Assembly: GCA_903861125.1 (NCBI GenBank)
Contig: CAIOTF010000013.1
Span: forward strand, 1,482-65,481
Direction of reading: 5' to 3'
From: an uncultured Ignavibacteriota bacterium
GTDB taxonomy: Bacteria > Bacteroidota > Ignavibacteria > UBA10030 > UBA8401
DNA length: 64,000 nucleotides
Shown: positions 1-64,000 of the stretch, piece by piece
Layout of the letters: every line of letters starts with the position of its first letter
Numbering within the stretch: position 1 is the first letter of the stretch
The notes under the pieces: model-generated
What the model saw: only the letters and a program-made list of their open reading frames with translations
What the model was told of the DNA's origin: nothing
Databases searched by the model: none
Translations under genes and position numbers: made by a program

Positions 1-91
1 CAACTACAGTCCAATCTCCTGGTATTCCAATTACCGTTTAGGGAGCAACTTCAAATCAACTTCAGGATTCTGCATCGACAGCGATCACGGT

Positions 92-1819
92 ATGACAATC
101 GAACAAGCATTGGATAAACTCCAACAGCTTGGATTGAACTACGCACTAATCACAACCAAAAGTCATACTCAAGAAGCACACCGCTTCCGCATACTCATAC
201 CATTCAATAAGACGGTTCACTCCTACAAGGTGTATCGAACAATCATCGATGCGATCTGCAAGCACTTTCCGCAGTCTGATAATGCAGTATTTGATGGTGC
301 TCGTCAATTATATGGATCTCCTGACACAGCAACATACCATTCGCACTGGGATGGAAAGGATTTTGATGTGGCTCCGTTGCTCGTTGCAGGAGAATGGGAT
401 TCATCTTTGAGAATGATTGATGCCCATAAGAAACAATTCGTCATTACATCGTTCAAAGAAAAAACACCTATTTGTTGTCCTTTTCACGGTGACGATAATG
501 CATCAGCATTCATTGAATACAGTGAGGAGTCGAAGAATCATTTTATCCGATGTTCATCATGTGGTAAGTCGTTCTGGAAGATAAAAGAACCGTTATCAAT
601 GGAAGAACGCTGCAAAGAGTTCTATTCGATTGGGACCGGCATTTATCAAATCAGTATCACGGCCGGTGAATTCTCAATGAGCGAGATAGGAGAAAAGAAG
701 TTTGAGGCCTTGATCGGCGCAGTTTCAAAGGAAGAAAGAGATAATGCCTATGCGTGGTTGATGCAGAACCATCATTTCAAGGATATGAAGAAAGTTGAGC
801 ATATCGGAGATATGAACGCATCGGCAACATACTTTGAAGTAAAACCGGAAGACGCTTTGATTCGTGTGCATTATGCGCCGCTAGAGGAAGAGATATGCGA
901 TAATAATTTTATTGATGATTATTTGGCTTTACAATTCGGTATCTATAAAGATTTCGTTAAGGCATATATCGCAGTCTACTGTTACACCAACTATAGAAAA
1001 CTTCCCTTCCTCATCCTTACAGGGAAACGGGGAGCAGGAAAGAACAGCTTTGCAGAACTACTGGGTGAGATATTCCAGCCGCTTTCAATCGCATGGGGTG
1101 CTAAGGCCGGACAATTCACTCCTGAGTATGAGAAGAAGCTTTTGACCGCCGATGAAACAGTAACCGAGGATCACAAGCAGTACTTGGATCTGAAACGCCA
1201 AAGCGGGTCCAAATATCTTCCGATCAACAAGAAGTTCCAACATCCATATCAGGTCAGGAACAATGTCAACATCATTATTCTTTCAAACGCTCGATATCCT
1301 ATTCAGGTGGAACGAGATGAAATACCGACGGATGATAAAGACAATCAGTTTTTCGTGTTCAAGATGGAACGGAAGTATACCGCAGTTGATGCAACCTATG
1401 CAGAGAAGCTCCGAGCACGCTTAGGTCACTACGTGCGAACAGAACTGAAAAAAGTGTATAACGCTCTCAACATCGATCAGTTTCGTTATTCTATACCGGT
1501 TCCTATCACCGATTACGAGAAAGAGCTGTTCGCGAGTTCTGCGACATCCGAGGAGCAATTCGTCGACAACATCCTATTGAAGTTTAAGGATGCGTATGAT
1601 GGACTGATTCCGGGATACGAAGGATTTCTGAAAAAGGGGCTGGTCCCATCTGATTTTATTGAGGACACCATTACCAAAGTCGATAAGAATAAGGTCGTGA
1701 AGTTGTTGCGATCTGAAGGGTATTTGACTTCAGATAAGGTGACTCGAGATGCAATCAACAAAGATCGGAAGTATTGCTATGCTGCAACAGCTCTGCTTAC
1801 GACATACCTTTCAGCGTAA
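92..1819 (+). CDS. Phage/plasmid primase-helicase (P4-alpha/D5-like: zinc-ribbon primase region plus P-loop NTPase)
   Basis: CPFHGDDNASAF...CSSCGKSF is a zinc-binding primase-type motif. LTGKRGAGKNSF is a Walker A motif. 575 aa. Next to the integrase and the ori-like repeats. Confidence 0.65.
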   Translation: MTIEQALDKLQQLGLNYALITTKSHTQEAHRFRILIPFNKTVHSYKVYRTIIDAICKHFPQSDNAVFDGARQLYGSPDTATYHSHWDGKDFDVAPLLVAGEWDSSLRMIDAHKKQFVITSFKEKTPICCPFHGDDNASAFIEYSEESKNHFIRCSSCGKSFWKIKEPLSMEERCKEFYSIGTGIYQISITAGEFSMSEIGEKKFEALIGAVSKEERDNAYAWLMQNHHFKDMKKVEHIGDMNASATYFEVKPEDALIRVHYAPLEEEICDNNFIDDYLALQFGIYKDFVKAYIAVYCYTNYRKLPFLILTGKRGAGKNSFAELLGEIFQPLSIAWGAKAGQFTPEYEKKLLTADETVTEDHKQYLDLKRQSGSKYLPINKKFQHPYQVRNNVNIIILSNARYPIQVERDEIPTDDKDNQFFVFKMERKYTAVDATYAEKLRARLGHYVRTELKKVYNALNIDQFRYSIPVPITDYEKELFASSATSEEQFVDNILLKFKDAYDGLIPGYEGFLKKGLVPSDFIEDTITKVDKNKVVKLLRSEGYLTSDKVTRDAINKDRKYCYAATALLTTYLSA

Positions 1820-1843
1820 GGTATAGATCTAAAATGCCTACAG

Positions 1844-1880
1844 TGGCTGCTCTCATAATCGGGGACAGCCATTTTTTTTG
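1844..1880 (+). terminator. Putative rho-independent terminator after the primase gene
   Basis: Stem TGGCTG...CAGCCA enclosing a large loop, followed by ATTTTTTTTG. The loop is large, so this is weak to moderate. Confidence 0.35.
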
Positions 1881-1906
1881 TCGAATTTAAAGGCGATTTA
1901 GAGCAA

Positions 1907-2040
1907 ATGACTATAATGACTGTAATGACTGTTCTTTTTTATTTTTTTCTATAATTATTAGTATACAGATATATAATAGTATATAAATATATATAGAGTA
2001 GATCCGGAAAAAACATGGTCATTACAGCCATTACAGTCAT
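1907..2040. repeat. Candidate replication-origin repeats: 3x9-bp direct iterons, an 80-bp AT-rich spacer, and 3x9-bp iterons in inverted orientation
   Basis: Direct iterons at 1907..1933: ATGACTATA / ATGACTGTA / ATGACTGTT. The spacer 1934..2013 is almost pure A/T with TATATA runs. 2014..2040 reads CATGGTCAT / TACAGCCAT / TACAGTCAT, which is the reverse complement of ATGACTGTA / ATGGCTGTA / ATGACCATG. Confidence 0.5.
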
Positions 2041-2045
2041 TGAGC

Positions 2046-2065
2046 CGTATTCACTAGTGAATACG
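2046..2065. promoter_or_regulatory. Perfect 20-bp palindrome CGTATTCACTAGTGAATACG (candidate operator or ori-associated binding site)
   Basis: The sequence is its own reverse complement. It lies between the iteron region and the small ORF and integrase. Confidence 0.45.
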
Positions 2066-2117
2066 TATTTCTTTGTGGCTGTTCTCGTTTCAGATACAGG
2101 CAGTGGATGGTCATTAT

Positions 2118-2339
2118 TCATCCGGCCAGAATAGCGCTGGTTAGCGTGATCGTTGAAGCCTTTTCGAAATCATCCACCGTTATTTCTTCGATATTTTTTA
2201 TTTGCCCATTGATATAGAGCCAGGCTTGCTTTTCCTGCACAACTTGTTTTATATGAGCCATTGCTTCCGTCACTGGTTTTTCGTGAGAGCTGAAAGCCGG
2301 ATGAGTTATTATTGTATAGCGAATCAATTGTTCGTTCAT
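2118..2339 (-). CDS. Hypothetical small protein (73 aa) of the integrative element; could be an excisionase or regulator, unproven
   Basis: ORF lying between the ori-like region and the integrase. No recognisable motif. Confidence 0.35.
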   Translation of the reverse strand: MNEQLIRYTIITHPAFSSHEKPVTEAMAHIKQVVQEKQAWLYINGQIKNIEEITVDDFEKASTITLTSAILAG

Positions 2340-2446
2340 AAGTAGATCTCCTTTTATAAATTAGTGTTTGCACCGCGTACATCCGTTAATCCGGGTACCC
2401 GTAGGGTGCTTTTGGATAGCTTTGGATGCTCTTGCGGTGGTTGTTT

Positions 2447-3469
2447 TTAATTTAGTAGGTTCACTGCATTTATAGCATCCGATCCCAGGCTATGTGTGTA
2501 TTTTTCGGTTACCACAAGACTAGAATGTCCCGCCAGTGATTGCACCACTCTTATATCAGCCCCTCTTCTTATTAGATTCGAACAAAACGAATGGCGAAGA
2601 CTATGAAAATGTAATTTAGTTTGCTTACCAAAGACTGCCGAACATGCCCTCTTAAACTGGTGCTGAACCATATCTGGAAGAACAGTAAAAACCAAAACCT
2701 CATCCTTTCGATTTTTCCAATGTTCGCGCAATGTACTAAGACATTCCTCATTCATTGGAATGAGACGCTGTTTCTTATTTTTAGTAGTAAAGGTGTCGGT
2801 ATTTTGTATAGTAATCAGCCGATTAGTAAAATCAATTGAAGACCATCTCAAACCAATTAATTCACCACGCCGCATACCTGTGTTGAATGCAACTGTGACT
2901 ATCGTTCTTGTTTCAGAATGGCAGATCTTCTCAACAATTTTTTTGAAATCATCTAACGTTATAAAGGGAGCATCTACCTGCGGTGGTTTAGGACGTTTTA
3001 CTTTTCGCCATAAATTCTCAGTTAAGTATCCCCACTCAACTGCCTTCTGGAATGCTGCTGCCAGGGTGATGTAGTGTTTCCGTGCCGTGTGAATTGAGGT
3101 CTTTAATTTTAGATGCGTGATGAACTGATCTATATCTCTTAGCGTTATGGACGTTAGAATGCGATTGCTTATTATCATCTCAAACCATCTGAAGCCATCA
3201 ACAACGGCACTTTGCGTGCTGAGGGTATGGTATCCTTCGGAGAACTTCTTGTATTCTTCCCGAAATAGTAGAAGAGTTATTTCGGTTGGTCTTTGGCGAT
3301 CAGGTCGTATGATGAAATCCTTTAGAACAACATAAGCTTCATCTTTTTTTTGTTTTCTGGTGGATTTTTGTTTCCGTATGCCTTTTTCAGTATATTGAAT
3401 ATAATAGACACCGGAACGTTTGTTTTTGAAAATTGATGCGGTTGGCATTGCTTGCACTCCTGCTTGCAC
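2447..3469 (-). CDS. int: Tyrosine-type site-specific integrase/recombinase
   Basis: C-terminal catalytic signature: GMRRGE ... HSLRHSF ... IRRGADI ... LAGHSS ... TEKYTH (R, H-x-x-R, R, Y). 340 aa. Adjacent to the tRNA fragment. Confidence 0.9.
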   Translation of the reverse strand: MQAGVQAMPTASIFKNKRSGVYYIQYTEKGIRKQKSTRKQKKDEAYVVLKDFIIRPDRQRPTEITLLLFREEYKKFSEGYHTLSTQSAVVDGFRWFEMIISNRILTSITLRDIDQFITHLKLKTSIHTARKHYITLAAAFQKAVEWGYLTENLWRKVKRPKPPQVDAPFITLDDFKKIVEKICHSETRTIVTVAFNTGMRRGELIGLRWSSIDFTNRLITIQNTDTFTTKNKKQRLIPMNEECLSTLREHWKNRKDEVLVFTVLPDMVQHQFKRACSAVFGKQTKLHFHSLRHSFCSNLIRRGADIRVVQSLAGHSSLVVTEKYTHSLGSDAINAVNLLN

Positions 3470-3507
3470 TGCCTCAAAAAGAGCGCTTTCGCCTTTGTTT
3501 TATTGGC

Positions 3508-3560
3508 AGCTCGTCGGGCTCATAACCCGAAGGTTCTAGGTTCAAGTCCTAGCCCCGCTA
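3508..3560 (+). pseudogene. 3'-terminal ~53-nt fragment of initiator tRNA-Met (anticodon CAT), i.e. an attachment-site copy and not an intact tRNA gene
   Basis: AGCTCGTCGGGCTCATAACCCGAAGG is near-identical to the canonical bacterial tRNA-fMet D/anticodon region. The anticodon stem has three G:C pairs (TCGGG/CCCGA) with loop CTCATAA. T-arm CTAGG-TTCAAGT-CCTAG. Acceptor 3' strand CCCCGCT plus A. No matching 5' acceptor strand or D-stem lies upstream. Confidence 0.6.
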
Positions 3561-3569
3561 CTAAACGAA

Positions 3570-3596
3570 GGCATCGAAAGATGCCTTTTGTATTTT
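3570..3596 (+). terminator. Rho-independent terminator downstream of the tRNA fragment
   Basis: GGCATC-GAAA-GATGCC, a perfect 6-bp stem with a GNRA loop, followed by TTTTGTATTTT. Confidence 0.7.
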
Positions 3597-3669
3597 ACAG
3601 TTCAAGCGGAGCGTTTTTTGCGACGTCCCGCCGTTTTTAGGCGGGATCATAGCCCTGCTGCTAAAAGCT

Positions 3670-3697
3670 GGTGTCGAAAGATGCCTTTTGTATTTTT
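3670..3697 (+). terminator. Second copy of the terminator hairpin, in repeat unit 2
   Basis: GGTGTC-GAAA-GATGCC with wobble pairs, followed by TTTTGTATTTTT. Confidence 0.5.
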
Positions 3698-3820
3698 AAG
3701 GTCCAAGCGGAGCGTTTTTCGCGACGTCCCGCCATTTTTGGACGGGATCCTAGCCCCGCTGCTAAAAATGGTGTTCTTCTAGGACACCGTTTCCATTTTA
3801 AATGAAAATGCAGGAATATT

Positions 3821-4594
3821 ATGGAAAAAAGACTCTCAATACTGGTCTCAAATGATGACGGAATTTTGGCCGATGGCTTGGCAATATTGGTCAAAGAATT
3901 GCAGTCTATCGCCGATGTTACTGTCGTTGCACCGGACAGTCAGCAAAGCGCTGTCGGACACGCAATTACGGTTCATCGCCCTTTGCGTGTTAAAGAAGTG
4001 AAAAAAGATGGTCAGTTTTTCGGATATGCCGTTGACGGCACTCCTGCAGATTGCGTAAAATTAGCCATCCGGAACCTGATGAAAGCAAACCCGGATATTG
4101 TCGTTTCCGGTATCAACCATGGTTCGAATACTGCAATCAGCGTTATTTATTCCGGCACTGTTTCCGCGGCAACCGAAGGGACCATCCTTGGTATATCATC
4201 TTTTGCCATTTCTCTGACAACATTTGAAGCAAATGCTGACTTTACGTATGCTGCAAAATTTGCAAAATCATTAGCATTAAAAATTGCAGAGCACGGACTA
4301 CCCAAAGGCACGTTGCTGAATGTGAATGTCCCTCCAGTGCCCGAGGGAGATATCCGCGGTGTTGTGATCACGCGGCAGGGGAAATCAGTCTGGAACGACG
4401 AATTCGAGTCGCGCCGTGATCCCGGAAATAAACAATATTTTTGGCTGAAGGGAGAAATGGTGGAGCTGGATGAAGAGGAAGATATTGACCAGCGCGCAAT
4501 TTTGAATAATAAAATCTCAATTACCCCGATTCAATTCGATCTGACAAATTACGATATGATTGACAAACTGAAGGCATGGAAAATATCTCAATAG
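3821..4594 (+). CDS. surE: 5'/3'-nucleotidase SurE
   Basis: N-terminus LVSNDDGILADGL with the typical SurE fold signature. 257 aa. Confidence 0.9.
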   Translation: MEKRLSILVSNDDGILADGLAILVKELQSIADVTVVAPDSQQSAVGHAITVHRPLRVKEVKKDGQFFGYAVDGTPADCVKLAIRNLMKANPDIVVSGINHGSNTAISVIYSGTVSAATEGTILGISSFAISLTTFEANADFTYAAKFAKSLALKIAEHGLPKGTLLNVNVPPVPEGDIRGVVITRQGKSVWNDEFESRRDPGNKQYFWLKGEMVELDEEEDIDQRAILNNKISITPIQFDLTNYDMIDKLKAWKISQ

Positions 4595-4678
4595 ACTTGT
4601 TATGAGAAAATTTTAACAACCTTCACGTTGCTTCTCGTTACCCTTTTCGGTAAATTTATTCCCATTTTAAGAGAAAAT

Positions 4679-5653
4679 ATGCGCGCAATTATTCCTGTGG
4701 CAGGAGTCGGAAGCCGGCTTCGTCCACATACATATACAGTTCCCAAGGTGCTATTAAATGTAGCCGGTAAGCCGATTATCGGTCACATTATGGATAAGAT
4801 CATTGCCGAAGGATTTGATTCTGCAACGATTATTGTCGGGTACCTCGGCGATCTTATTAAAGAATATATCTCAGATAACTATAAGATCAAGGTCGATTTT
4901 GTAGAACAGGAAGAACGACTCGGACTTGGGCATGCGATCTATTTGTCGCGGCACACCATTTCCAAAGATCCCATTCTCATTATTCTTGGCGACACAGTGT
5001 TCGATGTCGATCTCGGAAAGATGATTAAGAGCGAATATTCTACCATCGGAGTGAAAGAAGTCCAGGATCCGCGGCGCTTTGGCGTTGCCGAAACGAAGGA
5101 CGGATACATATCCAAACTTATTGAAAAACCGGAACACCCCACAAGCAATCTCGCCATTGTCGGACTCTACTATATTAAGCATCCCGATATTTTGATCGAA
5201 TGCCTGAAAGAGAATATCAAACGCGACGTGCGTACGAAAAATGAATATCAGTTGACCGACGGTCTTCAGGCTATGATCGAACGGGGCGAAAAATTAACAA
5301 CCTTCAGCATTGAAGGATGGTTCGATTGCGGTAAACCGGAAACGCTGTTGGATACGAACCGTCACTTGCTGAATGAAACAAAAACAGACGGTATTCATGA
5401 AGGCGTTGTTGTCATTCCGCCGGTATTTATTTCGCCGACAGCGAAGGTCGAACGTTCGGTGATAGGACCATATGCTACAATTGCCGATGGTGCGGTGGTA
5501 ATTGATTCGATAGTGAAGAATTCTATCGTCAGCGAAAATGCAACGGTTGAAAAATCATTGCTCAATGATTCCATCATCGGCAGCAACGCGCGTATTACCG
5601 GCGGTTTCAAACGGATCAATATTGGCGATTCATCAGAATTAGAATATTACTAG
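4679..5653 (+). CDS. Sugar-phosphate nucleotidyltransferase (NTP-transferase domain plus C-terminal left-handed beta-helix)
   Basis: IIPVAGVGSRLRP...PKVLL is a G-x-G-x-R nucleotide-binding motif. The C-terminus has hexapeptide repeats (ADGAVVIDSIVKNSIVSENATV). The likely start is the Met at 4679 rather than the ORF-track start at 4628. Confidence 0.75.
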   Translation: MRAIIPVAGVGSRLRPHTYTVPKVLLNVAGKPIIGHIMDKIIAEGFDSATIIVGYLGDLIKEYISDNYKIKVDFVEQEERLGLGHAIYLSRHTISKDPILIILGDTVFDVDLGKMIKSEYSTIGVKEVQDPRRFGVAETKDGYISKLIEKPEHPTSNLAIVGLYYIKHPDILIECLKENIKRDVRTKNEYQLTDGLQAMIERGEKLTTFSIEGWFDCGKPETLLDTNRHLLNETKTDGIHEGVVVIPPVFISPTAKVERSVIGPYATIADGAVVIDSIVKNSIVSENATVEKSLLNDSIIGSNARITGGFKRINIGDSSELEYY

Positions 5654-5689
5654 AACTATTTTTTAAACCAACGAGGAGTACTTTTTTCA

Positions 5690-6826
5690 ATGCGTTATCT
5701 TTTTACTTCAGAATCGGTTTCAGAAGGACATCCCGACAAAGTTGCCGATCAAATTTCAGATGCTGTTCTTGATGCATTACTGGCTCAGGACAAATATTCA
5801 CGTGTCGCGTGTGAAACAATGGTTACAACCGGACAAGTTATCGTTGCCGGCGAAGTAACGACCAATGCGTATATCGACATTCACGAAGTGGTTCGCGGAA
5901 CAATCAAAGAAATTGGCTATACGAAAGCAGAATATAAATTTGATGCCGAATCATGCGGCATATTAAATGCTATTCATTCACAATCCGCAGATATTGCCAT
6001 GGGTGTGAATACCGGCGGAGCCGGCGACCAGGGAATGATGTTCGGATATGCAAACAGTGAAACTCCCGAACTGATGCCTGCGGCTATTATGTACGCACAT
6101 CAGTTGGTGAAGAAACTTGCTGATATCCGGAAAAAGAATCCGAAACTGATGCCGTATCTTCGCCCCGATGCAAAATCGCAGGTGACCATCGAGTATGAAG
6201 GACGAAAACCGATCCGTGTTGATGCGGTTGTTATCTCCACGCAGCACGATCCGACCGTCTCGCAAAAAAAGATCAAAGACGATGTGATCAACAATGTTAT
6301 CAAAAAGGTCATTCCCGCCCGCTTCCTTGATAAGAAAACTAAGTACTATGTGAATCCGACCGGTAACTTTGTTATCGGCGGTCCTCACGGCGACAGCGGT
6401 CTGACCGGACGCAAAATCATCGTTGATACATACGGCGGACGCGCGCCTCACGGCGGCGGAGCATTTTCGGGAAAAGATCCCTCCAAAGTGGACCGCAGTG
6501 CCGCGTATGCAACACGCCATCTCGCAAAGAACGTTGTTGCGGCAGGCCTTGCAGAAGAATGCCAGATCCAGGTTGCATATGCCATTGGTGTTGCAGAACC
6601 TGTTTCAATCTACGTTCAGACCTTCGGCACCGGCGTTATGCCCGATGCGGAAATCTCAAAGATCCTGGTAAAGAATGTCGATATGACTCCTCGCGGCATC
6701 ATCAAACGTTTAAATTTGCTCCGGCCGGTCTATAAAAGTTCGGCGGCGTACGGACATTTCGGACGGGATGAATTTTCGTGGGAACAGCTGGACCTTGTTT
6801 CAACATTGAAGAAAGCAGCAAAATAA
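5690..6826 (+). CDS. metK: S-adenosylmethionine synthetase
   Basis: [17 protein letters not shown] and [19 protein letters not shown] motifs. 378 aa. Confidence 0.95.
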
Positions 6827-6933
6827 AAATAATTATTTATTGGCAGCGAGCGAATAGTTGCCAGTTCAAACTAACCACGATCCGAAGAAATATCTTCGGA
6901 ACGTGGTTATAATTCACAACTAAAGGAGCAACA

Positions 6934-8277
6934 ATGAGTGCAGTAATGGGTGAAGCAACAGTAAAGAAAATTTCTAAACCGTCGCTTCCGTACAAAGTAA
7001 AAGACATGTCCTTGGCAAAATGGGGACGAAAAGAAATTAAATTAGCCGAAGTTGAAATGCCCGGTTTAATGGCAATCCGCGAAGAATATAAAGGCAAAGC
7101 TCCGTTAAAAGGCGCCCGCATTGCCGGTTGTTTGCATATGACAATCCAAACGGCCGTACTGATCGAAACACTGGTTGATCTCGGTGCAGAAGTATCGTGG
7201 TCATCATGCAATATTTTTTCTACGCAGGATCACGCTGCCGCCGCTATCGCAGCAGCAGGGATTCCGGTTTATGCATGGAAAGAAATGTCCGCGGAAGAAT
7301 TCGATTGGTGCATTGAGCAGACATTGTTTGCATTTAAAGATGGCAAACAGCTCAATATGATTCTTGATGATGGCGGAGATCTGACGAACATGGTGTTCGA
7401 TAAGTACCCCGAACTCGCTGCTGGAATTAAAGGTCTTTCCGAAGAGACAACGACCGGTGTCCATCGTTTATATGAACGGATGAAGAACGGAACATTGTTG
7501 ATGCCCGCGATCAATGTCAACGACTCCGTTACAAAATCAAAATTCGATAACAAATACGGCTGCCGCGAATCGCTAGTCGATGCTATCCGCCGCGCCACAG
7601 ATTTGATGCTTGCCGGTAAAGTTGCTGTTGTTGCAGGTTTCGGCGATGTCGGTAAAGGTTCTGCGGATTCATTGCGCGATGCAAAAGTCCGCGTGATTGT
7701 CACGGAAATCGATCCGATCTGCGCACTGCAGGCTGCAATGGAAGGTTACGAAGTGAAGCGTATGGATGATGCGGTGAAAGAAGCTGATATCATCGTCACG
7801 ACGACCGGCAATAAAAACATTATCACTGCGAAGCATTTCAAAGCAATGAAGCATAACGCGATTGTCTGCAATATCGGTCACTTCGATATCGAGATCGACA
7901 TGGCTTGGCTGAATGCGAATTATGGAAAGACGAAAGATACCATTAAACCGCAGGTGGACAAGTATACGATCGACGGCAAGGACATCATCGTACTGGCTGA
8001 AGGACGTCTTGTCAATCTCGGCTGTGCCATGGGCCATCCGTCATTTGTGATGTCGAATTCATTCTCGAACCAGGTGCTTGCACAATTCGAGTTGTGGAAT
8101 AATTCGGATAAATACGAGAAGAAAGTCTATACACTGCCGAAATATCTCGACGAAAAAGTTGCACGTTTGCATCTGAAAAAGATCGGTGTTGAACTCGATG
8201 TTCTTTCCGAAGATCAGGCGCAATATATCGGTGTTGCGGTGGAAGGACCGTACAAACCGGACTATTACCGGTATTAA
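6934..8277 (+). CDS. ahcY: Adenosylhomocysteinase (SAH hydrolase)
   Basis: Full-length AhcY-like sequence with NAD-binding [10 protein letters not shown]. 447 aa. Confidence 0.95.
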
Positions 8278-8312
8278 TATCCGGTCGCGGATCCGCACCA
8301 AGTAGAAATAAA

Positions 8313-8353
8313 AATTCCCTGAAGAGGTAAACTTTTCAGGGAATTTTGTTTAT
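8313..8353. terminator. Bidirectional rho-independent terminator between ahcY (+) and the convergent hypothetical gene (-)
   Basis: Perfect 11-bp stem AATTCCCTGAA / TTCAGGGAATT with an 11-nt loop. A-rich 5' flank and T-rich 3' flank. Confidence 0.7.
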
Positions 8354-8375
8354 AGAAAAAGTTTGAATAATTGTT

Positions 8376-8924
8376 CTATTGCCGTGCCTCTATTGCTTTT
8401 ACGTACATCGCGTTCAGTGACAGCCACGCCTTCACATTCTTCGGATGGATCCAGTCGTTACCGATCTCGTTCCACTCCGGCAGTGTATGCGGTAGACCGA
8501 TGCTGTCTACAAAATGTTCTTCAACAATAAAGTATTGATTTTTGAATGGAAGCATAAATCCTTTTCCTTCGGATAACACTTTTTTTGCCTGGGAATATTT
8601 TGCGAACCAGATATTCCAGTATGTCGTATAGCCTTTCGGATAGAACTGGTCGTTGATCTCTGCCAGCGGCGAAGTTTCTGCCGCATGATCAAGGGCGGAT
8701 TTCAATTCTGTCCATGATTCATAACTATTTTCGTGTGCGATGACGTTGAATGCATGCTTCAATTGAAGAGCGTTCAAAGAATCCGCATCATTGGCGGAAA
8801 GATTGTTCAGTGCAGACAATGCATGGAACCGGGCAATGGCCTCTAAGTTCTGCTGCTGCGCGTGTTTTAAGAGGAGATCCGCTTCGTTCTTAAGAAATTC
8901 GTAGTGTGTGTGAAATATATTCAT
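8376..8924 (-). CDS. Hypothetical protein (182 aa)
   Basis: Clean ORF with no recognisable motif. Convergent with ahcY. Confidence 0.4.
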   Translation of the reverse strand: MNIFHTHYEFLKNEADLLLKHAQQQNLEAIARFHALSALNNLSANDADSLNALQLKHAFNVIAHENSYESWTELKSALDHAAETSPLAEINDQFYPKGYTTYWNIWFAKYSQAKKVLSEGKGFMLPFKNQYFIVEEHFVDSIGLPHTLPEWNEIGNDWIHPKNVKAWLSLNAMYVKAIEARQ

Positions 8925-9192
8925 GCAAACTCCTTGTGTTCTATCTTTTGCCCTTGTTCGATAGAGAAGTTTTAGAATATATGGTTTTCGAATGGTGTAC
9001 AGTGAAGTCTTCTTTTAGGGCATAGGTGTCTGTACAAACCTGATACTGTAATATACAAAATAGTCCCATTCGGAACAGACGGTATTTTCAATTTCAGGAT
9101 ATTTCAAGATCATCTTCGCTAAATGAAACATTTATGTCTATCTTTGTGTTATTAAAGTAGAGACATTTAATAAAAATCAGAAGGATACAGCA

Positions 9193-9759
9193 ATGAATAA
9201 ATTCATATCCATTACGCTTATAGCACTATTATCTATCGGAACACTTATCGCTCAGGAGAATAATAAAAAAATGGAAACGCCAATATACGGTTTCACGATG
9301 AAAACGCTCGATGGAAAAGAGCGGTCACTCGCTGACTTCAAAGGCAAGGTGATTATGGTGGTCAATACCGCTTCGTTTTGCGGTTATACGCCGCAATATA
9401 AGGATCTTGAGGCTCTCTACAAGTTGTATAAGGATAAAGGGTTTGTTGTAATCGGTTTTCCGTCAAATAATTTCGGGAAACAGGAACCAGGAAACAACGG
9501 GGATATCGCCACTTTCTGCGAACGAAATTATGGCGTTACTTTTCCAATGTTCGGCAAGATAAGCGTGAAAGGGGATGATATTCATCCGCTGTATAAATAT
9601 CTTACCACTGAAACACAGTTCAAAGAAGAGATTGGTTGGAATTTCACAAAGTTTCTGGTGGATAGAAACGGCAATGTTGTCGCAAAGTTTGCATCAAAAG
9701 TGAAACCGAATGAAAAAGAAGTCATAGCTAAAATTGACGAATTGGTTGCACAGAAGTAG
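9193..9759 (+). CDS. gpx: Glutathione peroxidase (Cys-type), with an N-terminal signal peptide
   Basis: VVNTASFCGYTPQY and GFPSNNFGKQEPG motifs. The active-site residue is Cys (TGC codon), not Sec. Hydrophobic N-terminus ISITLIALLSIGTLIAQ. Confidence 0.9.
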   Translation: MNKFISITLIALLSIGTLIAQENNKKMETPIYGFTMKTLDGKERSLADFKGKVIMVVNTASFCGYTPQYKDLEALYKLYKDKGFVVIGFPSNNFGKQEPGNNGDIATFCERNYGVTFPMFGKISVKGDDIHPLYKYLTTETQFKEEIGWNFTKFLVDRNGNVVAKFASKVKPNEKEVIAKIDELVAQK

Positions 9760-9853
9760 GATCGTCGGAAGTATTCATCGTAGCGGGAGATTACTCCGAC
9801 CGCAGGATGAATCTTTGCTGACCATAATATTTTTCATCAAGTAATAAATTAAA

Positions 9854-9884
9854 GGAAACCGGGAAAACGGTTTCCTTTTTTGTT
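9854..9884 (+). terminator. Rho-independent terminator after gpx
   Basis: GGAAACCG-GGAAAA-CGGTTTCC, an 8-bp stem, then TTTTTTGTT. It overlaps the ORF-track hisD start at 9880, which argues that the true hisD start is 9898. Confidence 0.7.
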
Positions 9885-9897
9885 ATATTTCACCTGT

Positions 9898-11178
9898 ATG
9901 CTGAAAATAATCGATCTCCGAAATAAGAAAAATGGTGCTGTCCGCTTCAAACGGGAACAACCGAACAACATTGGTATTGATAAAACTGTTGCAGAGATAC
10001 TTCGTCGTGTTCGGAATGACGGTGATAAGGCGCTCCGCTATTTCACAAAGAAATTTGACGGAGCCGACATTCGTTCGTTTGCCGTTACAAGGAAAGAAAT
10101 AGCGGCTGCGCAAAAAGCCGGCGACAAACAATTTATTGGCATACTGAAAGAAGCGGTTGAAAATATCCGGATGTTTCACGCAGCTCAGGTTCGCCAGCCG
10201 TTCTCTCTCAACGTAGCAAATAATTCCCAACTTCGTCAGTTATACCGGCCGATAGAAAAGGTCGGTGTCTACGTTCCCGGAGGGAAAGCAGCGTATCCAT
10301 CCACGGTGCTGATGAACGTCATCCCCGCTCAGGTCGCAGGTGTAAAAGAAATACATCTTGTTTCTCCGCCCGATAAAAACGGAAACATTCATCCCGATGT
10401 TTTGCTCGCAGCATCGCTTCTCGGTATAACGAACGTTTATTGTGTCGGCGGTGCTCAGGCGGTTGCCGCACTTGCGTTCGGTACGGAAACAATTCCTGCT
10501 GTGGATAAGATCGTCGGCCCCGGAAATATATTTGTTGCAACAGCAAAAAAAATGGTCTACGGTACTGTCGGGATTGATAGTTTTGCAGGACCAAGCGAAG
10601 TGGTGATCCTTGCGGATAACTCGGCAGACGCTACATTTGTTGCTTCCGATCTTCTTGCACAGGCTGAACACGACGAGCGGGCAGTTCCGGTTCTCGTTAC
10701 TCCGAGCCGTTCTTTTGCCGGGAAAGTGAATAAAGAAATAAAACGGCTGATGTCGGAACTTCCCCGCAAAAATATTCTTGAAATATCTCTTCGGAATCAG
10801 GGGCGAATTTATCTTGTTGCGTCACTGCAGCATGGAATTAATGTGACCAACGAACTTGCGCCGGAGCATCTTGAAATTATTTCAACCAAAGATGAAGCAG
10901 TGTTGAAAAAGATCCGCCATGCCGGGTCCATCTTCCTCGGCAACTATTCGCCGGTTGCGATTGGTGATTATTTTGCAGGACCGAATCACGTTCTTCCGAC
11001 TGAAGGAACGGCAAGATTTTCATCCCCGCTTTCTGTTGATGATTTTATCAAGAAGTCCAGTGTGATCCAATATTCGCAGAAACGATTGGAAGATGTAGCG
11101 GAACATGCGGCTGTTTTTGCCGAAAGGGAAGGTCTCTCTGCACACGCATTATCATTACGGATAAGGAAGAGAAACTGA
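9898..11178 (+). CDS. hisD: Histidinol dehydrogenase
   Basis: HisD-like along its length (VYVPGGKAAYPSTVLMNVIPAQVAGV, GPGNIFVATAKK). The start is moved to the Met at 9898, downstream of the terminator. Confidence 0.9.
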   Translation: MLKIIDLRNKKNGAVRFKREQPNNIGIDKTVAEILRRVRNDGDKALRYFTKKFDGADIRSFAVTRKEIAAAQKAGDKQFIGILKEAVENIRMFHAAQVRQPFSLNVANNSQLRQLYRPIEKVGVYVPGGKAAYPSTVLMNVIPAQVAGVKEIHLVSPPDKNGNIHPDVLLAASLLGITNVYCVGGAQAVAALAFGTETIPAVDKIVGPGNIFVATAKKMVYGTVGIDSFAGPSEVVILADNSADATFVASDLLAQAEHDERAVPVLVTPSRSFAGKVNKEIKRLMSELPRKNILEISLRNQGRIYLVASLQHGINVTNELAPEHLEIISTKDEAVLKKIRHAGSIFLGNYSPVAIGDYFAGPNHVLPTEGTARFSSPLSVDDFIKKSSVIQYSQKRLEDVAEHAAVFAEREGLSAHALSLRIRKRN

Positions 11179-11182
11179 TAGT

Positions 11183-12256
11183 ATGTCTTTTTTGAAGCAT
11201 ATAAAACCATCGATCGTAAAACTTGAGGCGTATACCGTAAAAAGTATTCCTCTTTCCTCCGAACTGATTAAACTCAATCAGAACGAGAATCCTTTTGACT
11301 TGCCGGAATATTTGAAACGTGAGATTGCCGAGGAATTCCTTCTCCAACCGTGGAATCGCTATCCGGATGTTTTCCCGTCCCGATTAATCGAAGCTCTTTC
11401 TGAATATACGGGCATGCCGGCGGAAAGCATTATTGCGGCGAATGGTTCAAACGAGCTGATGTACACGATCTTGATGACGATCGTATCAAAAGGGACAAAA
11501 GTGTTGATCCCGACACCGACTTTTTTCCTGTATGAGAAGATCGTGAATGTGCTGGAAGGAACATTGATCTGCGTTCCGGCAAACCATGATCTGTTGTTCG
11601 ATGTTGAGTCGATTATCGCCGTCGCAAAAAGGGAACAACCGTCGCTTATAATCCTTAATTCACCGAATAGTCCGACGGGGCAGATGATTTCAATGAATGA
11701 TGTCGAAAGAATAATCACTGAAACCGATGCGATCGTGTTGGTGGATGAAGCGTACATCGAATTTGCCGATCATCCATCCGTATTGCCTCTGCTGAAACAG
11801 TATGACAGGCTCATTATCCTCCGTACATTTTCAAAGGCATTTTCACTGGCAGGTTTGCGGATCGGATATTTGCTGGCACAGCCTGCAGTATGTTCCGAAT
11901 TGCTGAAGCCAAAAATACCATTTACGGTTAATAATTTTTCATCGGCAGCAGCAGTCAAATTGATGCATAAAAAAGAATTGATTTTAGAGCGAATCCTGTA
12001 TATCAAGACTCAGAAAGATTATTTATACCGTGAATTGTCTGGAATCAATGACATCAAAGTCTTTTCTTCACAGACAAATTTTCTTATCTTTCAAGTAAAG
12101 AATAATGTAAAACTGCTGTTTGAAAAACTGTTTGCCGCAAATGTCTTGATCCGCGATGTAAGTTCTTATCCGATGCTGGAAAACACACTTCGGGTGAACG
12201 CCGGAACGGAGGCTGAAAACAAATCCTTCCTGACAGCATTGAAAAAATATTTGTGA
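11183..12256 (+). CDS. hisC: Histidinol-phosphate aminotransferase
   Basis: Class I/II aminotransferase with the PLP-lysine region FSKAFSLAGLRIGY. Directly follows hisD. Confidence 0.85.
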   Translation: MSFLKHIKPSIVKLEAYTVKSIPLSSELIKLNQNENPFDLPEYLKREIAEEFLLQPWNRYPDVFPSRLIEALSEYTGMPAESIIAANGSNELMYTILMTIVSKGTKVLIPTPTFFLYEKIVNVLEGTLICVPANHDLLFDVESIIAVAKREQPSLIILNSPNSPTGQMISMNDVERIITETDAIVLVDEAYIEFADHPSVLPLLKQYDRLIILRTFSKAFSLAGLRIGYLLAQPAVCSELLKPKIPFTVNNFSSAAAVKLMHKKELILERILYIKTQKDYLYRELSGINDIKVFSSQTNFLIFQVKNNVKLLFEKLFAANVLIRDVSSYPMLENTLRVNAGTEAENKSFLTALKKYL

Positions 12257-12314
12257 TCCATGGATTTTTTATATCGCAGCGATTTGGGAAATTCATACAA
12301 AGCGTAGGAGTGTA

Positions 12315-13061
12315 ATGAAAATATTAGTTTTTGTAAACCATGTTCCCGATACGGAAACAAAAGTAAAAATTGGATCGGATGGAAAAGTAATCGATCCGGC
12401 TGGAGTGAATTATATGCTCAATCCGTACGATGAGATCGGTGTTGAAGAAGCGCTTAAAACAAAACAACAGTTCGGCGGCGAAGTTGTTGTTGTTTCGCTC
12501 GGCGGTGATCCAAACAAAGAAACGCTCCGCAAAGCGCTGGCGATGGGTTGTGACAAGGCGGTGCTGCTGAAAGATCCGGCGATTCGTGATTCATATGCTG
12601 TTGCACGTTCTCTTGCAGACTATGCAAAAGAATACGGAGCTGACGTAATATTTTGCGGTAAACAATCGATCGATTATGACGATGCGCAGGTAGGCGGACT
12701 TATTGCGGAAATGTTGGGGATACCATCGGTTTCGGTTGTTGTTAAATTGGAAATAAAAGAGGGGCACTTCATAGCGGAGAGGGAAATTGAAGGAGGACAT
12801 GAAATCGTCCACTCCAAACTTCCCGCAGTCATTACGGCGCAAAAAGGTTTGAACGAACCGAGATACCCTTCTCTGAAAGGGATCATGGATGCAAAACGTA
12901 AACCGATAGAAGAAAAAGTGCCGAATGCCGTGGAATCGCGGGTAGTTACGGAAGTAATGCGAAAACCGCCTGCTAAAGCGCAAGGGAAGATCGTCGGTTC
13001 AGATGCTTCTGCAGCCGCAGAACTTGTCCGCTTATTGCACGAAGAAGCAAAAGTGATTTAA
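12315..13061 (+). CDS. etfB: Electron transfer flavoprotein beta subunit
   Basis: MKILVFVNHVPDTETKVKI N-terminus typical of EtfB. 248 aa. Followed by etfA. Confidence 0.85.
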   Translation: MKILVFVNHVPDTETKVKIGSDGKVIDPAGVNYMLNPYDEIGVEEALKTKQQFGGEVVVVSLGGDPNKETLRKALAMGCDKAVLLKDPAIRDSYAVARSLADYAKEYGADVIFCGKQSIDYDDAQVGGLIAEMLGIPSVSVVVKLEIKEGHFIAEREIEGGHEIVHSKLPAVITAQKGLNEPRYPSLKGIMDAKRKPIEEKVPNAVESRVVTEVMRKPPAKAQGKIVGSDASAAAELVRLLHEEAKVI

Positions 13062-13082
13062 CAATTTTTATTCCGGAAGAAT

Positions 13083-14063
13083 GTGTTTATGAAAATATTA
13101 GCATTTGCTGAACAACGAAACGGTCAATTCAAAAAAACTGCTTTTGAAATTGTGAAAGCGGCAAAAACTGTCGCAGATCAATTAAACGGTGAAGTTATTG
13201 CGGTCGTCATCGGAAAAGATATTGCATCAATAGCCGGACAGCTTGGCGGATTTGGCGCAGCGAAAGTGATTGCAGTGGAAGATGCGCGCCTTGAGTTATA
13301 TTCAACAACCGCGTACTCAAAAGTTATTGCGGATGTTGCAACGGCGCAATCAGCCTCAATCCTTATGCTTCCCGCAAGCGAAATGGGAAAAGATGTGGCG
13401 CCGCGTGTTGCAGTGAAATTGAACGGAGGCCTTGCGGCAGGTTGTACGATGCTCACCGTTGAGAATGGATCCGTGAAAGCTGCCCGCCCTGTGTATGCCG
13501 GCAAAGGACTTGTTGATGTTGTTGTAACGACTTCAACGAAAATATTCACATTGCGTCCCAACGTTTTTACGGCAGGGAATTCAACGGATTCTTCGGCGGT
13601 TGTTGAAACGATGAAGATCGAATTTTCCGACGCTGATTTCTCTGCGGCAGTTAAAGAGGTAAAAGCGGCAAGCGGAAAAAAAGATGTAGCCGAAGCGGAT
13701 ATCATCGTTTCCGGAGGGAGAGGATTGAAAGGCCCCGAGAATTTTGCTATGATCGAAGATCTTGCCGGCACACTTGGTGCGGCCGTCGGTGCTTCGCGTG
13801 CGGCGGTGGATGCGGGCTGGAGAACGCATGATGAGCAGGTAGGTCAAACAGGGAAAACGGTATCGCCCTCTCTGTATGTGGCCGTGGCAATTTCGGGTGC
13901 CGTGCAGCATTTGGCCGGCATGTCATCGTCAAAATATATTGTGGCAGTTAATAAAGATAAAGATGCGCCGATATTTTCCATAGCGGATTATGGAATCGTA
14001 GGGGATGCTTTTGAGGTTATTCCCGCGATCACAGCAGAAGTAAAGAAGTTGCTGGGCAAGTAA
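13083..14063 (+). CDS. etfA: Electron transfer flavoprotein alpha subunit
   Basis: C-terminal FAD-binding region SGGRGLKGPENF...QVGQTGKTVSP...YVAVAISGAVQH. Confidence 0.9.
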   Translation: MFMKILAFAEQRNGQFKKTAFEIVKAAKTVADQLNGEVIAVVIGKDIASIAGQLGGFGAAKVIAVEDARLELYSTTAYSKVIADVATAQSASILMLPASEMGKDVAPRVAVKLNGGLAAGCTMLTVENGSVKAARPVYAGKGLVDVVVTTSTKIFTLRPNVFTAGNSTDSSAVVETMKIEFSDADFSAAVKEVKAASGKKDVAEADIIVSGGRGLKGPENFAMIEDLAGTLGAAVGASRAAVDAGWRTHDEQVGQTGKTVSPSLYVAVAISGAVQHLAGMSSSKYIVAVNKDKDAPIFSIADYGIVGDAFEVIPAITAEVKKLLGK

Positions 14064-14130
14064 CCCGTAATCTTGCACATGGCCATGAAATTCGATATAC
14101 TCGCTGTAACGAAGAATTAGGAGAATCATA

Positions 14131-14715
14131 GTGGAGAAAATTCAGGTAGATATACTCGGATTATCGACAAGTCCATCCAGTGCCGGTGCCTATGCTTTGA
14201 TCTTGAAGGAAACGAACGGCAAACGGAAATTGCCGATCATCATCGGAGCCTTTGAAGCACAATCCATCGCACTCGAACTTGAGGGAATGAAACCGCCGCG
14301 TCCGCTGACCCATGATCTGATGCGGAACATCATTGATTTATTTGCGGTATCGTTAAATGAAGTCTGCATCAATGAGCTTCGTGATGGCACGTTTTATGCG
14401 AAACTGACTATTGAAGGTTTAAGCGAGACGCAGGAAGTTGATTCGCGTCCGAGTGATGCTATAGCGTTGGCTGTTCGTTACGGTGCGCCGATCTACGTAG
14501 GGGAAGAAGTACTGAACGAAGCCGGTGTTATTTCCGATGATGACGAGGAGAGCGACGACACAGATCTTAAGGAAGCAGCAGAGCAGATCAAAAAGCCATT
14601 AACAAAACTTGAACAGCTGCAAACGTCATTGAAAGAGGCGATTGAGAAAGAAGAATACGAAAAAGCGGCAAAGTTAAGGGATGACATTAGAAAACTGGGA
14701 ATTATGGATCAATAA
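14131..14715 (+). CDS. Bifunctional nuclease (BFN/DUF151) with a C-terminal UVR motif
   Basis: GTG start. UVR-type helix EEYEKAAKLRDDIRKL at the C-terminus. 194 aa. Confidence 0.65.
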   Translation: MEKIQVDILGLSTSPSSAGAYALILKETNGKRKLPIIIGAFEAQSIALELEGMKPPRPLTHDLMRNIIDLFAVSLNEVCINELRDGTFYAKLTIEGLSETQEVDSRPSDAIALAVRYGAPIYVGEEVLNEAGVISDDDEESDDTDLKEAAEQIKKPLTKLEQLQTSLKEAIEKEEYEKAAKLRDDIRKLGIMDQ

Positions 14716-14744
14716 AAAAACCGCGAAAGCGGTTTTTTTATTTT
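14714..14744. terminator. Bidirectional terminator between the BFN gene (+) and pdxJ (-)
   Basis: AAAAAAACCGC-GAAA-GCGGTTTTTTT, a CCGC/GCGG stem flanked by complementary A and T tracts. Confidence 0.75.
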
Positions 14745-15451
14745 ACGAGAGCAAGCATTTCTCGTACCGCTTGTTCAAGTCCGATAAAAGCGGCGCGTGA
14801 AATAATAGAATGGCCAATGCTCATTTCATCGATCTGCGGTATTGCCGCTACTGCTTGTACATTTACGTAATTCAAACCGTGTCCTGCATTTACTGCAAGG
14901 CCTAATTGTTTTCCCAATTGCGCTGCAACAGAAATCTCATTCAGCAGCCGTTGTAATTCGTGAGCATCTTTTGCCTCCGCATATTCTCCGGTGTGAAGTT
15001 CGATCATATCGGAACCGATCGCGCGCGCTGCTTCAATCTGTGCTTTCACGGGGTCAATGAAGAGACTTACCGGAATATTTTTTGAGTGAAATAATTCAAT
15101 AACCCGTTTCAATTTCTCTTTGTGGGCAATAACATCAAGGCCCCCTTCGGTTGTCAGCTCCTGACGTTTTTCTGGGACCAGTGTGACAAGATTGGGAACA
15201 ATTTGCAGTGCGATCGATACGATCTCATCTGATGCGCCCATTTCTAAATCGAGTTTTGTTGTTATTGTTTCCCGCAGTTTCCATACATCATGATCCTTGA
15301 TATGCCGCCGGTCTTCCCGAAGATGCACAACTATTCCGTCGGCTCCGGCGAGTTCGCATATTCTCGCAGCTTCAACCGGATCCGGCTCCGTTCCGCCCCG
15401 TGCATTGCGCAACGTAGCGATATGATCAATATTGATGCAAAGGTTCATCAT
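14738..15451 (-). CDS. pdxJ: Pyridoxine 5'-phosphate synthase
   Basis: INIDHIATLRNARGG...HLREDRRHI signature. 237 aa. Confidence 0.9.
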   Translation of the reverse strand: MMNLCINIDHIATLRNARGGTEPDPVEAARICELAGADGIVVHLREDRRHIKDHDVWKLRETITTKLDLEMGASDEIVSIALQIVPNLVTLVPEKRQELTTEGGLDVIAHKEKLKRVIELFHSKNIPVSLFIDPVKAQIEAARAIGSDMIELHTGEYAEAKDAHELQRLLNEISVAAQLGKQLGLAVNAGHGLNYVNVQAVAAIPQIDEMSIGHSIISRAAFIGLEQAVREMLALVK

Positions 15452-15565
15452 TCCATCAAAAATTACATAATTTCAGCGATTATTCAAAGGAGTTGCCAAT
15501 ATAAAGTCGTAACTTTATGAAGCAGGAATCGTAAAAAAAATAACACATTTCTTTTAGGAGAAGCC

Positions 15566-17236
15566 ATGAAACACGCTTACTATTTTTTTCTGATCCTCTG
15601 CATTTTCTTTTCTCTTTCAACGGCGCAGACCGGTGAGGTGCCGGAACAAAACGATGAAAAACGGGTCGAGCAAACTACGGAGAATTTCGAAAAATTCGTT
15701 GAAAGCATCGTTGACCGCGTAGAAAAACAGATCGGCAGTATGGTGGAGGAACGGTCTCAGCATGTTGAATACAATAATGAGCATTCCGGACAAGACCAGG
15801 AAAAAGAATATCCCAAATCTTCATCAAATGCAGTAACGTTCAACGGCAACACTGAAATTGCCGAAACTGACACCGTGCAGGGTGATCTGGTTGTTAAGAA
15901 TGGAACGTTAACGGTCCGCGGAACAGTCGTCGGGGATGTGCTTGTGGTCAATGGCGATATCGAATTGAAAAGCAGATCACGAGTGCTTGGTAATGTGCGC
16001 ACTATGAACGGCAGCATCACAAAAGATGAACGTTCATATGTAGAAGGATATACTGAGCAGTCACTGAATTCCTCTCCGAAAAATAGTAAAAGAAAAAATA
16101 CTCTCCGGACGAAATATTCATACTCCTTCAAACCGTATTTTCTGAATAGCGGAAATGATATTGATGACAATATTCTGTTTCGCTACAATCGTGTTGAAGG
16201 AATATTCTTCGGATTCGGTTCGGAGAAAAAATATTATTGGGATGGCAGTAAAGTGATCTCCGGCTACGGTTCCTTTGGCTACGGATTTGCATCGCATAAA
16301 TGGCGCCTGCAGTTAGGCCTCGACCGTCAATTTGCCGCATCGGATGAAATTCTGTTTGAAAGCGGCGGTGAAGTTCATAGTTTGACTGATACAAAAGATG
16401 AATGGATCATGAATCTCGGCGAAAATAACCTTGCAGCGCTTTTCTTCCGGGAAGACTTCCGGGATTATTTTCAGCGTGAAGGATTTTCCCTGCATTCTGC
16501 ACTGTATACGAAAAAGGGCGATTTCTCGGGAATGCTGGATGTAAGATTCCTGAATGACCGGTATGCATCGTTGGACAATAGGGCCCGGTGGGGAGTATTT
16601 GGAAGCAATGAATTTCGGAATAATCCGTTCGTGAATGTCGGGACGATGAAGAGTATTTCTTTAAGCGCGGTTATTAGTACAGTAGAAAAATACCGTTATC
16701 GTTCGGAAGGGTGGAACGTATTTCTCCGTGGTGAATACGCAGGGAGAGAACTCGGAGGAGATTTTGGCTTTACGCAGACCGTCATCGATATCCGCCGCTT
16801 CCAGCCGCTTTCGGATGACGATCAAATTAATCTGAGGGTCAGAGCCGGTGCGTTAGAAGGAAATCCTATCATCCAAAAATCCTTTGAGCTGGGTGGCGCG
16901 AACACTATGCCGGCGTATGGATTCAAAGAATTTGCAGGCAACAGAATGCTGCTTGGAAATCTTGAATACAGAATCAGCGGTGATCTTATCGATAACATAC
17001 CGTTTTGGCCGAATAGTTTAAGTTTGATTGCGTTCGGCGATGCAGGGGCTGTAACGAATGTTAAAACAGCATTGGCTGTCTACGAAGGATTCTCGTCAAT
17101 CCAATCATCGCGGGTGAAGTCTGATTATGGATTTGCCATTGCCTGGCACGATGGCGATGCCCGATTAGGATTTGCTTGGAGAACAGATAAACAGCAGCCG
17201 GTATCAATATTTTTCAGGCTTAACCGTTCATTCTAA
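15566..17236 (+). CDS. Outer-membrane protein: signal peptide, bactofilin-like beta-helix repeat region and C-terminal beta-barrel
   Basis: Signal peptide FFLILCIFFSLSTAQ. Repeat region GDLVVKNGTLTVRGTVVGDVLVVNGDIELKSRSRVLGNV resembles the polymer-forming (bactofilin/CcmA) fold. C-terminal region with alternating hydrophobic residues ends in ...FFRLNRSF (terminal Phe, typical of OM beta-barrels). Confidence 0.5.
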   Translation: MKHAYYFFLILCIFFSLSTAQTGEVPEQNDEKRVEQTTENFEKFVESIVDRVEKQIGSMVEERSQHVEYNNEHSGQDQEKEYPKSSSNAVTFNGNTEIAETDTVQGDLVVKNGTLTVRGTVVGDVLVVNGDIELKSRSRVLGNVRTMNGSITKDERSYVEGYTEQSLNSSPKNSKRKNTLRTKYSYSFKPYFLNSGNDIDDNILFRYNRVEGIFFGFGSEKKYYWDGSKVISGYGSFGYGFASHKWRLQLGLDRQFAASDEILFESGGEVHSLTDTKDEWIMNLGENNLAALFFREDFRDYFQREGFSLHSALYTKKGDFSGMLDVRFLNDRYASLDNRARWGVFGSNEFRNNPFVNVGTMKSISLSAVISTVEKYRYRSEGWNVFLRGEYAGRELGGDFGFTQTVIDIRRFQPLSDDDQINLRVRAGALEGNPIIQKSFELGGANTMPAYGFKEFAGNRMLLGNLEYRISGDLIDNIPFWPNSLSLIAFGDAGAVTNVKTALAVYEGFSSIQSSRVKSDYGFAIAWHDGDARLGFAWRTDKQQPVSIFFRLNRSF

Positions 17237-17263
17237 AGAGATGATTGCAATCGTATGATAAAA

Positions 17264-17292
17264 AACCTTCCGGGAAAACGGGAGGTTTTTTA
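17264..17292. terminator. Bidirectional terminator between convergent genes
   Basis: AAAAAACCTTCCG-GGAAAA-CGGGAGGTTTTTT. Confidence 0.7.
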
Positions 17293-18207
17293 TTTTCGGA
17301 CCACATATTGGATTTTAATAGGATTTTGCTGCACGATCTTTACGTTCTCAGGGCCGACGATAGTAGGATGGATCATACCGCTGGTATCTAAAAGAATGGA
17401 TTTGTAATCAATGAAAGCATAAAAATCCTTTTCGGTGAGATTGGCAATATTGTTCACGCCGGAACGGATAATGATGGAGATCTTCGGCGGTATCAGAACG
17501 ACATTTCGTCTTTCCGGTACTTGAACGATCTCAATAGGAACATCAGTAATGGTCTTCTCTGCAATCGGTTGCACATCAAAACTAATGGATGCTACAGACG
17601 TTGAACGTGATATCTCAAAACGAAGAGAATCTTTTAATGTTGTTTTTAATGTAAGCGGTATGTTGATGTCGCTTAAAACAACGGTTTCAGTTTGCCATTC
17701 TTGAATGTTGTTCAGTAATGAGCGGGCGCCGGTCAATACAACACTGTCGGGATTGGTTTTGATAGAACCGACGATACCGAATCCTTCCCTGTACGAAGCA
17801 TTCACTACGCCTACGATCGGGACTTTTTTTGTTACCTTATCATCCAGACTGACAATGACAGTATCCGGTGTGGTTCCCAGGATTTTTATTGCGCCTAAAG
17901 TTTTGAGGTGTTCATTCAATTCTCTTGATGTTATGATAACATCATTCCCGGACAGTGACGCAAAGTCAATAGTAAAATTCAGCGCAGGAGAGATAAGCGT
18001 ATTTATTAACTGCCATCCGGTCCCCTGTATATCGGTTCGAACTGATTTCGGAAGAGGAAGAGCAATTGCTTGATCGTCACGCAGATGTTCGATCTTTATG
18101 GGGATATCGACAACGGTATGGAATTGATACCCAAGATTTACGGATATCCAGACTAAGAATGCAAAGATGAGGGAAAAAAGTATTATTGGAAGCTTGCGCT
18201 CTTTCAT
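17290..18207 (-). CDS. YbbR-like domain-containing protein (membrane-anchored)
   Basis: Repeated ~80-aa YbbR-type beta-rich domains. The likely start is MKERKLPIILFSLIFAFLVWISV (an N-terminal TM anchor) at 18207 rather than the ORF-track start at 18255. Confidence 0.5.
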   Translation of the reverse strand: MKERKLPIILFSLIFAFLVWISVNLGYQFHTVVDIPIKIEHLRDDQAIALPLPKSVRTDIQGTGWQLINTLISPALNFTIDFASLSGNDVIITSRELNEHLKTLGAIKILGTTPDTVIVSLDDKVTKKVPIVGVVNASYREGFGIVGSIKTNPDSVVLTGARSLLNNIQEWQTETVVLSDINIPLTLKTTLKDSLRFEISRSTSVASISFDVQPIAEKTITDVPIEIVQVPERRNVVLIPPKISIIIRSGVNNIANLTEKDFYAFIDYKSILLDTSGMIHPTIVGPENVKIVQQNPIKIQYVVRK

Positions 18208-18361
18208 TAAGAGAATATAACAAGCGTACCGTGGATATTCAATAATGCAGATCAAATATTTTTTATCTGGAATCTTGTACTACATTGCTTCTTCTTTTGG
18301 TAAATGGTATCTTTTTTCACGACGGTATACAATTTCCTATGAATAACAATACCAAAAAATT

Positions 18362-19273
18362 ATGAAACAGTCTCAAGACGGCCAGATCGAAAAAAATTAT
18401 TTGCTGCAGGAAGAAAACATCAAAAATCATGCGTTATACAAGGATGACAGACTGTTTCACATCCATAATCAAAATTGTCTTGGTTATAAAATAGCATCAT
18501 TTCCTTTGAATGTGCTCTCTCCTTTTTTTGATACTGAAAAAACGTGGCTTACGGTTGGGGATTATAACGGATTGGAGGCAAACTATTTGCAGCAGCGCAA
18601 TCAGAAAGTGGTTGCATCCGATCTTTCCGATGCTCTTCTGAAAGAAGCTCACAACGAAGGTCTTGTGAAAGAGTATAGTAAACAGAATGTTGAACACCTG
18701 ACCTATGAAAATAATGCATTCGATTATCTTATCTGTAAAGAAGCATTCCATCATTTCCCGAAGGCGTATTATGCAATTTACGAAATGCTCAGGGTCAGTA
18801 ACAGCGCAGTGATTCTTTTGCAGGAACCGATCGACATCATAGCCAAGATGCCGTTGCTTCTTCTGATCAAAAACGTGCTCGACAGGATCAATCCATTGCT
18901 GATCAACAAAATATGGAAAAACCGGTTTTCATTTGAAGTTGTAGGGAATTATATTTTTAAAATATCCGAGCGGGAGATTGAAAAAATTGCCATGGGTATA
19001 GGCCTTCCTTGTGTTGCATTCCTCGGCCAGAACTTGTTTCGCAGTGATAAGAAAAAAATTGAAGGAATGAGTGATGTTCCTTTAAATCAAAAAGGATGGA
19101 ACCAGGTTAAACGGGATATTGCCATCAGAGATTTTTTTTGCAAATTAGAAATCATACCATATTCTTCCCTCACATGCGTTATGTTTAAAGTCCCGCCATC
19201 CGAAAAAATGCGGAAGGAAATGAAACAGCTCGGGTTTACAATTATTGACCTTCCAAAGAACCCATATCTGTAA
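18362..19273 (+). CDS. Class I SAM-dependent methyltransferase-like protein
   Basis: LTVGDYNG (degenerate motif I), VVASDLSD (motif II acidic residue), FDYLICKEAFHHF. 303 aa. Confidence 0.4.
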   Translation: MKQSQDGQIEKNYLLQEENIKNHALYKDDRLFHIHNQNCLGYKIASFPLNVLSPFFDTEKTWLTVGDYNGLEANYLQQRNQKVVASDLSDALLKEAHNEGLVKEYSKQNVEHLTYENNAFDYLICKEAFHHFPKAYYAIYEMLRVSNSAVILLQEPIDIIAKMPLLLLIKNVLDRINPLLINKIWKNRFSFEVVGNYIFKISEREIEKIAMGIGLPCVAFLGQNLFRSDKKKIEGMSDVPLNQKGWNQVKRDIAIRDFFCKLEIIPYSSLTCVMFKVPPSEKMRKEMKQLGFTIIDLPKNPYL

Positions 19274-19495
19274 TAGCGGAATTGGCGTCAATCTATCGCC
19301 GGTGTATTATATAGTCAGTGTATAGAGAAATCGTTACCTCTCCCCGAAAAGGCAGAAAGTATTTTGTTTGTGCCCGCCATAAATAATCAATGATTTGGTC
19401 TGTTCATACCTCCAAGCCCCTTTTATTTTGTAAGTCTCAATATTTTATACTATTTTTATCCATTCTCGTTGCTTTTCACGCATTAAAATGAATTT

Positions 19496-22030
19496 ATGGC
19501 ACTTACTAAAAAAGACAAATCTGTAAAGCAAACCCAAGAATCAACTTTAATTCCGGTGCAATATCAGCATGGAGCAGCCCTGTTCGTGATATTTCTATCG
19601 CTAGTAGTCTTCTTTCATGAATTGGTATTTGACGGCAAAGTGTTTGTGGCAGCAGACAATATTGCATCAAAAAGTTTTCAAACCCTTGTTGAGGACGCAG
19701 ATAAAGAAGGGGTCTTTCCGTTATGGAATCCATACATTTTTTGCGGAATGCCGGGATATGCGAGCTTAAGTATTGCCGCAGACCGATATTTTGATTTTAC
19801 AGCCATTACCGTAAACCGGACCGCCCTTTTATTCGGACGTATTATCAATAGTCCCGAGGTGGGATGGGAATTGTTTTACTATTTTATTTTCGGAATAGGC
19901 GTATACTGGTTTGTGTTTGAAAAACTTAAGAATAAATTGGCGGCACTCATTGCTGCTTTAGGGGTTATGCATTCAACATTTGTCATTATCCTTGTAATGG
20001 TCGGACATATGACGAAAGTGCCGGTGATAGCGTTCTTTTTACCCATTTTTATGATCCTTGAACGCTTGCGTGAGAAATTCAGCATTATCCTATCGCTTGT
20101 TCTTGTTATTTTAATCCATTTAATGCTGATCCCGAGTCATATGCAAATGATTTTCTACAGTTATTTTGCAATAGGGCTGTATTATCTTTTCTTTTTTATC
20201 CGGGCATTAATCAAAAAAGAACAATGGCAGGGGATTATTCGTTCGGCATCTATTTTTGGAGCTGCTACCGTTCTGGCGTTTGCCATGACCGGCGACCAAT
20301 ACCTTTCAACGCTAGAATATTCAAAATATTCAATTCGCGGCTCAGATCCGATTATCCGGTCACAGCAAGCGCAGGATAAAGGAGCAACAAACGGCGGTCT
20401 CGATTACGATTATGCCACGAATTGGTCATTTTCTCCCGGTGAGATGCTGACATTTATCATTCCTTCATCTTCCGGATTCGGATGGTTTTCTTATAGTGGA
20501 GCATTAACGCAGAACCAGGAAACACGTCTGAACACCTATTTTGGCAATATGCCGTTTACGGATGCACCGCAATATATGGGAATCGTCATTTTTGTATTGG
20601 CCGGCATAGGTGTATGGAGGAATCGGCGCGATCCTTTTGTACAGTATGCCGGTGTCTTGATAATTATTTCTCTTCTCATATCCTTCGGCAAAGAGTTGCC
20701 CATCGTGTACGATCTGATGTTTAATTACTTCCCAATGTTCAACAAGTTCCGCATACCTTCCATGATGTTGATTCTGGTGCAGATCATGGTCCCGGTATTG
20801 TCGGCATATGGTATCGTCTCGCTGATGAATGACGGCAAAGAAAAAAATGCACGCCGCCAAAAGATATTTGGAACCGTGTTGATTGGTACTGGCGCTTTGC
20901 TGGTCCTTTCCGTTATAGCAAAAGACATTTTCCTGTCGATCTATGATATCTTCGTTCCGCAGCAGGTCATCATGCAGTCCCTTGCGCGATCGTATGGCAA
21001 CAACCAGATGGTTTTGGGCGAACTGGTGAAAGTAATCACCGGCATGGTCTCGAATGACATCATGTATGGTTTATTGTTCCTTTTCGTATCGCTTGGAGGA
21101 ATATACCTTTATCAAATCAATAAAATAAAATTATCATTGTTGTCCGTCATTCTAGTGTGCAGCGTGTTGTTTGACCTTTGGAGAATCAACGAAAAACCGA
21201 TGGATGCAAAACCGCACAGCAATTCGCAGGAAGTTTTTGCTACGCCGGCATATGTTTCATTCGTTAAACAGGATTCTTCGCTCTACCGCACACTGGAATT
21301 TGAACAAGGTCAACCTCCCTATAACAATACTCTTGCGTATTGGAATGTGCAGAGTGCGTATGGTTATCAAGGGGTAAAAATGCGTCAAATACAGGATGTT
21401 TTTGATGTTGTGGGTTTGGGGAATCCTCTTTTGTGGGGATTGATGAATGTTAAATATATCATCTCGGACCGTCCCGATTCAAATGAAGTATTGGTGCCGA
21501 TACATAATTCGGAAGGAAAGTACATACTATATAATCGTTCTGAGATGCCACGCGCATTTTTCGTGAATCGCTATGAAGTAGTAAAAGGAATTGATATTCT
21601 CAACAAGATGAAAGCAATGAATTTTAACCCTAGAGATGTTGCATTCTTTATGGATGATCCGAAACTGAACATTGATGCACCTCTGCCGGGAGCTGAAGCG
21701 ACATACACTCATTACGGAGTTCAAGATCTGACGGTGAAAATAAAAGCAACCGGAAATAATTTGCTTTTCTTAAGCGAATCATGGTATCCGGAAGGGTGGA
21801 AAGCATACATTGACGGAAGCGAAACGCCGATACACCGGATCAATTATATGTTCCGCGGTGTCGTCGTTCCGGCCGGCGATCATTCTTTGATGATGAAATT
21901 TGAACCGAAGGGATTTGCAATCGGGAAACAGATGAGTTTATGGACAAATATTATTATCCTCACCGGGATATTGTCGTTTGCAGTAGTATTTTTCAAAAAA
22001 AAAGGTGAAAAGGGTAATCGACTCGGATAG
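19496..22030 (+). CDS. YfhO-family polytopic membrane protein (GT-C-like)
   Basis: 844 aa. Many TM helices in the N-terminal two-thirds and a C-terminal soluble domain. The architecture is typical of YfhO. Confidence 0.55.
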   Translation: MALTKKDKSVKQTQESTLIPVQYQHGAALFVIFLSLVVFFHELVFDGKVFVAADNIASKSFQTLVEDADKEGVFPLWNPYIFCGMPGYASLSIAADRYFDFTAITVNRTALLFGRIINSPEVGWELFYYFIFGIGVYWFVFEKLKNKLAALIAALGVMHSTFVIILVMVGHMTKVPVIAFFLPIFMILERLREKFSIILSLVLVILIHLMLIPSHMQMIFYSYFAIGLYYLFFFIRALIKKEQWQGIIRSASIFGAATVLAFAMTGDQYLSTLEYSKYSIRGSDPIIRSQQAQDKGATNGGLDYDYATNWSFSPGEMLTFIIPSSSGFGWFSYSGALTQNQETRLNTYFGNMPFTDAPQYMGIVIFVLAGIGVWRNRRDPFVQYAGVLIIISLLISFGKELPIVYDLMFNYFPMFNKFRIPSMMLILVQIMVPVLSAYGIVSLMNDGKEKNARRQKIFGTVLIGTGALLVLSVIAKDIFLSIYDIFVPQQVIMQSLARSYGNNQMVLGELVKVITGMVSNDIMYGLLFLFVSLGGIYLYQINKIKLSLLSVILVCSVLFDLWRINEKPMDAKPHSNSQEVFATPAYVSFVKQDSSLYRTLEFEQGQPPYNNTLAYWNVQSAYGYQGVKMRQIQDVFDVVGLGNPLLWGLMNVKYIISDRPDSNEVLVPIHNSEGKYILYNRSEMPRAFFVNRYEVVKGIDILNKMKAMNFNPRDVAFFMDDPKLNIDAPLPGAEATYTHYGVQDLTVKIKATGNNLLFLSESWYPEGWKAYIDGSETPIHRINYMFRGVVVPAGDHSLMMKFEPKGFAIGKQMSLWTNIIILTGILSFAVVFFKKKGEKGNRLG

Positions 22031-22214
22031 TAATTTTGTTCAGATGATAAACAAGGAGAAATTTTAGAATACAGTCTAATGTTTTTGTGCCGTATGACTG
22101 GAAATATATTTTGCGTAGACAAGGGATAATCTTCGAATTAACTGCACGTTCGACATAAGCTATGGATTGAGCGTATTACTCTGAATATACTATCGTAAAT
22201 TTCCCGACCGAATT

Positions 22215-22622
22215 ATGGATGCAAGAATCATACAATTTCCAAAAATATCCGATCCAAGAGGGAATTTGTCCTTTTTGGAGCATCCCAGCCAAATACCTTT
22301 TCAAATAAAAAGAGTTTATTGGGTGTATGATGTTCCCGGGGGCGAAATCAGAGGAAGCCATTCCTATAAATCTTTGCATGAAGTTATTATTGCACTTTCA
22401 GGCAGTTTTGATGTTGTTCTGCATGACGGCAAAACCGAAAAGAAATGGCAATTAAATCGTTCATATTTTGGTTTGTACGTTCCCAATATGATTTGGCGGA
22501 CCATAGAAAATTTTTCTACCAATGCACTTTGCTTAATTGTAGCGTCGGAAGAATATAACGAAAAAGATTATATTCGAAGTTTTCCAGATTTTGAAAGCAT
22601 GGTGAATGAAAGAACCAAGTAA
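22215..22622 (+). CDS. FdtA/WxcM-like dTDP-4-keto-6-deoxyhexose 3,4-ketoisomerase (cupin), copy 1
   Basis: DPRGNLSFLE...PFQIKRVYWVYDVPGGEIRGSHSYK...ASEEYNEKDYIRSFPDFE, the hallmark motifs of the FdtA family. Confidence 0.75.
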   Translation: MDARIIQFPKISDPRGNLSFLEHPSQIPFQIKRVYWVYDVPGGEIRGSHSYKSLHEVIIALSGSFDVVLHDGKTEKKWQLNRSYFGLYVPNMIWRTIENFSTNALCLIVASEEYNEKDYIRSFPDFESMVNERTK

Positions 22623-23037
22623 AAATACAGTGGATGATTGTTCGGTAATTGATTTGCCCAAAATTCAGAATAACGCGGGTAATATTACACCGGTGCATAC
22701 AAATTCTGACGTTCCCTTTCAAATTCAGAGGGTCTACTATCTCTATGATATTCCGGGCGGAGAAGTGCGCGGTGGTCATGCTCACAAAATATTGCGGCAA
22801 TTAGTTGTTGCTGCAAGCGGTAGTTTTGAAGTGCTTCTTGATGACGGAAAAAAAAAGAATACAATAATGCTGAATCAGCCGTATAAAGGTTTATTGATAG
22901 TGCCCGGTATTTGGCGGGAATTAATCAATTTTTCATCCGGAGCAATTTGTTTGGTTCTAGCATCTGAAATATATGACGAAAATGATTATATCCGGAGCTA
23001 TTCTACATTTACGAATTTCAAAAACCTGCTGTCGTAA
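22606..23037 (+). CDS. FdtA/WxcM-like 3,4-ketoisomerase (cupin), copy 2 (tandem paralog)
   Basis: NAGNITPVHT...PFQIQRVYYLYDIPGGEVRGGHAHK...ASEIYDENDYIRSYSTF. Overlaps copy 1 by 17 nt. Confidence 0.75.
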   Translation: MKEPSKNTVDDCSVIDLPKIQNNAGNITPVHTNSDVPFQIQRVYYLYDIPGGEVRGGHAHKILRQLVVAASGSFEVLLDDGKKKNTIMLNQPYKGLLIVPGIWRELINFSSGAICLVLASEIYDENDYIRSYSTFTNFKNLLS

Positions 23038-23051
23038 GTTTAATTCTGCCG

Positions 23052-23426
23052 GTGAATGTGTGGCATTCGGATGACTTTGTTCTCGAATCAATCAGTAAAA
23101 TATTTAATGACAAATGTAAGGATAGAATTGTGAATAAAAATGAAATCCATGATATTGTTATTTCAAAAGTAGTATCATTAGTTGATACGTTGCCTGAAGA
23201 TAAAAAATTTTCGGTCGACCAAAACACTACTTTGTTTGGTAACGGGTCAAGCATTGATTCGTTGAGTTTAGTTTCAATTATTGTTGATTTGGAAACGACA
23301 TTTTCCGCCGAATATGGTTTAGATATATCATTAACCGATGATAAAGCCATGATGAGAGAAAAAAGTCCGTTTGAAAGTATCAAATCATTAGCAGAATACA
23401 TCAGTGAATTAGTGAATGATAAATAA
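23052..23426 (+). CDS. Acyl carrier protein (with an N-terminal extension)
   Basis: Phosphopantetheine attachment motif GSSIDSLSLVSIIVDLE (D-S-L) in a four-helix-sized C-terminal region. 124 aa. Confidence 0.65.
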   Translation: MNVWHSDDFVLESISKIFNDKCKDRIVNKNEIHDIVISKVVSLVDTLPEDKKFSVDQNTTLFGNGSSIDSLSLVSIIVDLETTFSAEYGLDISLTDDKAMMREKSPFESIKSLAEYISELVNDK

Positions 23427-23448
23427 GTATATCTAAATTATTAAGATC

Positions 23449-24162
23449 ATGTATACGGATAAAATAGTACTAATTACTGGTTCCAGCAGAGGCGTCGGTT
23501 ATATTATTGGCAAATATTTTTTAGACAATAATGCAATCGTAATCGGATTGAGCAGGGGGGCCTCATCTATTGATAATCGCAATTACTTCCATTACGAAGT
23601 TGATCTGGCGCAACCAGATGCTATTACCCGCGTCTTCAAAATAATCGCAAAAGAACATAAGAGAATCGATATTGTTATTAACAATGCAGCGGTTTTAACA
23701 TCTCAATATTCGATGATTATGCCGTTAAAAAATGCGATTGATATGGTACAAGTCGATTTTCTTGCGGTTTTTTTGGTGGCACGGGAATCTGCAAAGCTCA
23801 TGCGCAAAAATACCTATGGACGAATAATAAATATAAGTTCTATGGCCGTCAGCCTGGAACCGATCGGTGACTCATTATATGCTGCCTGTAAAGCAGGTAT
23901 TACTACACTGGCGAATGTGATGGCTAAGGAATATGCTTCCATGCATATTACATGTAATACGGTCGCTATCACCGCAATTGAAACTGATATGTTAAAGCAG
24001 CACTCACCGTCTGCCCGGACTAAAATTAAAGACATAATTAATAATCTCCCTGTTCCAAGAATGGCGGAGGCAGATGATATACTGAATGTTATTGAATTTT
24101 TCGCATCTGAACGCAGTTCGTACATAACCGCGCAAACGATATATTTAGGTGGAATTAATTAA
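23449..24162 (+). CDS. SDR-family oxidoreductase (3-oxoacyl-ACP reductase-like)
   Basis: TGSSRGVGYIIG (TGxxxGxG), NAAV, and the catalytic YAACKAG (YxxxK). Confidence 0.8.
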   Translation: MYTDKIVLITGSSRGVGYIIGKYFLDNNAIVIGLSRGASSIDNRNYFHYEVDLAQPDAITRVFKIIAKEHKRIDIVINNAAVLTSQYSMIMPLKNAIDMVQVDFLAVFLVARESAKLMRKNTYGRIINISSMAVSLEPIGDSLYAACKAGITTLANVMAKEYASMHITCNTVAITAIETDMLKQHSPSARTKIKDIINNLPVPRMAEADDILNVIEFFASERSSYITAQTIYLGGIN

Positions 24163-24826
24163 TAAAAATACATTTTTGATCAGGAATAGAAAACTATTTC
24201 CTTCCAATACATATCTTTATACGAACGACACAGATAATGAATGTATTATCATCGATCCGGGATTTGATTATGAGTTGATAAAAATGATGGTGGAAGAACG
24301 GCCACTGAAACCAATTGCCGTGATTTCAACCCATGGTCATTTTGATCATGTTGGCGGTGCCGCTTATTTGAAAAACCATTTTAATATTCCCTTCTATTTA
24401 CACGAAGCAGATCTGAAAATCTGCAAATCCGCAAATTTTTATTTAAAGATTGCAAAAGTACATCAGCAAATTGAAACGCCGATTCCGGATTATTTGTTCA
24501 AAGGAGAATATGAAAAATTATTGCTCGGTGGTTTTGAGTTAGAGGTGTTCAATTTACCGGGTCATTCCCCCGGCAGTTGCGTAATCAAAATTAAAGACAA
24601 TCTTTTTTCCGGCGACATCCTCTATAAAAACGGATTAGGTTCAGGCAGCATCCCGAGAGAAGATGAAAAAATGCTCAAGCATTCCATTAAAAAAATATTC
24701 AATATCTTTAACGGCGAACATCGTATCTTTCCCGGACACGGTCCATCGGATTTTCTTGATGCGATTAAAAATAACAATATCGAATTAAAGAAATATTTAT
24801 CGGAAGACGGCATTATCAATGACTGA
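24149..24826 (+). CDS. MBL-fold metallo-hydrolase
   Basis: STHGHFDHVGG is the HxHxDH motif. 225 aa. Confidence 0.75.
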   Translation: MELINKNTFLIRNRKLFPSNTYLYTNDTDNECIIIDPGFDYELIKMMVEERPLKPIAVISTHGHFDHVGGAAYLKNHFNIPFYLHEADLKICKSANFYLKIAKVHQQIETPIPDYLFKGEYEKLLLGGFELEVFNLPGHSPGSCVIKIKDNLFSGDILYKNGLGSGSIPREDEKMLKHSIKKIFNIFNGEHRIFPGHGPSDFLDAIKNNNIELKKYLSEDGIIND

Positions 24827-25814
24827 ATATGGAATAGGAATTATAGGTGCCGGTCACTACCTGTCTTCAAAAATTCAAACAAACGAAGAATTATGTGCCG
24901 TTATCCCTGGTCTTACACAAGAATGGATTATTGCGAAAACCGGCATAAAAAGAAGGCACCATCTGTCAGAAAGTGAAACTGCTTCTTCGCTGGCAATAGA
25001 AGCGTGCCAACGGGCAATAGCCAAAGCGAACATAGCGCAAAAACAAATTGGGTTGGTTATTGTTGCCTCCTTTAGTCAGGACTATTTGTTTCCACCGATG
25101 TCTGCAAAAATTCATTCATATTTTAATTTATCAAAAGATTGCCAGATACTTGATGTCAATACAAATTGCGTAGGTCTTGTTACAGCGTTAACCATTGCCG
25201 CGGAACGAATGAAAAATGATCCATCCATTATCAATGCATTGGTCATTGGCGTCGAAGTGTTGTCAAAATTTACTAACCCGTCGGATCAGGACACAGCGGT
25301 GTATTTCAGTGATGGCGCCTCTGCGGTGGTGCTGGGTAAAGTAGGTGAGCATGTTGGCTTTAAAAGTGCAAAATTTATGACAGATTCATCAACGTATGAA
25401 TCTGTCAGAATGAGGGGCGGCGGTTCTTCTTTCCCGATCGCAGAAAAAACAAACGACCTTAAGGTGTTATATACAGAACAAAATGGTTTGGCCACCTGGA
25501 AACAAGCCGTGACAAATTTACCAATTGTGATTCAAAAATTACTGGATCACGAGTCTCTGAAAATACATGAAATTGATTTTATTATTTTTCATCAGGCAAA
25601 TGGATTATTAATTGATTACGTGATGAAAAAAATGAAAATTCCCGTGAATAAAACGTATACAAATATTGAAGAAGTGGGAAATACGGGTTCGGCGAGTATT
25701 GGAATTGCTTTGAGTGAAGCGTATTCAAAAGGTTTAATTAAAAATAATGACAAACTTGTTTTAGCAGGCGTTGGCGCAGGTTTTAATTTTGGTGCATGTC
25801 TTTTTACTGCTTAA
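24819..25814 (+). CDS. 3-oxoacyl-ACP synthase III (KAS III / FabH-like)
   Basis: Active-site region TNCVGLVTAL (Cys), with HQANGLLIDYV and GNTGSASIGIALSEA (His/Asn) motifs. 331 aa. Confidence 0.85.
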   Translation: MTEYGIGIIGAGHYLSSKIQTNEELCAVIPGLTQEWIIAKTGIKRRHHLSESETASSLAIEACQRAIAKANIAQKQIGLVIVASFSQDYLFPPMSAKIHSYFNLSKDCQILDVNTNCVGLVTALTIAAERMKNDPSIINALVIGVEVLSKFTNPSDQDTAVYFSDGASAVVLGKVGEHVGFKSAKFMTDSSTYESVRMRGGGSSFPIAEKTNDLKVLYTEQNGLATWKQAVTNLPIVIQKLLDHESLKIHEIDFIIFHQANGLLIDYVMKKMKIPVNKTYTNIEEVGNTGSASIGIALSEAYSKGLIKNNDKLVLAGVGAGFNFGACLFTA

Positions 25815-25825
25815 TATAATTCCCT

Positions 25826-26755
25826 ATGGATACCACACAAAATACATTTTCTTATTTACGTGATCTCGTAGAACAGATATCAAAAAAAGATAAGTTGCAC
25901 TCCAAAAAAATATCGGCCAATATTTCATTTTTAACAGAGCATTATCCGGAACAAATTAACGAATTAGCAGGATTGGTTAGTATGTATTTTGATAATTTGC
26001 ATCTTACGTCTGATCGTGTTGCGAGTGATTACCTAAAGATGATCAACGATATGCGAACGGAAGGATTGTATTTTTACAAGTATGGTAAGTATCGTTGTGA
26101 GAATCAGCGCATAGCCAATGAATATGTATATTCAAAACCAGAAGTAATGACGTATTACATGAATGCGTTGCTTGTTTCGCAAATTATGTGGAAACATCAT
26201 TTTAACATGTTCATGTATTTCCAAAAAAGTCTGAAAACATTGTTTCCGGATGATTCCGCGGTCACCATACTTGATATAGGTCCCGGTCACGGTTTTTTTT
26301 CATATTTAACAAAAAAAGAATTCTCAAATTATAGCAAGCTCGACATTGTTGATATCAGTGACACTTCTCTTGAAATGACTAAAACGATCATCGGCTATGA
26401 TGCCGATAAAATACGCTATTTCAAGAAAGATATTTTTGAATATGATGATTCGAATAAATATGATTTTATTGTGCTGGGCGAAGTGCTGGAGCATTTGGAC
26501 GAACCCAAACAGATTTTACTAAAATTGTCGAAGCTCTTAAATCCAGGAGGTTTTTTATGGGTTACTACCCCTACGAATTCTCCGGCATTAGATCATGTGC
26601 ATCTCTTCACTACTAAGGAAGAAGTATTGGCGTTGATGAACGAATCAGGTCTCCGCACTGTGCATTCTTGCAACTATTTTGCGGAAGATATGACGGAAGA
26701 AGCGGCATTAAAAAACAAGATCACAAATTTAATAGGTTTGTTTTGTCAAAACTAA
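25826..26755 (+). CDS. Class I SAM-dependent methyltransferase
   Basis: ILDIGPGHGFF (motif I), DIVDISD, FDFIVLGEVLEHLDEP. Confidence 0.75.
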   Translation: MDTTQNTFSYLRDLVEQISKKDKLHSKKISANISFLTEHYPEQINELAGLVSMYFDNLHLTSDRVASDYLKMINDMRTEGLYFYKYGKYRCENQRIANEYVYSKPEVMTYYMNALLVSQIMWKHHFNMFMYFQKSLKTLFPDDSAVTILDIGPGHGFFSYLTKKEFSNYSKLDIVDISDTSLEMTKTIIGYDADKIRYFKKDIFEYDDSNKYDFIVLGEVLEHLDEPKQILLKLSKLLNPGGFLWVTTPTNSPALDHVHLFTTKEEVLALMNESGLRTVHSCNYFAEDMTEEAALKNKITNLIGLFCQN

Positions 26756-26762
26756 AAATACC

Positions 26763-27950
26763 ATGAAAAAATACAACGAAATATTTGTCGGCGACAAAGA
26801 AACATTATCCCATATTATTACAAAAAACGACATAGATAAATTTGTAGATCTAACGGGAGATGATAATCGACTGCATGTTGACGAAAAATTTGCCGAAAAG
26901 ACTCAATTTAAAAAACCGGTTGTTCATGGTATGCTTGGAGCATCATTTATCTCTACAATAATAGGAACTAAATTGCCCGGTGACGGTGCTTTGTGGTTTT
27001 CTCAATCACTGGAGTTTTTGTTGCCTGTTAGGATCGGCGACAAATTGACTATAAAAGCCGAAGTAATTAAAAAAAATGACAGCGAACGTATCATTGAATT
27101 AAAAACAGAGATATATAATCAAAACAGACAAATTGTAACAAAAGGTGTAGCAAAAGTAAAAGTGATAGAGACTGAAAATAAAACGGCTGTATCCCGGAAG
27201 ATAACTGCCGAAGTAAAAACTGCATTAATCATAGGGGCTACAGGAGGAATCGGTAACGCTGTTTGCCTTCAGTTGGCACAAGACGGTTTTAATATTATCA
27301 TCCATTATAACAACAATAAGGCAATGGCAGAAGATATTAAAAAGAAAGTAGAGAGTTATAAACAAAAAGCCGTTGTTGTTAAAGCTGATATTCTTCAAGA
27401 AACCGAAATTAATGAGATGGTTACAACCAGTTATCGTTCATTCAAAAAAATTGATGTTGTAGTGAATTGTGCAGCATCTTCGATACCGAATATTAAATTT
27501 CAAGAACTTCTCTGGTCGGATTATGTTCAGCAGTTAGAAGTGAACATTAAATCGACAATTCATATCGTGCAGGCTGTTGTTCCGGAGATGATCAAAAACG
27601 GTTACGGGAAAATTATCACTATCGGCAGTGTTTCTGCTGAAAAACCAAACAGCGAATGGTCACATTATATTACGGCAAAAACTGCGTTGATCGGTCTCAC
27701 GAAATCCTTGGCGTTCGAACTTGCGCCAAAAGGAATAAGGGTAAACATGGTGACACCCAGTTTAGTGAACACCGAATTGACAATGAATATTCCTGAAAAA
27801 GTAAAATTACTGGCGGCCGCACAAACTCCACTGCGGAGACTTGCATTGGCAACGGATGTAGCGGGAGTTATAAGTTTTTTAGCGTCAGATAAATCCGACT
27901 TTCTCGCCGGCGAGAATATTCGTGTTAACGGCGGACAAGTAATGATATAA
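26763..27950 (+). CDS. Fusion of a MaoC-like (hotdog) dehydratase with an SDR ketoreductase
   Basis: N-terminal DDNRLHVDEKFAEKTQFKKPVVHGML is a MaoC/hotdog motif. C-terminal IIGATGGIGNAVC...YITAKTALIGL is an SDR domain with a catalytic YxxxK. Confidence 0.75.
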   Translation: MKKYNEIFVGDKETLSHIITKNDIDKFVDLTGDDNRLHVDEKFAEKTQFKKPVVHGMLGASFISTIIGTKLPGDGALWFSQSLEFLLPVRIGDKLTIKAEVIKKNDSERIIELKTEIYNQNRQIVTKGVAKVKVIETENKTAVSRKITAEVKTALIIGATGGIGNAVCLQLAQDGFNIIIHYNNNKAMAEDIKKKVESYKQKAVVVKADILQETEINEMVTTSYRSFKKIDVVVNCAASSIPNIKFQELLWSDYVQQLEVNIKSTIHIVQAVVPEMIKNGYGKIITIGSVSAEKPNSEWSHYITAKTALIGLTKSLAFELAPKGIRVNMVTPSLVNTELTMNIPEKVKLLAAAQTPLRRLALATDVAGVISFLASDKSDFLAGENIRVNGGQVMI

Positions 27951-27959
27951 GCTCCTATC

Positions 27960-29699
27960 ATGGAAGAATTAAAATATACCGAAATATTGCAGCGGAACAA
28001 GGAGTTAGCCGGCACCGGCAATTCGCAACCCTATACCATCGGCATTCTGTCAAATGTCATTATTAATTCAATAAAAGAAATATTAGAGTATTCCTGCCGA
28101 ACACATCATTTAGAACCCAATATTGAAGCTGGGAATTATGATAATATCGTTCAGGATAGTACTCATTATCAACAAAAGGATTTGGTTATAGTCTTTTATG
28201 ATGTGTTAAATATCATAGATCAGGTCTCGGAATATTTTGAAGATATCGACGAGCAAAAATATATCAGTTTAAGGAATAAAATATTTTCTGAGATCGATAT
28301 TATATTAGAGAATCTTAAAAACACTCCTTCAGTTGTTTTCAATTCTTTTTCTTCGGCGTGTTTTGCCGGTATCAATATTCAGCCGTCGAAAAGCGATCAA
28401 TTTGTTGATGAAATAAACACGTATTTAAATACGAAGAAATCAAATAATGTAACCATTGTTAATATTGACCAATTGTTTATACACATAGGACTAAAACGTT
28501 CCATTGATTACAGATTTTATCATTCTTCAAAAGCACCATATTCGTTTGAATTTTTTAAGTGGTATGTTTTAGCAATTGAACCCCTCATACTTAAAAATAC
28601 TGGGAAACTTAAAAAAGCAATAATATTTGATTGCGATAATACTTTGTGGAAGGGAATTATTGGAGAAGATGGTATAGATGCTATAGACATGTCTCCTACG
28701 TCCAAAGAAGGACGGATTTTTCACAAGGTACAGCAAATCGCTGTTTATTTAAGCAAAAGAGGTGTTCTCGTAGGTATTTGCAGCAAGAATAACGAACAAG
28801 ATGTGTTAGAAGTGTTTAAAAATCATAAAGATATGGTGTTGAAGGAAGAACATATTGTCATTAAAAAAATTAATTGGGTTGATAAAGTTGACAACATAAA
28901 GTCTATTGCTTCGGAGTTGAATATCGGTATCGATAGTTTGGTTTTTGTTGATGATTCCAGTTTTGAAATTAATTTAATTAAAGAGCAAATCCCCGAAGTG
29001 CACACGATTCAAGTGCCGGCGGCAATTTATGAATATCCGGACCTTTTGCTGAAAAGTATCAGATCCCAATTTAGTTTAGTTATCAACAGCGACGATGCCA
29101 GAAAAACTGAAATGTATAAACAGCAGTATCAACGCGAGGAAAGTAAAAAATCTTTCACTTCCATTGAAGACTATTTAGCATTATTGGGGATCGAATTAAC
29201 GGTTTTTTGCAATAACAAGGAACACATTCCGCGGATATCTCAACTTACTCAAAAAACAAATCAATTTAACCTTACCACTCATCGATATACCGAAAGTCAG
29301 ATTGAAGCTTTCCTTTCTGAAGGAAATAATAATATTTATTCTATGTCGGTGAAGGATAAATACGGCGACAATGGGTTGACGGGAGTATGTATTGTTAAAG
29401 AAGAAGGAATCAATCCAAAAAAAGTAATTATTGATACACTTTTAATGAGCTGCCGGATCATTGGAAGAAATATTGAAATTGCTTATGTTGATTTTATCAT
29501 TAATGATTTGACCCGAAAAGGGTACGAAGTGCTCACCGCCGAGTATATTCCGACTAAAAAGAATGAACAGGTGGCAGATTTTTACGAAAAAATGGGATTA
29601 CACCTCATTCATCATAGTAAAGAAATCAAGCAGTATGAATTGAAAATATCAGAGTACGAGAAAAACAAAATAGAGTATATAAAAGTCAGTTCCCAATAA
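27960..29699 (+). CDS. FkbH-like protein: HAD-superfamily subfamily IIIC phosphatase-like domain plus a C-terminal GNAT-like domain
   Basis: FDCDNTLWKGIIGEDGI (the DxDNTLW motif of HAD-IIIC/FkbH), GICSKNNEQ, FVDDSSFE. C-terminal ...CRIIGRNIEIAYVDFI...ADFYEKMG resembles a GNAT fold. Confidence 0.65.
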   Translation: MEELKYTEILQRNKELAGTGNSQPYTIGILSNVIINSIKEILEYSCRTHHLEPNIEAGNYDNIVQDSTHYQQKDLVIVFYDVLNIIDQVSEYFEDIDEQKYISLRNKIFSEIDIILENLKNTPSVVFNSFSSACFAGINIQPSKSDQFVDEINTYLNTKKSNNVTIVNIDQLFIHIGLKRSIDYRFYHSSKAPYSFEFFKWYVLAIEPLILKNTGKLKKAIIFDCDNTLWKGIIGEDGIDAIDMSPTSKEGRIFHKVQQIAVYLSKRGVLVGICSKNNEQDVLEVFKNHKDMVLKEEHIVIKKINWVDKVDNIKSIASELNIGIDSLVFVDDSSFEINLIKEQIPEVHTIQVPAAIYEYPDLLLKSIRSQFSLVINSDDARKTEMYKQQYQREESKKSFTSIEDYLALLGIELTVFCNNKEHIPRISQLTQKTNQFNLTTHRYTESQIEAFLSEGNNNIYSMSVKDKYGDNGLTGVCIVKEEGINPKKVIIDTLLMSCRIIGRNIEIAYVDFIINDLTRKGYEVLTAEYIPTKKNEQVADFYEKMGLHLIHHSKEIKQYELKISEYEKNKIEYIKVSSQ

Positions 29700-29726
29700 T
29701 GTTAGAATAACGCAAACCGGAAAATT

Positions 29727-29957
29727 ATGGACAGTAAAAAAATCAAACAAGTCATGAGCATTGTGTTCGACGTTCCCCTGGAATCAATTACCGACGATGC
29801 TTCCACGGATACAATCCCGAATTGGGATTCACTTCGGCATCTGAATTTAATCCTCGCATTAGAGGAAGAATTAGGAATTTCTATCCCTAACGAAGAAGTC
29901 GGAAATCTTATTACATATAAATTAATTGAATTAATTGTCCATGAATGTAAAAAGTAG
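29727..29957 (+). CDS. Acyl carrier protein
   Basis: 76 aa. IPNWDSLRHLNLILALEEELG has the conserved Ser in a D-S-L context and resembles DltC-type and polysaccharide-locus ACPs. Confidence 0.75.
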   Translation: MDSKKIKQVMSIVFDVPLESITDDASTDTIPNWDSLRHLNLILALEEELGISIPNEEVGNLITYKLIELIVHECKK

Positions 29958-31299
29958 TGTTTCAAATTTTTTAGTAGATTTTGCGGTCTATCATTTCAAA
30001 ATAGCTTTGATATGGAAAGATCATTCATATCCGTACTCGCATATTCTGGACAGAATTCAATATTGGCGGGAAAAAATAGAATTCATTCAGCCTGGTACCA
30101 TTGTGGGACTTGAGGGTGACTTTTCGCCCGAAGCAATTGCAATTCTTTTTGTTTTGATTGAAAAAAGAGCTGTTTTGGTTCCTCTCGATATCAATCATTC
30201 CGATAAAAATGCCAAAAAATATGAAATAGCTCAAATTCAGATCCTGATAAGAGTGAATTCTGAGGATGATATAATTTTCATTCAGAGAGAAATTCTGAGC
30301 ATTTACAACGATTATTACACAAATCTTATCGCTTCGAATAATCCCGGTTTAGTATTATTTACATCGGGTTCTTCGGGAGAACCCAAAGCCGCTCTTCATG
30401 ATTTATCAAAATTATTATCAAAGTTTAATACGAAACGAAAAGCGTTACGGACGATAAATTTCTTATTGTTTGACCACTGGGGCGGTCTCAATACATTGTT
30501 CCATATATTATCCAATGGAGGGACAGTAGTCATACTTGAAAATAGAACTCCCGACTATGTCTGCTCTTTGATTGAAAAATACGAGGTTGAAATATTACCT
30601 ACCTCTCCGACATTTCTCAACATGCTCATTATGAGCAGGGCGTATGAAAGAAAGAATCTTTCCAGTTTAAAAATTATCAGTTACGGTACTGAACCTATGC
30701 CGGAAAGCCTTCTTAAACACTTGAATACTTTGTTCCCGAATGTCACCCTTCAGCAGACCTATGGCCTTATTGAACTCGGTGTTATGAGATCGAAATCGGA
30801 AGACAATGGATCCCTTTGGGTAAAGATAGGGGGCGAAGGATATCAAACAAGAGTTGTTGACGGGATGCTGGAAGTGAAATCAGATTCTGCTATGATCGGT
30901 TATTTAAATGCAAAAAGTCCTTTTACCAGCGACGGATGGTTTATGACAGGGGATACTGTTGAGGTGAAAGGTGAATATTTTAAGATATTAGGACGTAAAT
31001 CAGAGATTATAAATGTTGGAGGAGAAAAAGTATTTCCACAGGAAGTTGAAAACGTAATTATGGAAATACCGGAAGTATCCGATGTGATTGTGTATGGTGA
31101 AGAAAACAGATTAACAGGGAAAATAGTTTGTGCAAAGATATCGTACACAGGGGAGGCTGATCAGACAGAAATAATTAAGAAAATAAAGACGCATTGCAGG
31201 ACTAAGCTGCAGGCATTCAAAGTCCCGGTAAAAATTATTATTTCTGATACTACGTTTGAAAGTTACCGGCTTAAAAAAAATAGAGTTAATGGAATATAA
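29935..31299 (+). CDS. AMP-dependent synthetase/ligase (acyl--ACP or acyl-CoA ligase)
   Basis: LFTSGSSGEPKAALHD (AMP-binding core motif), YGLIELGV, GDTVEVKGEYFKILGRKSEIINVGGEKV. Overlaps the end of the preceding ACP gene. Confidence 0.8.
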   Translation: MSMNVKSSVSNFLVDFAVYHFKIALIWKDHSYPYSHILDRIQYWREKIEFIQPGTIVGLEGDFSPEAIAILFVLIEKRAVLVPLDINHSDKNAKKYEIAQIQILIRVNSEDDIIFIQREILSIYNDYYTNLIASNNPGLVLFTSGSSGEPKAALHDLSKLLSKFNTKRKALRTINFLLFDHWGGLNTLFHILSNGGTVVILENRTPDYVCSLIEKYEVEILPTSPTFLNMLIMSRAYERKNLSSLKIISYGTEPMPESLLKHLNTLFPNVTLQQTYGLIELGVMRSKSEDNGSLWVKIGGEGYQTRVVDGMLEVKSDSAMIGYLNAKSPFTSDGWFMTGDTVEVKGEYFKILGRKSEIINVGGEKVFPQEVENVIMEIPEVSDVIVYGEENRLTGKIVCAKISYTGEADQTEIIKKIKTHCRTKLQAFKVPVKIIISDTTFESYRLKKNRVNGI

Positions 31300-31882
31300 A
31301 TATAGCGATATTCTTGAAGGTGAATTTGTCACCTTAAAAAAAGTAGAATTGCAGGATGCTCTCGATATTTACACATGGAGGACGAGCCGGTCTGGTAGAT
31401 ATCTGCAGCATCCGTCTAATTATTCCGTGGAATCTCAACAAGAATGGATACGAAACAGAAGTGCGGCGGAAATTAATTATATCATCTATCCTAAAAAATT
31501 ACAGACTAAAGTCGGAATGATCGGAATTTATGACGTGCGATCTCATGATTTGGTCGCAGATGTCGGCAGGTTATTGCTTTCGGAAGAATATCTTCAAAAA
31601 TCTAACCCGTATGGACTTGAGTCATTACTGCTCACGTATGATTATGTATTTAACACAATGAATTTCAGGAAAATCAGCGGCACCATTTTAGGTGTTAACG
31701 TTGACATGTTTACGTTCCAGAAATATCTCGGAATGAAACAGGAGGGCTACTTAAAACAACATGTAATTATTAAAGACAAATGTGAGGATTTGTACGTTAT
31801 GTCTTTATTTAAGGATGAATTCATTCAATATAAAAATAAAATTCAATTTCTCTTGCGCAGCTTTAGGACAGTGCCAACATGA
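31289..31882 (+). CDS. GNAT-family N-acyltransferase
   Basis: GNAT fold-like sequence (RimL-type). The alternative start at 31256 is in the same frame. Immediately upstream of the DegT aminotransferase. Confidence 0.6.
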
Positions 31883-32997
31883 TTAAATTCCTTGACCTTA
31901 AAAAAATCAATTTGACACATCAAGAAGAAATCGAACAGGCGTTGTTGGAAACTTTCCGCTCTGGGTGGTATGTGTTGGGTGAATCTGTTGAAAAATATGA
32001 AGATCAGTTTGCAAAATACTGCGGAGTAAAACACTGTATTGGAGTGGCGAACGGTTTAGATGCATTGATACTGATTCTCAGGGCGTATAAAGAACTACAT
32101 ATGATGAATGAGGGGGATGAGATTATTGTACCAGCGAATACTTATATTGCAACAATTCTTTCAATTACGCAGAATAACTTGGTTCCCGTTTTGGTCGAAC
32201 CGGATATTCATACGTATAATCTTGATGCCAGCAAAATAGCAGAAAAAATCACATCGAAAACGAAAGCGATCATGCCCGTCCACCTATACGGGCAAATCGC
32301 AAATATAGCAGCAATCAGTGAGATTGCTAAAAAATGTAATCTTAAAGTGATCGAAGATTCAGCGCAAGCGCATGGCGCAGTGTATCAAGGGAAAAAAACA
32401 GGAAGCCTGGGCGAAGCATCAGGTTTTAGTTTCTATCCCGGTAAAAATTTGGGTGCGCTGGGTGATGCTGGTGCGGTAACAACGGACAATGATGAATTAG
32501 CCGATGTCATTAGGGCGTTGGCGAATTATGGCTCAAGAAAAAAATACATAAACGATCACCGGGGTGTTAATTCGCGATTGGATGAGATTCAGGCTGCCGT
32601 ATTGAGTGTAAAGTTAAAGTATCTTGATATCGAAAATCAAAAGAGACGTGATGCAGCGCTATTCTACCTAAAAAATATTAAAAATGATGAAATCATACTG
32701 CCAACTTCATATGCTAATGGCGGAGATGATATTATGTCGCATGTATGGCATCTTTTTGTAGTTCGAACAAGAAACAGGGATGCATTGCAAAAATATTTGA
32801 CAAACAACGAAATCCAATCTTTAATCCATTATCCTATACCTCCCCACAGACAAAATGCATATAAAGAGTGGAACCATTTAACACTTCCAATAACAGAAAA
32901 AATCCACAACGAAGTATTGAGTTTACCATTGGGCCCCACCTTATCGACGCATGAGATGGAATGTGTTGTTGAAGTTATCAATCGATTCAAAAATTAA
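31879..32997 (+). CDS. DegT/DnrJ/EryC1/StrS-family PLP-dependent sugar aminotransferase
   Basis: [40 protein letters not shown], and a PLP lysine region. 372 aa. Confidence 0.85.
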
Positions 32998-33206
32998 CCG
33001 AATTCAATTTGTCCGTCCTACATCCTATATCAGCAATACAACTTGTTATGCTCTTGCGGTCGGCAATAATTAAGTGGTAAAAATATTGAAATCAATTCTT
33101 CCGGTATGGCAACAAAGGAATACAGCCGCCTAGCTTGTGTGTTATACCCCATATGTGAAGTGGTAAATGAAATGATGGATGTTCATAGTTTTGAAGGAAT
33201 ATTCGC

Positions 33207-34163
33207 GTGACGATTAGACACAGCATTGTAATGATCTGTTACAATCAGGAAAAATATATACGGATCGCCCTGGATTCAGTGCTTTGCGAGGAAGTGAAAC
33301 CGTATGAAATTATCATTGGGGATGATTTTTCTACTGATGGTACGCGCAACATACTTCTTGAATACAAGAACAGATATCCCGAAATCTTGAAATTAGTATT
33401 CAACGAAAAAAATTTGGGAATTGTTGCCAACGCTAATAATGTTGCTCCAAAGGCCACCGGCGATGTAATTCATTTCCTCTCGGGGGATGATTGGTTCAGA
33501 CCAAAATTTCTTGCAAATATGAATAAGAAAATATTTGATCTGAATATCGATCCGCATACAGTACGGTTTATTTTAGTCCCCCATACGGTGTATCACTATG
33601 TTGATTCCACTGAAAAAACAATCAGAAACAATCCAAAATTAATAGAACAATTCTCACCCGTCGGTTTACTCTTCCGCGGCATGCTGTTTCACCGGCAGGT
33701 TGGATTAAGCCGTGCTCTTTTTGATCGGTGGCCTTTATTCCCGAGTGATTCGGATGATATTGGTTTATGGGCGGATCTAGTACAGCTCGCCATGCTTACT
33801 CAGCACGTTGAAACTATTGCTATAATAGATTCTGAAGGTCCTGTGTACCGTGCCGGTGTTGGAATTGTATCCAAAGCAAAAAGCTCCGAATTGGCCAGAA
33901 GTTACCATGCGGCGCTCGTTCGAATACATTCTTATTCTCTCAGCGGAGATATACGGTTAAACAGTGCTGATGCACAATACCTGGAATTCCTCATTGACTG
34001 CTGGTCTGTATTCTTAGGAAAAAACCAGAAAACCATTATTGCAATAATTCGTGAAGCATTTGTTTTGATATACAATAATATCAGAGAAATACGCCCAATC
34101 GCAAAACTATTTTTCTATTTATTGCGTCGTACGATTGTTCGATTAATCAAACCTTCTTTGTGA
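33207..34163 (+). CDS. Glycosyltransferase family 2
   Basis: GTG start. IVMICYNQEKYIRIALDSVLCE...IIIGDDFSTDGT is the GT-A DxD region. Confidence 0.8.
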   Translation: MTIRHSIVMICYNQEKYIRIALDSVLCEEVKPYEIIIGDDFSTDGTRNILLEYKNRYPEILKLVFNEKNLGIVANANNVAPKATGDVIHFLSGDDWFRPKFLANMNKKIFDLNIDPHTVRFILVPHTVYHYVDSTEKTIRNNPKLIEQFSPVGLLFRGMLFHRQVGLSRALFDRWPLFPSDSDDIGLWADLVQLAMLTQHVETIAIIDSEGPVYRAGVGIVSKAKSSELARSYHAALVRIHSYSLSGDIRLNSADAQYLEFLIDCWSVFLGKNQKTIIAIIREAFVLIYNNIREIRPIAKLFFYLLRRTIVRLIKPSL

Positions 34164-34379
34164 CACAGTCGAACATTTGCATATCTTATAACAATTAATA
34201 TTTGAAAGTACGGTAAAAATGATGTGTGACGCCGTGCAGCTATCAACATAGAGAGAGATTACGTACCGGCAGATTGGTTATTTGACGATCCTTGATGAAG
34301 TCGGGAAAATAATTTCAGATTGAAACACTCTATTGTTGCGTACAGCATAAATTAAAAATAAGGCAATTAAAATATCAAT

Positions 34380-35747
34380 ATGATAAATGGTTTTCACCGT
34401 AATACGTCAGGCGATTTTCTAAGAACAATCTTACATAAATTAGGTATAGATGGGGCAGTAGCATCTACGCTATACAATCGGTTTTTTGGGCTGTTCAAGA
34501 CTCCGTTAACGATGTTATTTATATTACGGTATTTAACGGCAGAACAACAGGGTATTTGGTATACATTTAACAGTCTCATTCCTCTCACGGCATTAGCAGA
34601 ATTGGGGTTTACAGTTATTATCACCCAATTTGTCAGTCACGAATATGCAAAACTAAAATATGAGAATGGAATCATAACAGGCGAGCAGTATAATATCGAT
34701 AAGTTGTTCAGTCTTATCAGATATGCGATAAAATTTTATACTATGATAATTCCAACGGCGATAGTGATTTTGTTGGTCGCCGGATCATCTTTTCTCAATA
34801 CTCAATCATTTGAAATTCTTATCGCATGGTATGTATTTTCGCTTATCGGCGGATTGAGTTTGTTCGGATCTCTTTTGCAATCAATATTTCAAGGTCTCAA
34901 CAAGGTAAGAGACATTCAGAAAAATATATTTTTAGGTTCTATTGTCACGACAGCATGTAATTTAGCATTTCTATATTTGAAATTAAATATTTGGGCGCTG
35001 GTTATTGGGAATGGAGTCGGATTAATTGTTATGCTTACCTTTCTCTATCTGAAGGCGCCTCAATTCTGGAAGCAACTGCTGCACCATAACCTAACCCATA
35101 CATTCCCCTGGTTTAAGGAAATTGTTACACTTCAATGGAAATATGCCGTTACATGGATCAGCGGTTATTTGATATTTTTTTTATTCGTTCCAGCGGCATA
35201 TAAATATCAAGGATCTATCGTTGCAGGTCAATTAGGCTTAACATTAAGCCTAATCGGAGCGGTCAGCAGTATTGCGGATCCGTGGGTTGGAACAAAACTT
35301 CCGCAATTGAATATGTTGGTGGCCACCGGTAAAAACAAAGAGTTAATTGATCTGTTTACTAAGTCTTCGATCCAGAGTTTCATCGTTATGGTTATGGGAT
35401 CGGTCGGATTACTGAGCATTCTTTTTGTTCTATCATATTTCAATTTTTATCAGAACAGACTTTTGAGTATTCCATTAACAGCATATCTATTGCTTTCAAA
35501 CATTCCCGTACGGATTATACTTTATCTTTCTATGTATTTGCGCGCTCATAAAATAGAACCATTTTATTTACTTTCCGTATTGAATGCTGCACTGATAGCA
35601 TTTTGTGTTTTTGTCGTTTTTCCAAGATATGGATTGTTGGCTTTAATCATAGGAACGAATATCGTTTATTGGTGTATCATTTTACCCTACGCCGTTTATA
35701 TTTACCGTTCGTTCAACAGAACGAAACAACTTATGAATGTTGTTTGA
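34380..35747 (+). CDS. Wzx-like polysaccharide flippase (MOP superfamily)
   Basis: 455 aa with about 12 predicted TM helices. In a glycan locus. Confidence 0.6.
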   Translation: MINGFHRNTSGDFLRTILHKLGIDGAVASTLYNRFFGLFKTPLTMLFILRYLTAEQQGIWYTFNSLIPLTALAELGFTVIITQFVSHEYAKLKYENGIITGEQYNIDKLFSLIRYAIKFYTMIIPTAIVILLVAGSSFLNTQSFEILIAWYVFSLIGGLSLFGSLLQSIFQGLNKVRDIQKNIFLGSIVTTACNLAFLYLKLNIWALVIGNGVGLIVMLTFLYLKAPQFWKQLLHHNLTHTFPWFKEIVTLQWKYAVTWISGYLIFFLFVPAAYKYQGSIVAGQLGLTLSLIGAVSSIADPWVGTKLPQLNMLVATGKNKELIDLFTKSSIQSFIVMVMGSVGLLSILFVLSYFNFYQNRLLSIPLTAYLLLSNIPVRIILYLSMYLRAHKIEPFYLLSVLNAALIAFCVFVVFPRYGLLALIIGTNIVYWCIILPYAVYIYRSFNRTKQLMNVV

Positions 35748-35911
35748 GCAATGCCTAACATAATCATGATTCTTGAAAAATATATTTCGCCTTACAATGT
35801 GATTTATGCTGAATACACGGTGTATATGTCCGGTTCAAGGTACATTGGGCAATAGAAGGATGATATGTTTCCGCGTACAATGAAAAACAGATTAGACGAA
35901 AAGGGAAAATA

Positions 35912-36721
35912 ATGGCAACTTGTAAAATCTGCGGGAATGCAACCGAAAAGATATTTCGCAGGCAAATTCTAACGAAATACGATGTCGATTATTTCCAGTG
36001 TCTTCAATGCAAGTTCATTCAAACCGAAGAGCCATTCTGGCTGCAAGAAGCTTACCAAAATTCGATCAATATTGAGGATACCGGTTTAGCGGATAGGAAT
36101 ATACTTTTTGTAAAGCGAACCAGTATGCTACTCTATTTTCTGTTCGCACGCAGGGGTAAATTTCTGGATTACGGCGGAGGGTATGGTCTTTTTACAAGGC
36201 TGATGAGGGACTACGGGTTCGATTTTTTTTGGGACGATCCGCACACGCAGAATCTCTTTGCCCGCGGCTTTGAATATTCCCGGGAGAAGACAGAACGCTT
36301 TGAATTGGTTACGAGTTTTGAATGCTTTGAGCATTTTCAGAATCCTTTGAAAGAATTGGAAAACATGTTGGCATTATCCGATTCAGTCTTGTTCTCCACC
36401 GAAATATTCAGCGGTACCGCACCGTTACCGGATCAATGGGGATATTACTATTTTTCTCATGGTCAGCACATCGCGCTATATTCCATTGAATCCCTGGAAT
36501 TCATTGCAAAAAAATATAAAATGAACCTGTATACCAACGGAAAAAGTTTTCACTTATTTACAAAAAAGAATATCGGAAACGCAGTGTATGGTCTTTTACT
36601 TAAAGCAGCATTGCTTGGAATTCCATCGCTGATTAAACTGGCCATGGGCAGCAGAACGAAACCGGATTCTGTGTATTCTCAAGAACGACGAAATGCTATT
36701 TCAGGAAAAACATCGTTATGA
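35912..36721 (+). CDS. Methyltransferase with an N-terminal zinc ribbon
   Basis: CKICGN...CLQCKF is a C-x2-C...C-x2-C motif, followed by LDYGGGYGLF (motif I). Confidence 0.6.
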   Translation: MATCKICGNATEKIFRRQILTKYDVDYFQCLQCKFIQTEEPFWLQEAYQNSINIEDTGLADRNILFVKRTSMLLYFLFARRGKFLDYGGGYGLFTRLMRDYGFDFFWDDPHTQNLFARGFEYSREKTERFELVTSFECFEHFQNPLKELENMLALSDSVLFSTEIFSGTAPLPDQWGYYYFSHGQHIALYSIESLEFIAKKYKMNLYTNGKSFHLFTKKNIGNAVYGLLLKAALLGIPSLIKLAMGSRTKPDSVYSQERRNAISGKTSL

Positions 36722-37836
36722 ATGTATTGTTCGACCATCAGGTGTTTTCTTTTCAGGAGTACGGCGGAATATCGCGGTATTACTCTCAACTAATAAAAGA
36801 ATTATCTTCGAGGGATGATATTCATCCGGCTGTTCTGATCAAATATTCAAACAATGCATATTTACGCAGCATCAATAATCTTGAACCAAAGCCGTTTTTT
36901 CGTTCACACCGTTTTAAGGGTCGCAATGAACTCATCCGCCTTCTGAATCAATCGTATTGCAAAAGCGAATACCAACAAAGAAATCCTCCCGATATATTCC
37001 ATCCAACATACTATCACCCGTATTTTTTAGATGTTATCGGAAAAGTTCCATTTGTGCTGACCATTTACGATATGGCGCATGAATTGTACCCCGGGATGTT
37101 CCACCCATTGGATTTTACGATAAGAAATAAAAAAACATTGGCATTGAAAGCATCGCGGGTAATTGCAATTTCCGAGAATACAAAAAATGACGTCGTCAGA
37201 ATGCTCGGCGTGCCGGAATCCTCTATTGATGTGATACCGTTGGCAACGGATATTAGCGTGGATACTTCTGTGAAATATCCGGATTCACTTCCGGAGGACT
37301 TCATCCTATATGTCGGCGCCAGAAACACGTACAAAAATTTTCCATTCTTTTTGCGTGCCATTCAATTTTTATTCAAAGAGACCAAGAACATCTCCGTTAT
37401 TTGTGCAGGAGGCGGATCATTTTCCGCGAAAGAATTAAAGCTGATAGATACGTTGGGTCTTTCAAAGAAGGTCTTTCAGGTAAATGTAAGCGATGGATTA
37501 CTCGCGGTGCTATATTCTAAATCGAAGGCATTTGTCTATCCGTCATTATATGAAGGATTCGGGATCCCCGTGCTTGAAGCATTCTCATGCGGTGCGCCGG
37601 CAGTGTTAAGCAACCGAAGTTCGTTGCCGGAAGTGGGAGGTGATGCTGCTGTGTATTTCGATCCGGAAAATGCCGACAGTCTTGTATCTGTGTTGAGGAG
37701 TTTGATATATCAAAAAAATAATACGGATGAAATGACTGCCAAAGGATTTGAACGGGCTAAACTATTTTCGTGGAGACGAACTGCCGATCAGACGCTGGAT
37801 ACGTATACAAAAGTATTGAAAAGTGAAACACATTGA
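36718..37836 (+). CDS. Glycosyltransferase family 4 (GT-B)
   Basis: FILYVGARNTYKN ... YPSLYEGFGIPVLEAFSCGAPAV, the E-x7-E region. Confidence 0.8.
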   Translation: MNVLFDHQVFSFQEYGGISRYYSQLIKELSSRDDIHPAVLIKYSNNAYLRSINNLEPKPFFRSHRFKGRNELIRLLNQSYCKSEYQQRNPPDIFHPTYYHPYFLDVIGKVPFVLTIYDMAHELYPGMFHPLDFTIRNKKTLALKASRVIAISENTKNDVVRMLGVPESSIDVIPLATDISVDTSVKYPDSLPEDFILYVGARNTYKNFPFFLRAIQFLFKETKNISVICAGGGSFSAKELKLIDTLGLSKKVFQVNVSDGLLAVLYSKSKAFVYPSLYEGFGIPVLEAFSCGAPAVLSNRSSLPEVGGDAAVYFDPENADSLVSVLRSLIYQKNNTDEMTAKGFERAKLFSWRRTADQTLDTYTKVLKSETH

Positions 37837-37866
37837 AATATTGTTGAGCAGATGCTGCAAGCTGTA

Positions 37867-38343
37867 TCACTCTTCGTTTGAAGAGAGGCGTGAGAAAACA
37901 GGAACCAAAACAAAATACGCGCTAATTCCTACGGGTACGGCAAATAAAAACCACGCAACAACCCCACGCATATTCGTCCACCACAGCGATTTGATCGTTC
38001 CCGGCATATCGGCTATCAGCATAGAAAAGATCTGCGACAGGTCTAACGGAACATGTGTCTGCTGAAAGAGAAGTTCACCGGCCTGGATAAACGGTATGAA
38101 CAAAAGCAGCTGCATTGGATAAGCAAAATAGTTAATGAGCAGTATAGCAGGCAAGTTAAGACGAAAAGCAAATGCTGCAGCCGTACATAACAATGTTGTA
38201 GAACCAAGGACGGGAAAAGTTCCAAGTGTAAATCCCAGTACAACACATAACGAAAGCTTTTCAGGGGTAAGTCCTTGCCTTAAAAAATTCAACAGAGGCT
38301 GTATCAGTGTCCGGCTGAAAAACCGTTTTATTATATTTTTCAT
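37867..38343 (-). CDS. DUF2062 domain-containing membrane protein
   Basis: N-terminus RFFSRTLIQPLLNFLRQGLTPEKLSLCVVLGFTLGTFPVLGSTTLLCTAAAFAFRLN matches the DUF2062 consensus pattern. Confidence 0.6.
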   Translation of the reverse strand: MKNIIKRFFSRTLIQPLLNFLRQGLTPEKLSLCVVLGFTLGTFPVLGSTTLLCTAAAFAFRLNLPAILLINYFAYPMQLLLFIPFIQAGELLFQQTHVPLDLSQIFSMLIADMPGTIKSLWWTNMRGVVAWFLFAVPVGISAYFVLVPVFSRLSSNEE

Positions 38344-38415
38344 TTTTCTTCTTCAAGGTGCATCACCACCGCAGATTGTCTTTTTGGTCTCGGACGAAGT
38401 GATGAAATATTGAAA

Positions 38416-39117
38416 TTATATTCCGGCCAACAATCTATCGGCAAGTTTTTTCGGCAAACCGGTATTTAATATTTTTTGACGAGCTGCTTCCGCGTCATAT
38501 TCCACACGGATAAAATTAACACTGAATTGTTCACTGTCGAATACGGCAAAACAAGAACGCCAATTCCCATCCCGCGGTTGGCCGACACTACCGACATTAA
38601 TGATATACCGTTTACGGGGATCAAGAATCTGAGTATCTCCATCCTCGCAGAATATTGCGGGCCGATGGGTATGGCCTACAAAGCAAACTGAAGATTTCAA
38701 TACATTAAAACTTTCCCATGTATCTTCCTGATCGAACAGGTATCGGAATGTTTCGGGTGCATCAGGCGAACTATGGACAAGCAACGCTTGCTCTACCTGA
38801 CGCTGATATGGAAGACTTGAAAGGAACTCTCTATTTTCAGTAATAATCCTTGATCGGGTCCATTCGACTCCGCGCCGTGCTACATCACTGAAATGGTCAA
38901 TAGAAATTTCCCCGGCAACTGCTTTATCGTGGTTTCCCGCGACAGACGGAATATTTCGGGACCGTATAACTTCGATACATTCATTGGGATTTGCACCGTA
39001 TCCCACGATGTCACCAAGGCAGTATATCCCGCCGATGTTCATCACATCGATCTGTGCGAGAACGGCCAGCAAAGCTTCCAGATTTCCGTGAATATCGGAT
39101 ATGAGTGCTATTTTCAT
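38416..39117 (-). CDS. Metallophosphoesterase (calcineurin-like, YfcE/MJ0936-type)
   Basis: SDIHGN, LGDIVGYGANP, GNHD and GHTH motifs. 233 aa. Confidence 0.8.
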   Translation of the reverse strand: MKIALISDIHGNLEALLAVLAQIDVMNIGGIYCLGDIVGYGANPNECIEVIRSRNIPSVAGNHDKAVAGEISIDHFSDVARRGVEWTRSRIITENREFLSSLPYQRQVEQALLVHSSPDAPETFRYLFDQEDTWESFNVLKSSVCFVGHTHRPAIFCEDGDTQILDPRKRYIINVGSVGQPRDGNWRSCFAVFDSEQFSVNFIRVEYDAEAARQKILNTGLPKKLADRLLAGI

Positions 39118-39150
39118 ACTTCAAATGTAATAATAATTATTTGAAGATGA

Positions 39151-39747
39151 ATGACAATCTTTGGGATGAAGGAATATTTTCGTAGTTTAATAGCATTATT
39201 GAAACGACAAAGGACTATGAAAAAAACTCTTACAGCAAAACTTAAAAAGATCAAATTACTTGCAACCGATGTCGACGGTGTTCTTACCGATTCAGGCGCC
39301 TACTATTCGGAGGATGGCGTTGAGCTGAAAAAATTCTCCATCCGCGATGGAATGGGAATCGTATTGCTGAGAAAAGCCGGATATAAAGTTGCCATTGTCA
39401 CTACGGAAAACACAAAAATCGTTGAAAAAAGAGCTCAGCGATTGCAGGTAGATGATCTTCATCAAGGGGTTTTTAATAAGCTGGAAGCAATCGAACTTCT
39501 TTTAAAAAAATACTCGTTGGATTGGGATGAGGTTGCTTTTATCGGTGATGATATCAACGATATCCCCGTGCTCAAAAAGGTAGGTTTTGCCGCGGCACCG
39601 GCCGATGCTACGCCGGCCAACAAAAAAAGTGTTCATTATGTCACTCACAGTAACGGCGGTCATGGTTGTGTCCGAGAGGTGTGTGATCTGCTCCTTGCGC
39701 TGCGATGGAAAGGTGATTCTATCACCGAGTTGTGGCTTAAAAAATAA
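39151..39747 (+). CDS. kdsC: KdsC-like HAD phosphatase (3-deoxy-D-manno-octulosonate-8-phosphate phosphatase family)
   Basis: LLATDVDGVLTD (DxDGV motif), VAIVTTENTKIVEKRAQRL, IGDDINDIPVLK. The probable true start is the Met at 39218 (MKKTLTAK...). Confidence 0.7.
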   Translation: MTIFGMKEYFRSLIALLKRQRTMKKTLTAKLKKIKLLATDVDGVLTDSGAYYSEDGVELKKFSIRDGMGIVLLRKAGYKVAIVTTENTKIVEKRAQRLQVDDLHQGVFNKLEAIELLLKKYSLDWDEVAFIGDDINDIPVLKKVGFAAAPADATPANKKSVHYVTHSNGGHGCVREVCDLLLALRWKGDSITELWLKK

Positions 39748-39753
39748 ATTTCG

Positions 39754-41007
39754 ATGAACAACGTACTCTTCGTTTCATATTTTTGGCCCCCGTCGGGGAA
39801 AGCATCTCTTCATTGGCCGTTATTCATTATCAAACATCTGCCGAAACTCGGCTGGATGCCATGCGTTTTAACGGTTGATGAAGATTCCTTCTCACATACC
39901 GATGAAAGTCTTCTGAAGGAAGTGGACCGGAATGTTAAAGTTATAAAAACCGCTGCAAACGAGCCGTTCAATCTATATCGAAAATTCCTTGGGAAAAAAT
40001 CAGATGCACCGCTTGTTGCGTCCGAAACAATTTCGCGCAGCAACACGGATTGGAAGCATAGGCTTTCCATCTGGATACGGATGAATCTTTTCATTCCGGA
40101 TGCAAGGATCGGATGGTATTTTTCAGCGGTGAGGGGCGGTCAACAGTTGATTGAAACGGAAAAACCTAAAGCGATAGTGACAATCGGTCCACCGCACAGT
40201 TCCCATTTGATCGGAAAAAAATTAAGCAAACGATATCATCTTCCTCATGTTCCCGTGCTGATCGATCCATGGGTTGATATCGTGTATTATAAAGGTTTTA
40301 AGCGCAATGCATTGACCCTGGCGATCGATAACTATTTTGAAAGATCAACATTCAAAAATGCCAAACAAATAGTCTTTGTGACAAAAAGTGCAAAGGCTGA
40401 TTATTTGAAAAAATATCCATGGGTTGAACAAAAATCCCATGTTCTCTATTGGGGATATAATGAAGAATATTTTTCCCTGCAGAAGAAATCTTCCGATGTT
40501 GACATCATTTTGCATGCCGGCAACATCTTTGATTATCAAAATACGCCGGGGTTGTGGAAAAACATTCGATCGGAAATCGATCGGGGGAGAAAACTCCGGC
40601 TCAGATTTGTCGGCACTGTCAGTCCGGAGATCACAAAATCCATTGCATCAGCCGGATTGGAATCCCATACCGACTTTGCGGGATTTCTGCCTTATCAGGA
40701 AGTTCTGCAGGAAATGATCAACGCCAAATATCTTCTTGTCTGTGCAACAGAACAACGCCATGTACCCGGAAAACTATTTGAATATCTTCGTACCGGTAAT
40801 AAGATCATTGCATTTGGAAACGATAATATGGAAATCAGTGAAATTCTTTCTGAGGCGAATGCAGGGGTTCTCTTTCCTTACGATTACGATATGCCTGACA
40901 TTTTTGAAAGGCTCCAGCCGCTGTCGCCAAACCCTGAAAAAGCTAAACAGTACAGCAGAGAGATTATTGCTGAACAGCTTGTTAGTATCCTAAACCCTAT
41001 TGTTTAG
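39754..41007 (+). CDS. Glycosyltransferase, GT-B fold (family 4-like)
   Basis: C-terminal ...LFEYLRTGNKIIAFGN... and the overall architecture resemble group 1 glycosyltransferases. 417 aa. Confidence 0.5.
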   Translation: MNNVLFVSYFWPPSGKASLHWPLFIIKHLPKLGWMPCVLTVDEDSFSHTDESLLKEVDRNVKVIKTAANEPFNLYRKFLGKKSDAPLVASETISRSNTDWKHRLSIWIRMNLFIPDARIGWYFSAVRGGQQLIETEKPKAIVTIGPPHSSHLIGKKLSKRYHLPHVPVLIDPWVDIVYYKGFKRNALTLAIDNYFERSTFKNAKQIVFVTKSAKADYLKKYPWVEQKSHVLYWGYNEEYFSLQKKSSDVDIILHAGNIFDYQNTPGLWKNIRSEIDRGRKLRLRFVGTVSPEITKSIASAGLESHTDFAGFLPYQEVLQEMINAKYLLVCATEQRHVPGKLFEYLRTGNKIIAFGNDNMEISEILSEANAGVLFPYDYDMPDIFERLQPLSPNPEKAKQYSREIIAEQLVSILNPIV

Positions 41008-41017
41008 TCTGTTTTTT
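40990..41017 (+). terminator. Rho-independent terminator at the end of the glycan island
   Basis: CTAAAC-CCTATT-GTTTAG followed by TCTGTTTTTT. It overlaps the stop codon of the last GT gene. Confidence 0.6.
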
Positions 41018-41242
41018 GAATCTTTCCTGCAAATGAAACTGCTCTTGCACACCAACCTATATTTTCGTAAATTTCAAGTAATTTGTGAAGAAAAGGCTGT
41101 AATAGTTATATAAAATTGATACTATTACGAGATCGAGTGCCGTGGAAAGACAAGTGTTAGCCCCAATAATGGGGAGAGTTTTTATTAATAGAACCCGACA
41201 AGTGAAAAGAGCTTGTTTGTGTTGTGAAAGGTAATAGTTGTA

Positions 41243-42823
41243 ATGAAAAAGGAAATTTTGATTAATTCCGTCGGTAATGAGATCCGCATTGCCATAACCG
41301 AAGAGTCGAAACTGGCGGAATTATTCGTAGAAACACCGGAAAAAGAGAGAATGGTCGGCGATATTTACTTCGGTAAGGTGGCAAAAGTAATGCCCGGAAT
41401 TCAAGCTGCATTTATTGATATAGGTTTGCCTCAGGATGCATTTCTTCATTTTTCCGATATCAGCGATGTTCAGGATGAGTATAACGCGATGCTGGATGAT
41501 GAAGAGGATGAAGAAGAAGGAGAAGAAAACCAAGAGAGCAGTGCAGCCGCTGCAAAACCAAAACAGGAACGGAAGCCCCGTGAAGAGCGCCGTAAACAGG
41601 TAAATCTTCAAAAAGGACAGGAAATTATTGTTCAGGTTACCAAAGAACCGGTCGCAAAAAAAGGGGTACGGGTTACGTCGCAAGTTTCACTGCCCGGCCG
41701 ATTTTTAGTCCTGCTTCCGTTTGACGGCAAGGTGGGTATCTCCAAAAAGATCAGCAGTTTCCGTGAGCGCCGCCGGTTGCGCCGATTGGTACGAAGCATC
41801 CTTCCGCAAGGGTTCGGCGTTATCGTTCGGACGAACGCAGAGAATCAGGATGAAAAATTGTTCCTTAACGATCTTGAATCGCTTCTTGTTTCGTGGCGTG
41901 AAATTGAAAAGAGCGCCAAAGAAGAACAGCCGCCCTCGTTGATTTATAAGGATATGGCAACAACGTCAAGCGTGATCCGCGATCTTTTTAGCGAACAGGT
42001 CGAACGGGTTGTTACAGACGATAAAAAACTCTTCAAAGAAATAAAATCGTACGTAAAAGTTTTTTCTCCGGAAATGGCGGACCGCGTTGAGTTTTACGGT
42101 AAACGCGAGCCGATCTTTGATGCCTTCGGCATTGAAAAAGAAATTGCTACACTTCTTGCCCGTAAAGTTTGGCTCAAGCACGGCGGTTACATTATTCTGG
42201 AACCGACGGAAGCGATGGTTGTTGTTGATGTGAACAGCGGACGGTATGCAGCCAGCAAAGAACAGGAAGAAAATTCACTTCGCACGAATCTTGAGGCGGC
42301 GCGTGAAATTTCTCGTCAGATCCGTTTGCGCGATCTCGGCGGAATCATCGTGATTGACTTCATTGATATGCTCGACGAGAGAAACAAGAAAAAAGTCTAC
42401 GACGAAATGAAGAAGGAGTTCAAGCGCGACCGTTCGAAGCACACGATCCTTCCGCTAACCGATTTCTGTATCATGCAGATTACACGGCAGCGGCAGCGGC
42501 AAAGCATCATCCATAGTTTCACTGAACCTTGTCCGGTCTGCGGCGGAACGGGAATGATCCAGTCAAAGACGACGATCCTTAGCCACATTGAACGCTGGCT
42601 GCGGCGATACCGTGCCGAAGGCAAAGAATTCCGTCTTGTTCTGCGTGTTAATCCAAGCATGGCCGAATATGTTACGACCGGATTCTTCAGTCGTAAATGG
42701 CAGATGCGGTTGAATTCTCTGAAATGGGTCACCGTTGAAGCGGATAAGACACTACAGATTGATGATTTCAGGTTCATTTCTGTAAAACAAGACAAAGACA
42801 TTACACCGGAATTTTTGAATTAG
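41243..42823 (+). CDS. rng: Ribonuclease E/G family endoribonuclease (RNase G-sized)
   Basis: S1 domain [23 protein letters not shown]. Catalytic region [15 protein letters not shown]. 526 aa, with an acidic/basic low-complexity insert. Confidence 0.8.
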
Positions 42824-42833
42824 GAGATTTTCA

Positions 42834-43481
42834 ATGAAATTTTTTATCGACACGGCAAATCTTGCCGAAATTAAAGAAGCGAATGATCTTGGTGTTCTTG
42901 ACGGTGTAACAACAAATCCGTCGTTGGTAGCAAAAGAAGGCAAGGAGTTCATCCCGCTGCTGAAAGAGATCTGCGCCGTTGTGAACGGACCGATCAGTGC
43001 GGAAGTAGTAGCGATGGATTTTGCGGGAATGATGAAAGAAGGGAAAGAACTTGCGAAGATCCACAGCAACATTGTAATTAAACTTCCGCTGATTAAAGAC
43101 GGTTTGAAAGCTGCGAAAGCATTTCATTCCGAAGGGATACGGACGAATGTTACACTCTGTTTTTCTGCGAATCAGGCGCTGCTCGCAGCAAAAGCGGGTG
43201 CTACGTACATCAGTCCATTTGTCGGCCGACTGGATGATATCAGCACAGACGGTATGCAGCTGATCGAACAGATCGTTACGATCTATAACAATTACGGTTT
43301 TGAGACTGAAGTTCTCGTTGCCAGTGTGCGTCATCCGATCCATGTTATGCAGGCTGCGCTCATGGGAGCACATGTATGCACCATGCCGCTGAAGGTGATC
43401 GATCAATTGATCAAACATCCTCTGACAGATATCGGACTCGAAAAATTTCTTGCCGATTGGAAAAAAGGACAGCCGAAATGA
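42834..43481 (+). CDS. tal: Transaldolase / fructose-6-phosphate aldolase family (short type)
   Basis: [31 protein letters not shown]. 215 aa. Confidence 0.9.
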
Positions 43482-44557
43482 AGCGAACTCCATTCTTCGA
43501 TATCCATCAAAAAGCAGGGGGAAAAATAGTCCCGTTTGGCGGCTACGAAATGCCGGTTCAATATGCCGGCATTATGGAAGAACACAAGACCGTTCGTAAT
43601 GCTGTCGGTGTTTTTGATGTATCCCATATGGGCGAATTTTTTGCTGCTGGCGCACAAGCTCTTCCGTTTCTCCAAAAGATTACCGTGAATGATGTTTCAA
43701 AACTCACGCCCGGAAAAGCGCAATACTCCGCAATGTGTTATGAAGACGGCGGGATTGTAGATGATTTGCTTATTTACATGCTGGCAGAAAATTCCTACAT
43801 GATCGTCGTCAATGCGTCGAACATCGACAAGGATTGGGAATGGATGAAAAAACATTGCCCATCCGAGGTAACATTCGAAAATAAAAGTGATGGAACGGCT
43901 CTGCTGGCGGTTCAAGGTCCAAAATCTTTGCTGACAATGCAGAAATTAACATCAGCAGACCTTTCGTCGATTCCGTATTATCATTTTGTGCAGGGGAATC
44001 TTGCCGGCATCGATATGATCATTTCCCGTACCGGATACACGGGTGAATTAGGATTTGAGATCTATTTTGATGTCCGCCATGGAGAAAAGATCTGGAATGC
44101 CATTTTTGATGCCGGAAAAGAATTCGGCATTGCACCGATCGGACTCGGCGCGCGTGATACGCTTCGGCTGGAAATGGGATACTGTTTATACGGCAATGAT
44201 ATTGACCAAACGACAAACCCGATCGAAGGCGGACTTGGGTGGATCACAAAATTGGCAAAAGGTGAATTTATTGCAAAGCCGGTTCTTGAAAGAACGAAAG
44301 CGGACGGTCCGAAAAGAAAATTGGTCGGTATGATGCTGCACGAAAAGGCTGTTCCCCGTCACGGGTATCCCCTGATGGCGAGCGGAGCAAACGTCGGAGT
44401 GGTAACGAGCGGAACATTCTCTCCGACGCTGGAAAAAGGAATTGCAATGGGGTATGTGAATGCCGCACATGCTTCGATCGGTTCGAAGATTCAAATAGAT
44501 GTTCGTGGGAAATTCATCGATGCAACGATCGTTGCGTTGCCGTTTTTAAAAAAATAA
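43478..44557 (+). CDS. gcvT: Glycine cleavage system aminomethyltransferase T
   Basis: [29 protein letters not shown]. The start ATG overlaps the tal stop (ATGA). Confidence 0.9.
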
Positions 44558-44588
44558 ATTGCTGCGGCTATTCCGGGGGGAACACTGT

Positions 44589-45377
44589 ATGAAAATAGAA
44601 GTTTTTTTTTCTCCATCACAGATTGACGACCTGTTTTTGCGCGACAAGAATGTTGTTGTGATTGATGTTCTTCGCGCCAGTACATCGGTGATCACTGCGC
44701 TGAACAACGGCGCAAAAGAGATCATACCGGTAAACACGATCGAATCTGCCGTGAAGGTTTCAGGGAATTTATTCGGCGATGTTGTTCTGCGCGGCGGCGA
44801 ACGCAACGGAAAGATCATCGAAGGATTCAATCTCGGAAACTCGCCTCAGGAATACACCGAAGAAGCAGTGAAAGGGAAGTCGATCATCTTCTACACATCG
44901 AACGGTGCGCCGACGATGTGGAAAGCCCGCTACGCAAAAAATCTGATCATCGCCGGGTTTGTCAATATGACCTCAGTCGTAAAACGGATCACGGCACTGA
45001 AAGACGATGTGTATATCCTCTGTGCCGGCAAGCATACACAATTTTGTCTGGAAGATGCCGTGTGTGCCGGAATGATCATTAAGGGTTTGATGGAAAACAA
45101 GGATGCGGAGTGCGAGTTCAATGATTCGGGGTCGGCAGCATACACGTTATACAAGAGTGCAAGCAAAAATCTTTTGAAGATGGCGAGGACCTGTGATCAC
45201 GGTAAATTTCTCATCGAGATCGGCTTTGAAAGCGATCTTGAATTCTGCACGAATGTTGATGCATTCGATGTCGTTCCTGAACTCTCGAGTAATGTTATCA
45301 AACTGAAGAAAAAAGCGGATCCTGGTGTTCCGCACGTACCGATCAGTATTGACACCTCCGGCGGAAAAGGAGAATAA
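44589..45377 (+). CDS. 2-phosphosulfolactate phosphatase (ComB) family protein
   Basis: VVIDVLRASTSVITAL...FYTSNGAP, characteristic of the ComB family. The start is the Met at 44589. Confidence 0.65.
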   Translation: MKIEVFFSPSQIDDLFLRDKNVVVIDVLRASTSVITALNNGAKEIIPVNTIESAVKVSGNLFGDVVLRGGERNGKIIEGFNLGNSPQEYTEEAVKGKSIIFYTSNGAPTMWKARYAKNLIIAGFVNMTSVVKRITALKDDVYILCAGKHTQFCLEDAVCAGMIIKGLMENKDAECEFNDSGSAAYTLYKSASKNLLKMARTCDHGKFLIEIGFESDLEFCTNVDAFDVVPELSSNVIKLKKKADPGVPHVPISIDTSGGKGE

Positions 45378-47854
45378 TGGAAGACTTTCCACTGCCACCA
45401 CAGGAGATTCCGCCTCCACCCGCACGAAAGAAAAAATCCGACACCGGAGCGAAGAAGAACCCGCAGCAGCGTAAACAGGTGCTTTCGTTTCTTGTAATTG
45501 TATTCGGGATTATGACGCTCCTTTCGATGGTGTCCTATTCCCCGGCAGACGAAGCGAATGGCGATGTTCGCTTTTCAGATCTTTACAAAGTGTTCACGAA
45601 CGATCTGCTCATACAGCAGAAATCCGAACTGACAACCAATTGGCTTGGTTTGTCCGGTGCGATCCTTTCCAATTTTCTTATCAACTCAACGGTCGGGTTC
45701 TTTTCATTCATCGTTCCCACGCTGCTGTTAATGTGGGGCTGGACGATGCTGCGGAGCGGAAATATCCGGCGCCTTGTCTATTTCACCAATTATGCCATTG
45801 TCATATCCCTTCTTGGGGCCGCTTTTTTCGGTTTGCTGCGTAAGACCGGTTTGGCTGAAGTAATTTCTTCGGAATGGCACGGAAGTTTCGGAGCATTCTT
45901 TGCGACCATCCTGCAGCAATCCATCGGATTGGCCGGAGGGATGATTCTTACCGTTTCGTTCATCATCGTTACCCTAACACTTGCCATCGACCTTGACCTC
46001 CATAAGACATCGGAGCGTTTAAGAATTTTTTTTATTGCTCTGGGAGAGATGTTCGGCGCAAAGATGGAAGAATGGAAGGAGCAGCAGGAGGTTCGGGCAC
46101 AGCAGCGTGAGGAAGAGAGAAAAAAATCCGCTTCTGAGATTAAAGTAAAACGACCGGATTCCGAATTGCAGGAACAAGGCATTAAAGCCGAACCTAAAAT
46201 TGTACAGCCGAAAAAAGAAGTGCTGAGAGCTCAGCCAAAAATAAACGGACCTCGTGACGAAGAACTTCCGCCGCCGATCGATGCTTCGGATATTCCGCTG
46301 GAGATCAATGAAGGCGTCACGGAAAAGGAAGCAGAACTGGAAGAACGCGAAGTGGAAGATGAAGAGATTGATTACGTATTCCCGTCTGTCGACCTGCTTG
46401 ATGCAAAAAAATATGAGGAAAAGATCAGTGACGATGAGTTGAAGAATAATGCCGCACTGCTGCAGGCAAAACTTGCAGACTTTGATGTAGAAATTGCCAA
46501 TGTCAGTGTTACCCCCGGTCCGGTTGTGACGCTGTATGAACTTGTTCCGGCAACCGGCGTAAAAGTCTCAAAGATCACGTCACTCTCGAACGATCTGGCT
46601 CTGGCGATGCAGGCACGCGGCATCCGGATTGAAGCGCCAATTCCCGGAAAAGGAACCGTGGGCGTTGAAATCCCGAATAACAAACCGCAGATAGTAACGA
46701 TACGCAGCATACTTAATTCGGAAAAATTCCGCGACAGCAAGGCGGCTCTGCCGCTTGCAATGGGCAAGACCATTACGGGCGAAATCTACATTGACGATCT
46801 GGCAAAAATGCCGCACGTACTTATTGCGGGTGCAACGGGAATGGGAAAAAGCGTCGGTATCAATACGATTATTGCAAGTTTATTGTATCGTCTGCATCCG
46901 TCGGAATTGAAATTCATTCTTGTCGATCCAAAGAAGATCGAATTAAGTCTGTATGAAAAACTGAAGAATCATTTTCTTGCTGTGTCGCCAGATATCGACG
47001 AGAAAATCATTACGCAGCCGCAGAATGCAGTGTTAGTACTAAAATCCTGTGTGATTGAAATGGAACGACGATACGATCTACTTGCATCGGCCGGTGTTCG
47101 CCACGTAACGGATTACAACGCACGATTTAAGGATGGACGGCTCAAAGGAAAAGATACCGACCTGATAAAACACCGTTTCCTGCCGTACATTGTTGTGATC
47201 GTGGATGAACTTGCTGATCTGATGATGACAACAGCGAAAGAAGTGGAAGAGTCCATTGCACGTATTGCACAACTTGCCCGCGCCGTCGGCATCCATCTTG
47301 TGTTGGCCACTCAGCGTCCGTCTGTGGATGTCATTACCGGTGTGATTAAAGCCAATTTCCCGTCGCGAATAGCGTACGCCGTATCATCAAAGATTGATTC
47401 GCGCACCATTCTTGACGGCAGCGGCGCCGAGCAATTGATCGGACGCGGCGATATGCTGTTCCAATCATCCAGCAGTCCGAAAGCCATACGAATGCAGAAT
47501 GCATATATCTCCAGTGAAGAGGTTGAAGGCATTGTTGAACATATCGGCAGGCAAAAAGGATACAGTAAAATGTATGAGCTTCCCTCCGCACTGGAAAAGA
47601 AAAAAGGGGGCGGCGGTGCAAACGGCGGTGAACGGGACGAACTGTTTGAAGAAGCAGCACGTATTATCGTACGCCACCAGCAGGGATCGGTTTCGCTACT
47701 GCAGCGTCGCCTGAGCGTTGGATATTCGCGTGCGGCACGGTTGGTCGATCAGTTAGAAGAGGCGGGCATTGTCGGTCAGTTCGACGGCAGCAAAGCACGT
47801 GAGGTTATGATTGAGGATGAATCGCAATTGGAAATTATCTTAAAGAGTTTGTAA
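45377..47854 (+). CDS. ftsK: DNA translocase FtsK/SpoIIIE
   Basis: N-terminal TM segments, a Pro/Glu/Lys-rich linker, Walker A GATGMGKSVGIN, and a C-terminal winged-helix gamma domain (LLQRRLSVGYSRAARLVDQLE). Confidence 0.9.
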   Translation: MEDFPLPPQEIPPPPARKKKSDTGAKKNPQQRKQVLSFLVIVFGIMTLLSMVSYSPADEANGDVRFSDLYKVFTNDLLIQQKSELTTNWLGLSGAILSNFLINSTVGFFSFIVPTLLLMWGWTMLRSGNIRRLVYFTNYAIVISLLGAAFFGLLRKTGLAEVISSEWHGSFGAFFATILQQSIGLAGGMILTVSFIIVTLTLAIDLDLHKTSERLRIFFIALGEMFGAKMEEWKEQQEVRAQQREEERKKSASEIKVKRPDSELQEQGIKAEPKIVQPKKEVLRAQPKINGPRDEELPPPIDASDIPLEINEGVTEKEAELEEREVEDEEIDYVFPSVDLLDAKKYEEKISDDELKNNAALLQAKLADFDVEIANVSVTPGPVVTLYELVPATGVKVSKITSLSNDLALAMQARGIRIEAPIPGKGTVGVEIPNNKPQIVTIRSILNSEKFRDSKAALPLAMGKTITGEIYIDDLAKMPHVLIAGATGMGKSVGINTIIASLLYRLHPSELKFILVDPKKIELSLYEKLKNHFLAVSPDIDEKIITQPQNAVLVLKSCVIEMERRYDLLASAGVRHVTDYNARFKDGRLKGKDTDLIKHRFLPYIVVIVDELADLMMTTAKEVEESIARIAQLARAVGIHLVLATQRPSVDVITGVIKANFPSRIAYAVSSKIDSRTILDGSGAEQLIGRGDMLFQSSSSPKAIRMQNAYISSEEVEGIVEHIGRQKGYSKMYELPSALEKKKGGGGANGGERDELFEEAARIIVRHQQGSVSLLQRRLSVGYSRAARLVDQLEEAGIVGQFDGSKAREVMIEDESQLEIILKSL

Positions 47855-47859
47855 ACAAT

Positions 47860-48495
47860 ATGATAACATGTGCAGCGATCATATCCTTTCTCTTTGCGGC
47901 GGTTTCCGTTCAGGAACCGACTCCTTCCGATGTTCTGGAGAAGATACGGACGCACTATTCTTTGATGAACGATGCATCGGCTTCATTCACGCAGACCGTA
48001 AAAATGCGATACAAAAAAACAGGCAGGCAGGCCTCCGGTACTGTGAAAATAAAAAAAGGGAATAAGTATCGTCTTGAAACTGACCAGCAGACGATCGTTA
48101 CAGACGGTCAAACTGTGTGGATGTACAATCCGGCTTCTCATCAGGTACTTAAAGACCGGTACAAGCAAAACCGCCAGCCGTTCTCACCCGATAAATTTTT
48201 ACTCGGACTTCCGAAAGAATTTTCGGCAACACATGTGGATAAAGACTCTCAGTATTATGTGCTCACGCTTCAACCTGCCAAAACCGGTACACCATCCTCC
48301 TCTATCGCCTTGCTGAAGATTTGGGTGAACCCGGAAACATGGGTTTTTGAAAAGATCGAAATCACGGATGCAAACAATACGGCAACAATGATCGTTCTTG
48401 CCAATATTGAGTTTAACAAAGGCATTCTTGACAAAGCGTTTCAATTTGAAATTTTACCTGAGATGAAAGTTGTTGACCTGACGGCAATACAATAA
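47860..48495 (+). CDS. lolA: LolA-like outer-membrane lipoprotein carrier protein
   Basis: Signal peptide. 211 aa. Periplasmic LolA-fold-like sequence, located downstream of ftsK as in many Gram-negatives. Confidence 0.55.
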   Translation: MITCAAIISFLFAAVSVQEPTPSDVLEKIRTHYSLMNDASASFTQTVKMRYKKTGRQASGTVKIKKGNKYRLETDQQTIVTDGQTVWMYNPASHQVLKDRYKQNRQPFSPDKFLLGLPKEFSATHVDKDSQYYVLTLQPAKTGTPSSSIALLKIWVNPETWVFEKIEITDANNTATMIVLANIEFNKGILDKAFQFEILPEMKVVDLTAIQ

Positions 48496-48501
48496 TGTGA
48501 A

Positions 48502-49536
48502 ATGAAATCTATCGTAAAAAATACCATCAGCACATTGTTCAGCATCGCTCTTGCGGCGCTGTTCCTTTACCTCGCTTTTCGGGGGAAGGATATTGAACAA
48601 CTATGGCGTTCACTGATTGATGTTCATTGGATCTGGTTTGTTATTCTCTTTGTCGGGAGCGCCTTAAGTCATGTTTTGCGCGCCTGGCGCTGGAAATATT
48701 TACTCTATCCCATCAAAAAAGATATTTCTCTTCGCAATGCATTCTCTGCGACGATGATCGGATATCTGATCAACAATGTTGTTCCCCGTCTCGGCGAATT
48801 CATCCGGCCGTATGCGTTGAAGAATCTGGAGGGGGTATCCCGAAGTGCCACTATGGGAACGATCGTATTGGAACGCATTTTGGACCTTGTGACCTTTGCG
48901 ATCATCGTTCTGACGGTGCTTGCCGTTTATGCAGAACCGTTTGCGGTATGGTTCCCGTCCATGGCACAGTTTGAGTGGGTGTTCTTTGCCGGTGCGGCTG
49001 TTATGATGATCGTCTTCGTGTTGATATTTCTGAAAGCGGAAATACTATTTCAATTTATTAAAAAAATGCTTTTTCTTTTTCCTGTAAACGTACGGAAGCA
49101 AGCAGAAAAGATCTTCGATTCTTTTCTCACCGGTTTTCAGGCGGCGAAACATCCGGGCAATTTTCTTATGATTGCCGTGACGAGCATTTTGATCTGGCTC
49201 TCCTACACCGTGCTCCTGTATATTCCGTTCTTCATTTATGACTTTTCCAGTATGAGCGAGATCAACTTTGGCGCCGCGGCCGTGCTGCAGGTCGTCTCCG
49301 GTTTTGCATTCGCACTTCCTACGCCAAGCGGTATCGGAAGTTATCATGCGTTCACATCGTTTACCCTTACGCAGTTATATCACGTTAATCCGGACAGTGC
49401 GCTAAGTTATGCTGTCTATACTCATGCCGTAGGTTTCCTGACGACAACCATACTTGGCTTATATTATTTTATAGTAGACAAAATGCATGTCGGCGATGTA
49501 ATGGTAAAAACCGAGAAGGAAGATACGGTATCGTGA
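48502..49536 (+). CDS. Membrane protein with a lysylphosphatidylglycerol-synthase-TM-like (flippase-like) domain
   Basis: 344 aa, about 8 TM helices, with a conserved Arg/Trp-rich loop RAWRWKYLL. Confidence 0.45.
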   Translation: MKSIVKNTISTLFSIALAALFLYLAFRGKDIEQLWRSLIDVHWIWFVILFVGSALSHVLRAWRWKYLLYPIKKDISLRNAFSATMIGYLINNVVPRLGEFIRPYALKNLEGVSRSATMGTIVLERILDLVTFAIIVLTVLAVYAEPFAVWFPSMAQFEWVFFAGAAVMMIVFVLIFLKAEILFQFIKKMLFLFPVNVRKQAEKIFDSFLTGFQAAKHPGNFLMIAVTSILIWLSYTVLLYIPFFIYDFSSMSEINFGAAAVLQVVSGFAFALPTPSGIGSYHAFTSFTLTQLYHVNPDSALSYAVYTHAVGFLTTTILGLYYFIVDKMHVGDVMVKTEKEDTVS

Positions 49537-50213
49537 AAACTGCAGGACTGCTGCTTCTCTTTGTTACCCTTGGCTTTTCTCAGACGCACATGAAGACGAC
49601 TTTGAGTGAACGTGAGAACTCGCTTGCGTTTTTCGGCGGTATGGGTGTTCATATGGTTTCGGCCCCGGATATCGTCGGATATATCAATACGATCACCCCT
49701 TCGTCGCAGCGGGTGGATGATTTCGGAGCAGCGGTTAATTTTTTCGGCGGTGCAGAGTTCCCGTTCAACAAGGAATGGGGCATAAAAATTGAACATTCGT
49801 ACCTGTTTAAGTCATATACCGTTCCCGGCAATCTTGGCGGAACCTATGATCTGTATTATTCCGTTCAAGCGCCGTCATTGATGATTCAAAAGGTGATAAC
49901 GGGAAAAGGGTATTACGTTAAGCTTGGTGCAGGGGGCGGGTATCATTTTGGATATGCGTCGCAAAAAGTTTCAACGTTCGGCATTACGACCGAATATTCG
50001 TCCAGCGGACTGGGTCTGAAGGCAGACGTGGTCGGCCAGACTGCATTCGACGAAAATTTTTTCGGATATATCGGAGGTTCATTGGGTTGGGAATTTTTAG
50101 GCGATTTGAAAGACAGCCAGGGGAAATATCTTTCAGCCGCCGGTTCTGCAGAGAAAGCTTCACTGCAATACTTTTATGCAGGCCTGCAATTCGGCGTGGT
50201 ACAATATTTTTAG
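49533..50213 (+). CDS. Outer-membrane beta-barrel protein (OmpW/porin-like)
   Basis: GTG start and a signal peptide. Alternating hydrophobic strands. C-terminal ...VQYF (terminal Phe). Confidence 0.5.
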   Translation: MKTAGLLLLFVTLGFSQTHMKTTLSERENSLAFFGGMGVHMVSAPDIVGYINTITPSSQRVDDFGAAVNFFGGAEFPFNKEWGIKIEHSYLFKSYTVPGNLGGTYDLYYSVQAPSLMIQKVITGKGYYVKLGAGGGYHFGYASQKVSTFGITTEYSSSGLGLKADVVGQTAFDENFFGYIGGSLGWEFLGDLKDSQGKYLSAAGSAEKASLQYFYAGLQFGVVQYF

Positions 50214-50241
50214 TTTCGTTCAATAATCACAAAAGGGGATC

Positions 50242-50859
50242 ATGAAATACATTTACATTATTGTGTGTGCAGTATTACTGTTCACGCATTTTTCCGTTGC
50301 GCAAAAACAATCTTCCAAAAATAAAAAAGGAAAAACCGACGTGGCCGAACAAAAGGAAAACCCGAAAAAAGGATTTGCCGTCATTGAAACAACACTTGGA
50401 AACATTACAATACAATTGAATGATTCCGCTGCACCGAAACATTCTGCCAATTTCCGCAAGCTGGCCAAAGACGGATATTATGATAGCACAACATTCCATC
50501 GTGTGATCCCGAATTTTATGATCCAGGGGGGCGATCCGAACTCGAAGAATGGAGACCGGAACACGCATGGGATGGGGGGACCTGAATACCGTATTGATGC
50601 TGAAATCGGTTTGAAACATGACCGCGGTGTCATCGCTGCGGCGCGTCAGGGTGATCAGATCAATCCTCAGCGTATGTCGAACGGCAGTCAGTTCTACATC
50701 ACCGTTGTGCCAACAACATTTCTTGACGGGCAGTATTCTGTATTCGGTAACGTGGTGGAAGGAATGGATGTTGTAGATAAGATCGCAGCAGTGCCGCGCG
50801 ACCCGCGCGATAATCCGATCGAAAAAATAATGATCAAAAAAGTGACCGTGATAGAATAA
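50242..50859 (+). CDS. Peptidyl-prolyl cis-trans isomerase, cyclophilin type (secreted)
   Basis: FHRVIPNFMIQGGDP and SNGSQFYIT motifs. Signal peptide. Confidence 0.9.
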   Translation: MKYIYIIVCAVLLFTHFSVAQKQSSKNKKGKTDVAEQKENPKKGFAVIETTLGNITIQLNDSAAPKHSANFRKLAKDGYYDSTTFHRVIPNFMIQGGDPNSKNGDRNTHGMGGPEYRIDAEIGLKHDRGVIAAARQGDQINPQRMSNGSQFYITVVPTTFLDGQYSVFGNVVEGMDVVDKIAAVPRDPRDNPIEKIMIKKVTVIE

Positions 50860-50907
50860 AACGACAATCCTTCGGTGATCGGAGAATATTGAAGGGTTTC
50901 ATTCCGC

Positions 50908-51945
50908 ATGGCAAAGTCAAAAGAAAAAATAGAAGTGGAACAGTTTGTTTCTTCGTTCAAGAAGAAACAATTTGATCCGCTATATGTATTCTGCGGCGAC
51001 GAAACCTATCTGATCGATGAGGTGATTGATTCGTTGATAGAACATGCCGTTGAACCTTCGATGAAAGAGTTCAATTATGATCTGATCCATGGGAATGAGA
51101 TCGACGGCAAAAAGATCGTTTCGATTGCCTCATCATATCCGATGATGGCGGAACGGCGTGTTGTTATCATCAAGGATTTTGACCGCGTCAACGGTAAGGA
51201 TGTTCTTGAAGCCTATGCCGAGAAACCGTCGCCGACGACAGTGCTTGTCCTGATCTCCCTGGCGCCCGATTTACGGAAAAAGCCGTACGGGATGTTAAAA
51301 AAATTAGGATATATCCACGAGTCGCGGGCATATTTCGACGGTGAAACAATACCGTGGATCGAATCGAAGGTAAAGAAAATAAAACGGATTATCGATCCGG
51401 CCGCGGTCCAGATGCTTCATTCGTATGTCGGTAACAATCTCCGCGAACTCTCGAATGAACTTGAGAAGCTCGCAATTGCTCTGGGAGAACAGCAAAGGAT
51501 CACCGTTGCCGACGTGGAAAAAGTAGTCGGTGTTTCGCGGGAATTTACGTCTTTTCAACTCTGCGATAAAATCGGAGAGAAGAAAATTGCGAAAGCGCTT
51601 GAAATTGCGGAACGGATGCTGAATTCCGGGGAAAGTGTCGTCGGCATGATTGCGGCAATCACGAGCCATTTCATCCGTCTGTGGAAACTTCAGGATGCGG
51701 TCAGGCAGCGCAAAAGCGAACGGGATATGCTTCAGTATGTCTATTTCAATTCGTATGCTCTGAAATCAAGTCTCTCGCAGGCAAAGAACTACAGGCCGGA
51801 AGAATTGGAAAATGTTTTTATTCTTCTGGCCGGCGCGGACCTTCAAGCAAAATCTTCCGTTGATGCGAAACTTATCATGACGAAAACAATTGCCGAAATC
51901 ATCTCGGGTACTGTTGTCCGTTCCGATGAAGCAGTGGTGATATGA
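50908..51945 (+). CDS. holA: DNA polymerase III delta subunit
   Basis: 345 aa with HolA-like N-terminal fold motifs (YVFCGDETYLIDE, RRVVIIKDFD). Confidence 0.7.
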   Translation: MAKSKEKIEVEQFVSSFKKKQFDPLYVFCGDETYLIDEVIDSLIEHAVEPSMKEFNYDLIHGNEIDGKKIVSIASSYPMMAERRVVIIKDFDRVNGKDVLEAYAEKPSPTTVLVLISLAPDLRKKPYGMLKKLGYIHESRAYFDGETIPWIESKVKKIKRIIDPAAVQMLHSYVGNNLRELSNELEKLAIALGEQQRITVADVEKVVGVSREFTSFQLCDKIGEKKIAKALEIAERMLNSGESVVGMIAAITSHFIRLWKLQDAVRQRKSERDMLQYVYFNSYALKSSLSQAKNYRPEELENVFILLAGADLQAKSSVDAKLIMTKTIAEIISGTVVRSDEAVVI

Positions 51946-53426
51946 GACTATTCACTACTCCTACATCCGACGAATGGTTCTTTCTCGGCATAATATTTTT
52001 CCTCGTAGTTGTACTGATAACAACGGCAGAGATTGTGCGCAGGTTGCTGAACGGCGGTACGGAATTTACGCGAAAATTCGTCCACGTTATTGTCGGTATC
52101 CTGATGGTGTGTGCGCCATACCTGTTTACGTCCGGTGTTCCCGTCATGATGATCTCCGTAATGATGGTTGCGGTGACATTCTTTTCGATCCGTTTTGATT
52201 TCTTAAAAAGTCTGCATGCAACAGGCCGGACGTCGTACGGAACAATGTATCATCCGCTGGCGTTTCTTATCCTCGTTATCCTTTTCTGGGATTCATCTCC
52301 TACGATCCTTTCCATTTCAATTTTAATACTTGCGGTTCCCGATGCGCTTGCCGCTATGGCGGGTCAATATGTGCGTTCGCCGCATTATCTAAAGGTAGGC
52401 GACGATAAAAAAACGGCCGAAGGTACGGTGACGATGTTTGTTTCCACGCTGGTATGTATCATTCTATCAACGTCGTTTTTTGGGATAGAAACCGGAATGC
52501 CGATCCTTACAGTTGCCATTATGATCTCTCTTTTTGCGGCTGGTTGGGAACTGATCAGTTTCAAGGGTTCGGATAATCTTACCGTGCCTCTCGGTACGGC
52601 ATTTATGCTGCACTATTTTTTTACGGCCTCTCCGTATCATATTCCCGAACAGATGGTCACGGCAGTCATTCTTGCATCCGTAGTCGGTATCGCATCGTAC
52701 TATTTTAAGTTCTTATCGCTTGGCGGCAGTATCGGAACATTTCTTCTGGCAACGGTCATGTACGGTGTAGGAGGATGGGAGTGGACCGGTCCTATTTTTA
52801 TTTTTTTTGTGTTTTCCAGTCTATTATCAAAATATGGGAAATCCCGAAAGAAGAAGTTTGAAATGATGTTTGATAAGTCCGACAAACGGGACGCAGGACA
52901 GGTTGCCGCGAACGGAGGAATTGCGGGGATCATTATACTGTTATGGTATGCATTCCCGGACAATTCGATTTTATATTCATTGTATCTTGCAACCGTTGCA
53001 GCAGTTACCGCCGATACATGGGGGACAGAGATCGGCACATTGATGAAAGGAAATCCCCGTTCGATTGTAACGCTTCGTCAGGTAGAACCGGGGACAAGCG
53101 GCGGAGTTTCTGTGGCAGGACTTGCAGGAGGAGCCGCCGGTGCGCTCTTGATCGCTTTCTCCGCTTGTATTGTAAAGTCCGGTCAATTCTCGCTGAAGAA
53201 TATTGCAACGATCGTTGTTGCCGGTGTTGTTGGCTCCCTTGTGGACAGTCTACTTGGCGCAACACTTCAGGCACAATATCAAACGGCCGATGGCAAACGA
53301 ACCGAGAGAGCCATTGTGAACGGCAGACCTGCGCAATTGATATACGGATACCGATGGATGACGAACGATATTGTGAATTGGATGTGCGCACTGAGCGGTG
53401 CCGCCGTAATGTATTTTTTGCTTTAA
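51942..53426 (+). CDS. Polytopic membrane protein: CTP-dependent polyprenol/phytol-kinase-like N-domain fused to a DUF92 domain
   Basis: 494 aa. The C-terminal half TLRQVEPGTSGGVSVAGLAGGAAGALLIAF matches the DUF92 pattern. The N-terminal half resembles the dolichol/phytol kinase-CDS family. Confidence 0.4.
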   Translation: MRLFTTPTSDEWFFLGIIFFLVVVLITTAEIVRRLLNGGTEFTRKFVHVIVGILMVCAPYLFTSGVPVMMISVMMVAVTFFSIRFDFLKSLHATGRTSYGTMYHPLAFLILVILFWDSSPTILSISILILAVPDALAAMAGQYVRSPHYLKVGDDKKTAEGTVTMFVSTLVCIILSTSFFGIETGMPILTVAIMISLFAAGWELISFKGSDNLTVPLGTAFMLHYFFTASPYHIPEQMVTAVILASVVGIASYYFKFLSLGGSIGTFLLATVMYGVGGWEWTGPIFIFFVFSSLLSKYGKSRKKKFEMMFDKSDKRDAGQVAANGGIAGIIILLWYAFPDNSILYSLYLATVAAVTADTWGTEIGTLMKGNPRSIVTLRQVEPGTSGGVSVAGLAGGAAGALLIAFSACIVKSGQFSLKNIATIVVAGVVGSLVDSLLGATLQAQYQTADGKRTERAIVNGRPAQLIYGYRWMTNDIVNWMCALSGAAVMYFLL

Positions 53427-53436
53427 CACGTAAAGA

Positions 53437-54285
53437 TTGGTACCTTCATTAATTATGACGAATGTAGTGACAATACAGAATATAAAAATTGGAGGCGGTA
53501 ATCCGCTGACATTAATTGCGGGGCCATGTGTTGTAGAGAACCGCGATATGATCTTTTTTACTGCCGAAAAGGTAAAAAAGATCTGCGAACAATATTCAAT
53601 ACCCCTGATCTTCAAATCATCCTATAAAAAGGCGAATCGCACAAGCATGACGGGATTCGTCACCATCGGTATGGACGAAGCGCTGAAGATCATGGATGAG
53701 GCTAAAAAAGCATTTGGATTTCCGATCCTGACCGATATTCATACGGAGGAGGAAATTGCGGCTGTGGCTCAGGTAGCCGATGTGCTGCAGATACCGGCGT
53801 TCCTTTGCCGGCAAACGGATCTCTTGCTTGCCGCCGGCAGGACGGGAAAAGCTGTCAATATCAAAAAAGGGCAGTTTCTTGCTCCGGATGATATCCGGCA
53901 TCCGATCGAAAAAGTTGAATCGACCGGTAATAAAAATATTCTTGTTACTGAACGCGGAACAACTTTTGGGTATCACAATCTTGTTGTTGACATGCGCGGA
54001 CTGGTGATGATGCGGAAATTCGGGTATCCTATCGTGTTAGATGCGACACATTCCGTGCAGCTGCCGAGCGGTGAGAACGGTAAGAGCGGCGGACAGCCGG
54101 AATTTATTTTTCCGTTGTCGCGCGCGGGTGCCGCTGTGGGGATCGACGCACTGTTTATCGAAACACATCCGGAACCGGCGAAAGCAATGAGCGATGCAGC
54201 AAGCCAGTTGCCGTTGGACCAGCTGGAACGTTTGCTGAAACAGGTTATTTCTATTGATACTGCCGTGAAAGAATTTATACAATAA
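53437..54285 (+). CDS. kdsA: 3-deoxy-8-phosphooctulonate (KDO8P) synthase
   Basis: LIAGPCVVEN...KSSYKKANRTS...DALFIETHPEP. Confidence 0.9.
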   Translation: MVPSLIMTNVVTIQNIKIGGGNPLTLIAGPCVVENRDMIFFTAEKVKKICEQYSIPLIFKSSYKKANRTSMTGFVTIGMDEALKIMDEAKKAFGFPILTDIHTEEEIAAVAQVADVLQIPAFLCRQTDLLLAAGRTGKAVNIKKGQFLAPDDIRHPIEKVESTGNKNILVTERGTTFGYHNLVVDMRGLVMMRKFGYPIVLDATHSVQLPSGENGKSGGQPEFIFPLSRAGAAVGIDALFIETHPEPAKAMSDAASQLPLDQLERLLKQVISIDTAVKEFIQ

Positions 54286-54286
54286 T

Positions 54287-55276
54287 ATGTCAAACGAATC
54301 CGTCGACATACAAAATGCTAAGCGCGTAATACGCATGGAATCGGAAGCGGTTGCTGCGCTGGAAAAGAATATCAACGCCGCATTCCAGAATGCCGTTGAT
54401 CTCATGTACCGATGCAAAGGAAGAGTCGTTGTTACCGGAATGGGCAAGTCCGGAATTATTGCCCGCAAAATGGTAGCTACAATGAATTCCACTGGAACCC
54501 CATCGATCTTCCTTCATCCTTCCGACGCACTGCATGGCGATCTGGGTATGGTACGCAGTGACGATGTTGTTATCTGTATCTCAAAAAGCGGCGATACACA
54601 GGAGGTGCGGCAGCTGATGCCGATGTTCAAACGGATCGGTGTTCCGACCATTTCGATGGTGGGAAATATGAACTCCCACCTTGCTCTTCAATCCGATGTT
54701 GTTCTGGATATTTCTGTGAAAGAAGAAGCCTGTCCGCACAATCTAGCACCGACAACATCCACGACAGCAACGCTGGCAATGGGTGATGCCCTTGCAGTGA
54801 CACTGCTGGAAAAAAAGAATTTTACAGCGGATGATTTTGCATTATTCCATCCCGGCGGTAACCTCGGCAAGCGGTTGCTGCTGAAGATTGAAGAATTTGC
54901 GGTGACCGGTATTCAAATTCCGAAAATTGGAATGAACACAAGTTTGAAGGATGCGATCTTAGAGATGACAACGAAACGTCTCGGTGCAACAAGCGTTGTT
55001 GACGACCGCGGGCAGCTCACGGGAATTATTACGGACGGCGACTTGCGCCGCCTTTTGCATAAAACAAACGATGTCGCCAACCTTACGGCGGAACAGGTGA
55101 TGACGAAGAATCCGAAAACAATCCGGAAGGGAATACTTGCCTCCGTTGCATTGCAGGAAATGGAACAATTCAGCATCACACAGCTGATAATTGTGGACGA
55201 AGAACGAAAACCGTTCGGCATCGTGCATTTGCATGATCTTGTCCGTGCCGGACTTGGCGGGGAATCGTCAACGTGA
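54287..55276 (+). CDS. kdsD: Arabinose-5-phosphate isomerase (SIS plus tandem CBS domains)
   Basis: SIS motif VVVTGMGKSGIIARK. C-terminal CBS pair. Confidence 0.85.
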   Translation: MSNESVDIQNAKRVIRMESEAVAALEKNINAAFQNAVDLMYRCKGRVVVTGMGKSGIIARKMVATMNSTGTPSIFLHPSDALHGDLGMVRSDDVVICISKSGDTQEVRQLMPMFKRIGVPTISMVGNMNSHLALQSDVVLDISVKEEACPHNLAPTTSTTATLAMGDALAVTLLEKKNFTADDFALFHPGGNLGKRLLLKIEEFAVTGIQIPKIGMNTSLKDAILEMTTKRLGATSVVDDRGQLTGIITDGDLRRLLHKTNDVANLTAEQVMTKNPKTIRKGILASVALQEMEQFSITQLIIVDEERKPFGIVHLHDLVRAGLGGESST

Positions 55277-55803
55277 GACATATTGTCATTGGTTCGCTGC
55301 TGATTCTACTGTGTGCCGGCTGCGAAGAAAAAGTCAGACCTTCCGTTCTCAGCGGTATCTCCGGAACCCAACTCCCATCGCAGGAAAGCTGGCACTCTAC
55401 GATCACATTCACTGATTCTGGCATCGTGAAGGCAATTGTGAACGCAGGTCATATATATGCGTTCGATAATTCACGCATTACATATCTGGATTCCGGAGTT
55501 GTCGTCGATTTCTTTGACGAGTTCGGCAAGCATACGACAAAGTTAACATCGCTGCGCGGTTCGGTCGACGAAGGAACGAACAATCTTGAAGCAATCGGCA
55601 ATGTGATCGTTACATCGGACAGCGGAACAGTTGTCCGCACAGAAAAAATGTTCTGGACAAATGAAACGCAGATGATCCATTCGCCTGAATTTGTTCACAT
55701 CACATCACCAACGGAGGATCTGCGGGGGACTGGTTTTGAGTCGGACCATAATTTGCGCAATTACCGGATATTCAAAGTGACAGGTACGGCGGAGCAGAAG
55801 TGA
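55273..55803 (+). CDS. lptC: LPS export protein LptC
   Basis: 176 aa with an N-terminal anchor. It sits between kdsD and lptA, overlapping both. Confidence 0.6.
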   Translation: MRHIVIGSLLILLCAGCEEKVRPSVLSGISGTQLPSQESWHSTITFTDSGIVKAIVNAGHIYAFDNSRITYLDSGVVVDFFDEFGKHTTKLTSLRGSVDEGTNNLEAIGNVIVTSDSGTVVRTEKMFWTNETQMIHSPEFVHITSPTEDLRGTGFESDHNLRNYRIFKVTGTAEQK

Positions 55804-57056
55804 TGAAATCTGCGGTGCTCATAATCTCTCTCATATTTACGGCATATTCGCAGCAATCGGAGACTATTGTTCTGCAGAATGCCGATATTTTTTCGGGGAA
55901 ACGTCTGGAGAGCGGCGAGGATGTAAGGGAGTTGACGGGAAATGTGCGGTTTAAACAGGGGAATACGAGAGTATGGTGCGATAAGGCAATACAATTTTTG
56001 AACCGGAATGAAATTGAATTAAACGGAAATGTAAAAATTATCCGGGATACGGTGACGCTCACCGCAAAAAAAGGGAGATACTATGGAAACTCCAAAAAAG
56101 CGGATGGCGAGGGGAATGTTAAGCTGAAGACATCGAACGTCGTGCTGTATGCCGACATGGGAACATATTATCTTGACGAACAGCGTGCATTCTTCCAGCG
56201 GAATGTTCGAGTGGTCGATTCAACAACAATAATTTATTCCCAGCAGTTAACATACTTTGAGAAGGAACGTAAATCGGAATCAATGCTGGACGTGAAGATC
56301 GTGAATCCGGAAGAAAAAATTACGATGTTCGGTAATTATCTTATCCATTCCGATTCAACACATTACAGCAGAATGACGGAAAATCCGCGCATGATACAGA
56401 TTGATACCACCGACAAGGGTGAGATCGATACGCTTGCCGTTAAAAGTATGGTGATGGAATCATTCGACGATTCCACAAAAAAAATGATCGTTAAAGACAG
56501 CGTTGTTATCGTTCGGGGAAGTCTTTCTGCAAGAAGCGGTCTTTTGAGATTTTACCGTAAGGACGGGAAGATTGAATTGCACGACAAGCCGATCGTGTGG
56601 TATCAGGAAAACCAGGTCACCGGAGATACAATATTTTTGACGCTGGAAAAGAAACGATTAAAGAGCGCTTCGATAAAGACGCGAGCTTTTGTTCTTTCGC
56701 AGAGCGACAGCCTGTATCCTAATCGATACAATCAATTGACTGGCCGATCGATTCTTATGACATTTAAAGACAATAAACTGCAACAAACTTTTGTGGAAAG
56801 AAATGCCATCAGTCTGTATTTTCTGTATGGTGATTCTGCCGGTAATGGCGTTAATAAAACGAGCGGTGATGCAATCACAATGAAATTTAATGACGGAAAG
56901 CCGAACACGATCCATGTAACAAAAGGTATTGAGGGTTCGTTCTATCCCGAAAATCTTCTGCAGCGGAACGAATCGCAGTATAATCTGGACGGATTTTTTC
57001 TGCGCAATGATAAGCCGATATTTACGACAGTATTTCCTACGAGACCGAAATTATGA
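55800..57056 (+). CDS. lptA: LPS transport periplasmic protein LptA (OstA-like; enlarged, tandem OstA_N-like repeats)
   Basis: Signal peptide. Repeated ...NGNV...L.A......Y..... beta-jellyroll segments. Overlaps lptC and lptB. Confidence 0.6.
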   Translation: MMKSAVLIISLIFTAYSQQSETIVLQNADIFSGKRLESGEDVRELTGNVRFKQGNTRVWCDKAIQFLNRNEIELNGNVKIIRDTVTLTAKKGRYYGNSKKADGEGNVKLKTSNVVLYADMGTYYLDEQRAFFQRNVRVVDSTTIIYSQQLTYFEKERKSESMLDVKIVNPEEKITMFGNYLIHSDSTHYSRMTENPRMIQIDTTDKGEIDTLAVKSMVMESFDDSTKKMIVKDSVVIVRGSLSARSGLLRFYRKDGKIELHDKPIVWYQENQVTGDTIFLTLEKKRLKSASIKTRAFVLSQSDSLYPNRYNQLTGRSILMTFKDNKLQQTFVERNAISLYFLYGDSAGNGVNKTSGDAITMKFNDGKPNTIHVTKGIEGSFYPENLLQRNESQYNLDGFFLRNDKPIFTTVFPTRPKL

Positions 57057-57811
57057 GTGACCAAGAAACCCCGCAGAGGATCTGTCTTCGGGCTGAACAT
57101 CTGCTGAAAAAATACAAGAAACGCATTGTTGTGAACGATGTGTCTGTTTCCGTTCATCAGGGGGAAATCGTCGGACTGCTCGGTCCGAACGGGGCAGGGA
57201 AATCGACCTCCTTTTATATGATCGTCGGAATGATCCGTCCCAACGAAGGGAAGGTGTTCCTGAATGAGAACGATATCACAAAACTGCCGATGTATAAGCG
57301 CGCACGCGCCGGTGTGGGATATCTGACGCAGGAAGCATCCGTTTTCCGTACGATGAGTGTCCGTGATAATATTCTCTCCGTTCTTCAGATGACCAATTTT
57401 TCGGTGAAAGAGCAGCATGAACGGACCGATAAGCTTTTAGAGGAATTCAGTTTAACATATATTGCAAAAAGCAAAGGGTTCATGCTCTCCGGAGGGGAAC
57501 GGCGCAGAACGGAAATCGCTCGGGCAATGGCAACCGATCCGAAATTCATTCTACTTGACGAACCATTTGCCGGTATCGATCCGATCGCCGTGGAGGATAT
57601 TATGGAGATCGTGAAGCAGTTGAAATATAGGAATATCGGTGTGCTGATCACCGATCATAATGTACATGAAACGCTCTCGATCACCGATCGTTCATATCTG
57701 CTGTTTGAAGGAAAAATATTGAAAGCGGGAAGTGCAGAAGAACTGGCCAACGACCCGGAAGCAAGAAGATTGTATCTCGGCGAAGGGTTCAAATTGGATC
57801 GTTACGAATAA
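57053..57811 (+). CDS. lptB: LPS export ABC transporter ATP-binding protein LptB
   Basis: Walker A GPNGAGKST, ABC signature LSGGERRR, Walker B ILLDEP. Confidence 0.9.
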   Translation: MSDQETPQRICLRAEHLLKKYKKRIVVNDVSVSVHQGEIVGLLGPNGAGKSTSFYMIVGMIRPNEGKVFLNENDITKLPMYKRARAGVGYLTQEASVFRTMSVRDNILSVLQMTNFSVKEQHERTDKLLEEFSLTYIAKSKGFMLSGGERRRTEIARAMATDPKFILLDEPFAGIDPIAVEDIMEIVKQLKYRNIGVLITDHNVHETLSITDRSYLLFEGKILKAGSAEELANDPEARRLYLGEGFKLDRYE

Positions 57812-57832
57812 TTATAAACAGAAGGATTACCC

Positions 57833-58849
57833 ATGGTTGTTGTAGTACAGCAGAATGCATCCGAAAAAGAAATTGAAGGCATTATCAGGATCCTCCATGA
57901 TTTTGGTTTTGATGTTCACCGCTCCACCGGTGTAAATCAAACAGTGCTCGGCGCGATCGGCGTGAAGCCGGATTTCGATACGCGTCAGGTTGAAGTGCTG
58001 CCGGGAGTGGCGCACGCATACCGGATAACAGAACCGTACAAATTGGCAAGCCGCTCGTTCAAGCAGGAAAAGACTGTTATTACATTCAAGAATTGCGAGA
58101 TTGGCGGAGATGCTGTTGTTGTTATGGCCGGTCCGTGTTCTATCGAAAATGAACAACAAATTTTTTCTATAGCGGAGACAGTGGCAAAGGCAGGTGCAAA
58201 ATTTCTGCGAGGCGGCGCATTCAAACCGCGGACCTCGCCGTATGCATTCCAGGGATTAGGTGAAGAGGGACTGAAAATGATGCGCCGCGCAGCAGATGAA
58301 TTCGGTTTACTCGTTATTTCCGAAGCGATGGACGGTACACAGTTGGAATTGATGGAAAAATATTCCGACATCATCCAGATCGGCGCGCGCAATATGCAGA
58401 ATTATAATTTTCTGCGTGAGCTTGGAAAGTCTTCGAAACCGGTGATGTTGAAACGCGGACTTTCGGGAACATTCGAAGAATGGCTGATGTCTGCCGAATA
58501 CATCCTCTCCGGCGGCAATAAACAGGTGATCATGTGTGAACGTGGTATCCGTACCTTTGAAACTGCTACCCGCAATACAATGGATATCAGCGCCATTCCT
58601 GTGATCCATGCAAAAAGTCATTTGCCGATTATTGCCGATCCTTCTCACGGTATCGGAATCCGGGACAAGGTCATTCCGATGGCCCGTGCAGCTGTTGCTG
58701 CCGGTGCGGACGGGATTATCGTTGAAGTGCATAACGATCCGGATCATGCAAAATCGGATGGTGCGCAATCGTTATTCCCGAATCAGTTTGAAGAGATGAT
58801 GAGGCAGTTACGCATGATCGCCGAAGCAATCGGCAGAAAAATTGCATAA
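57833..58849 (+). CDS. 3-deoxy-7-phosphoheptulonate (DAHP) synthase, type I-beta with an N-terminal ferredoxin-like regulatory domain
   Basis: N-terminal ~80-aa ACT/FL-like domain. Then GPCSIENEQQ...KPRTSPY...ADPSHG, the KDO8PS-like DAHPS core. Confidence 0.85.
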   Translation: MVVVVQQNASEKEIEGIIRILHDFGFDVHRSTGVNQTVLGAIGVKPDFDTRQVEVLPGVAHAYRITEPYKLASRSFKQEKTVITFKNCEIGGDAVVVMAGPCSIENEQQIFSIAETVAKAGAKFLRGGAFKPRTSPYAFQGLGEEGLKMMRRAADEFGLLVISEAMDGTQLELMEKYSDIIQIGARNMQNYNFLRELGKSSKPVMLKRGLSGTFEEWLMSAEYILSGGNKQVIMCERGIRTFETATRNTMDISAIPVIHAKSHLPIIADPSHGIGIRDKVIPMARAAVAAGADGIIVEVHNDPDHAKSDGAQSLFPNQFEEMMRQLRMIAEAIGRKIA

Positions 58850-58933
58850 TCAATAACCGCAGTTTTCGCACTGATGGTGCAGCATGAGTATCAGCATCAA
58901 TTACATAGTTTTTAACGATTCAATTTTTTTCCT

Positions 58934-60016
58934 ATGAAAATAACGATCGTCGGCCTTGGAGTCATAGGCGGTTCACTTGGTCTTGCCATCAAGCAGGCCG
59001 ATCACCTTGCGGTCATAACCGGATTTGACGATCCCGCGAAAATTGAATCCGCACTTGAGCGGGGGGCAATTGATTACGGGGCGTCATCACTTCTTTTATC
59101 CATCCACGACGCAGATATTATTTTCCTCTGCACGCCTGTGCGTACCATCCTGGAAATTCTTCCTGTTGCAGCACTGCATTGCAAAAAAAATACCATCGTA
59201 ACGGATGTCGGCAGCACTAAAGCAGAGATCGTTCGTGCGGCAGCCAAACAGTTTCGGAAAAACGGGATATTTGTCGGAGGCCATCCGATGGCGGGGTCCG
59301 AAGGGAAAGGGATCGAATATGCCGATCCGCTGCTGTTCCAAAACGCTACGTATGTGGTATGCGCCGACACGAAACAGCAAAAAAAAATAACTTCGTTGAC
59401 TTCATTGCTCCACTCCATCGGTGCACGAGTATTATTTCTTACCGCACCCGATCACGATAAAATTGCAGCTGCTATCAGCCATCTGCCGCAACTTGTTGCA
59501 GTGGCAATGATGAATATGGTTGAGAGGAAGAACAGATCGCACCAGGGATATTTGCAGCTGGCGGCAGGTGGATTCCGCGATATCACACGCATCGCATCAA
59601 GTCCGTACGAAATGTGGAAAGATATTCTTGCCACGAATTCCGGTGAGATCAAAAATATTGTCAGGGAATTTTCCGTTGCGCTTTCTCGGTTTGAAAAAGA
59701 CCTTCGTGAACCCCGTGGCCGTAAAAAATTTGCGCAGCGTTTCAACAATGCAAAAATTGTTCGCGATGCCATACCAAAAAATTCTAAAGGATTTCTTCAG
59801 CCTCTATTCGAAGTCTATGTTTCGGTCGACGACAAGCCGGGAGTACTTTCGGTGTTGACGACAGCATTGTTTAAAGCGAAGATTAATATTAAAGATATCG
59901 AACTTCTCAAGATCCGCGACGGACGGGGCGGAACATTCCGGCTATCGTTTGAGACAAAAAACGATGCTGAAGTAGCGAAAAGCATCCTGAAAACGAAAAA
60001 TATTAAAACGATCTAG
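58934..60016 (+). CDS. tyrA: Prephenate dehydrogenase with a C-terminal ACT domain
   Basis: Rossmann motif IVGLGVIGGSLG. C-terminal ACT-like ~70 aa. Confidence 0.8.
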   Translation: MKITIVGLGVIGGSLGLAIKQADHLAVITGFDDPAKIESALERGAIDYGASSLLLSIHDADIIFLCTPVRTILEILPVAALHCKKNTIVTDVGSTKAEIVRAAAKQFRKNGIFVGGHPMAGSEGKGIEYADPLLFQNATYVVCADTKQQKKITSLTSLLHSIGARVLFLTAPDHDKIAAAISHLPQLVAVAMMNMVERKNRSHQGYLQLAAGGFRDITRIASSPYEMWKDILATNSGEIKNIVREFSVALSRFEKDLREPRGRKKFAQRFNNAKIVRDAIPKNSKGFLQPLFEVYVSVDDKPGVLSVLTTALFKAKINIKDIELLKIRDGRGGTFRLSFETKNDAEVAKSILKTKNIKTI

Positions 60017-60036
60017 ACATCTCTACGCACCGGTCT

Positions 60037-63000
60037 CTATTCAATAACATTCATTCCGTTTTTCTGCAATAGTACATTCACTGCTTTTAGATCGTTCATT
60101 CTGATGGTATCCCACCGTTTCAGCAAAAGGGCAAACAGCCGGTCCTGATCCTTCACAGCCTCGCGTTGTTTTATTGTCGGCTGAACGTCCGAGCCCTGCA
60201 GCAAGATCATCAGATAGTTGAATGTATTCATCATTCCGCTGAAGGTTTCTTCACCCGCTGTTACCGTGGAAACACTGGAGTAGACAACATCCGATTCCCC
60301 GGGACCGGTTATACCGCTGAGTGCCGTCATTTTCTTCTCCAGATCTTTCAACGCATCAAGTAACGGACCGGAAGGATTCTTGTCAGTGAGAGCCTGGATA
60401 TTTTTGCGGATGGCTTGTATCTGCAAAGAGATGTCGTATGACTGCATTAATGGGCGATAACAATTCATGGACAGATCGAATTGCTGCTGCAGATCCTTAC
60501 CCGGTGTGGAGACGCGAGGATCCATTTTTACCGTAATTGTTTGGGAAGATGAGACACCGTCGACAGTTAATGTTACCGAATATTTTCCCGGATGAACCCA
60601 CGGTCCTAAAGGCAGACGAGCTGTATTTTGAAATGTTGCGGCAATCGGGAACCAAGGTTCAAATCCCTGCGGCGGTGAATAATGCAGATCCCATACAAAC
60701 CGCTGCATACCTTTTTGTGCCGAAAGCTTCTGCAGAGGGCGGATCCAGTATGTTGGATAGAAAACAGTCGATTCCGGAATCTCCTTAAGCACATCATTGC
60801 TGGCGTATCTGCGAACGAGCCGATGTACGTTGTCAAAAATCTCGAGCGTTACAAGCTTCGCATCATTTTTCAGGAAATAATCTATGATTGCGCCGTCGGG
60901 AGGATTTTCACCGGCCGGTTCATCCGGCGGAAGAGGTGTATCGGTGTTCATATTCCACCGCACACGATATGCCTCCTGAGGTTTGAATAAAAATGAATTT
61001 GTGGCGGCAATGCCGGAGTTGATCTGGCGAAGCGGGGTTATGTCATCAAGGATCCAGAATGAACGTCCATGTGTTCCGACAACAATATCGCCATCATGGA
61101 TTACAAGATCCCGAATGGATGTTGCCGGCATGTTCAACCGCAATGACTGCCAATGATCGCCGTCGTCGAACGAAACGTAAACCGCTTTTTCTGTTGCGGC
61201 ATATAACATACCTTTCCGCACCGGATCTTCGCGTACGGCGTTGACTGGTCCGCTCCCATCCAGACCAGTTACGATTTCTTTCCACGTTGTGCCGTTATTG
61301 TGTGTGCGGTAGATATGGGGAGAAAGGTCGTCAAGACGAAAACGGTTTACGGAGATATATGCCGTATGCACATCAAAATGCCCGGCATCGATCTGTGAGA
61401 TCTTGCTCCACGCCGTAAGTTCGGGTGGTGTTACATTTGACCAATTTATTCCTCCGTTCATCGTTACGTGAACAAGTCCGTCATCGGTACCGGCCCAGAG
61501 CACGTTTGCATCCGTATACGAAGGACCAACGGAATAAATGACTCCCCGACGCGTCATCGTTTTCATGTCGTCTGTTTTAAATATTCCGATATTATTGGGG
61601 ACCTCACACGTTTCACGCGAAAGGTCGGGACTAATGATCTCCCATGAGTTTCCGCCGTTTGTTGTTTTCCATAAAACATTTGCGGCAAAAAATAAAGAGC
61701 GTTTATCTGCCGGAGAAAAAACTAGCGGAGCCGTGCGAAGGGTCCTGTATTTACCGGAACGGATTACTTCGGGAGCAATATTCTGTACCTGGCCGGTTCT
61801 TCGATCGAATTTTGTGACGCGTCCGCCGTATACAATATTCGGATTCAACGGATCGGGAGCAACGTAAGCATATTCATCCGCATGCACCGAATGCCAATCC
61901 CTGAATGTGATCTGTCCTTCGTCTCCTCTGCTGGAAACCATTGCTGAACCGCTTTCCTGCTGACCGCCGTATACATTATATGGAAACTGATTATCCGTGC
62001 TGACATGATAGAATTGCGCCGTGGGCTGATTGTACCACGAACTCCACGAAGCGCCGCCGTTCACCGAGATCACTGCTCCCTGATCTGCGGCATACAACAG
62101 AATATTCGGGTTATCCGGATTGATCCATAATGTATGGTAATCATCTCCGCCCGGTGCACCCTTGAAATTCATCCAGCTCTTTCCGGCATCCGTCGATTTA
62201 TATGCGGCAACGGCAGTTGTGTAGATGATGTTGGAATTCTTTGGGTCGATGTCGATCTCTGCGAAATCACTTCCACGTGCCCATAAACGCCGGTCGTTGT
62301 TTACAAGATTCCATGTTTCTCCTGCGTCGGTTGAACGGTAGATTCCGCCTCCCGATAGAGCATCGACGGTTGCATACACAATGGATGAATCACTGTTGGA
62401 GAAACTGAAACCGATACGTCCCACACCTTGATCTGCTCCCGGCAATCCTTTGGTGAGTGCCGTCCAGTTGTTTCCTCCATCGATTGTTTTATAGAGACCG
62501 CTATTCTTTCCCTGCCACGATCCGTTTTCCCACGGTCCCTGACGTGCCGACCAGAGATCGGCAATAAGGAAGTCGGGATTCTTCGGATGGATGGCAAGCG
62601 CTATCGCTCCCGTATTTTCGTCTTTGTATAAAATTTTTTTCCATGATGTTCCGCCATCACTTGAACGAAAAACTCCACGCTCAGAATTTGCTCCGTACGG
62701 ATGTCCGAGAATAGCTGCATACACCTTGTTCTCATTCGTTGGGTCTACGGCAACCGCGCCGATCTGCTGTGCATCACCGAGACCAAGAAATGTCCAAGTC
62801 TTTCCTTCATCGGTCGATTTGTACATGCCGTCTCCAACTGAAAGATCAGGGCGTTGCAATCCTTCACCGGTGCCGACATAAATCACTTTCGGATTTGACG
62901 GTGCAACGGCCAGAGCGCCTATCGAACCAGTCGGCTGTTCGTCGAAAAGCGGTTTCCAGGTTCTTCCGTAGTCGCTTGTGCGCCAAACACCGCCGTTATT

Positions 63001-63183
63001 GACGCCGATATAAAAGACATTGGACTGTCCGGGCACGCCGGTTGCACCGACTGTTCGCCCCCCACGGTGAGGTCCGATCATCCGCCATTTCAACGACTGC
63101 AGAAGCGATGGATCGATTTGAAATGAAAACATTGAGGAAAGAATGGTGAAAAGAAGGAACGATATTCTGGCTGCGGTTGACAT
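60037..63183 (-). CDS. Secreted BNR/sortilin (VPS10)-repeat protein, GH74-like beta-propeller architecture
   Basis: Signal peptide. Multiple BNR repeats (S-x-D-x-G-x-T-W): RTSDYGRTW, KSTDEGKTW, RSSDGGTSW, RSTDAGETW, KSTDAGKSW, and others. 1048 aa. Confidence 0.7.
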   Translation of the reverse strand: MSTAARISFLLFTILSSMFSFQIDPSLLQSLKWRMIGPHRGGRTVGATGVPGQSNVFYIGVNNGGVWRTSDYGRTWKPLFDEQPTGSIGALAVAPSNPKVIYVGTGEGLQRPDLSVGDGMYKSTDEGKTWTFLGLGDAQQIGAVAVDPTNENKVYAAILGHPYGANSERGVFRSSDGGTSWKKILYKDENTGAIALAIHPKNPDFLIADLWSARQGPWENGSWQGKNSGLYKTIDGGNNWTALTKGLPGADQGVGRIGFSFSNSDSSIVYATVDALSGGGIYRSTDAGETWNLVNNDRRLWARGSDFAEIDIDPKNSNIIYTTAVAAYKSTDAGKSWMNFKGAPGGDDYHTLWINPDNPNILLYAADQGAVISVNGGASWSSWYNQPTAQFYHVSTDNQFPYNVYGGQQESGSAMVSSRGDEGQITFRDWHSVHADEYAYVAPDPLNPNIVYGGRVTKFDRRTGQVQNIAPEVIRSGKYRTLRTAPLVFSPADKRSLFFAANVLWKTTNGGNSWEIISPDLSRETCEVPNNIGIFKTDDMKTMTRRGVIYSVGPSYTDANVLWAGTDDGLVHVTMNGGINWSNVTPPELTAWSKISQIDAGHFDVHTAYISVNRFRLDDLSPHIYRTHNNGTTWKEIVTGLDGSGPVNAVREDPVRKGMLYAATEKAVYVSFDDGDHWQSLRLNMPATSIRDLVIHDGDIVVGTHGRSFWILDDITPLRQINSGIAATNSFLFKPQEAYRVRWNMNTDTPLPPDEPAGENPPDGAIIDYFLKNDAKLVTLEIFDNVHRLVRRYASNDVLKEIPESTVFYPTYWIRPLQKLSAQKGMQRFVWDLHYSPPQGFEPWFPIAATFQNTARLPLGPWVHPGKYSVTLTVDGVSSSQTITVKMDPRVSTPGKDLQQQFDLSMNCYRPLMQSYDISLQIQAIRKNIQALTDKNPSGPLLDALKDLEKKMTALSGITGPGESDVVYSSVSTVTAGEETFSGMMNTFNYLMILLQGSDVQPTIKQREAVKDQDRLFALLLKRWDTIRMNDLKAVNVLLQKNGMNVIE

Positions 63184-63352
63184 GGTGATAGCTCCGTTTC
63201 ATTAATGAAGTGAAACAATCTGTGAAGGGCGGGGATGAAATGCAAGGATAAATATTTGCAAGCGCCGCATTGCTAGGATTTTGTTTTTCAAAATTAATTT
63301 ATTACCCTGTACGCGAGATCACGATGCACTACTCATATCTATACAGGAACTT

Positions 63353-63835
63353 ATGGAACCCACTCAACGATCGCGCTTTATAACATACCTTTCAATATTT
63401 TCAATCGTTGCGGCTGTTTTTATGATCATTGAGGGTATTTCAAACATTGCCATGCTAAATTCCTTAAACAGCAGGCCGGAATTCGCCATGGCAGAAAAAT
63501 TGATGCCTTCATTGTCGATTTCTCCCACCGAAACAATCGTAGAAATTATGCTGCAATTCCTCGGCATTGTTGCTTCCATAGCAATGTTCAATCGCCTGAA
63601 TTGGGGAAGGGTGATGTATATTTCCGTTTTGATCGTTGTGACTCTGTGGGGGATTATTTCAAGTTTTGTATCGTATCTTTCTCTTGCTCAATATTTAAAT
63701 GCATTTGGTATGGGTGGATCACTCTCTCTGATGATCATAGGGAACGCGCTTTCTCTTGGCATCACTATCTATTTTGTCTGGAAACTGTCGACAAGAGAAA
63801 TACGGGACGAATTCTTGAAGCGCAGGGAGTTGTAA
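63353..63835 (+). CDS. Small hypothetical membrane protein
   Basis: Four predicted TM helices. The start is the Met at 63353 (the ORF-track start at 63281 is further upstream). Confidence 0.4.
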   Translation: MEPTQRSRFITYLSIFSIVAAVFMIIEGISNIAMLNSLNSRPEFAMAEKLMPSLSISPTETIVEIMLQFLGIVASIAMFNRLNWGRVMYISVLIVVTLWGIISSFVSYLSLAQYLNAFGMGGSLSLMIIGNALSLGITIYFVWKLSTREIRDEFLKRREL

Positions 63836-63865
63836 GAGATTAATTGTTGGAACATTTTGAAACAG

Positions 63866-63898
63866 CAAACGCCGCTCTGTGTGCGGCGTTTCTTTTTT
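63866..63898 (+). terminator. Rho-independent terminator
   Basis: ACGCCGC-TCTGTGT-GCGGCGT followed by TTCTTTTTTG. Confidence 0.7.
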
Positions 63899-64000
63899 GC
63901 ACCAAATTGAATATGCCGTTTGAATGAATATTTCCCCTAGCATTGTTGACGAAAAACAAAAGAGTACTTTATCCGATTACCATTAATAGAAACAGTGGAA

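Follow-up and report, generated by a model that had tools for sequence, protein, structure and literature searches.

A putative dissociated acyl assembly line for sugar N-acylation in a glycan locus of an uncultured Ignavibacteriota bacterium

The window analysed here, a stretch of 64,000 nucleotides (64 kb) from an uncultured Ignavibacteriota bacterium, contains a block of ten genes at positions 23052-31882. All ten open reading frames described in an earlier note on this DNA are present on the + strand at the coordinates given there, and the gene calls of the source contig match them. The flanks are likewise as claimed: two FdtA genes (22215-23037) precede the block, and genes for a DegT aminotransferase, a GT2 glycosyltransferase, a Wzx-like protein, a methyltransferase and a GT4 glycosyltransferase follow it. 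The block and its immediate neighbours are as follows:

22215-22622, + strand: FdtA-type dTDP-4-keto-6-deoxyhexose 3,4-ketoisomerase, copy 1 (Pfam FdtA)
22606-23037, + strand: FdtA/QdtA-type 3,4-ketoisomerase, copy 2 (Pfam FdtA)
23052-23426, + strand: ACP1, probable divergent carrier protein of the KAS III sub-module (weak profile matches)
23449-24162, + strand: stand-alone SDR, FabG-like beta-ketoreductase (adh_short)
24149-24826, + strand: MBL, a small MBL-fold hydrolase of the glyoxalase-II type (Lactamase_B, GloB TIGR03413)
24819-25814, + strand: KAS III, FabH-type condensing enzyme (ACP_syn_III and its C-terminal domain)
25826-26755, + strand: MT, class I SAM methyltransferase (Methyltransf_23/12/11)
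26763-27950, + strand: DH-KR, MaoC-dehydratase/SDR-ketoreductase fusion (MaoC_dehydratas and adh_short_C2)
27960-29699, + strand: FkbH-like protein with three domains (TIGR01686, HAD-IIIC TIGR01681)
29727-29957, + strand: ACP2, probable dedicated carrier of the FkbH-like enzyme (sub-threshold profile matches, DSL motif, synteny)
29935-31299, + strand: AMP-ligase, AMP-forming acyl ligase of the ANL family (AMP-binding and C-terminal domain)
31256-31882, + strand: GNAT-type sugar N-acyltransferase (Acetyltransf_3, FdhC relative)
31879-32997, + strand: DegT, PLP-dependent dTDP-3-keto-6-deoxyhexose 3-aminotransferase (DegT_DnrJ_EryC1)

Every junction from 22215 to 32997 is either an overlap or a gap of at most 27 nt, and thus the ten-gene block is not a separable operon; the packing argues against the separate lipid operon that the earlier note had weighed against its own reading. 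The probable true starts of ACP1 (about 23130, GTG), MBL (24176) and GNAT (31289) differ from those of the mechanically called frames. In profile searches, the domain assignments overall exceed or come close to curated cutoffs, and domain searches of the locus found no malonyl-CoA:ACP transacylase, phosphopantetheinyl transferase or RmlA/RmlB.

On the sugar side, both isomerases match Pfam FdtA, copy 1 at 2.5e-51 (top PDB matches 7n67, 5tpu and FdtA 2pa7) and copy 2 at 1.5e-52 (5tpu at 8.9e-34, FdtA 2pa7, QdtA 4o9e and WlaRA 5tpv). The two copies share 48% identity, and copy 1 has HSY where copy 2 has HAH. By homology, the aminotransferase (DegT_DnrJ_EryC1, 6.1e-110; PDB 5u1z, 3.7e-145; QdtB 3frk, 1.8e-117) is of the WlaRG/QdtB 3-aminotransferase type. 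The GNAT protein (Acetyltransf_3, 1.8e-8) has FdhC, a nucleotide-sugar GNAT, as its best PDB match (5kta, 5.6e-7). FdhC has been solved together with CoA and 3-[(R)-3-hydroxybutanoylamino]-3,6-dideoxy-D-galactose (PDB 5ktc), so GNAT may need a CoA donor instead of an ACP donor.

In the FkbH-like protein, about 215 N-terminal residues form a first domain, which is followed by a HAD-IIIC phosphatase domain and a C-terminal transferase domain of the GNAT fold; the first two domains match PDB 3slr. Its identity as an FkbH/HAD-IIIC protein is confirmed by scores above the curated cutoffs of TIGR01686 (276.6 bits, cutoff 146.65) and TIGR01681 (62.4, cutoff 35.75). The catalytic residues Asp224 and Asp226 are kept in 78/78 homologues and Cys498 of the GNAT-fold domain in 77/78, and all three align with a PKS-embedded FkbH domain (34% identity, 3e-65) and with a ZmaN-like FkbH encoded in a cluster of the zwittermicin type (27%, 6e-34). 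In 55/73 loci, the gene immediately after FkbH encodes a small ACP. Here, ACP2 matches carrier-protein profiles below threshold (PP-binding 0.0043, NCBIfam ACP 1e-7), and its homologue in S. meliloti scores above the PP-binding cutoff. ACP1 has no Pfam match, weak NCBIfam matches to phosphopantetheine-binding protein, DltC and ACP, a weak PDB profile match to the ACP 2l4b (E 0.0045) and a non-significant fold search. Read from the GTG at 23130, it is 98 aa long, a length like that of its homologues, and in its family (10 homologues) an Asp-Ser pair (IDSL) is invariant and the tail DDRAMTRExSPF is conserved. Both putative carriers contain the DSL serine motif; resting on weak profiles, motif and synteny, they are the weakest assignments of the block.

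Upstream of FkbH, the fusion protein DH-KR combines a MaoC_dehydratas domain (residues 18-114, 7.7e-18) with an adh_short_C2 domain (residues 158-391, 1.8e-54), and its motifs GDDNxLH and YxxxK are kept in 29 homologues. The gene lies directly upstream of FkbH in 21/52 loci, including loci that lack KAS III. A trans-AT PKS of Streptomyces anulatus begins with the order MaoC, SDR, FkbH, ACP, KS, and DH-KR is collinear with it (MaoC part 1e-9, SDR part 7e-9), at a low identity of 21-24%. DH-KR, FkbH and ACP2 thus resemble a split counterpart of the trans-AT PKS "DH-KR-FkbH-ACP" loading module. In FR901464 and lankacidin biosynthesis, bifunctional DH-KR proteins turn glyceryl-S-ACP into lactyl-S-ACP (review, PMC4765723). 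This lactyl-starter module is the best homology-backed model for the chemistry of the block, better than the tetronate or methoxymalonyl chemistry to which the earlier note had pointed and which is now disfavoured.

The KAS III scores 273.8 bits against NF006829 (cutoff 249), which confirms the proposed identity, and it aligns in its catalytic motifs with FabH 6x7r (4.2e-49) and E. coli FabH 1hn9 (4.5e-49). Its triad Cys117-His258-Asn288 is intact and is kept in 12/12 cassette homologues. As the sole condensing enzyme at the locus, it implies that the chain is extended once. The stand-alone SDR (23449-24162; adh_short, 8.8e-35) has a visible YxxxK motif and matches 3-oxoacyl-ACP reductase models at about 1e-43, under their equivalog cutoffs. 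The MBL protein (Lactamase_B, 2.2e-28; GloB TIGR03413, 8.7e-17) has 2zwr and the hydroxyacylglutathione hydrolases 7l0b and 2xf4 as its top PDB matches; hydrolysis of 2-hydroxyacyl thioesters is typical of the glyoxalase-II family. The AMP-ligase (AMP-binding, 1.4e-26, with the C-terminal domain) is closest in the PDB to FadD13, 4-chlorobenzoate-CoA ligase, DhbE and MenE. The MT matches Methyltransf_23/12/11 and, weakly, UbiG and BioC.

A synteny search of the kind proposed earlier recovered the same gene set in at least 10 independent loci, and the arrangement is therefore beyond chance; in three (L015, L054 and L079), gene order is permuted and content retained. The locus survey was seeded on FkbH and covered loci that contain it. 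Within it, the core of the cassette is the FkbH-like protein and its ACP, accompanied by DH-KR even where KAS III is absent. ACP1, SDR, MBL, KAS III and AMP-ligase behave as an add-on, all present or all absent together, and KAS III, MBL and AMP-ligase co-occur perfectly (7/7 versus 0/19). The AMP-ligase, found in exactly those 7 of the 26 fully flanked loci, follows the KAS III block and not the FkbH-ACP pair, and it adjoins the ACP1 homologue in L015 and L054. The MT is present in the full cassettes L006, L030, L040, L054 and L079 and is missing or replaced in L004, L005, L009 and L015, which is consistent with a tailoring step that is optional across loci. FdtA and DegT bracket the block in the window, L001, L004 and L040; in L030, where the contig breaks off within the AMP-ligase, just the FdtA side can be seen. 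Of the 26 fully flanked loci, 4 contain the GNAT family and 4 contain FdtA; the two are found together in L001, L002, L004, L040 and the window. In L002, the same FdtA-FdtA, GNAT and DegT genes occur with a simpler MT-VOC-FkbH-ACP acyl module, a module swap. Elsewhere, the cassette sits beside NeuB, DegT, or hexapeptide or GNAT acyltransferases, a glycan context in every case. The cassette is portable and widespread in uncultured bacteria and is not confined to the window. Domain identities, catalytic motifs, packing, modular co-occurrence and PKS loading-module homology are thus directly supported.

We propose, with a probability of about 0.6, that the block is a type II (dissociated) mini polyketide/fatty-acid line within a dTDP-3-amino-3,6-dideoxyhexose (Qui3N/Fuc3N) pathway and that it assembles the sugar's N-acyl group on carrier proteins. 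The earlier suggestion of a carrier-built, possibly glycerate-derived short acyl group for amino-sugar N-acylation is supported by the HMM matches, the FdtA/DegT bracket, the WlaRG/QdtB-type DegT and the FdhC-like GNAT; that the cassette makes a glycerate-primed short N-acyl group of this kind for the 3-amino sugar is likely. All substrates, the step order and the product are what we infer. The FkbH-like enzyme would take a glycolytic C3 unit (by analogy 1,3-bisphosphoglycerate), dephosphorylate it on the HAD domain, hold it on Cys498 and hand it to ACP2, giving glyceryl-S-ACP2. DH-KR would dehydrate this to pyruvoyl-ACP2 and then reduce it to lactyl-ACP2. In one decarboxylative condensation, KAS III would join the lactyl starter to malonyl-ACP1, giving 4-hydroxy-3-oxopentanoyl-ACP1, which the stand-alone SDR would reduce to a 3,4-dihydroxypentanoyl chain; this specific C5 dihydroxy product is a low-confidence assignment. 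KAS III enzymes normally use acyl-CoA primers, not acyl-ACP; this counts against the proposed line, as do the possible CoA dependence of GNAT and the lack, at the locus, of the transacylase, transferase and RmlA/RmlB genes named above. The MT, where present, may add a methyl group. MBL and AMP-ligase may shuttle an acyl group between carriers, either hydrolysing the thioester and re-loading the group at the expense of ATP, or loading ACP1. This is the least certain of the steps, and the putative roles of both proteins are guesses; the AMP-ligase could plausibly load an acyl group in DltA/DltC-like fashion. The cassette as a whole is not a Dlt pathway. The ligase does not simply convert acyl-ACP to acyl-CoA for GNAT, since in L002 the GNAT family adjoins an FkbH-ACP pair with no ligase. 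Finally, the FdhC-like GNAT would place the acyl group on the 3-amino group of the dTDP-sugar formed by the FdtA-type isomerases and DegT, and the glycosyltransferases of the locus would place the sugar in a surface glycan.

The strongest alternative is that two separate acyl groups are made: KAS III, SDR and ACP1 would use acetyl-CoA and malonyl-ACP1 to form ordinary 3-hydroxybutanoyl, with which GNAT would N-acylate the sugar, and FkbH, DH-KR and ACP2 would form a glyceroyl or lactoyl group attached elsewhere, for instance at another sugar position or, as an ester, on the 3-hydroxyl of hydroxybutanoyl. The 3-hydroxybutanoylamino product carried by FdhC, the closest solved relative of GNAT, and the closeness of KAS III to housekeeping FabH (4.2e-49) fit such a division, as do the many KAS III-less loci in which FkbH-ACP, with or without DH-KR, stands as a self-sufficient acyl module. 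However, in the FkbH-seeded survey the KAS III add-on always lies beside DH-KR-FkbH-ACP2 and moves as a unit, GNAT is the only stand-alone acyltransferase encoded in the block, and ordinary metabolism supplies 3-hydroxybutanoyl-CoA without a dedicated ACP line, MBL or AMP-ligase. We therefore regard this alternative as unlikely.

It is far less probable that glyceryl-ACP is joined to a beta-ketoacyl-ACP to give a diffusible tetronate or butenolide unrelated to the glycan. The tetronate "glycerate-utilisation operon" has FkbH-like protein, ACP and FabH-like protein at its core (PMC7489565), and acetoacetyl-ACP could in principle come from KAS III with ACP1. However, domain searches of the locus found neither a PKS nor an acyltransferase or dehydratase domain of the Agg4/Agg5 type, the KAS III exceeds the cutoff of the canonical KAS III subfamily with its decarboxylative triad intact, and a tetronate would offer the adjacent GNAT no activated carboxyl. 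The FkbH-ACP pair, moreover, is mostly found without KAS III and adjoins sugar N-acyltransferases, DegT and NeuB, and the recurrent bracket again ties the block to the glycan. The same bracket, the gene overlaps with upstream FdtA and with downstream GNAT and DegT, and the constant glycan contexts make it still more improbable that the block is a separate operon for the initiation of lipid or fatty-acid synthesis (serving, for example, a pigment or a specialised membrane lipid) and merely lies inside the glycan island; FabH-like, FabG-like, dehydratase and ACP genes are present with an acyl-AMP ligase whose top PDB match is a fatty-acyl-CoA synthetase, but domain searches of the locus found no elongating KAS I/II, enoyl reductase or lipid acyltransferase. 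Least probable of all is a methoxymalonyl- or hydroxymalonyl-ACP extender unit (fkbGHIJK/zmaN-type) for a PKS encoded elsewhere: FkbH homologues open the methoxymalonyl-ACP pathway from 1,3-bisphosphoglycerate (PMC7489565) and FkbH-like enzyme, ACP and methyltransferase are all present, but searches found neither an FkbK-type 3-hydroxyacyl-CoA dehydrogenase nor an FkbI-type acyl-CoA dehydrogenase domain in the block, and no PKS or NRPS in the 64 kb window, and the MT is optional across cassettes.

In the literature searched, no paper was found that ties FkbH to LPS, O-antigen or FdtA, none that describes the cassette itself and no described N-acyl group equal to the predicted product. ACP-based N-acyl synthesis in O-antigen loci has been predicted before, for example for wfpC-G of F. 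psychrophilum (PMC6519341), and the flagellar glycosylation island of C. jejuni contains an fkbH-domain gene (PMC7099621). The widespread cassette is apparently uncharacterised. If the proposed line is correct, a miniature polyketide line would make a short, glycerate-derived hydroxy-acyl decoration for a surface sugar.

The dTDP-amino-sugar locus at 22215-32997 consists of 13 ORFs on the + strand, all junctions of which overlap or are no longer than 27 nt, and an identical gene set was called on the source contig (ENA metagenome assembly). Ten of these genes, from ACP1 to the GNAT (23052-31882), make up the cassette considered here.

Genes of the dTDP-amino-sugar locus (coordinates, strand, product and main profile or structure match)
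22215-22622 and 22606-23037, +, two FdtA-type 3,4-ketoisomerases (Pfam FdtA, about 1e-51 each)
23052-23426, +, ACP1, a divergent carrier protein (weak matches only)
23449-24162, +, FabG-like SDR (adh_short, 8.8e-35)
24149-24826, +, small metallo-beta-lactamase-fold (MBL) hydrolase (best specific matches to glyoxalase II enzymes; PDB 2zwr, 7l0b, 2xf4)
24819-25814, +, KAS III (NF006829, 273.8 bits; cutoff 249)
25826-26755, +, class I SAM methyltransferase (Methyltransf_23/12/11)
26763-27950, +, DH-KR, a MaoC-dehydratase/SDR fusion (MaoC 7.7e-18; adh_short_C2 1.8e-54)
27960-29699, +, FkbH-like protein (TIGR01686, 276.6 bits; cutoff 146.65)
29727-29957, +, ACP2 (NCBIfam ACP 1e-7; PP-binding 0.0043)
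29935-31299, +, AMP-forming ligase (AMP-binding, 1.4e-26)
31256-31882, +, GNAT (Acetyltransf_3, 1.8e-8)
31879-32997, +, DegT aminotransferase (6.1e-110)

An earlier note, made from the sequence alone, had listed the same ten genes, and both the profile searches and the calls on the source contig bear that inventory out. Its FkbH/HAD-IIIC and KAS III assignments hold as well, with TIGR01686, TIGR01681 and NF006829 all scoring above their cutoffs. ACP1 and ACP2 were called from sub-threshold profile matches combined with a DSL serine motif, size and synteny; in a single-sequence AF2 model of ACP1 (pLDDT 65) the fold matches were non-significant, the top ones being ACPs. For several of the ORFs the true start codon is probably a little downstream of the mechanical one.

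The cassette lies within a glycan island of about 22 kb (18362-41007) that also encodes a methyltransferase, an 844-aa YfhO-like membrane protein, a GT2, a Wzx-like protein, a second methyltransferase, a GT4, a HAD hydrolase and a GT4-like protein. The flanking genes are his, ETF and Omp85 genes on one side and those for RNase G, GcvT, FtsK and LolA on the other. The island core has a lower G+C content (0.335-0.40 at 22-36 kb) than the housekeeping flanks (mostly 0.42-0.48), and the low G+C at 22000-36000 is consistent with horizontal acquisition. The nearest homologues of the cassette proteins are only about 69-77% identical, whereas MetK has matches of 97-100%. At least the right-hand part of the locus (the end of the AMP-ligase gene, GNAT, DegT and downstream genes) recurs on a contig with an identical RNase G, and 20 further contigs of the 21 read mostly carry the same neighbouring genes as this part.

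The island is headed by the 844-aa membrane protein (19496-22030), whose YfhO match is C-terminal, and no obvious candidate for a Wzy polymerase was seen in it. For the GT2 at 33207-34163, a role together with the YfhO-like protein as a polyprenyl-phosphate sugar synthase of the GtrB/ArnC type was considered, and its PDB matches were generic GT2 N-terminal domains only. A scan of 18000-37900 for promoters and terminators, with a sigma-70 consensus unsuited to Bacteroidota, returned 75 and 19 hits, in line with the 73.1 and 13.7 expected from shuffling. At the start of the window, a DUF5906 (primase-like) ORF (92-1819) and a phage-type integrase (2447-3469, - strand) probably mark the edge of an integrated mobile element unrelated to the cassette (92-3469).

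The genes that bracket the cassette indicate which sugar it serves. The best solved relatives of the DegT protein are 5u1z (3.7e-145) and QdtB (3frk, 1.8e-117), with perosamine synthetases far behind (about 1e-51), so that it is a C-3 aminotransferase of the QdtB/FdtB/WlaRG type, as expected of a Qui3N/Fuc3N pathway. The 3,4-ketoisomerase of such a pathway is present in two copies, with PDB matches to FdtA, QdtA, WlaRA and 5tpu. The best solved relative of the GNAT is FdhC, a weak match (5.6e-7), and the GNAT family co-occurs with FdtA; in PDB 5ktc, FdhC is bound to CoA and 3-[(R)-3-hydroxybutanoylamino]-3,6-dideoxy-D-galactose. Given these relatives of the aminotransferase, isomerases and GNAT, the sugar accepted is most probably dTDP-3-amino-3,6-dideoxy-glucose and/or -galactose. 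The ORFs scanned, which reach to about 49.5 kb, include no 4,6-dehydratase, and neither do the Pfam families called on the matching contig for four further downstream ORFs, which brings the coverage to about 53.4 kb. An NTP_transferase ORF lies at 4628-5653, and RmlA/RmlB, absent from the locus, are presumably encoded elsewhere in the genome.

The tandem isomerases (22215-22622 and 22606-23037) are 48% identical, and copy 1 reads RGSHSYK in place of the usual RGGHAHK of copy 2, the second His of H-x-H being replaced by Tyr. The two copies may produce different C-4 stereochemistry (Qui3N versus Fuc3N), as WlaRA and WlaRB do, or copy 1 may be catalytically altered.

In the three-domain FkbH-like protein, an alpha/beta domain of about 215 aa at the N-terminus is followed by a HAD-IIIC phosphatase domain and then by a C-terminal domain of GNAT fold. 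The match to TIGR01686 spans profile positions 3-319 of 323, above the curated cutoff, and the HAD-IIIC profile TIGR01681 scores 62.4 (cutoff 35.75). The protein carries FDCDNT, the HAD DxDxT nucleophile motif, and MSCRIIGR; Asp224 and Asp226 are kept in all 78 of 78 homologues and Cys498 of the SCR(I/V) motif in 77. In OzmB the conserved C-terminal Cys is reportedly the acyl-enzyme site. The nucleophile and Cys motifs align with those of a ZmaN-like FkbH from a Bacillus thuringiensis zwittermicin-type cluster and with those of a Streptomyces PKS-embedded FkbH domain (34% identity, 3e-65). PKS-type FkbH covers only residues ~219-547 of the FkbH-like protein, and the N-terminal domain (residues 1-215, window 27960-28604) is absent from it. 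In its full-length matches this domain begins proteins that are about 565-595 aa long, and it sets apart a subfamily that comprises 339 clusters at 50% identity. Together with the HAD domain it matches PDB 3slr (B. fragilis BF1531), the sole solved structure of the subfamily and annotated as uncharacterised, and the C-terminal domain resembles many GNATs (Foldseek TM 0.65-0.75); the structure model is moderate (pLDDT 67.8) and supports fold assignment at the level of domains only. Its dedicated carrier partner, ACP2, begins 27 nt downstream.

The order DH-KR (26763-27950), FkbH (27960-29699) and ACP2 (29727-29957), with KAS III in the same operon, repeats that of PKS loading modules, in which dehydratase, ketoreductase, FkbH and ACP are likewise followed by a condensing enzyme. 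The loading module used as reference was that of a trans-AT PKS on a Streptomyces anulatus plasmid (locus L088). It starts with MaoC-dehydratase, SDR, FkbH, ACP and KS, and the window DH-KR is collinear with it (MaoC part 1e-9, SDR part 7e-9). Judged from the collinear DH-KR and FkbH alignments, 26763-29957 is at the level of sequence a dissociated copy of a PKS "DH-KR-FkbH-ACP" loading module; bryostatin BryA is presumably a further example of this arrangement. The window version differs in that the module is split over three proteins, the FkbH carries the extra N-terminal domain, a free-standing KAS III that has an ACP of its own replaces the modular KS as condensing enzyme, and the product is predicted to pass to a sugar N-acyltransferase instead of a polyketide assembly line. 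With three separate genes in place of a covalent fusion, and no PKS in the window, the cassette would work like a lactyl-starter module, yet is outside the modular PKS class.

In FR901464 and lankacidin biosynthesis, DH-KR bifunctional proteins convert glyceryl-S-ACP to lactyl-S-ACP (PMC4765723). By analogy with these proteins, and given that the hydratase motif GDDNxLH and the SDR YxxxK are conserved in the window DH-KR, the cassette would take glyceryl-ACP through pyruvoyl-ACP to lactyl-ACP. MaoC hydratases act on 3-hydroxyacyl thioesters; the MaoC part would convert the 2,3-dihydroxypropanoyl thioester to the enol of pyruvoyl, and the FabG-like SDR part would reduce the 2-keto group to give lactyl.

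The KAS III, whose Cys117-His258-Asn288 triad is intact, is the sole condensing enzyme of the locus. Since there is no elongating KS, a single decarboxylative extension would follow, most simply with malonyl-ACP1, after which the stand-alone SDR would reduce the keto group and the methyltransferase could methylate the chain. The chain predicted in this way, a 3,4-dihydroxypentanoyl group that may in addition be methylated, is not known to us from any glycan. The least certain part of the scheme concerns the MBL hydrolase and the AMP-ligase. The known substrates of glyoxalase-II-type MBL enzymes are 2-hydroxyacyl thioesters, and the AMP-ligase adjoins an ACP1 homologue in two survey loci (L015 and L054). 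Together the two enzymes could pass the starter on from ACP2 to the stage of KAS III and ACP1, serve to load ACP1, or act in editing carriers that are mis-acylated.

Two other roles for the AMP-ligase were set aside. As an ACP-to-CoA adaptor for the GNAT it would be hard to reconcile with locus L002, which has the same GNAT family and an FkbH-ACP pair without the ligase. As a direct amide-forming ligase on the sugar it would be at odds with its conservation, which is the highest of any cassette protein though the acceptor pathways differ; its identity to the ligases of the nearest cassettes (L001/L004/L005/L006/L009/L040) is about 68-70%.

The FkbH-like protein belongs to a large family, with more than 7,900 clusters of relatives at 90% identity (E<=1e-10), and more than 100 relatives in Algoriphagus, Flavobacterium and Bacteroidota MAGs are 63-69% identical. 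A scan of genome contigs with the single FkbH-like protein yielded 2 loci only; the metagenome scan with an alignment query was more productive, with at least 519 confirmed FkbH-like relatives. The window proteins were compared with 83 loci by tblastn, and all neighbouring ORFs were clustered and the frequent neighbours annotated.

Three tiers of gene content can be distinguished. The first, an FkbH-like gene with a small ACP gene directly downstream, is found in 55 of 73 loci, often with a VOC/Glyoxalase_4 protein or a methyltransferase just upstream and usually adjoining a hexapeptide or GNAT acyltransferase. In the second, found in 21 of 52 loci, the FkbH-like gene is also immediately preceded by that of the MaoC/SDR fusion; many of these loci are without KAS III. 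The third adds ACP1, SDR, MBL, KAS III and AMP-ligase, with KAS III plus MBL and the AMP-ligase occurring in exactly the same 7 of the 26 loci with both flanks intact; the block described in the earlier note recurs in other loci. Gene content is kept while gene order is permuted in L015, L054 and L079. Loci of the cassette type always lie amid glycan genes, including DegT (12/26), 4,6-dehydratases, NeuB, GT2/GT4, Bac_transf, and Wza/Wzc or ABC transporters.

The sugar genes that enclose the window cassette are also found elsewhere. The bracket from FdtA to GNAT-DegT recurs in L004, in L040 and, with another gene order, in L001; L030 shows the FdtA side only, as the contig stops within the AMP-ligase gene. 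In L002, the FdtA-FdtA pair and DegT are close homologues of those of the window (57-66% identity) and the GNAT is a more distant member of the same family (27%), and the acyl module is of the first tier, MT-VOC-FkbH-ACP. This exchange of modules while the sugar scaffold stays constant is what speaks most strongly for the predicted role of the cassettes in supplying the N-acyl group of the sugar.

A different division of labour, in which KAS III, SDR and ACP1 make 3-hydroxybutanoyl and a separate lactoyl or glyceroyl group is formed independently, is judged improbable, at somewhat less than one chance in five. Under the preferred reading, a glycerate-derived starter extended once, the cassette would make one chain.

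Several further associations were seen in the survey. In L002, which shares the FdtA, DegT and GNAT genes of the window, a sulfotransferase-family gene (11447-12382) follows the FkbH-ACP pair and hints that the glycan or the acyl group is sulfated. A small VOC protein (Glyoxalase_4, glyoxalase-I-like) is encoded directly upstream of FkbH in 13 loci without DH-KR (for example, L002 9051-9443; L061 9522-9938; L066 9521-9919; L029 9565-10005; L021 9584-9997), and in the full cassette the glyoxalase-II-like MBL takes its place. Both glyoxalase folds act on 2-hydroxyacyl thioester chemistry, and the VOC protein may epimerise or isomerise glyceryl-ACP. A DUF4910/DUF2172/HTH_47 protein is encoded immediately downstream of FkbH-ACP(-AMP-ligase) in 8 loci, and an Antibiotic_NAT-family protein recurs in 5 (examples of the two are L005 13276-14631; L006 8020-9315; L031 11984-14053; L021 7786-8568 and 11931-13211). 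These proteins, in loci without the window-type (FdhC-like) GNAT, may be alternative acyl-transfer components. In L004, a second KAS III - ACP - ketoreductase set (16020-18028, 19200-20186) lies downstream of DegT, in addition to the full cassette; it resembles wfpC-F of F. psychrophilum and is followed by an Antibiotic_NAT-family acyltransferase. The pSymB replicon of S. meliloti (L085, CP140883.1) carries at 7864-13743 a VOC/Glyoxalase_4 protein, an MBOAT, a 409-aa protein without a Pfam match (its annotation is TonB-dependent receptor), an ACP and a three-domain FkbH-like protein. About 40 pSymB records share this arrangement, which has the look of a Dlt-type system for extracytoplasmic O-acylation with FkbH in the place of the DltA ligase.

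One precedent in Bacteroidota is wfpC-wfpG of F. psychrophilum, which encode two 3-ketoacyl-ACP synthases, an ACP, a ketoreductase and a PglD-like acyltransferase, with 3,5-dihydroxyhexanoyl on UDP-Qui2NAc4N as the predicted product (PMC6519341). As in the window, a short hydroxy-acyl group would be made by ACP-dependent, type-II-FAS-like enzymes encoded in an O-antigen locus and placed on the amino group of a nucleotide-linked 6-deoxy amino sugar. The wfp genes lack the FkbH-like enzyme, DH-KR fusion, MBL, AMP-ligase and second ACP of the window; their starter is presumably acetyl, in contrast to the glycerate-derived starter proposed here, and they use a UDP-4-amino sugar and a hexapeptide transferase instead of a GNAT.

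A second precedent is the flagellar glycosylation island of C. jejuni, where the genes cj1298-cj1304 presumably include fabH2, acpP3 and a methyltransferase and are linked to di-O-methylglyceroyl-pseudaminic acid. We know of no DH-KR fusion, MBL or AMP-ligase among them, and the literature searched gave no proven function for these genes. In strain NCTC 11168, cj1302 is an fkbH-domain gene (PMC7099621) and cj1299 (acpP2) encodes an extra ACP in the same island (PMC6109747). The likeness is one of gene content, an FkbH-domain protein with dedicated ACPs in a locus for amino-sugar decoration, and MT-FkbH-ACP-GNAT beside NeuB in L084, L033 and L054 resembles the C. jejuni arrangement. The acceptor there is a nonulosonic acid, whereas dTDP-Qui3N/Fuc3N is proposed for the window.

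On the sugar side, the isomerases and 3-aminotransferase are clear homologues of those of the dTDP-Fuc3N/Qui3N N-acyl pathways and the GNAT is a candidate counterpart of FdhC, and C. jejuni 81116 presumably offers, in WlaRA/WlaRB/WlaRG, a similar pair of tandem isomerases with one aminotransferase. The known pathways draw acetyl, formyl or 3-hydroxybutanoyl donors from general metabolism, the acyl groups deriving from acyl-CoA, and none known to us has a nine-gene carrier-protein line between isomerase and aminotransferase.

In the tetronate operon and in fkbGHIJK (PMC7489565), as is predicted for the window, a stand-alone ACP is dedicated to the FkbH-like enzyme and receives its load from it, the source presumably being 1,3-bisphosphoglycerate. 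Tetronate pathways also share the FabH-like enzyme with the window and the methoxymalonyl pathway the methyltransferase, although the context of the window is nucleotide-sugar modification. The earlier note had taken the trio of FkbH-like protein, discrete ACP and FabH-like enzyme as the hallmark of glyceryl-ACP chemistry, as in methoxymalonyl-ACP and tetronate/butenolide formation; the trio itself is present, but the partner enzymes of both pathways are missing. The tetronate core is complete in the FkbH-like protein, stand-alone ACP and FabH-like enzyme, and neither a PKS nor Agg4/Agg5-type enzymes appear among the family assignments of the locus. With these defining partners absent and the block embedded in amino-sugar genes across independent loci, a tetronate or butenolide product is very unlikely. 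A separate lipid operon would account for the FAS-II-like parts (FabH-like, FabG-like and a MaoC-type, not FabZ-type, dehydratase); it is less likely still, in view of the embedding in amino-sugar genes and the lack of an elongating KS, an enoyl reductase and a lipid acyltransferase, and no FabD, FabI or FabF/B of a full FAS-II cycle is encoded at the locus. Formation of a methoxymalonyl-ACP extender unit, for which the methyltransferase might speak, is the least likely of these, as the block has SDRs only, no 3HCDH (FkbK) or Acyl-CoA_dh (FkbI) domains of the FkbI/FkbK-type dehydrogenases, no PKS, and the same amino-sugar surroundings.

The Dlt system likewise has an AMP-forming ligase encoded by a small carrier protein gene in a cell-surface polymer locus, and the rfbK-O tetronate genes of Vibrio cholerae O1 presumably place an ACP and an AMP-ligase in an O-antigen locus. 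The DltA/DltC-like loading proposed in the earlier note is plausible, a ligase and carriers being present; neither an MBOAT nor DltD is present in the locus of the window, and the AMP-ligase tracks the KAS III block, not the FkbH-ACP pair. The cassette thus falls outside the modular PKS, tetronate, methoxymalonyl, Dlt and FAS-II classes, because at least one defining feature of each was looked for and was absent.

By homology and analogy, the cassette would work like a PKS-like lactyl-starter module joined to a one-round type-II synthase and an FdhC-type sugar N-acylation. The literature searched contained no paper that joins FkbH (or HAD-IIIC) with LPS, O-antigen, FdtA or a polysaccharide ACP, and only a passing mention of cj1302. 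The cassette is widespread and coherent, and apparently without a published study. A more ambitious reading, that it defines a widespread and unstudied "glyco-polyketide" pathway class, is tentative and, with all its elements taken together, is given a probability of roughly 0.35. Under this reading the cassette may be a type-II mini-PKS that is self-contained and moves horizontally, its priming from glycolysis being the task of a three-domain FkbH-like protein; it may place a new C5 dihydroxy, optionally methylated, N-acyl group on amino sugars; and the glyoxalase-II-like hydrolase and AMP-ligase may form a new inter-carrier relay between two dedicated ACPs.

The unusual N-acyl groups of bacterial surface sugars (glyceroyl, lactoyl, dihydroxy-acyl) are major antigenic determinants relevant to vaccine design, as exemplified by the dihydroxyhexanoyl epitope of V. 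cholerae O100 (PMC12024518). If the glyco-polyketide reading is true, the simpler FkbH-ACP tiers, with or without DH-KR, VOC protein and methyltransferase, would be the general source from which bacteria obtain the N-glyceroyl, N-lactoyl and O-methylglyceroyl groups of their amino sugars and nonulosonic acids. The cassette and these simpler tiers offer a concrete gene-to-chemistry model for a group of such modifications, one that joins polyketide starter-unit chemistry to nucleotide-sugar tailoring and is relevant to glycobiologists and natural-product enzymologists alike. Knowing the function of the FkbH-like family would improve the annotation of O-antigen, capsule and flagellin-glycosylation loci and provide enzymes for glyco-engineering.
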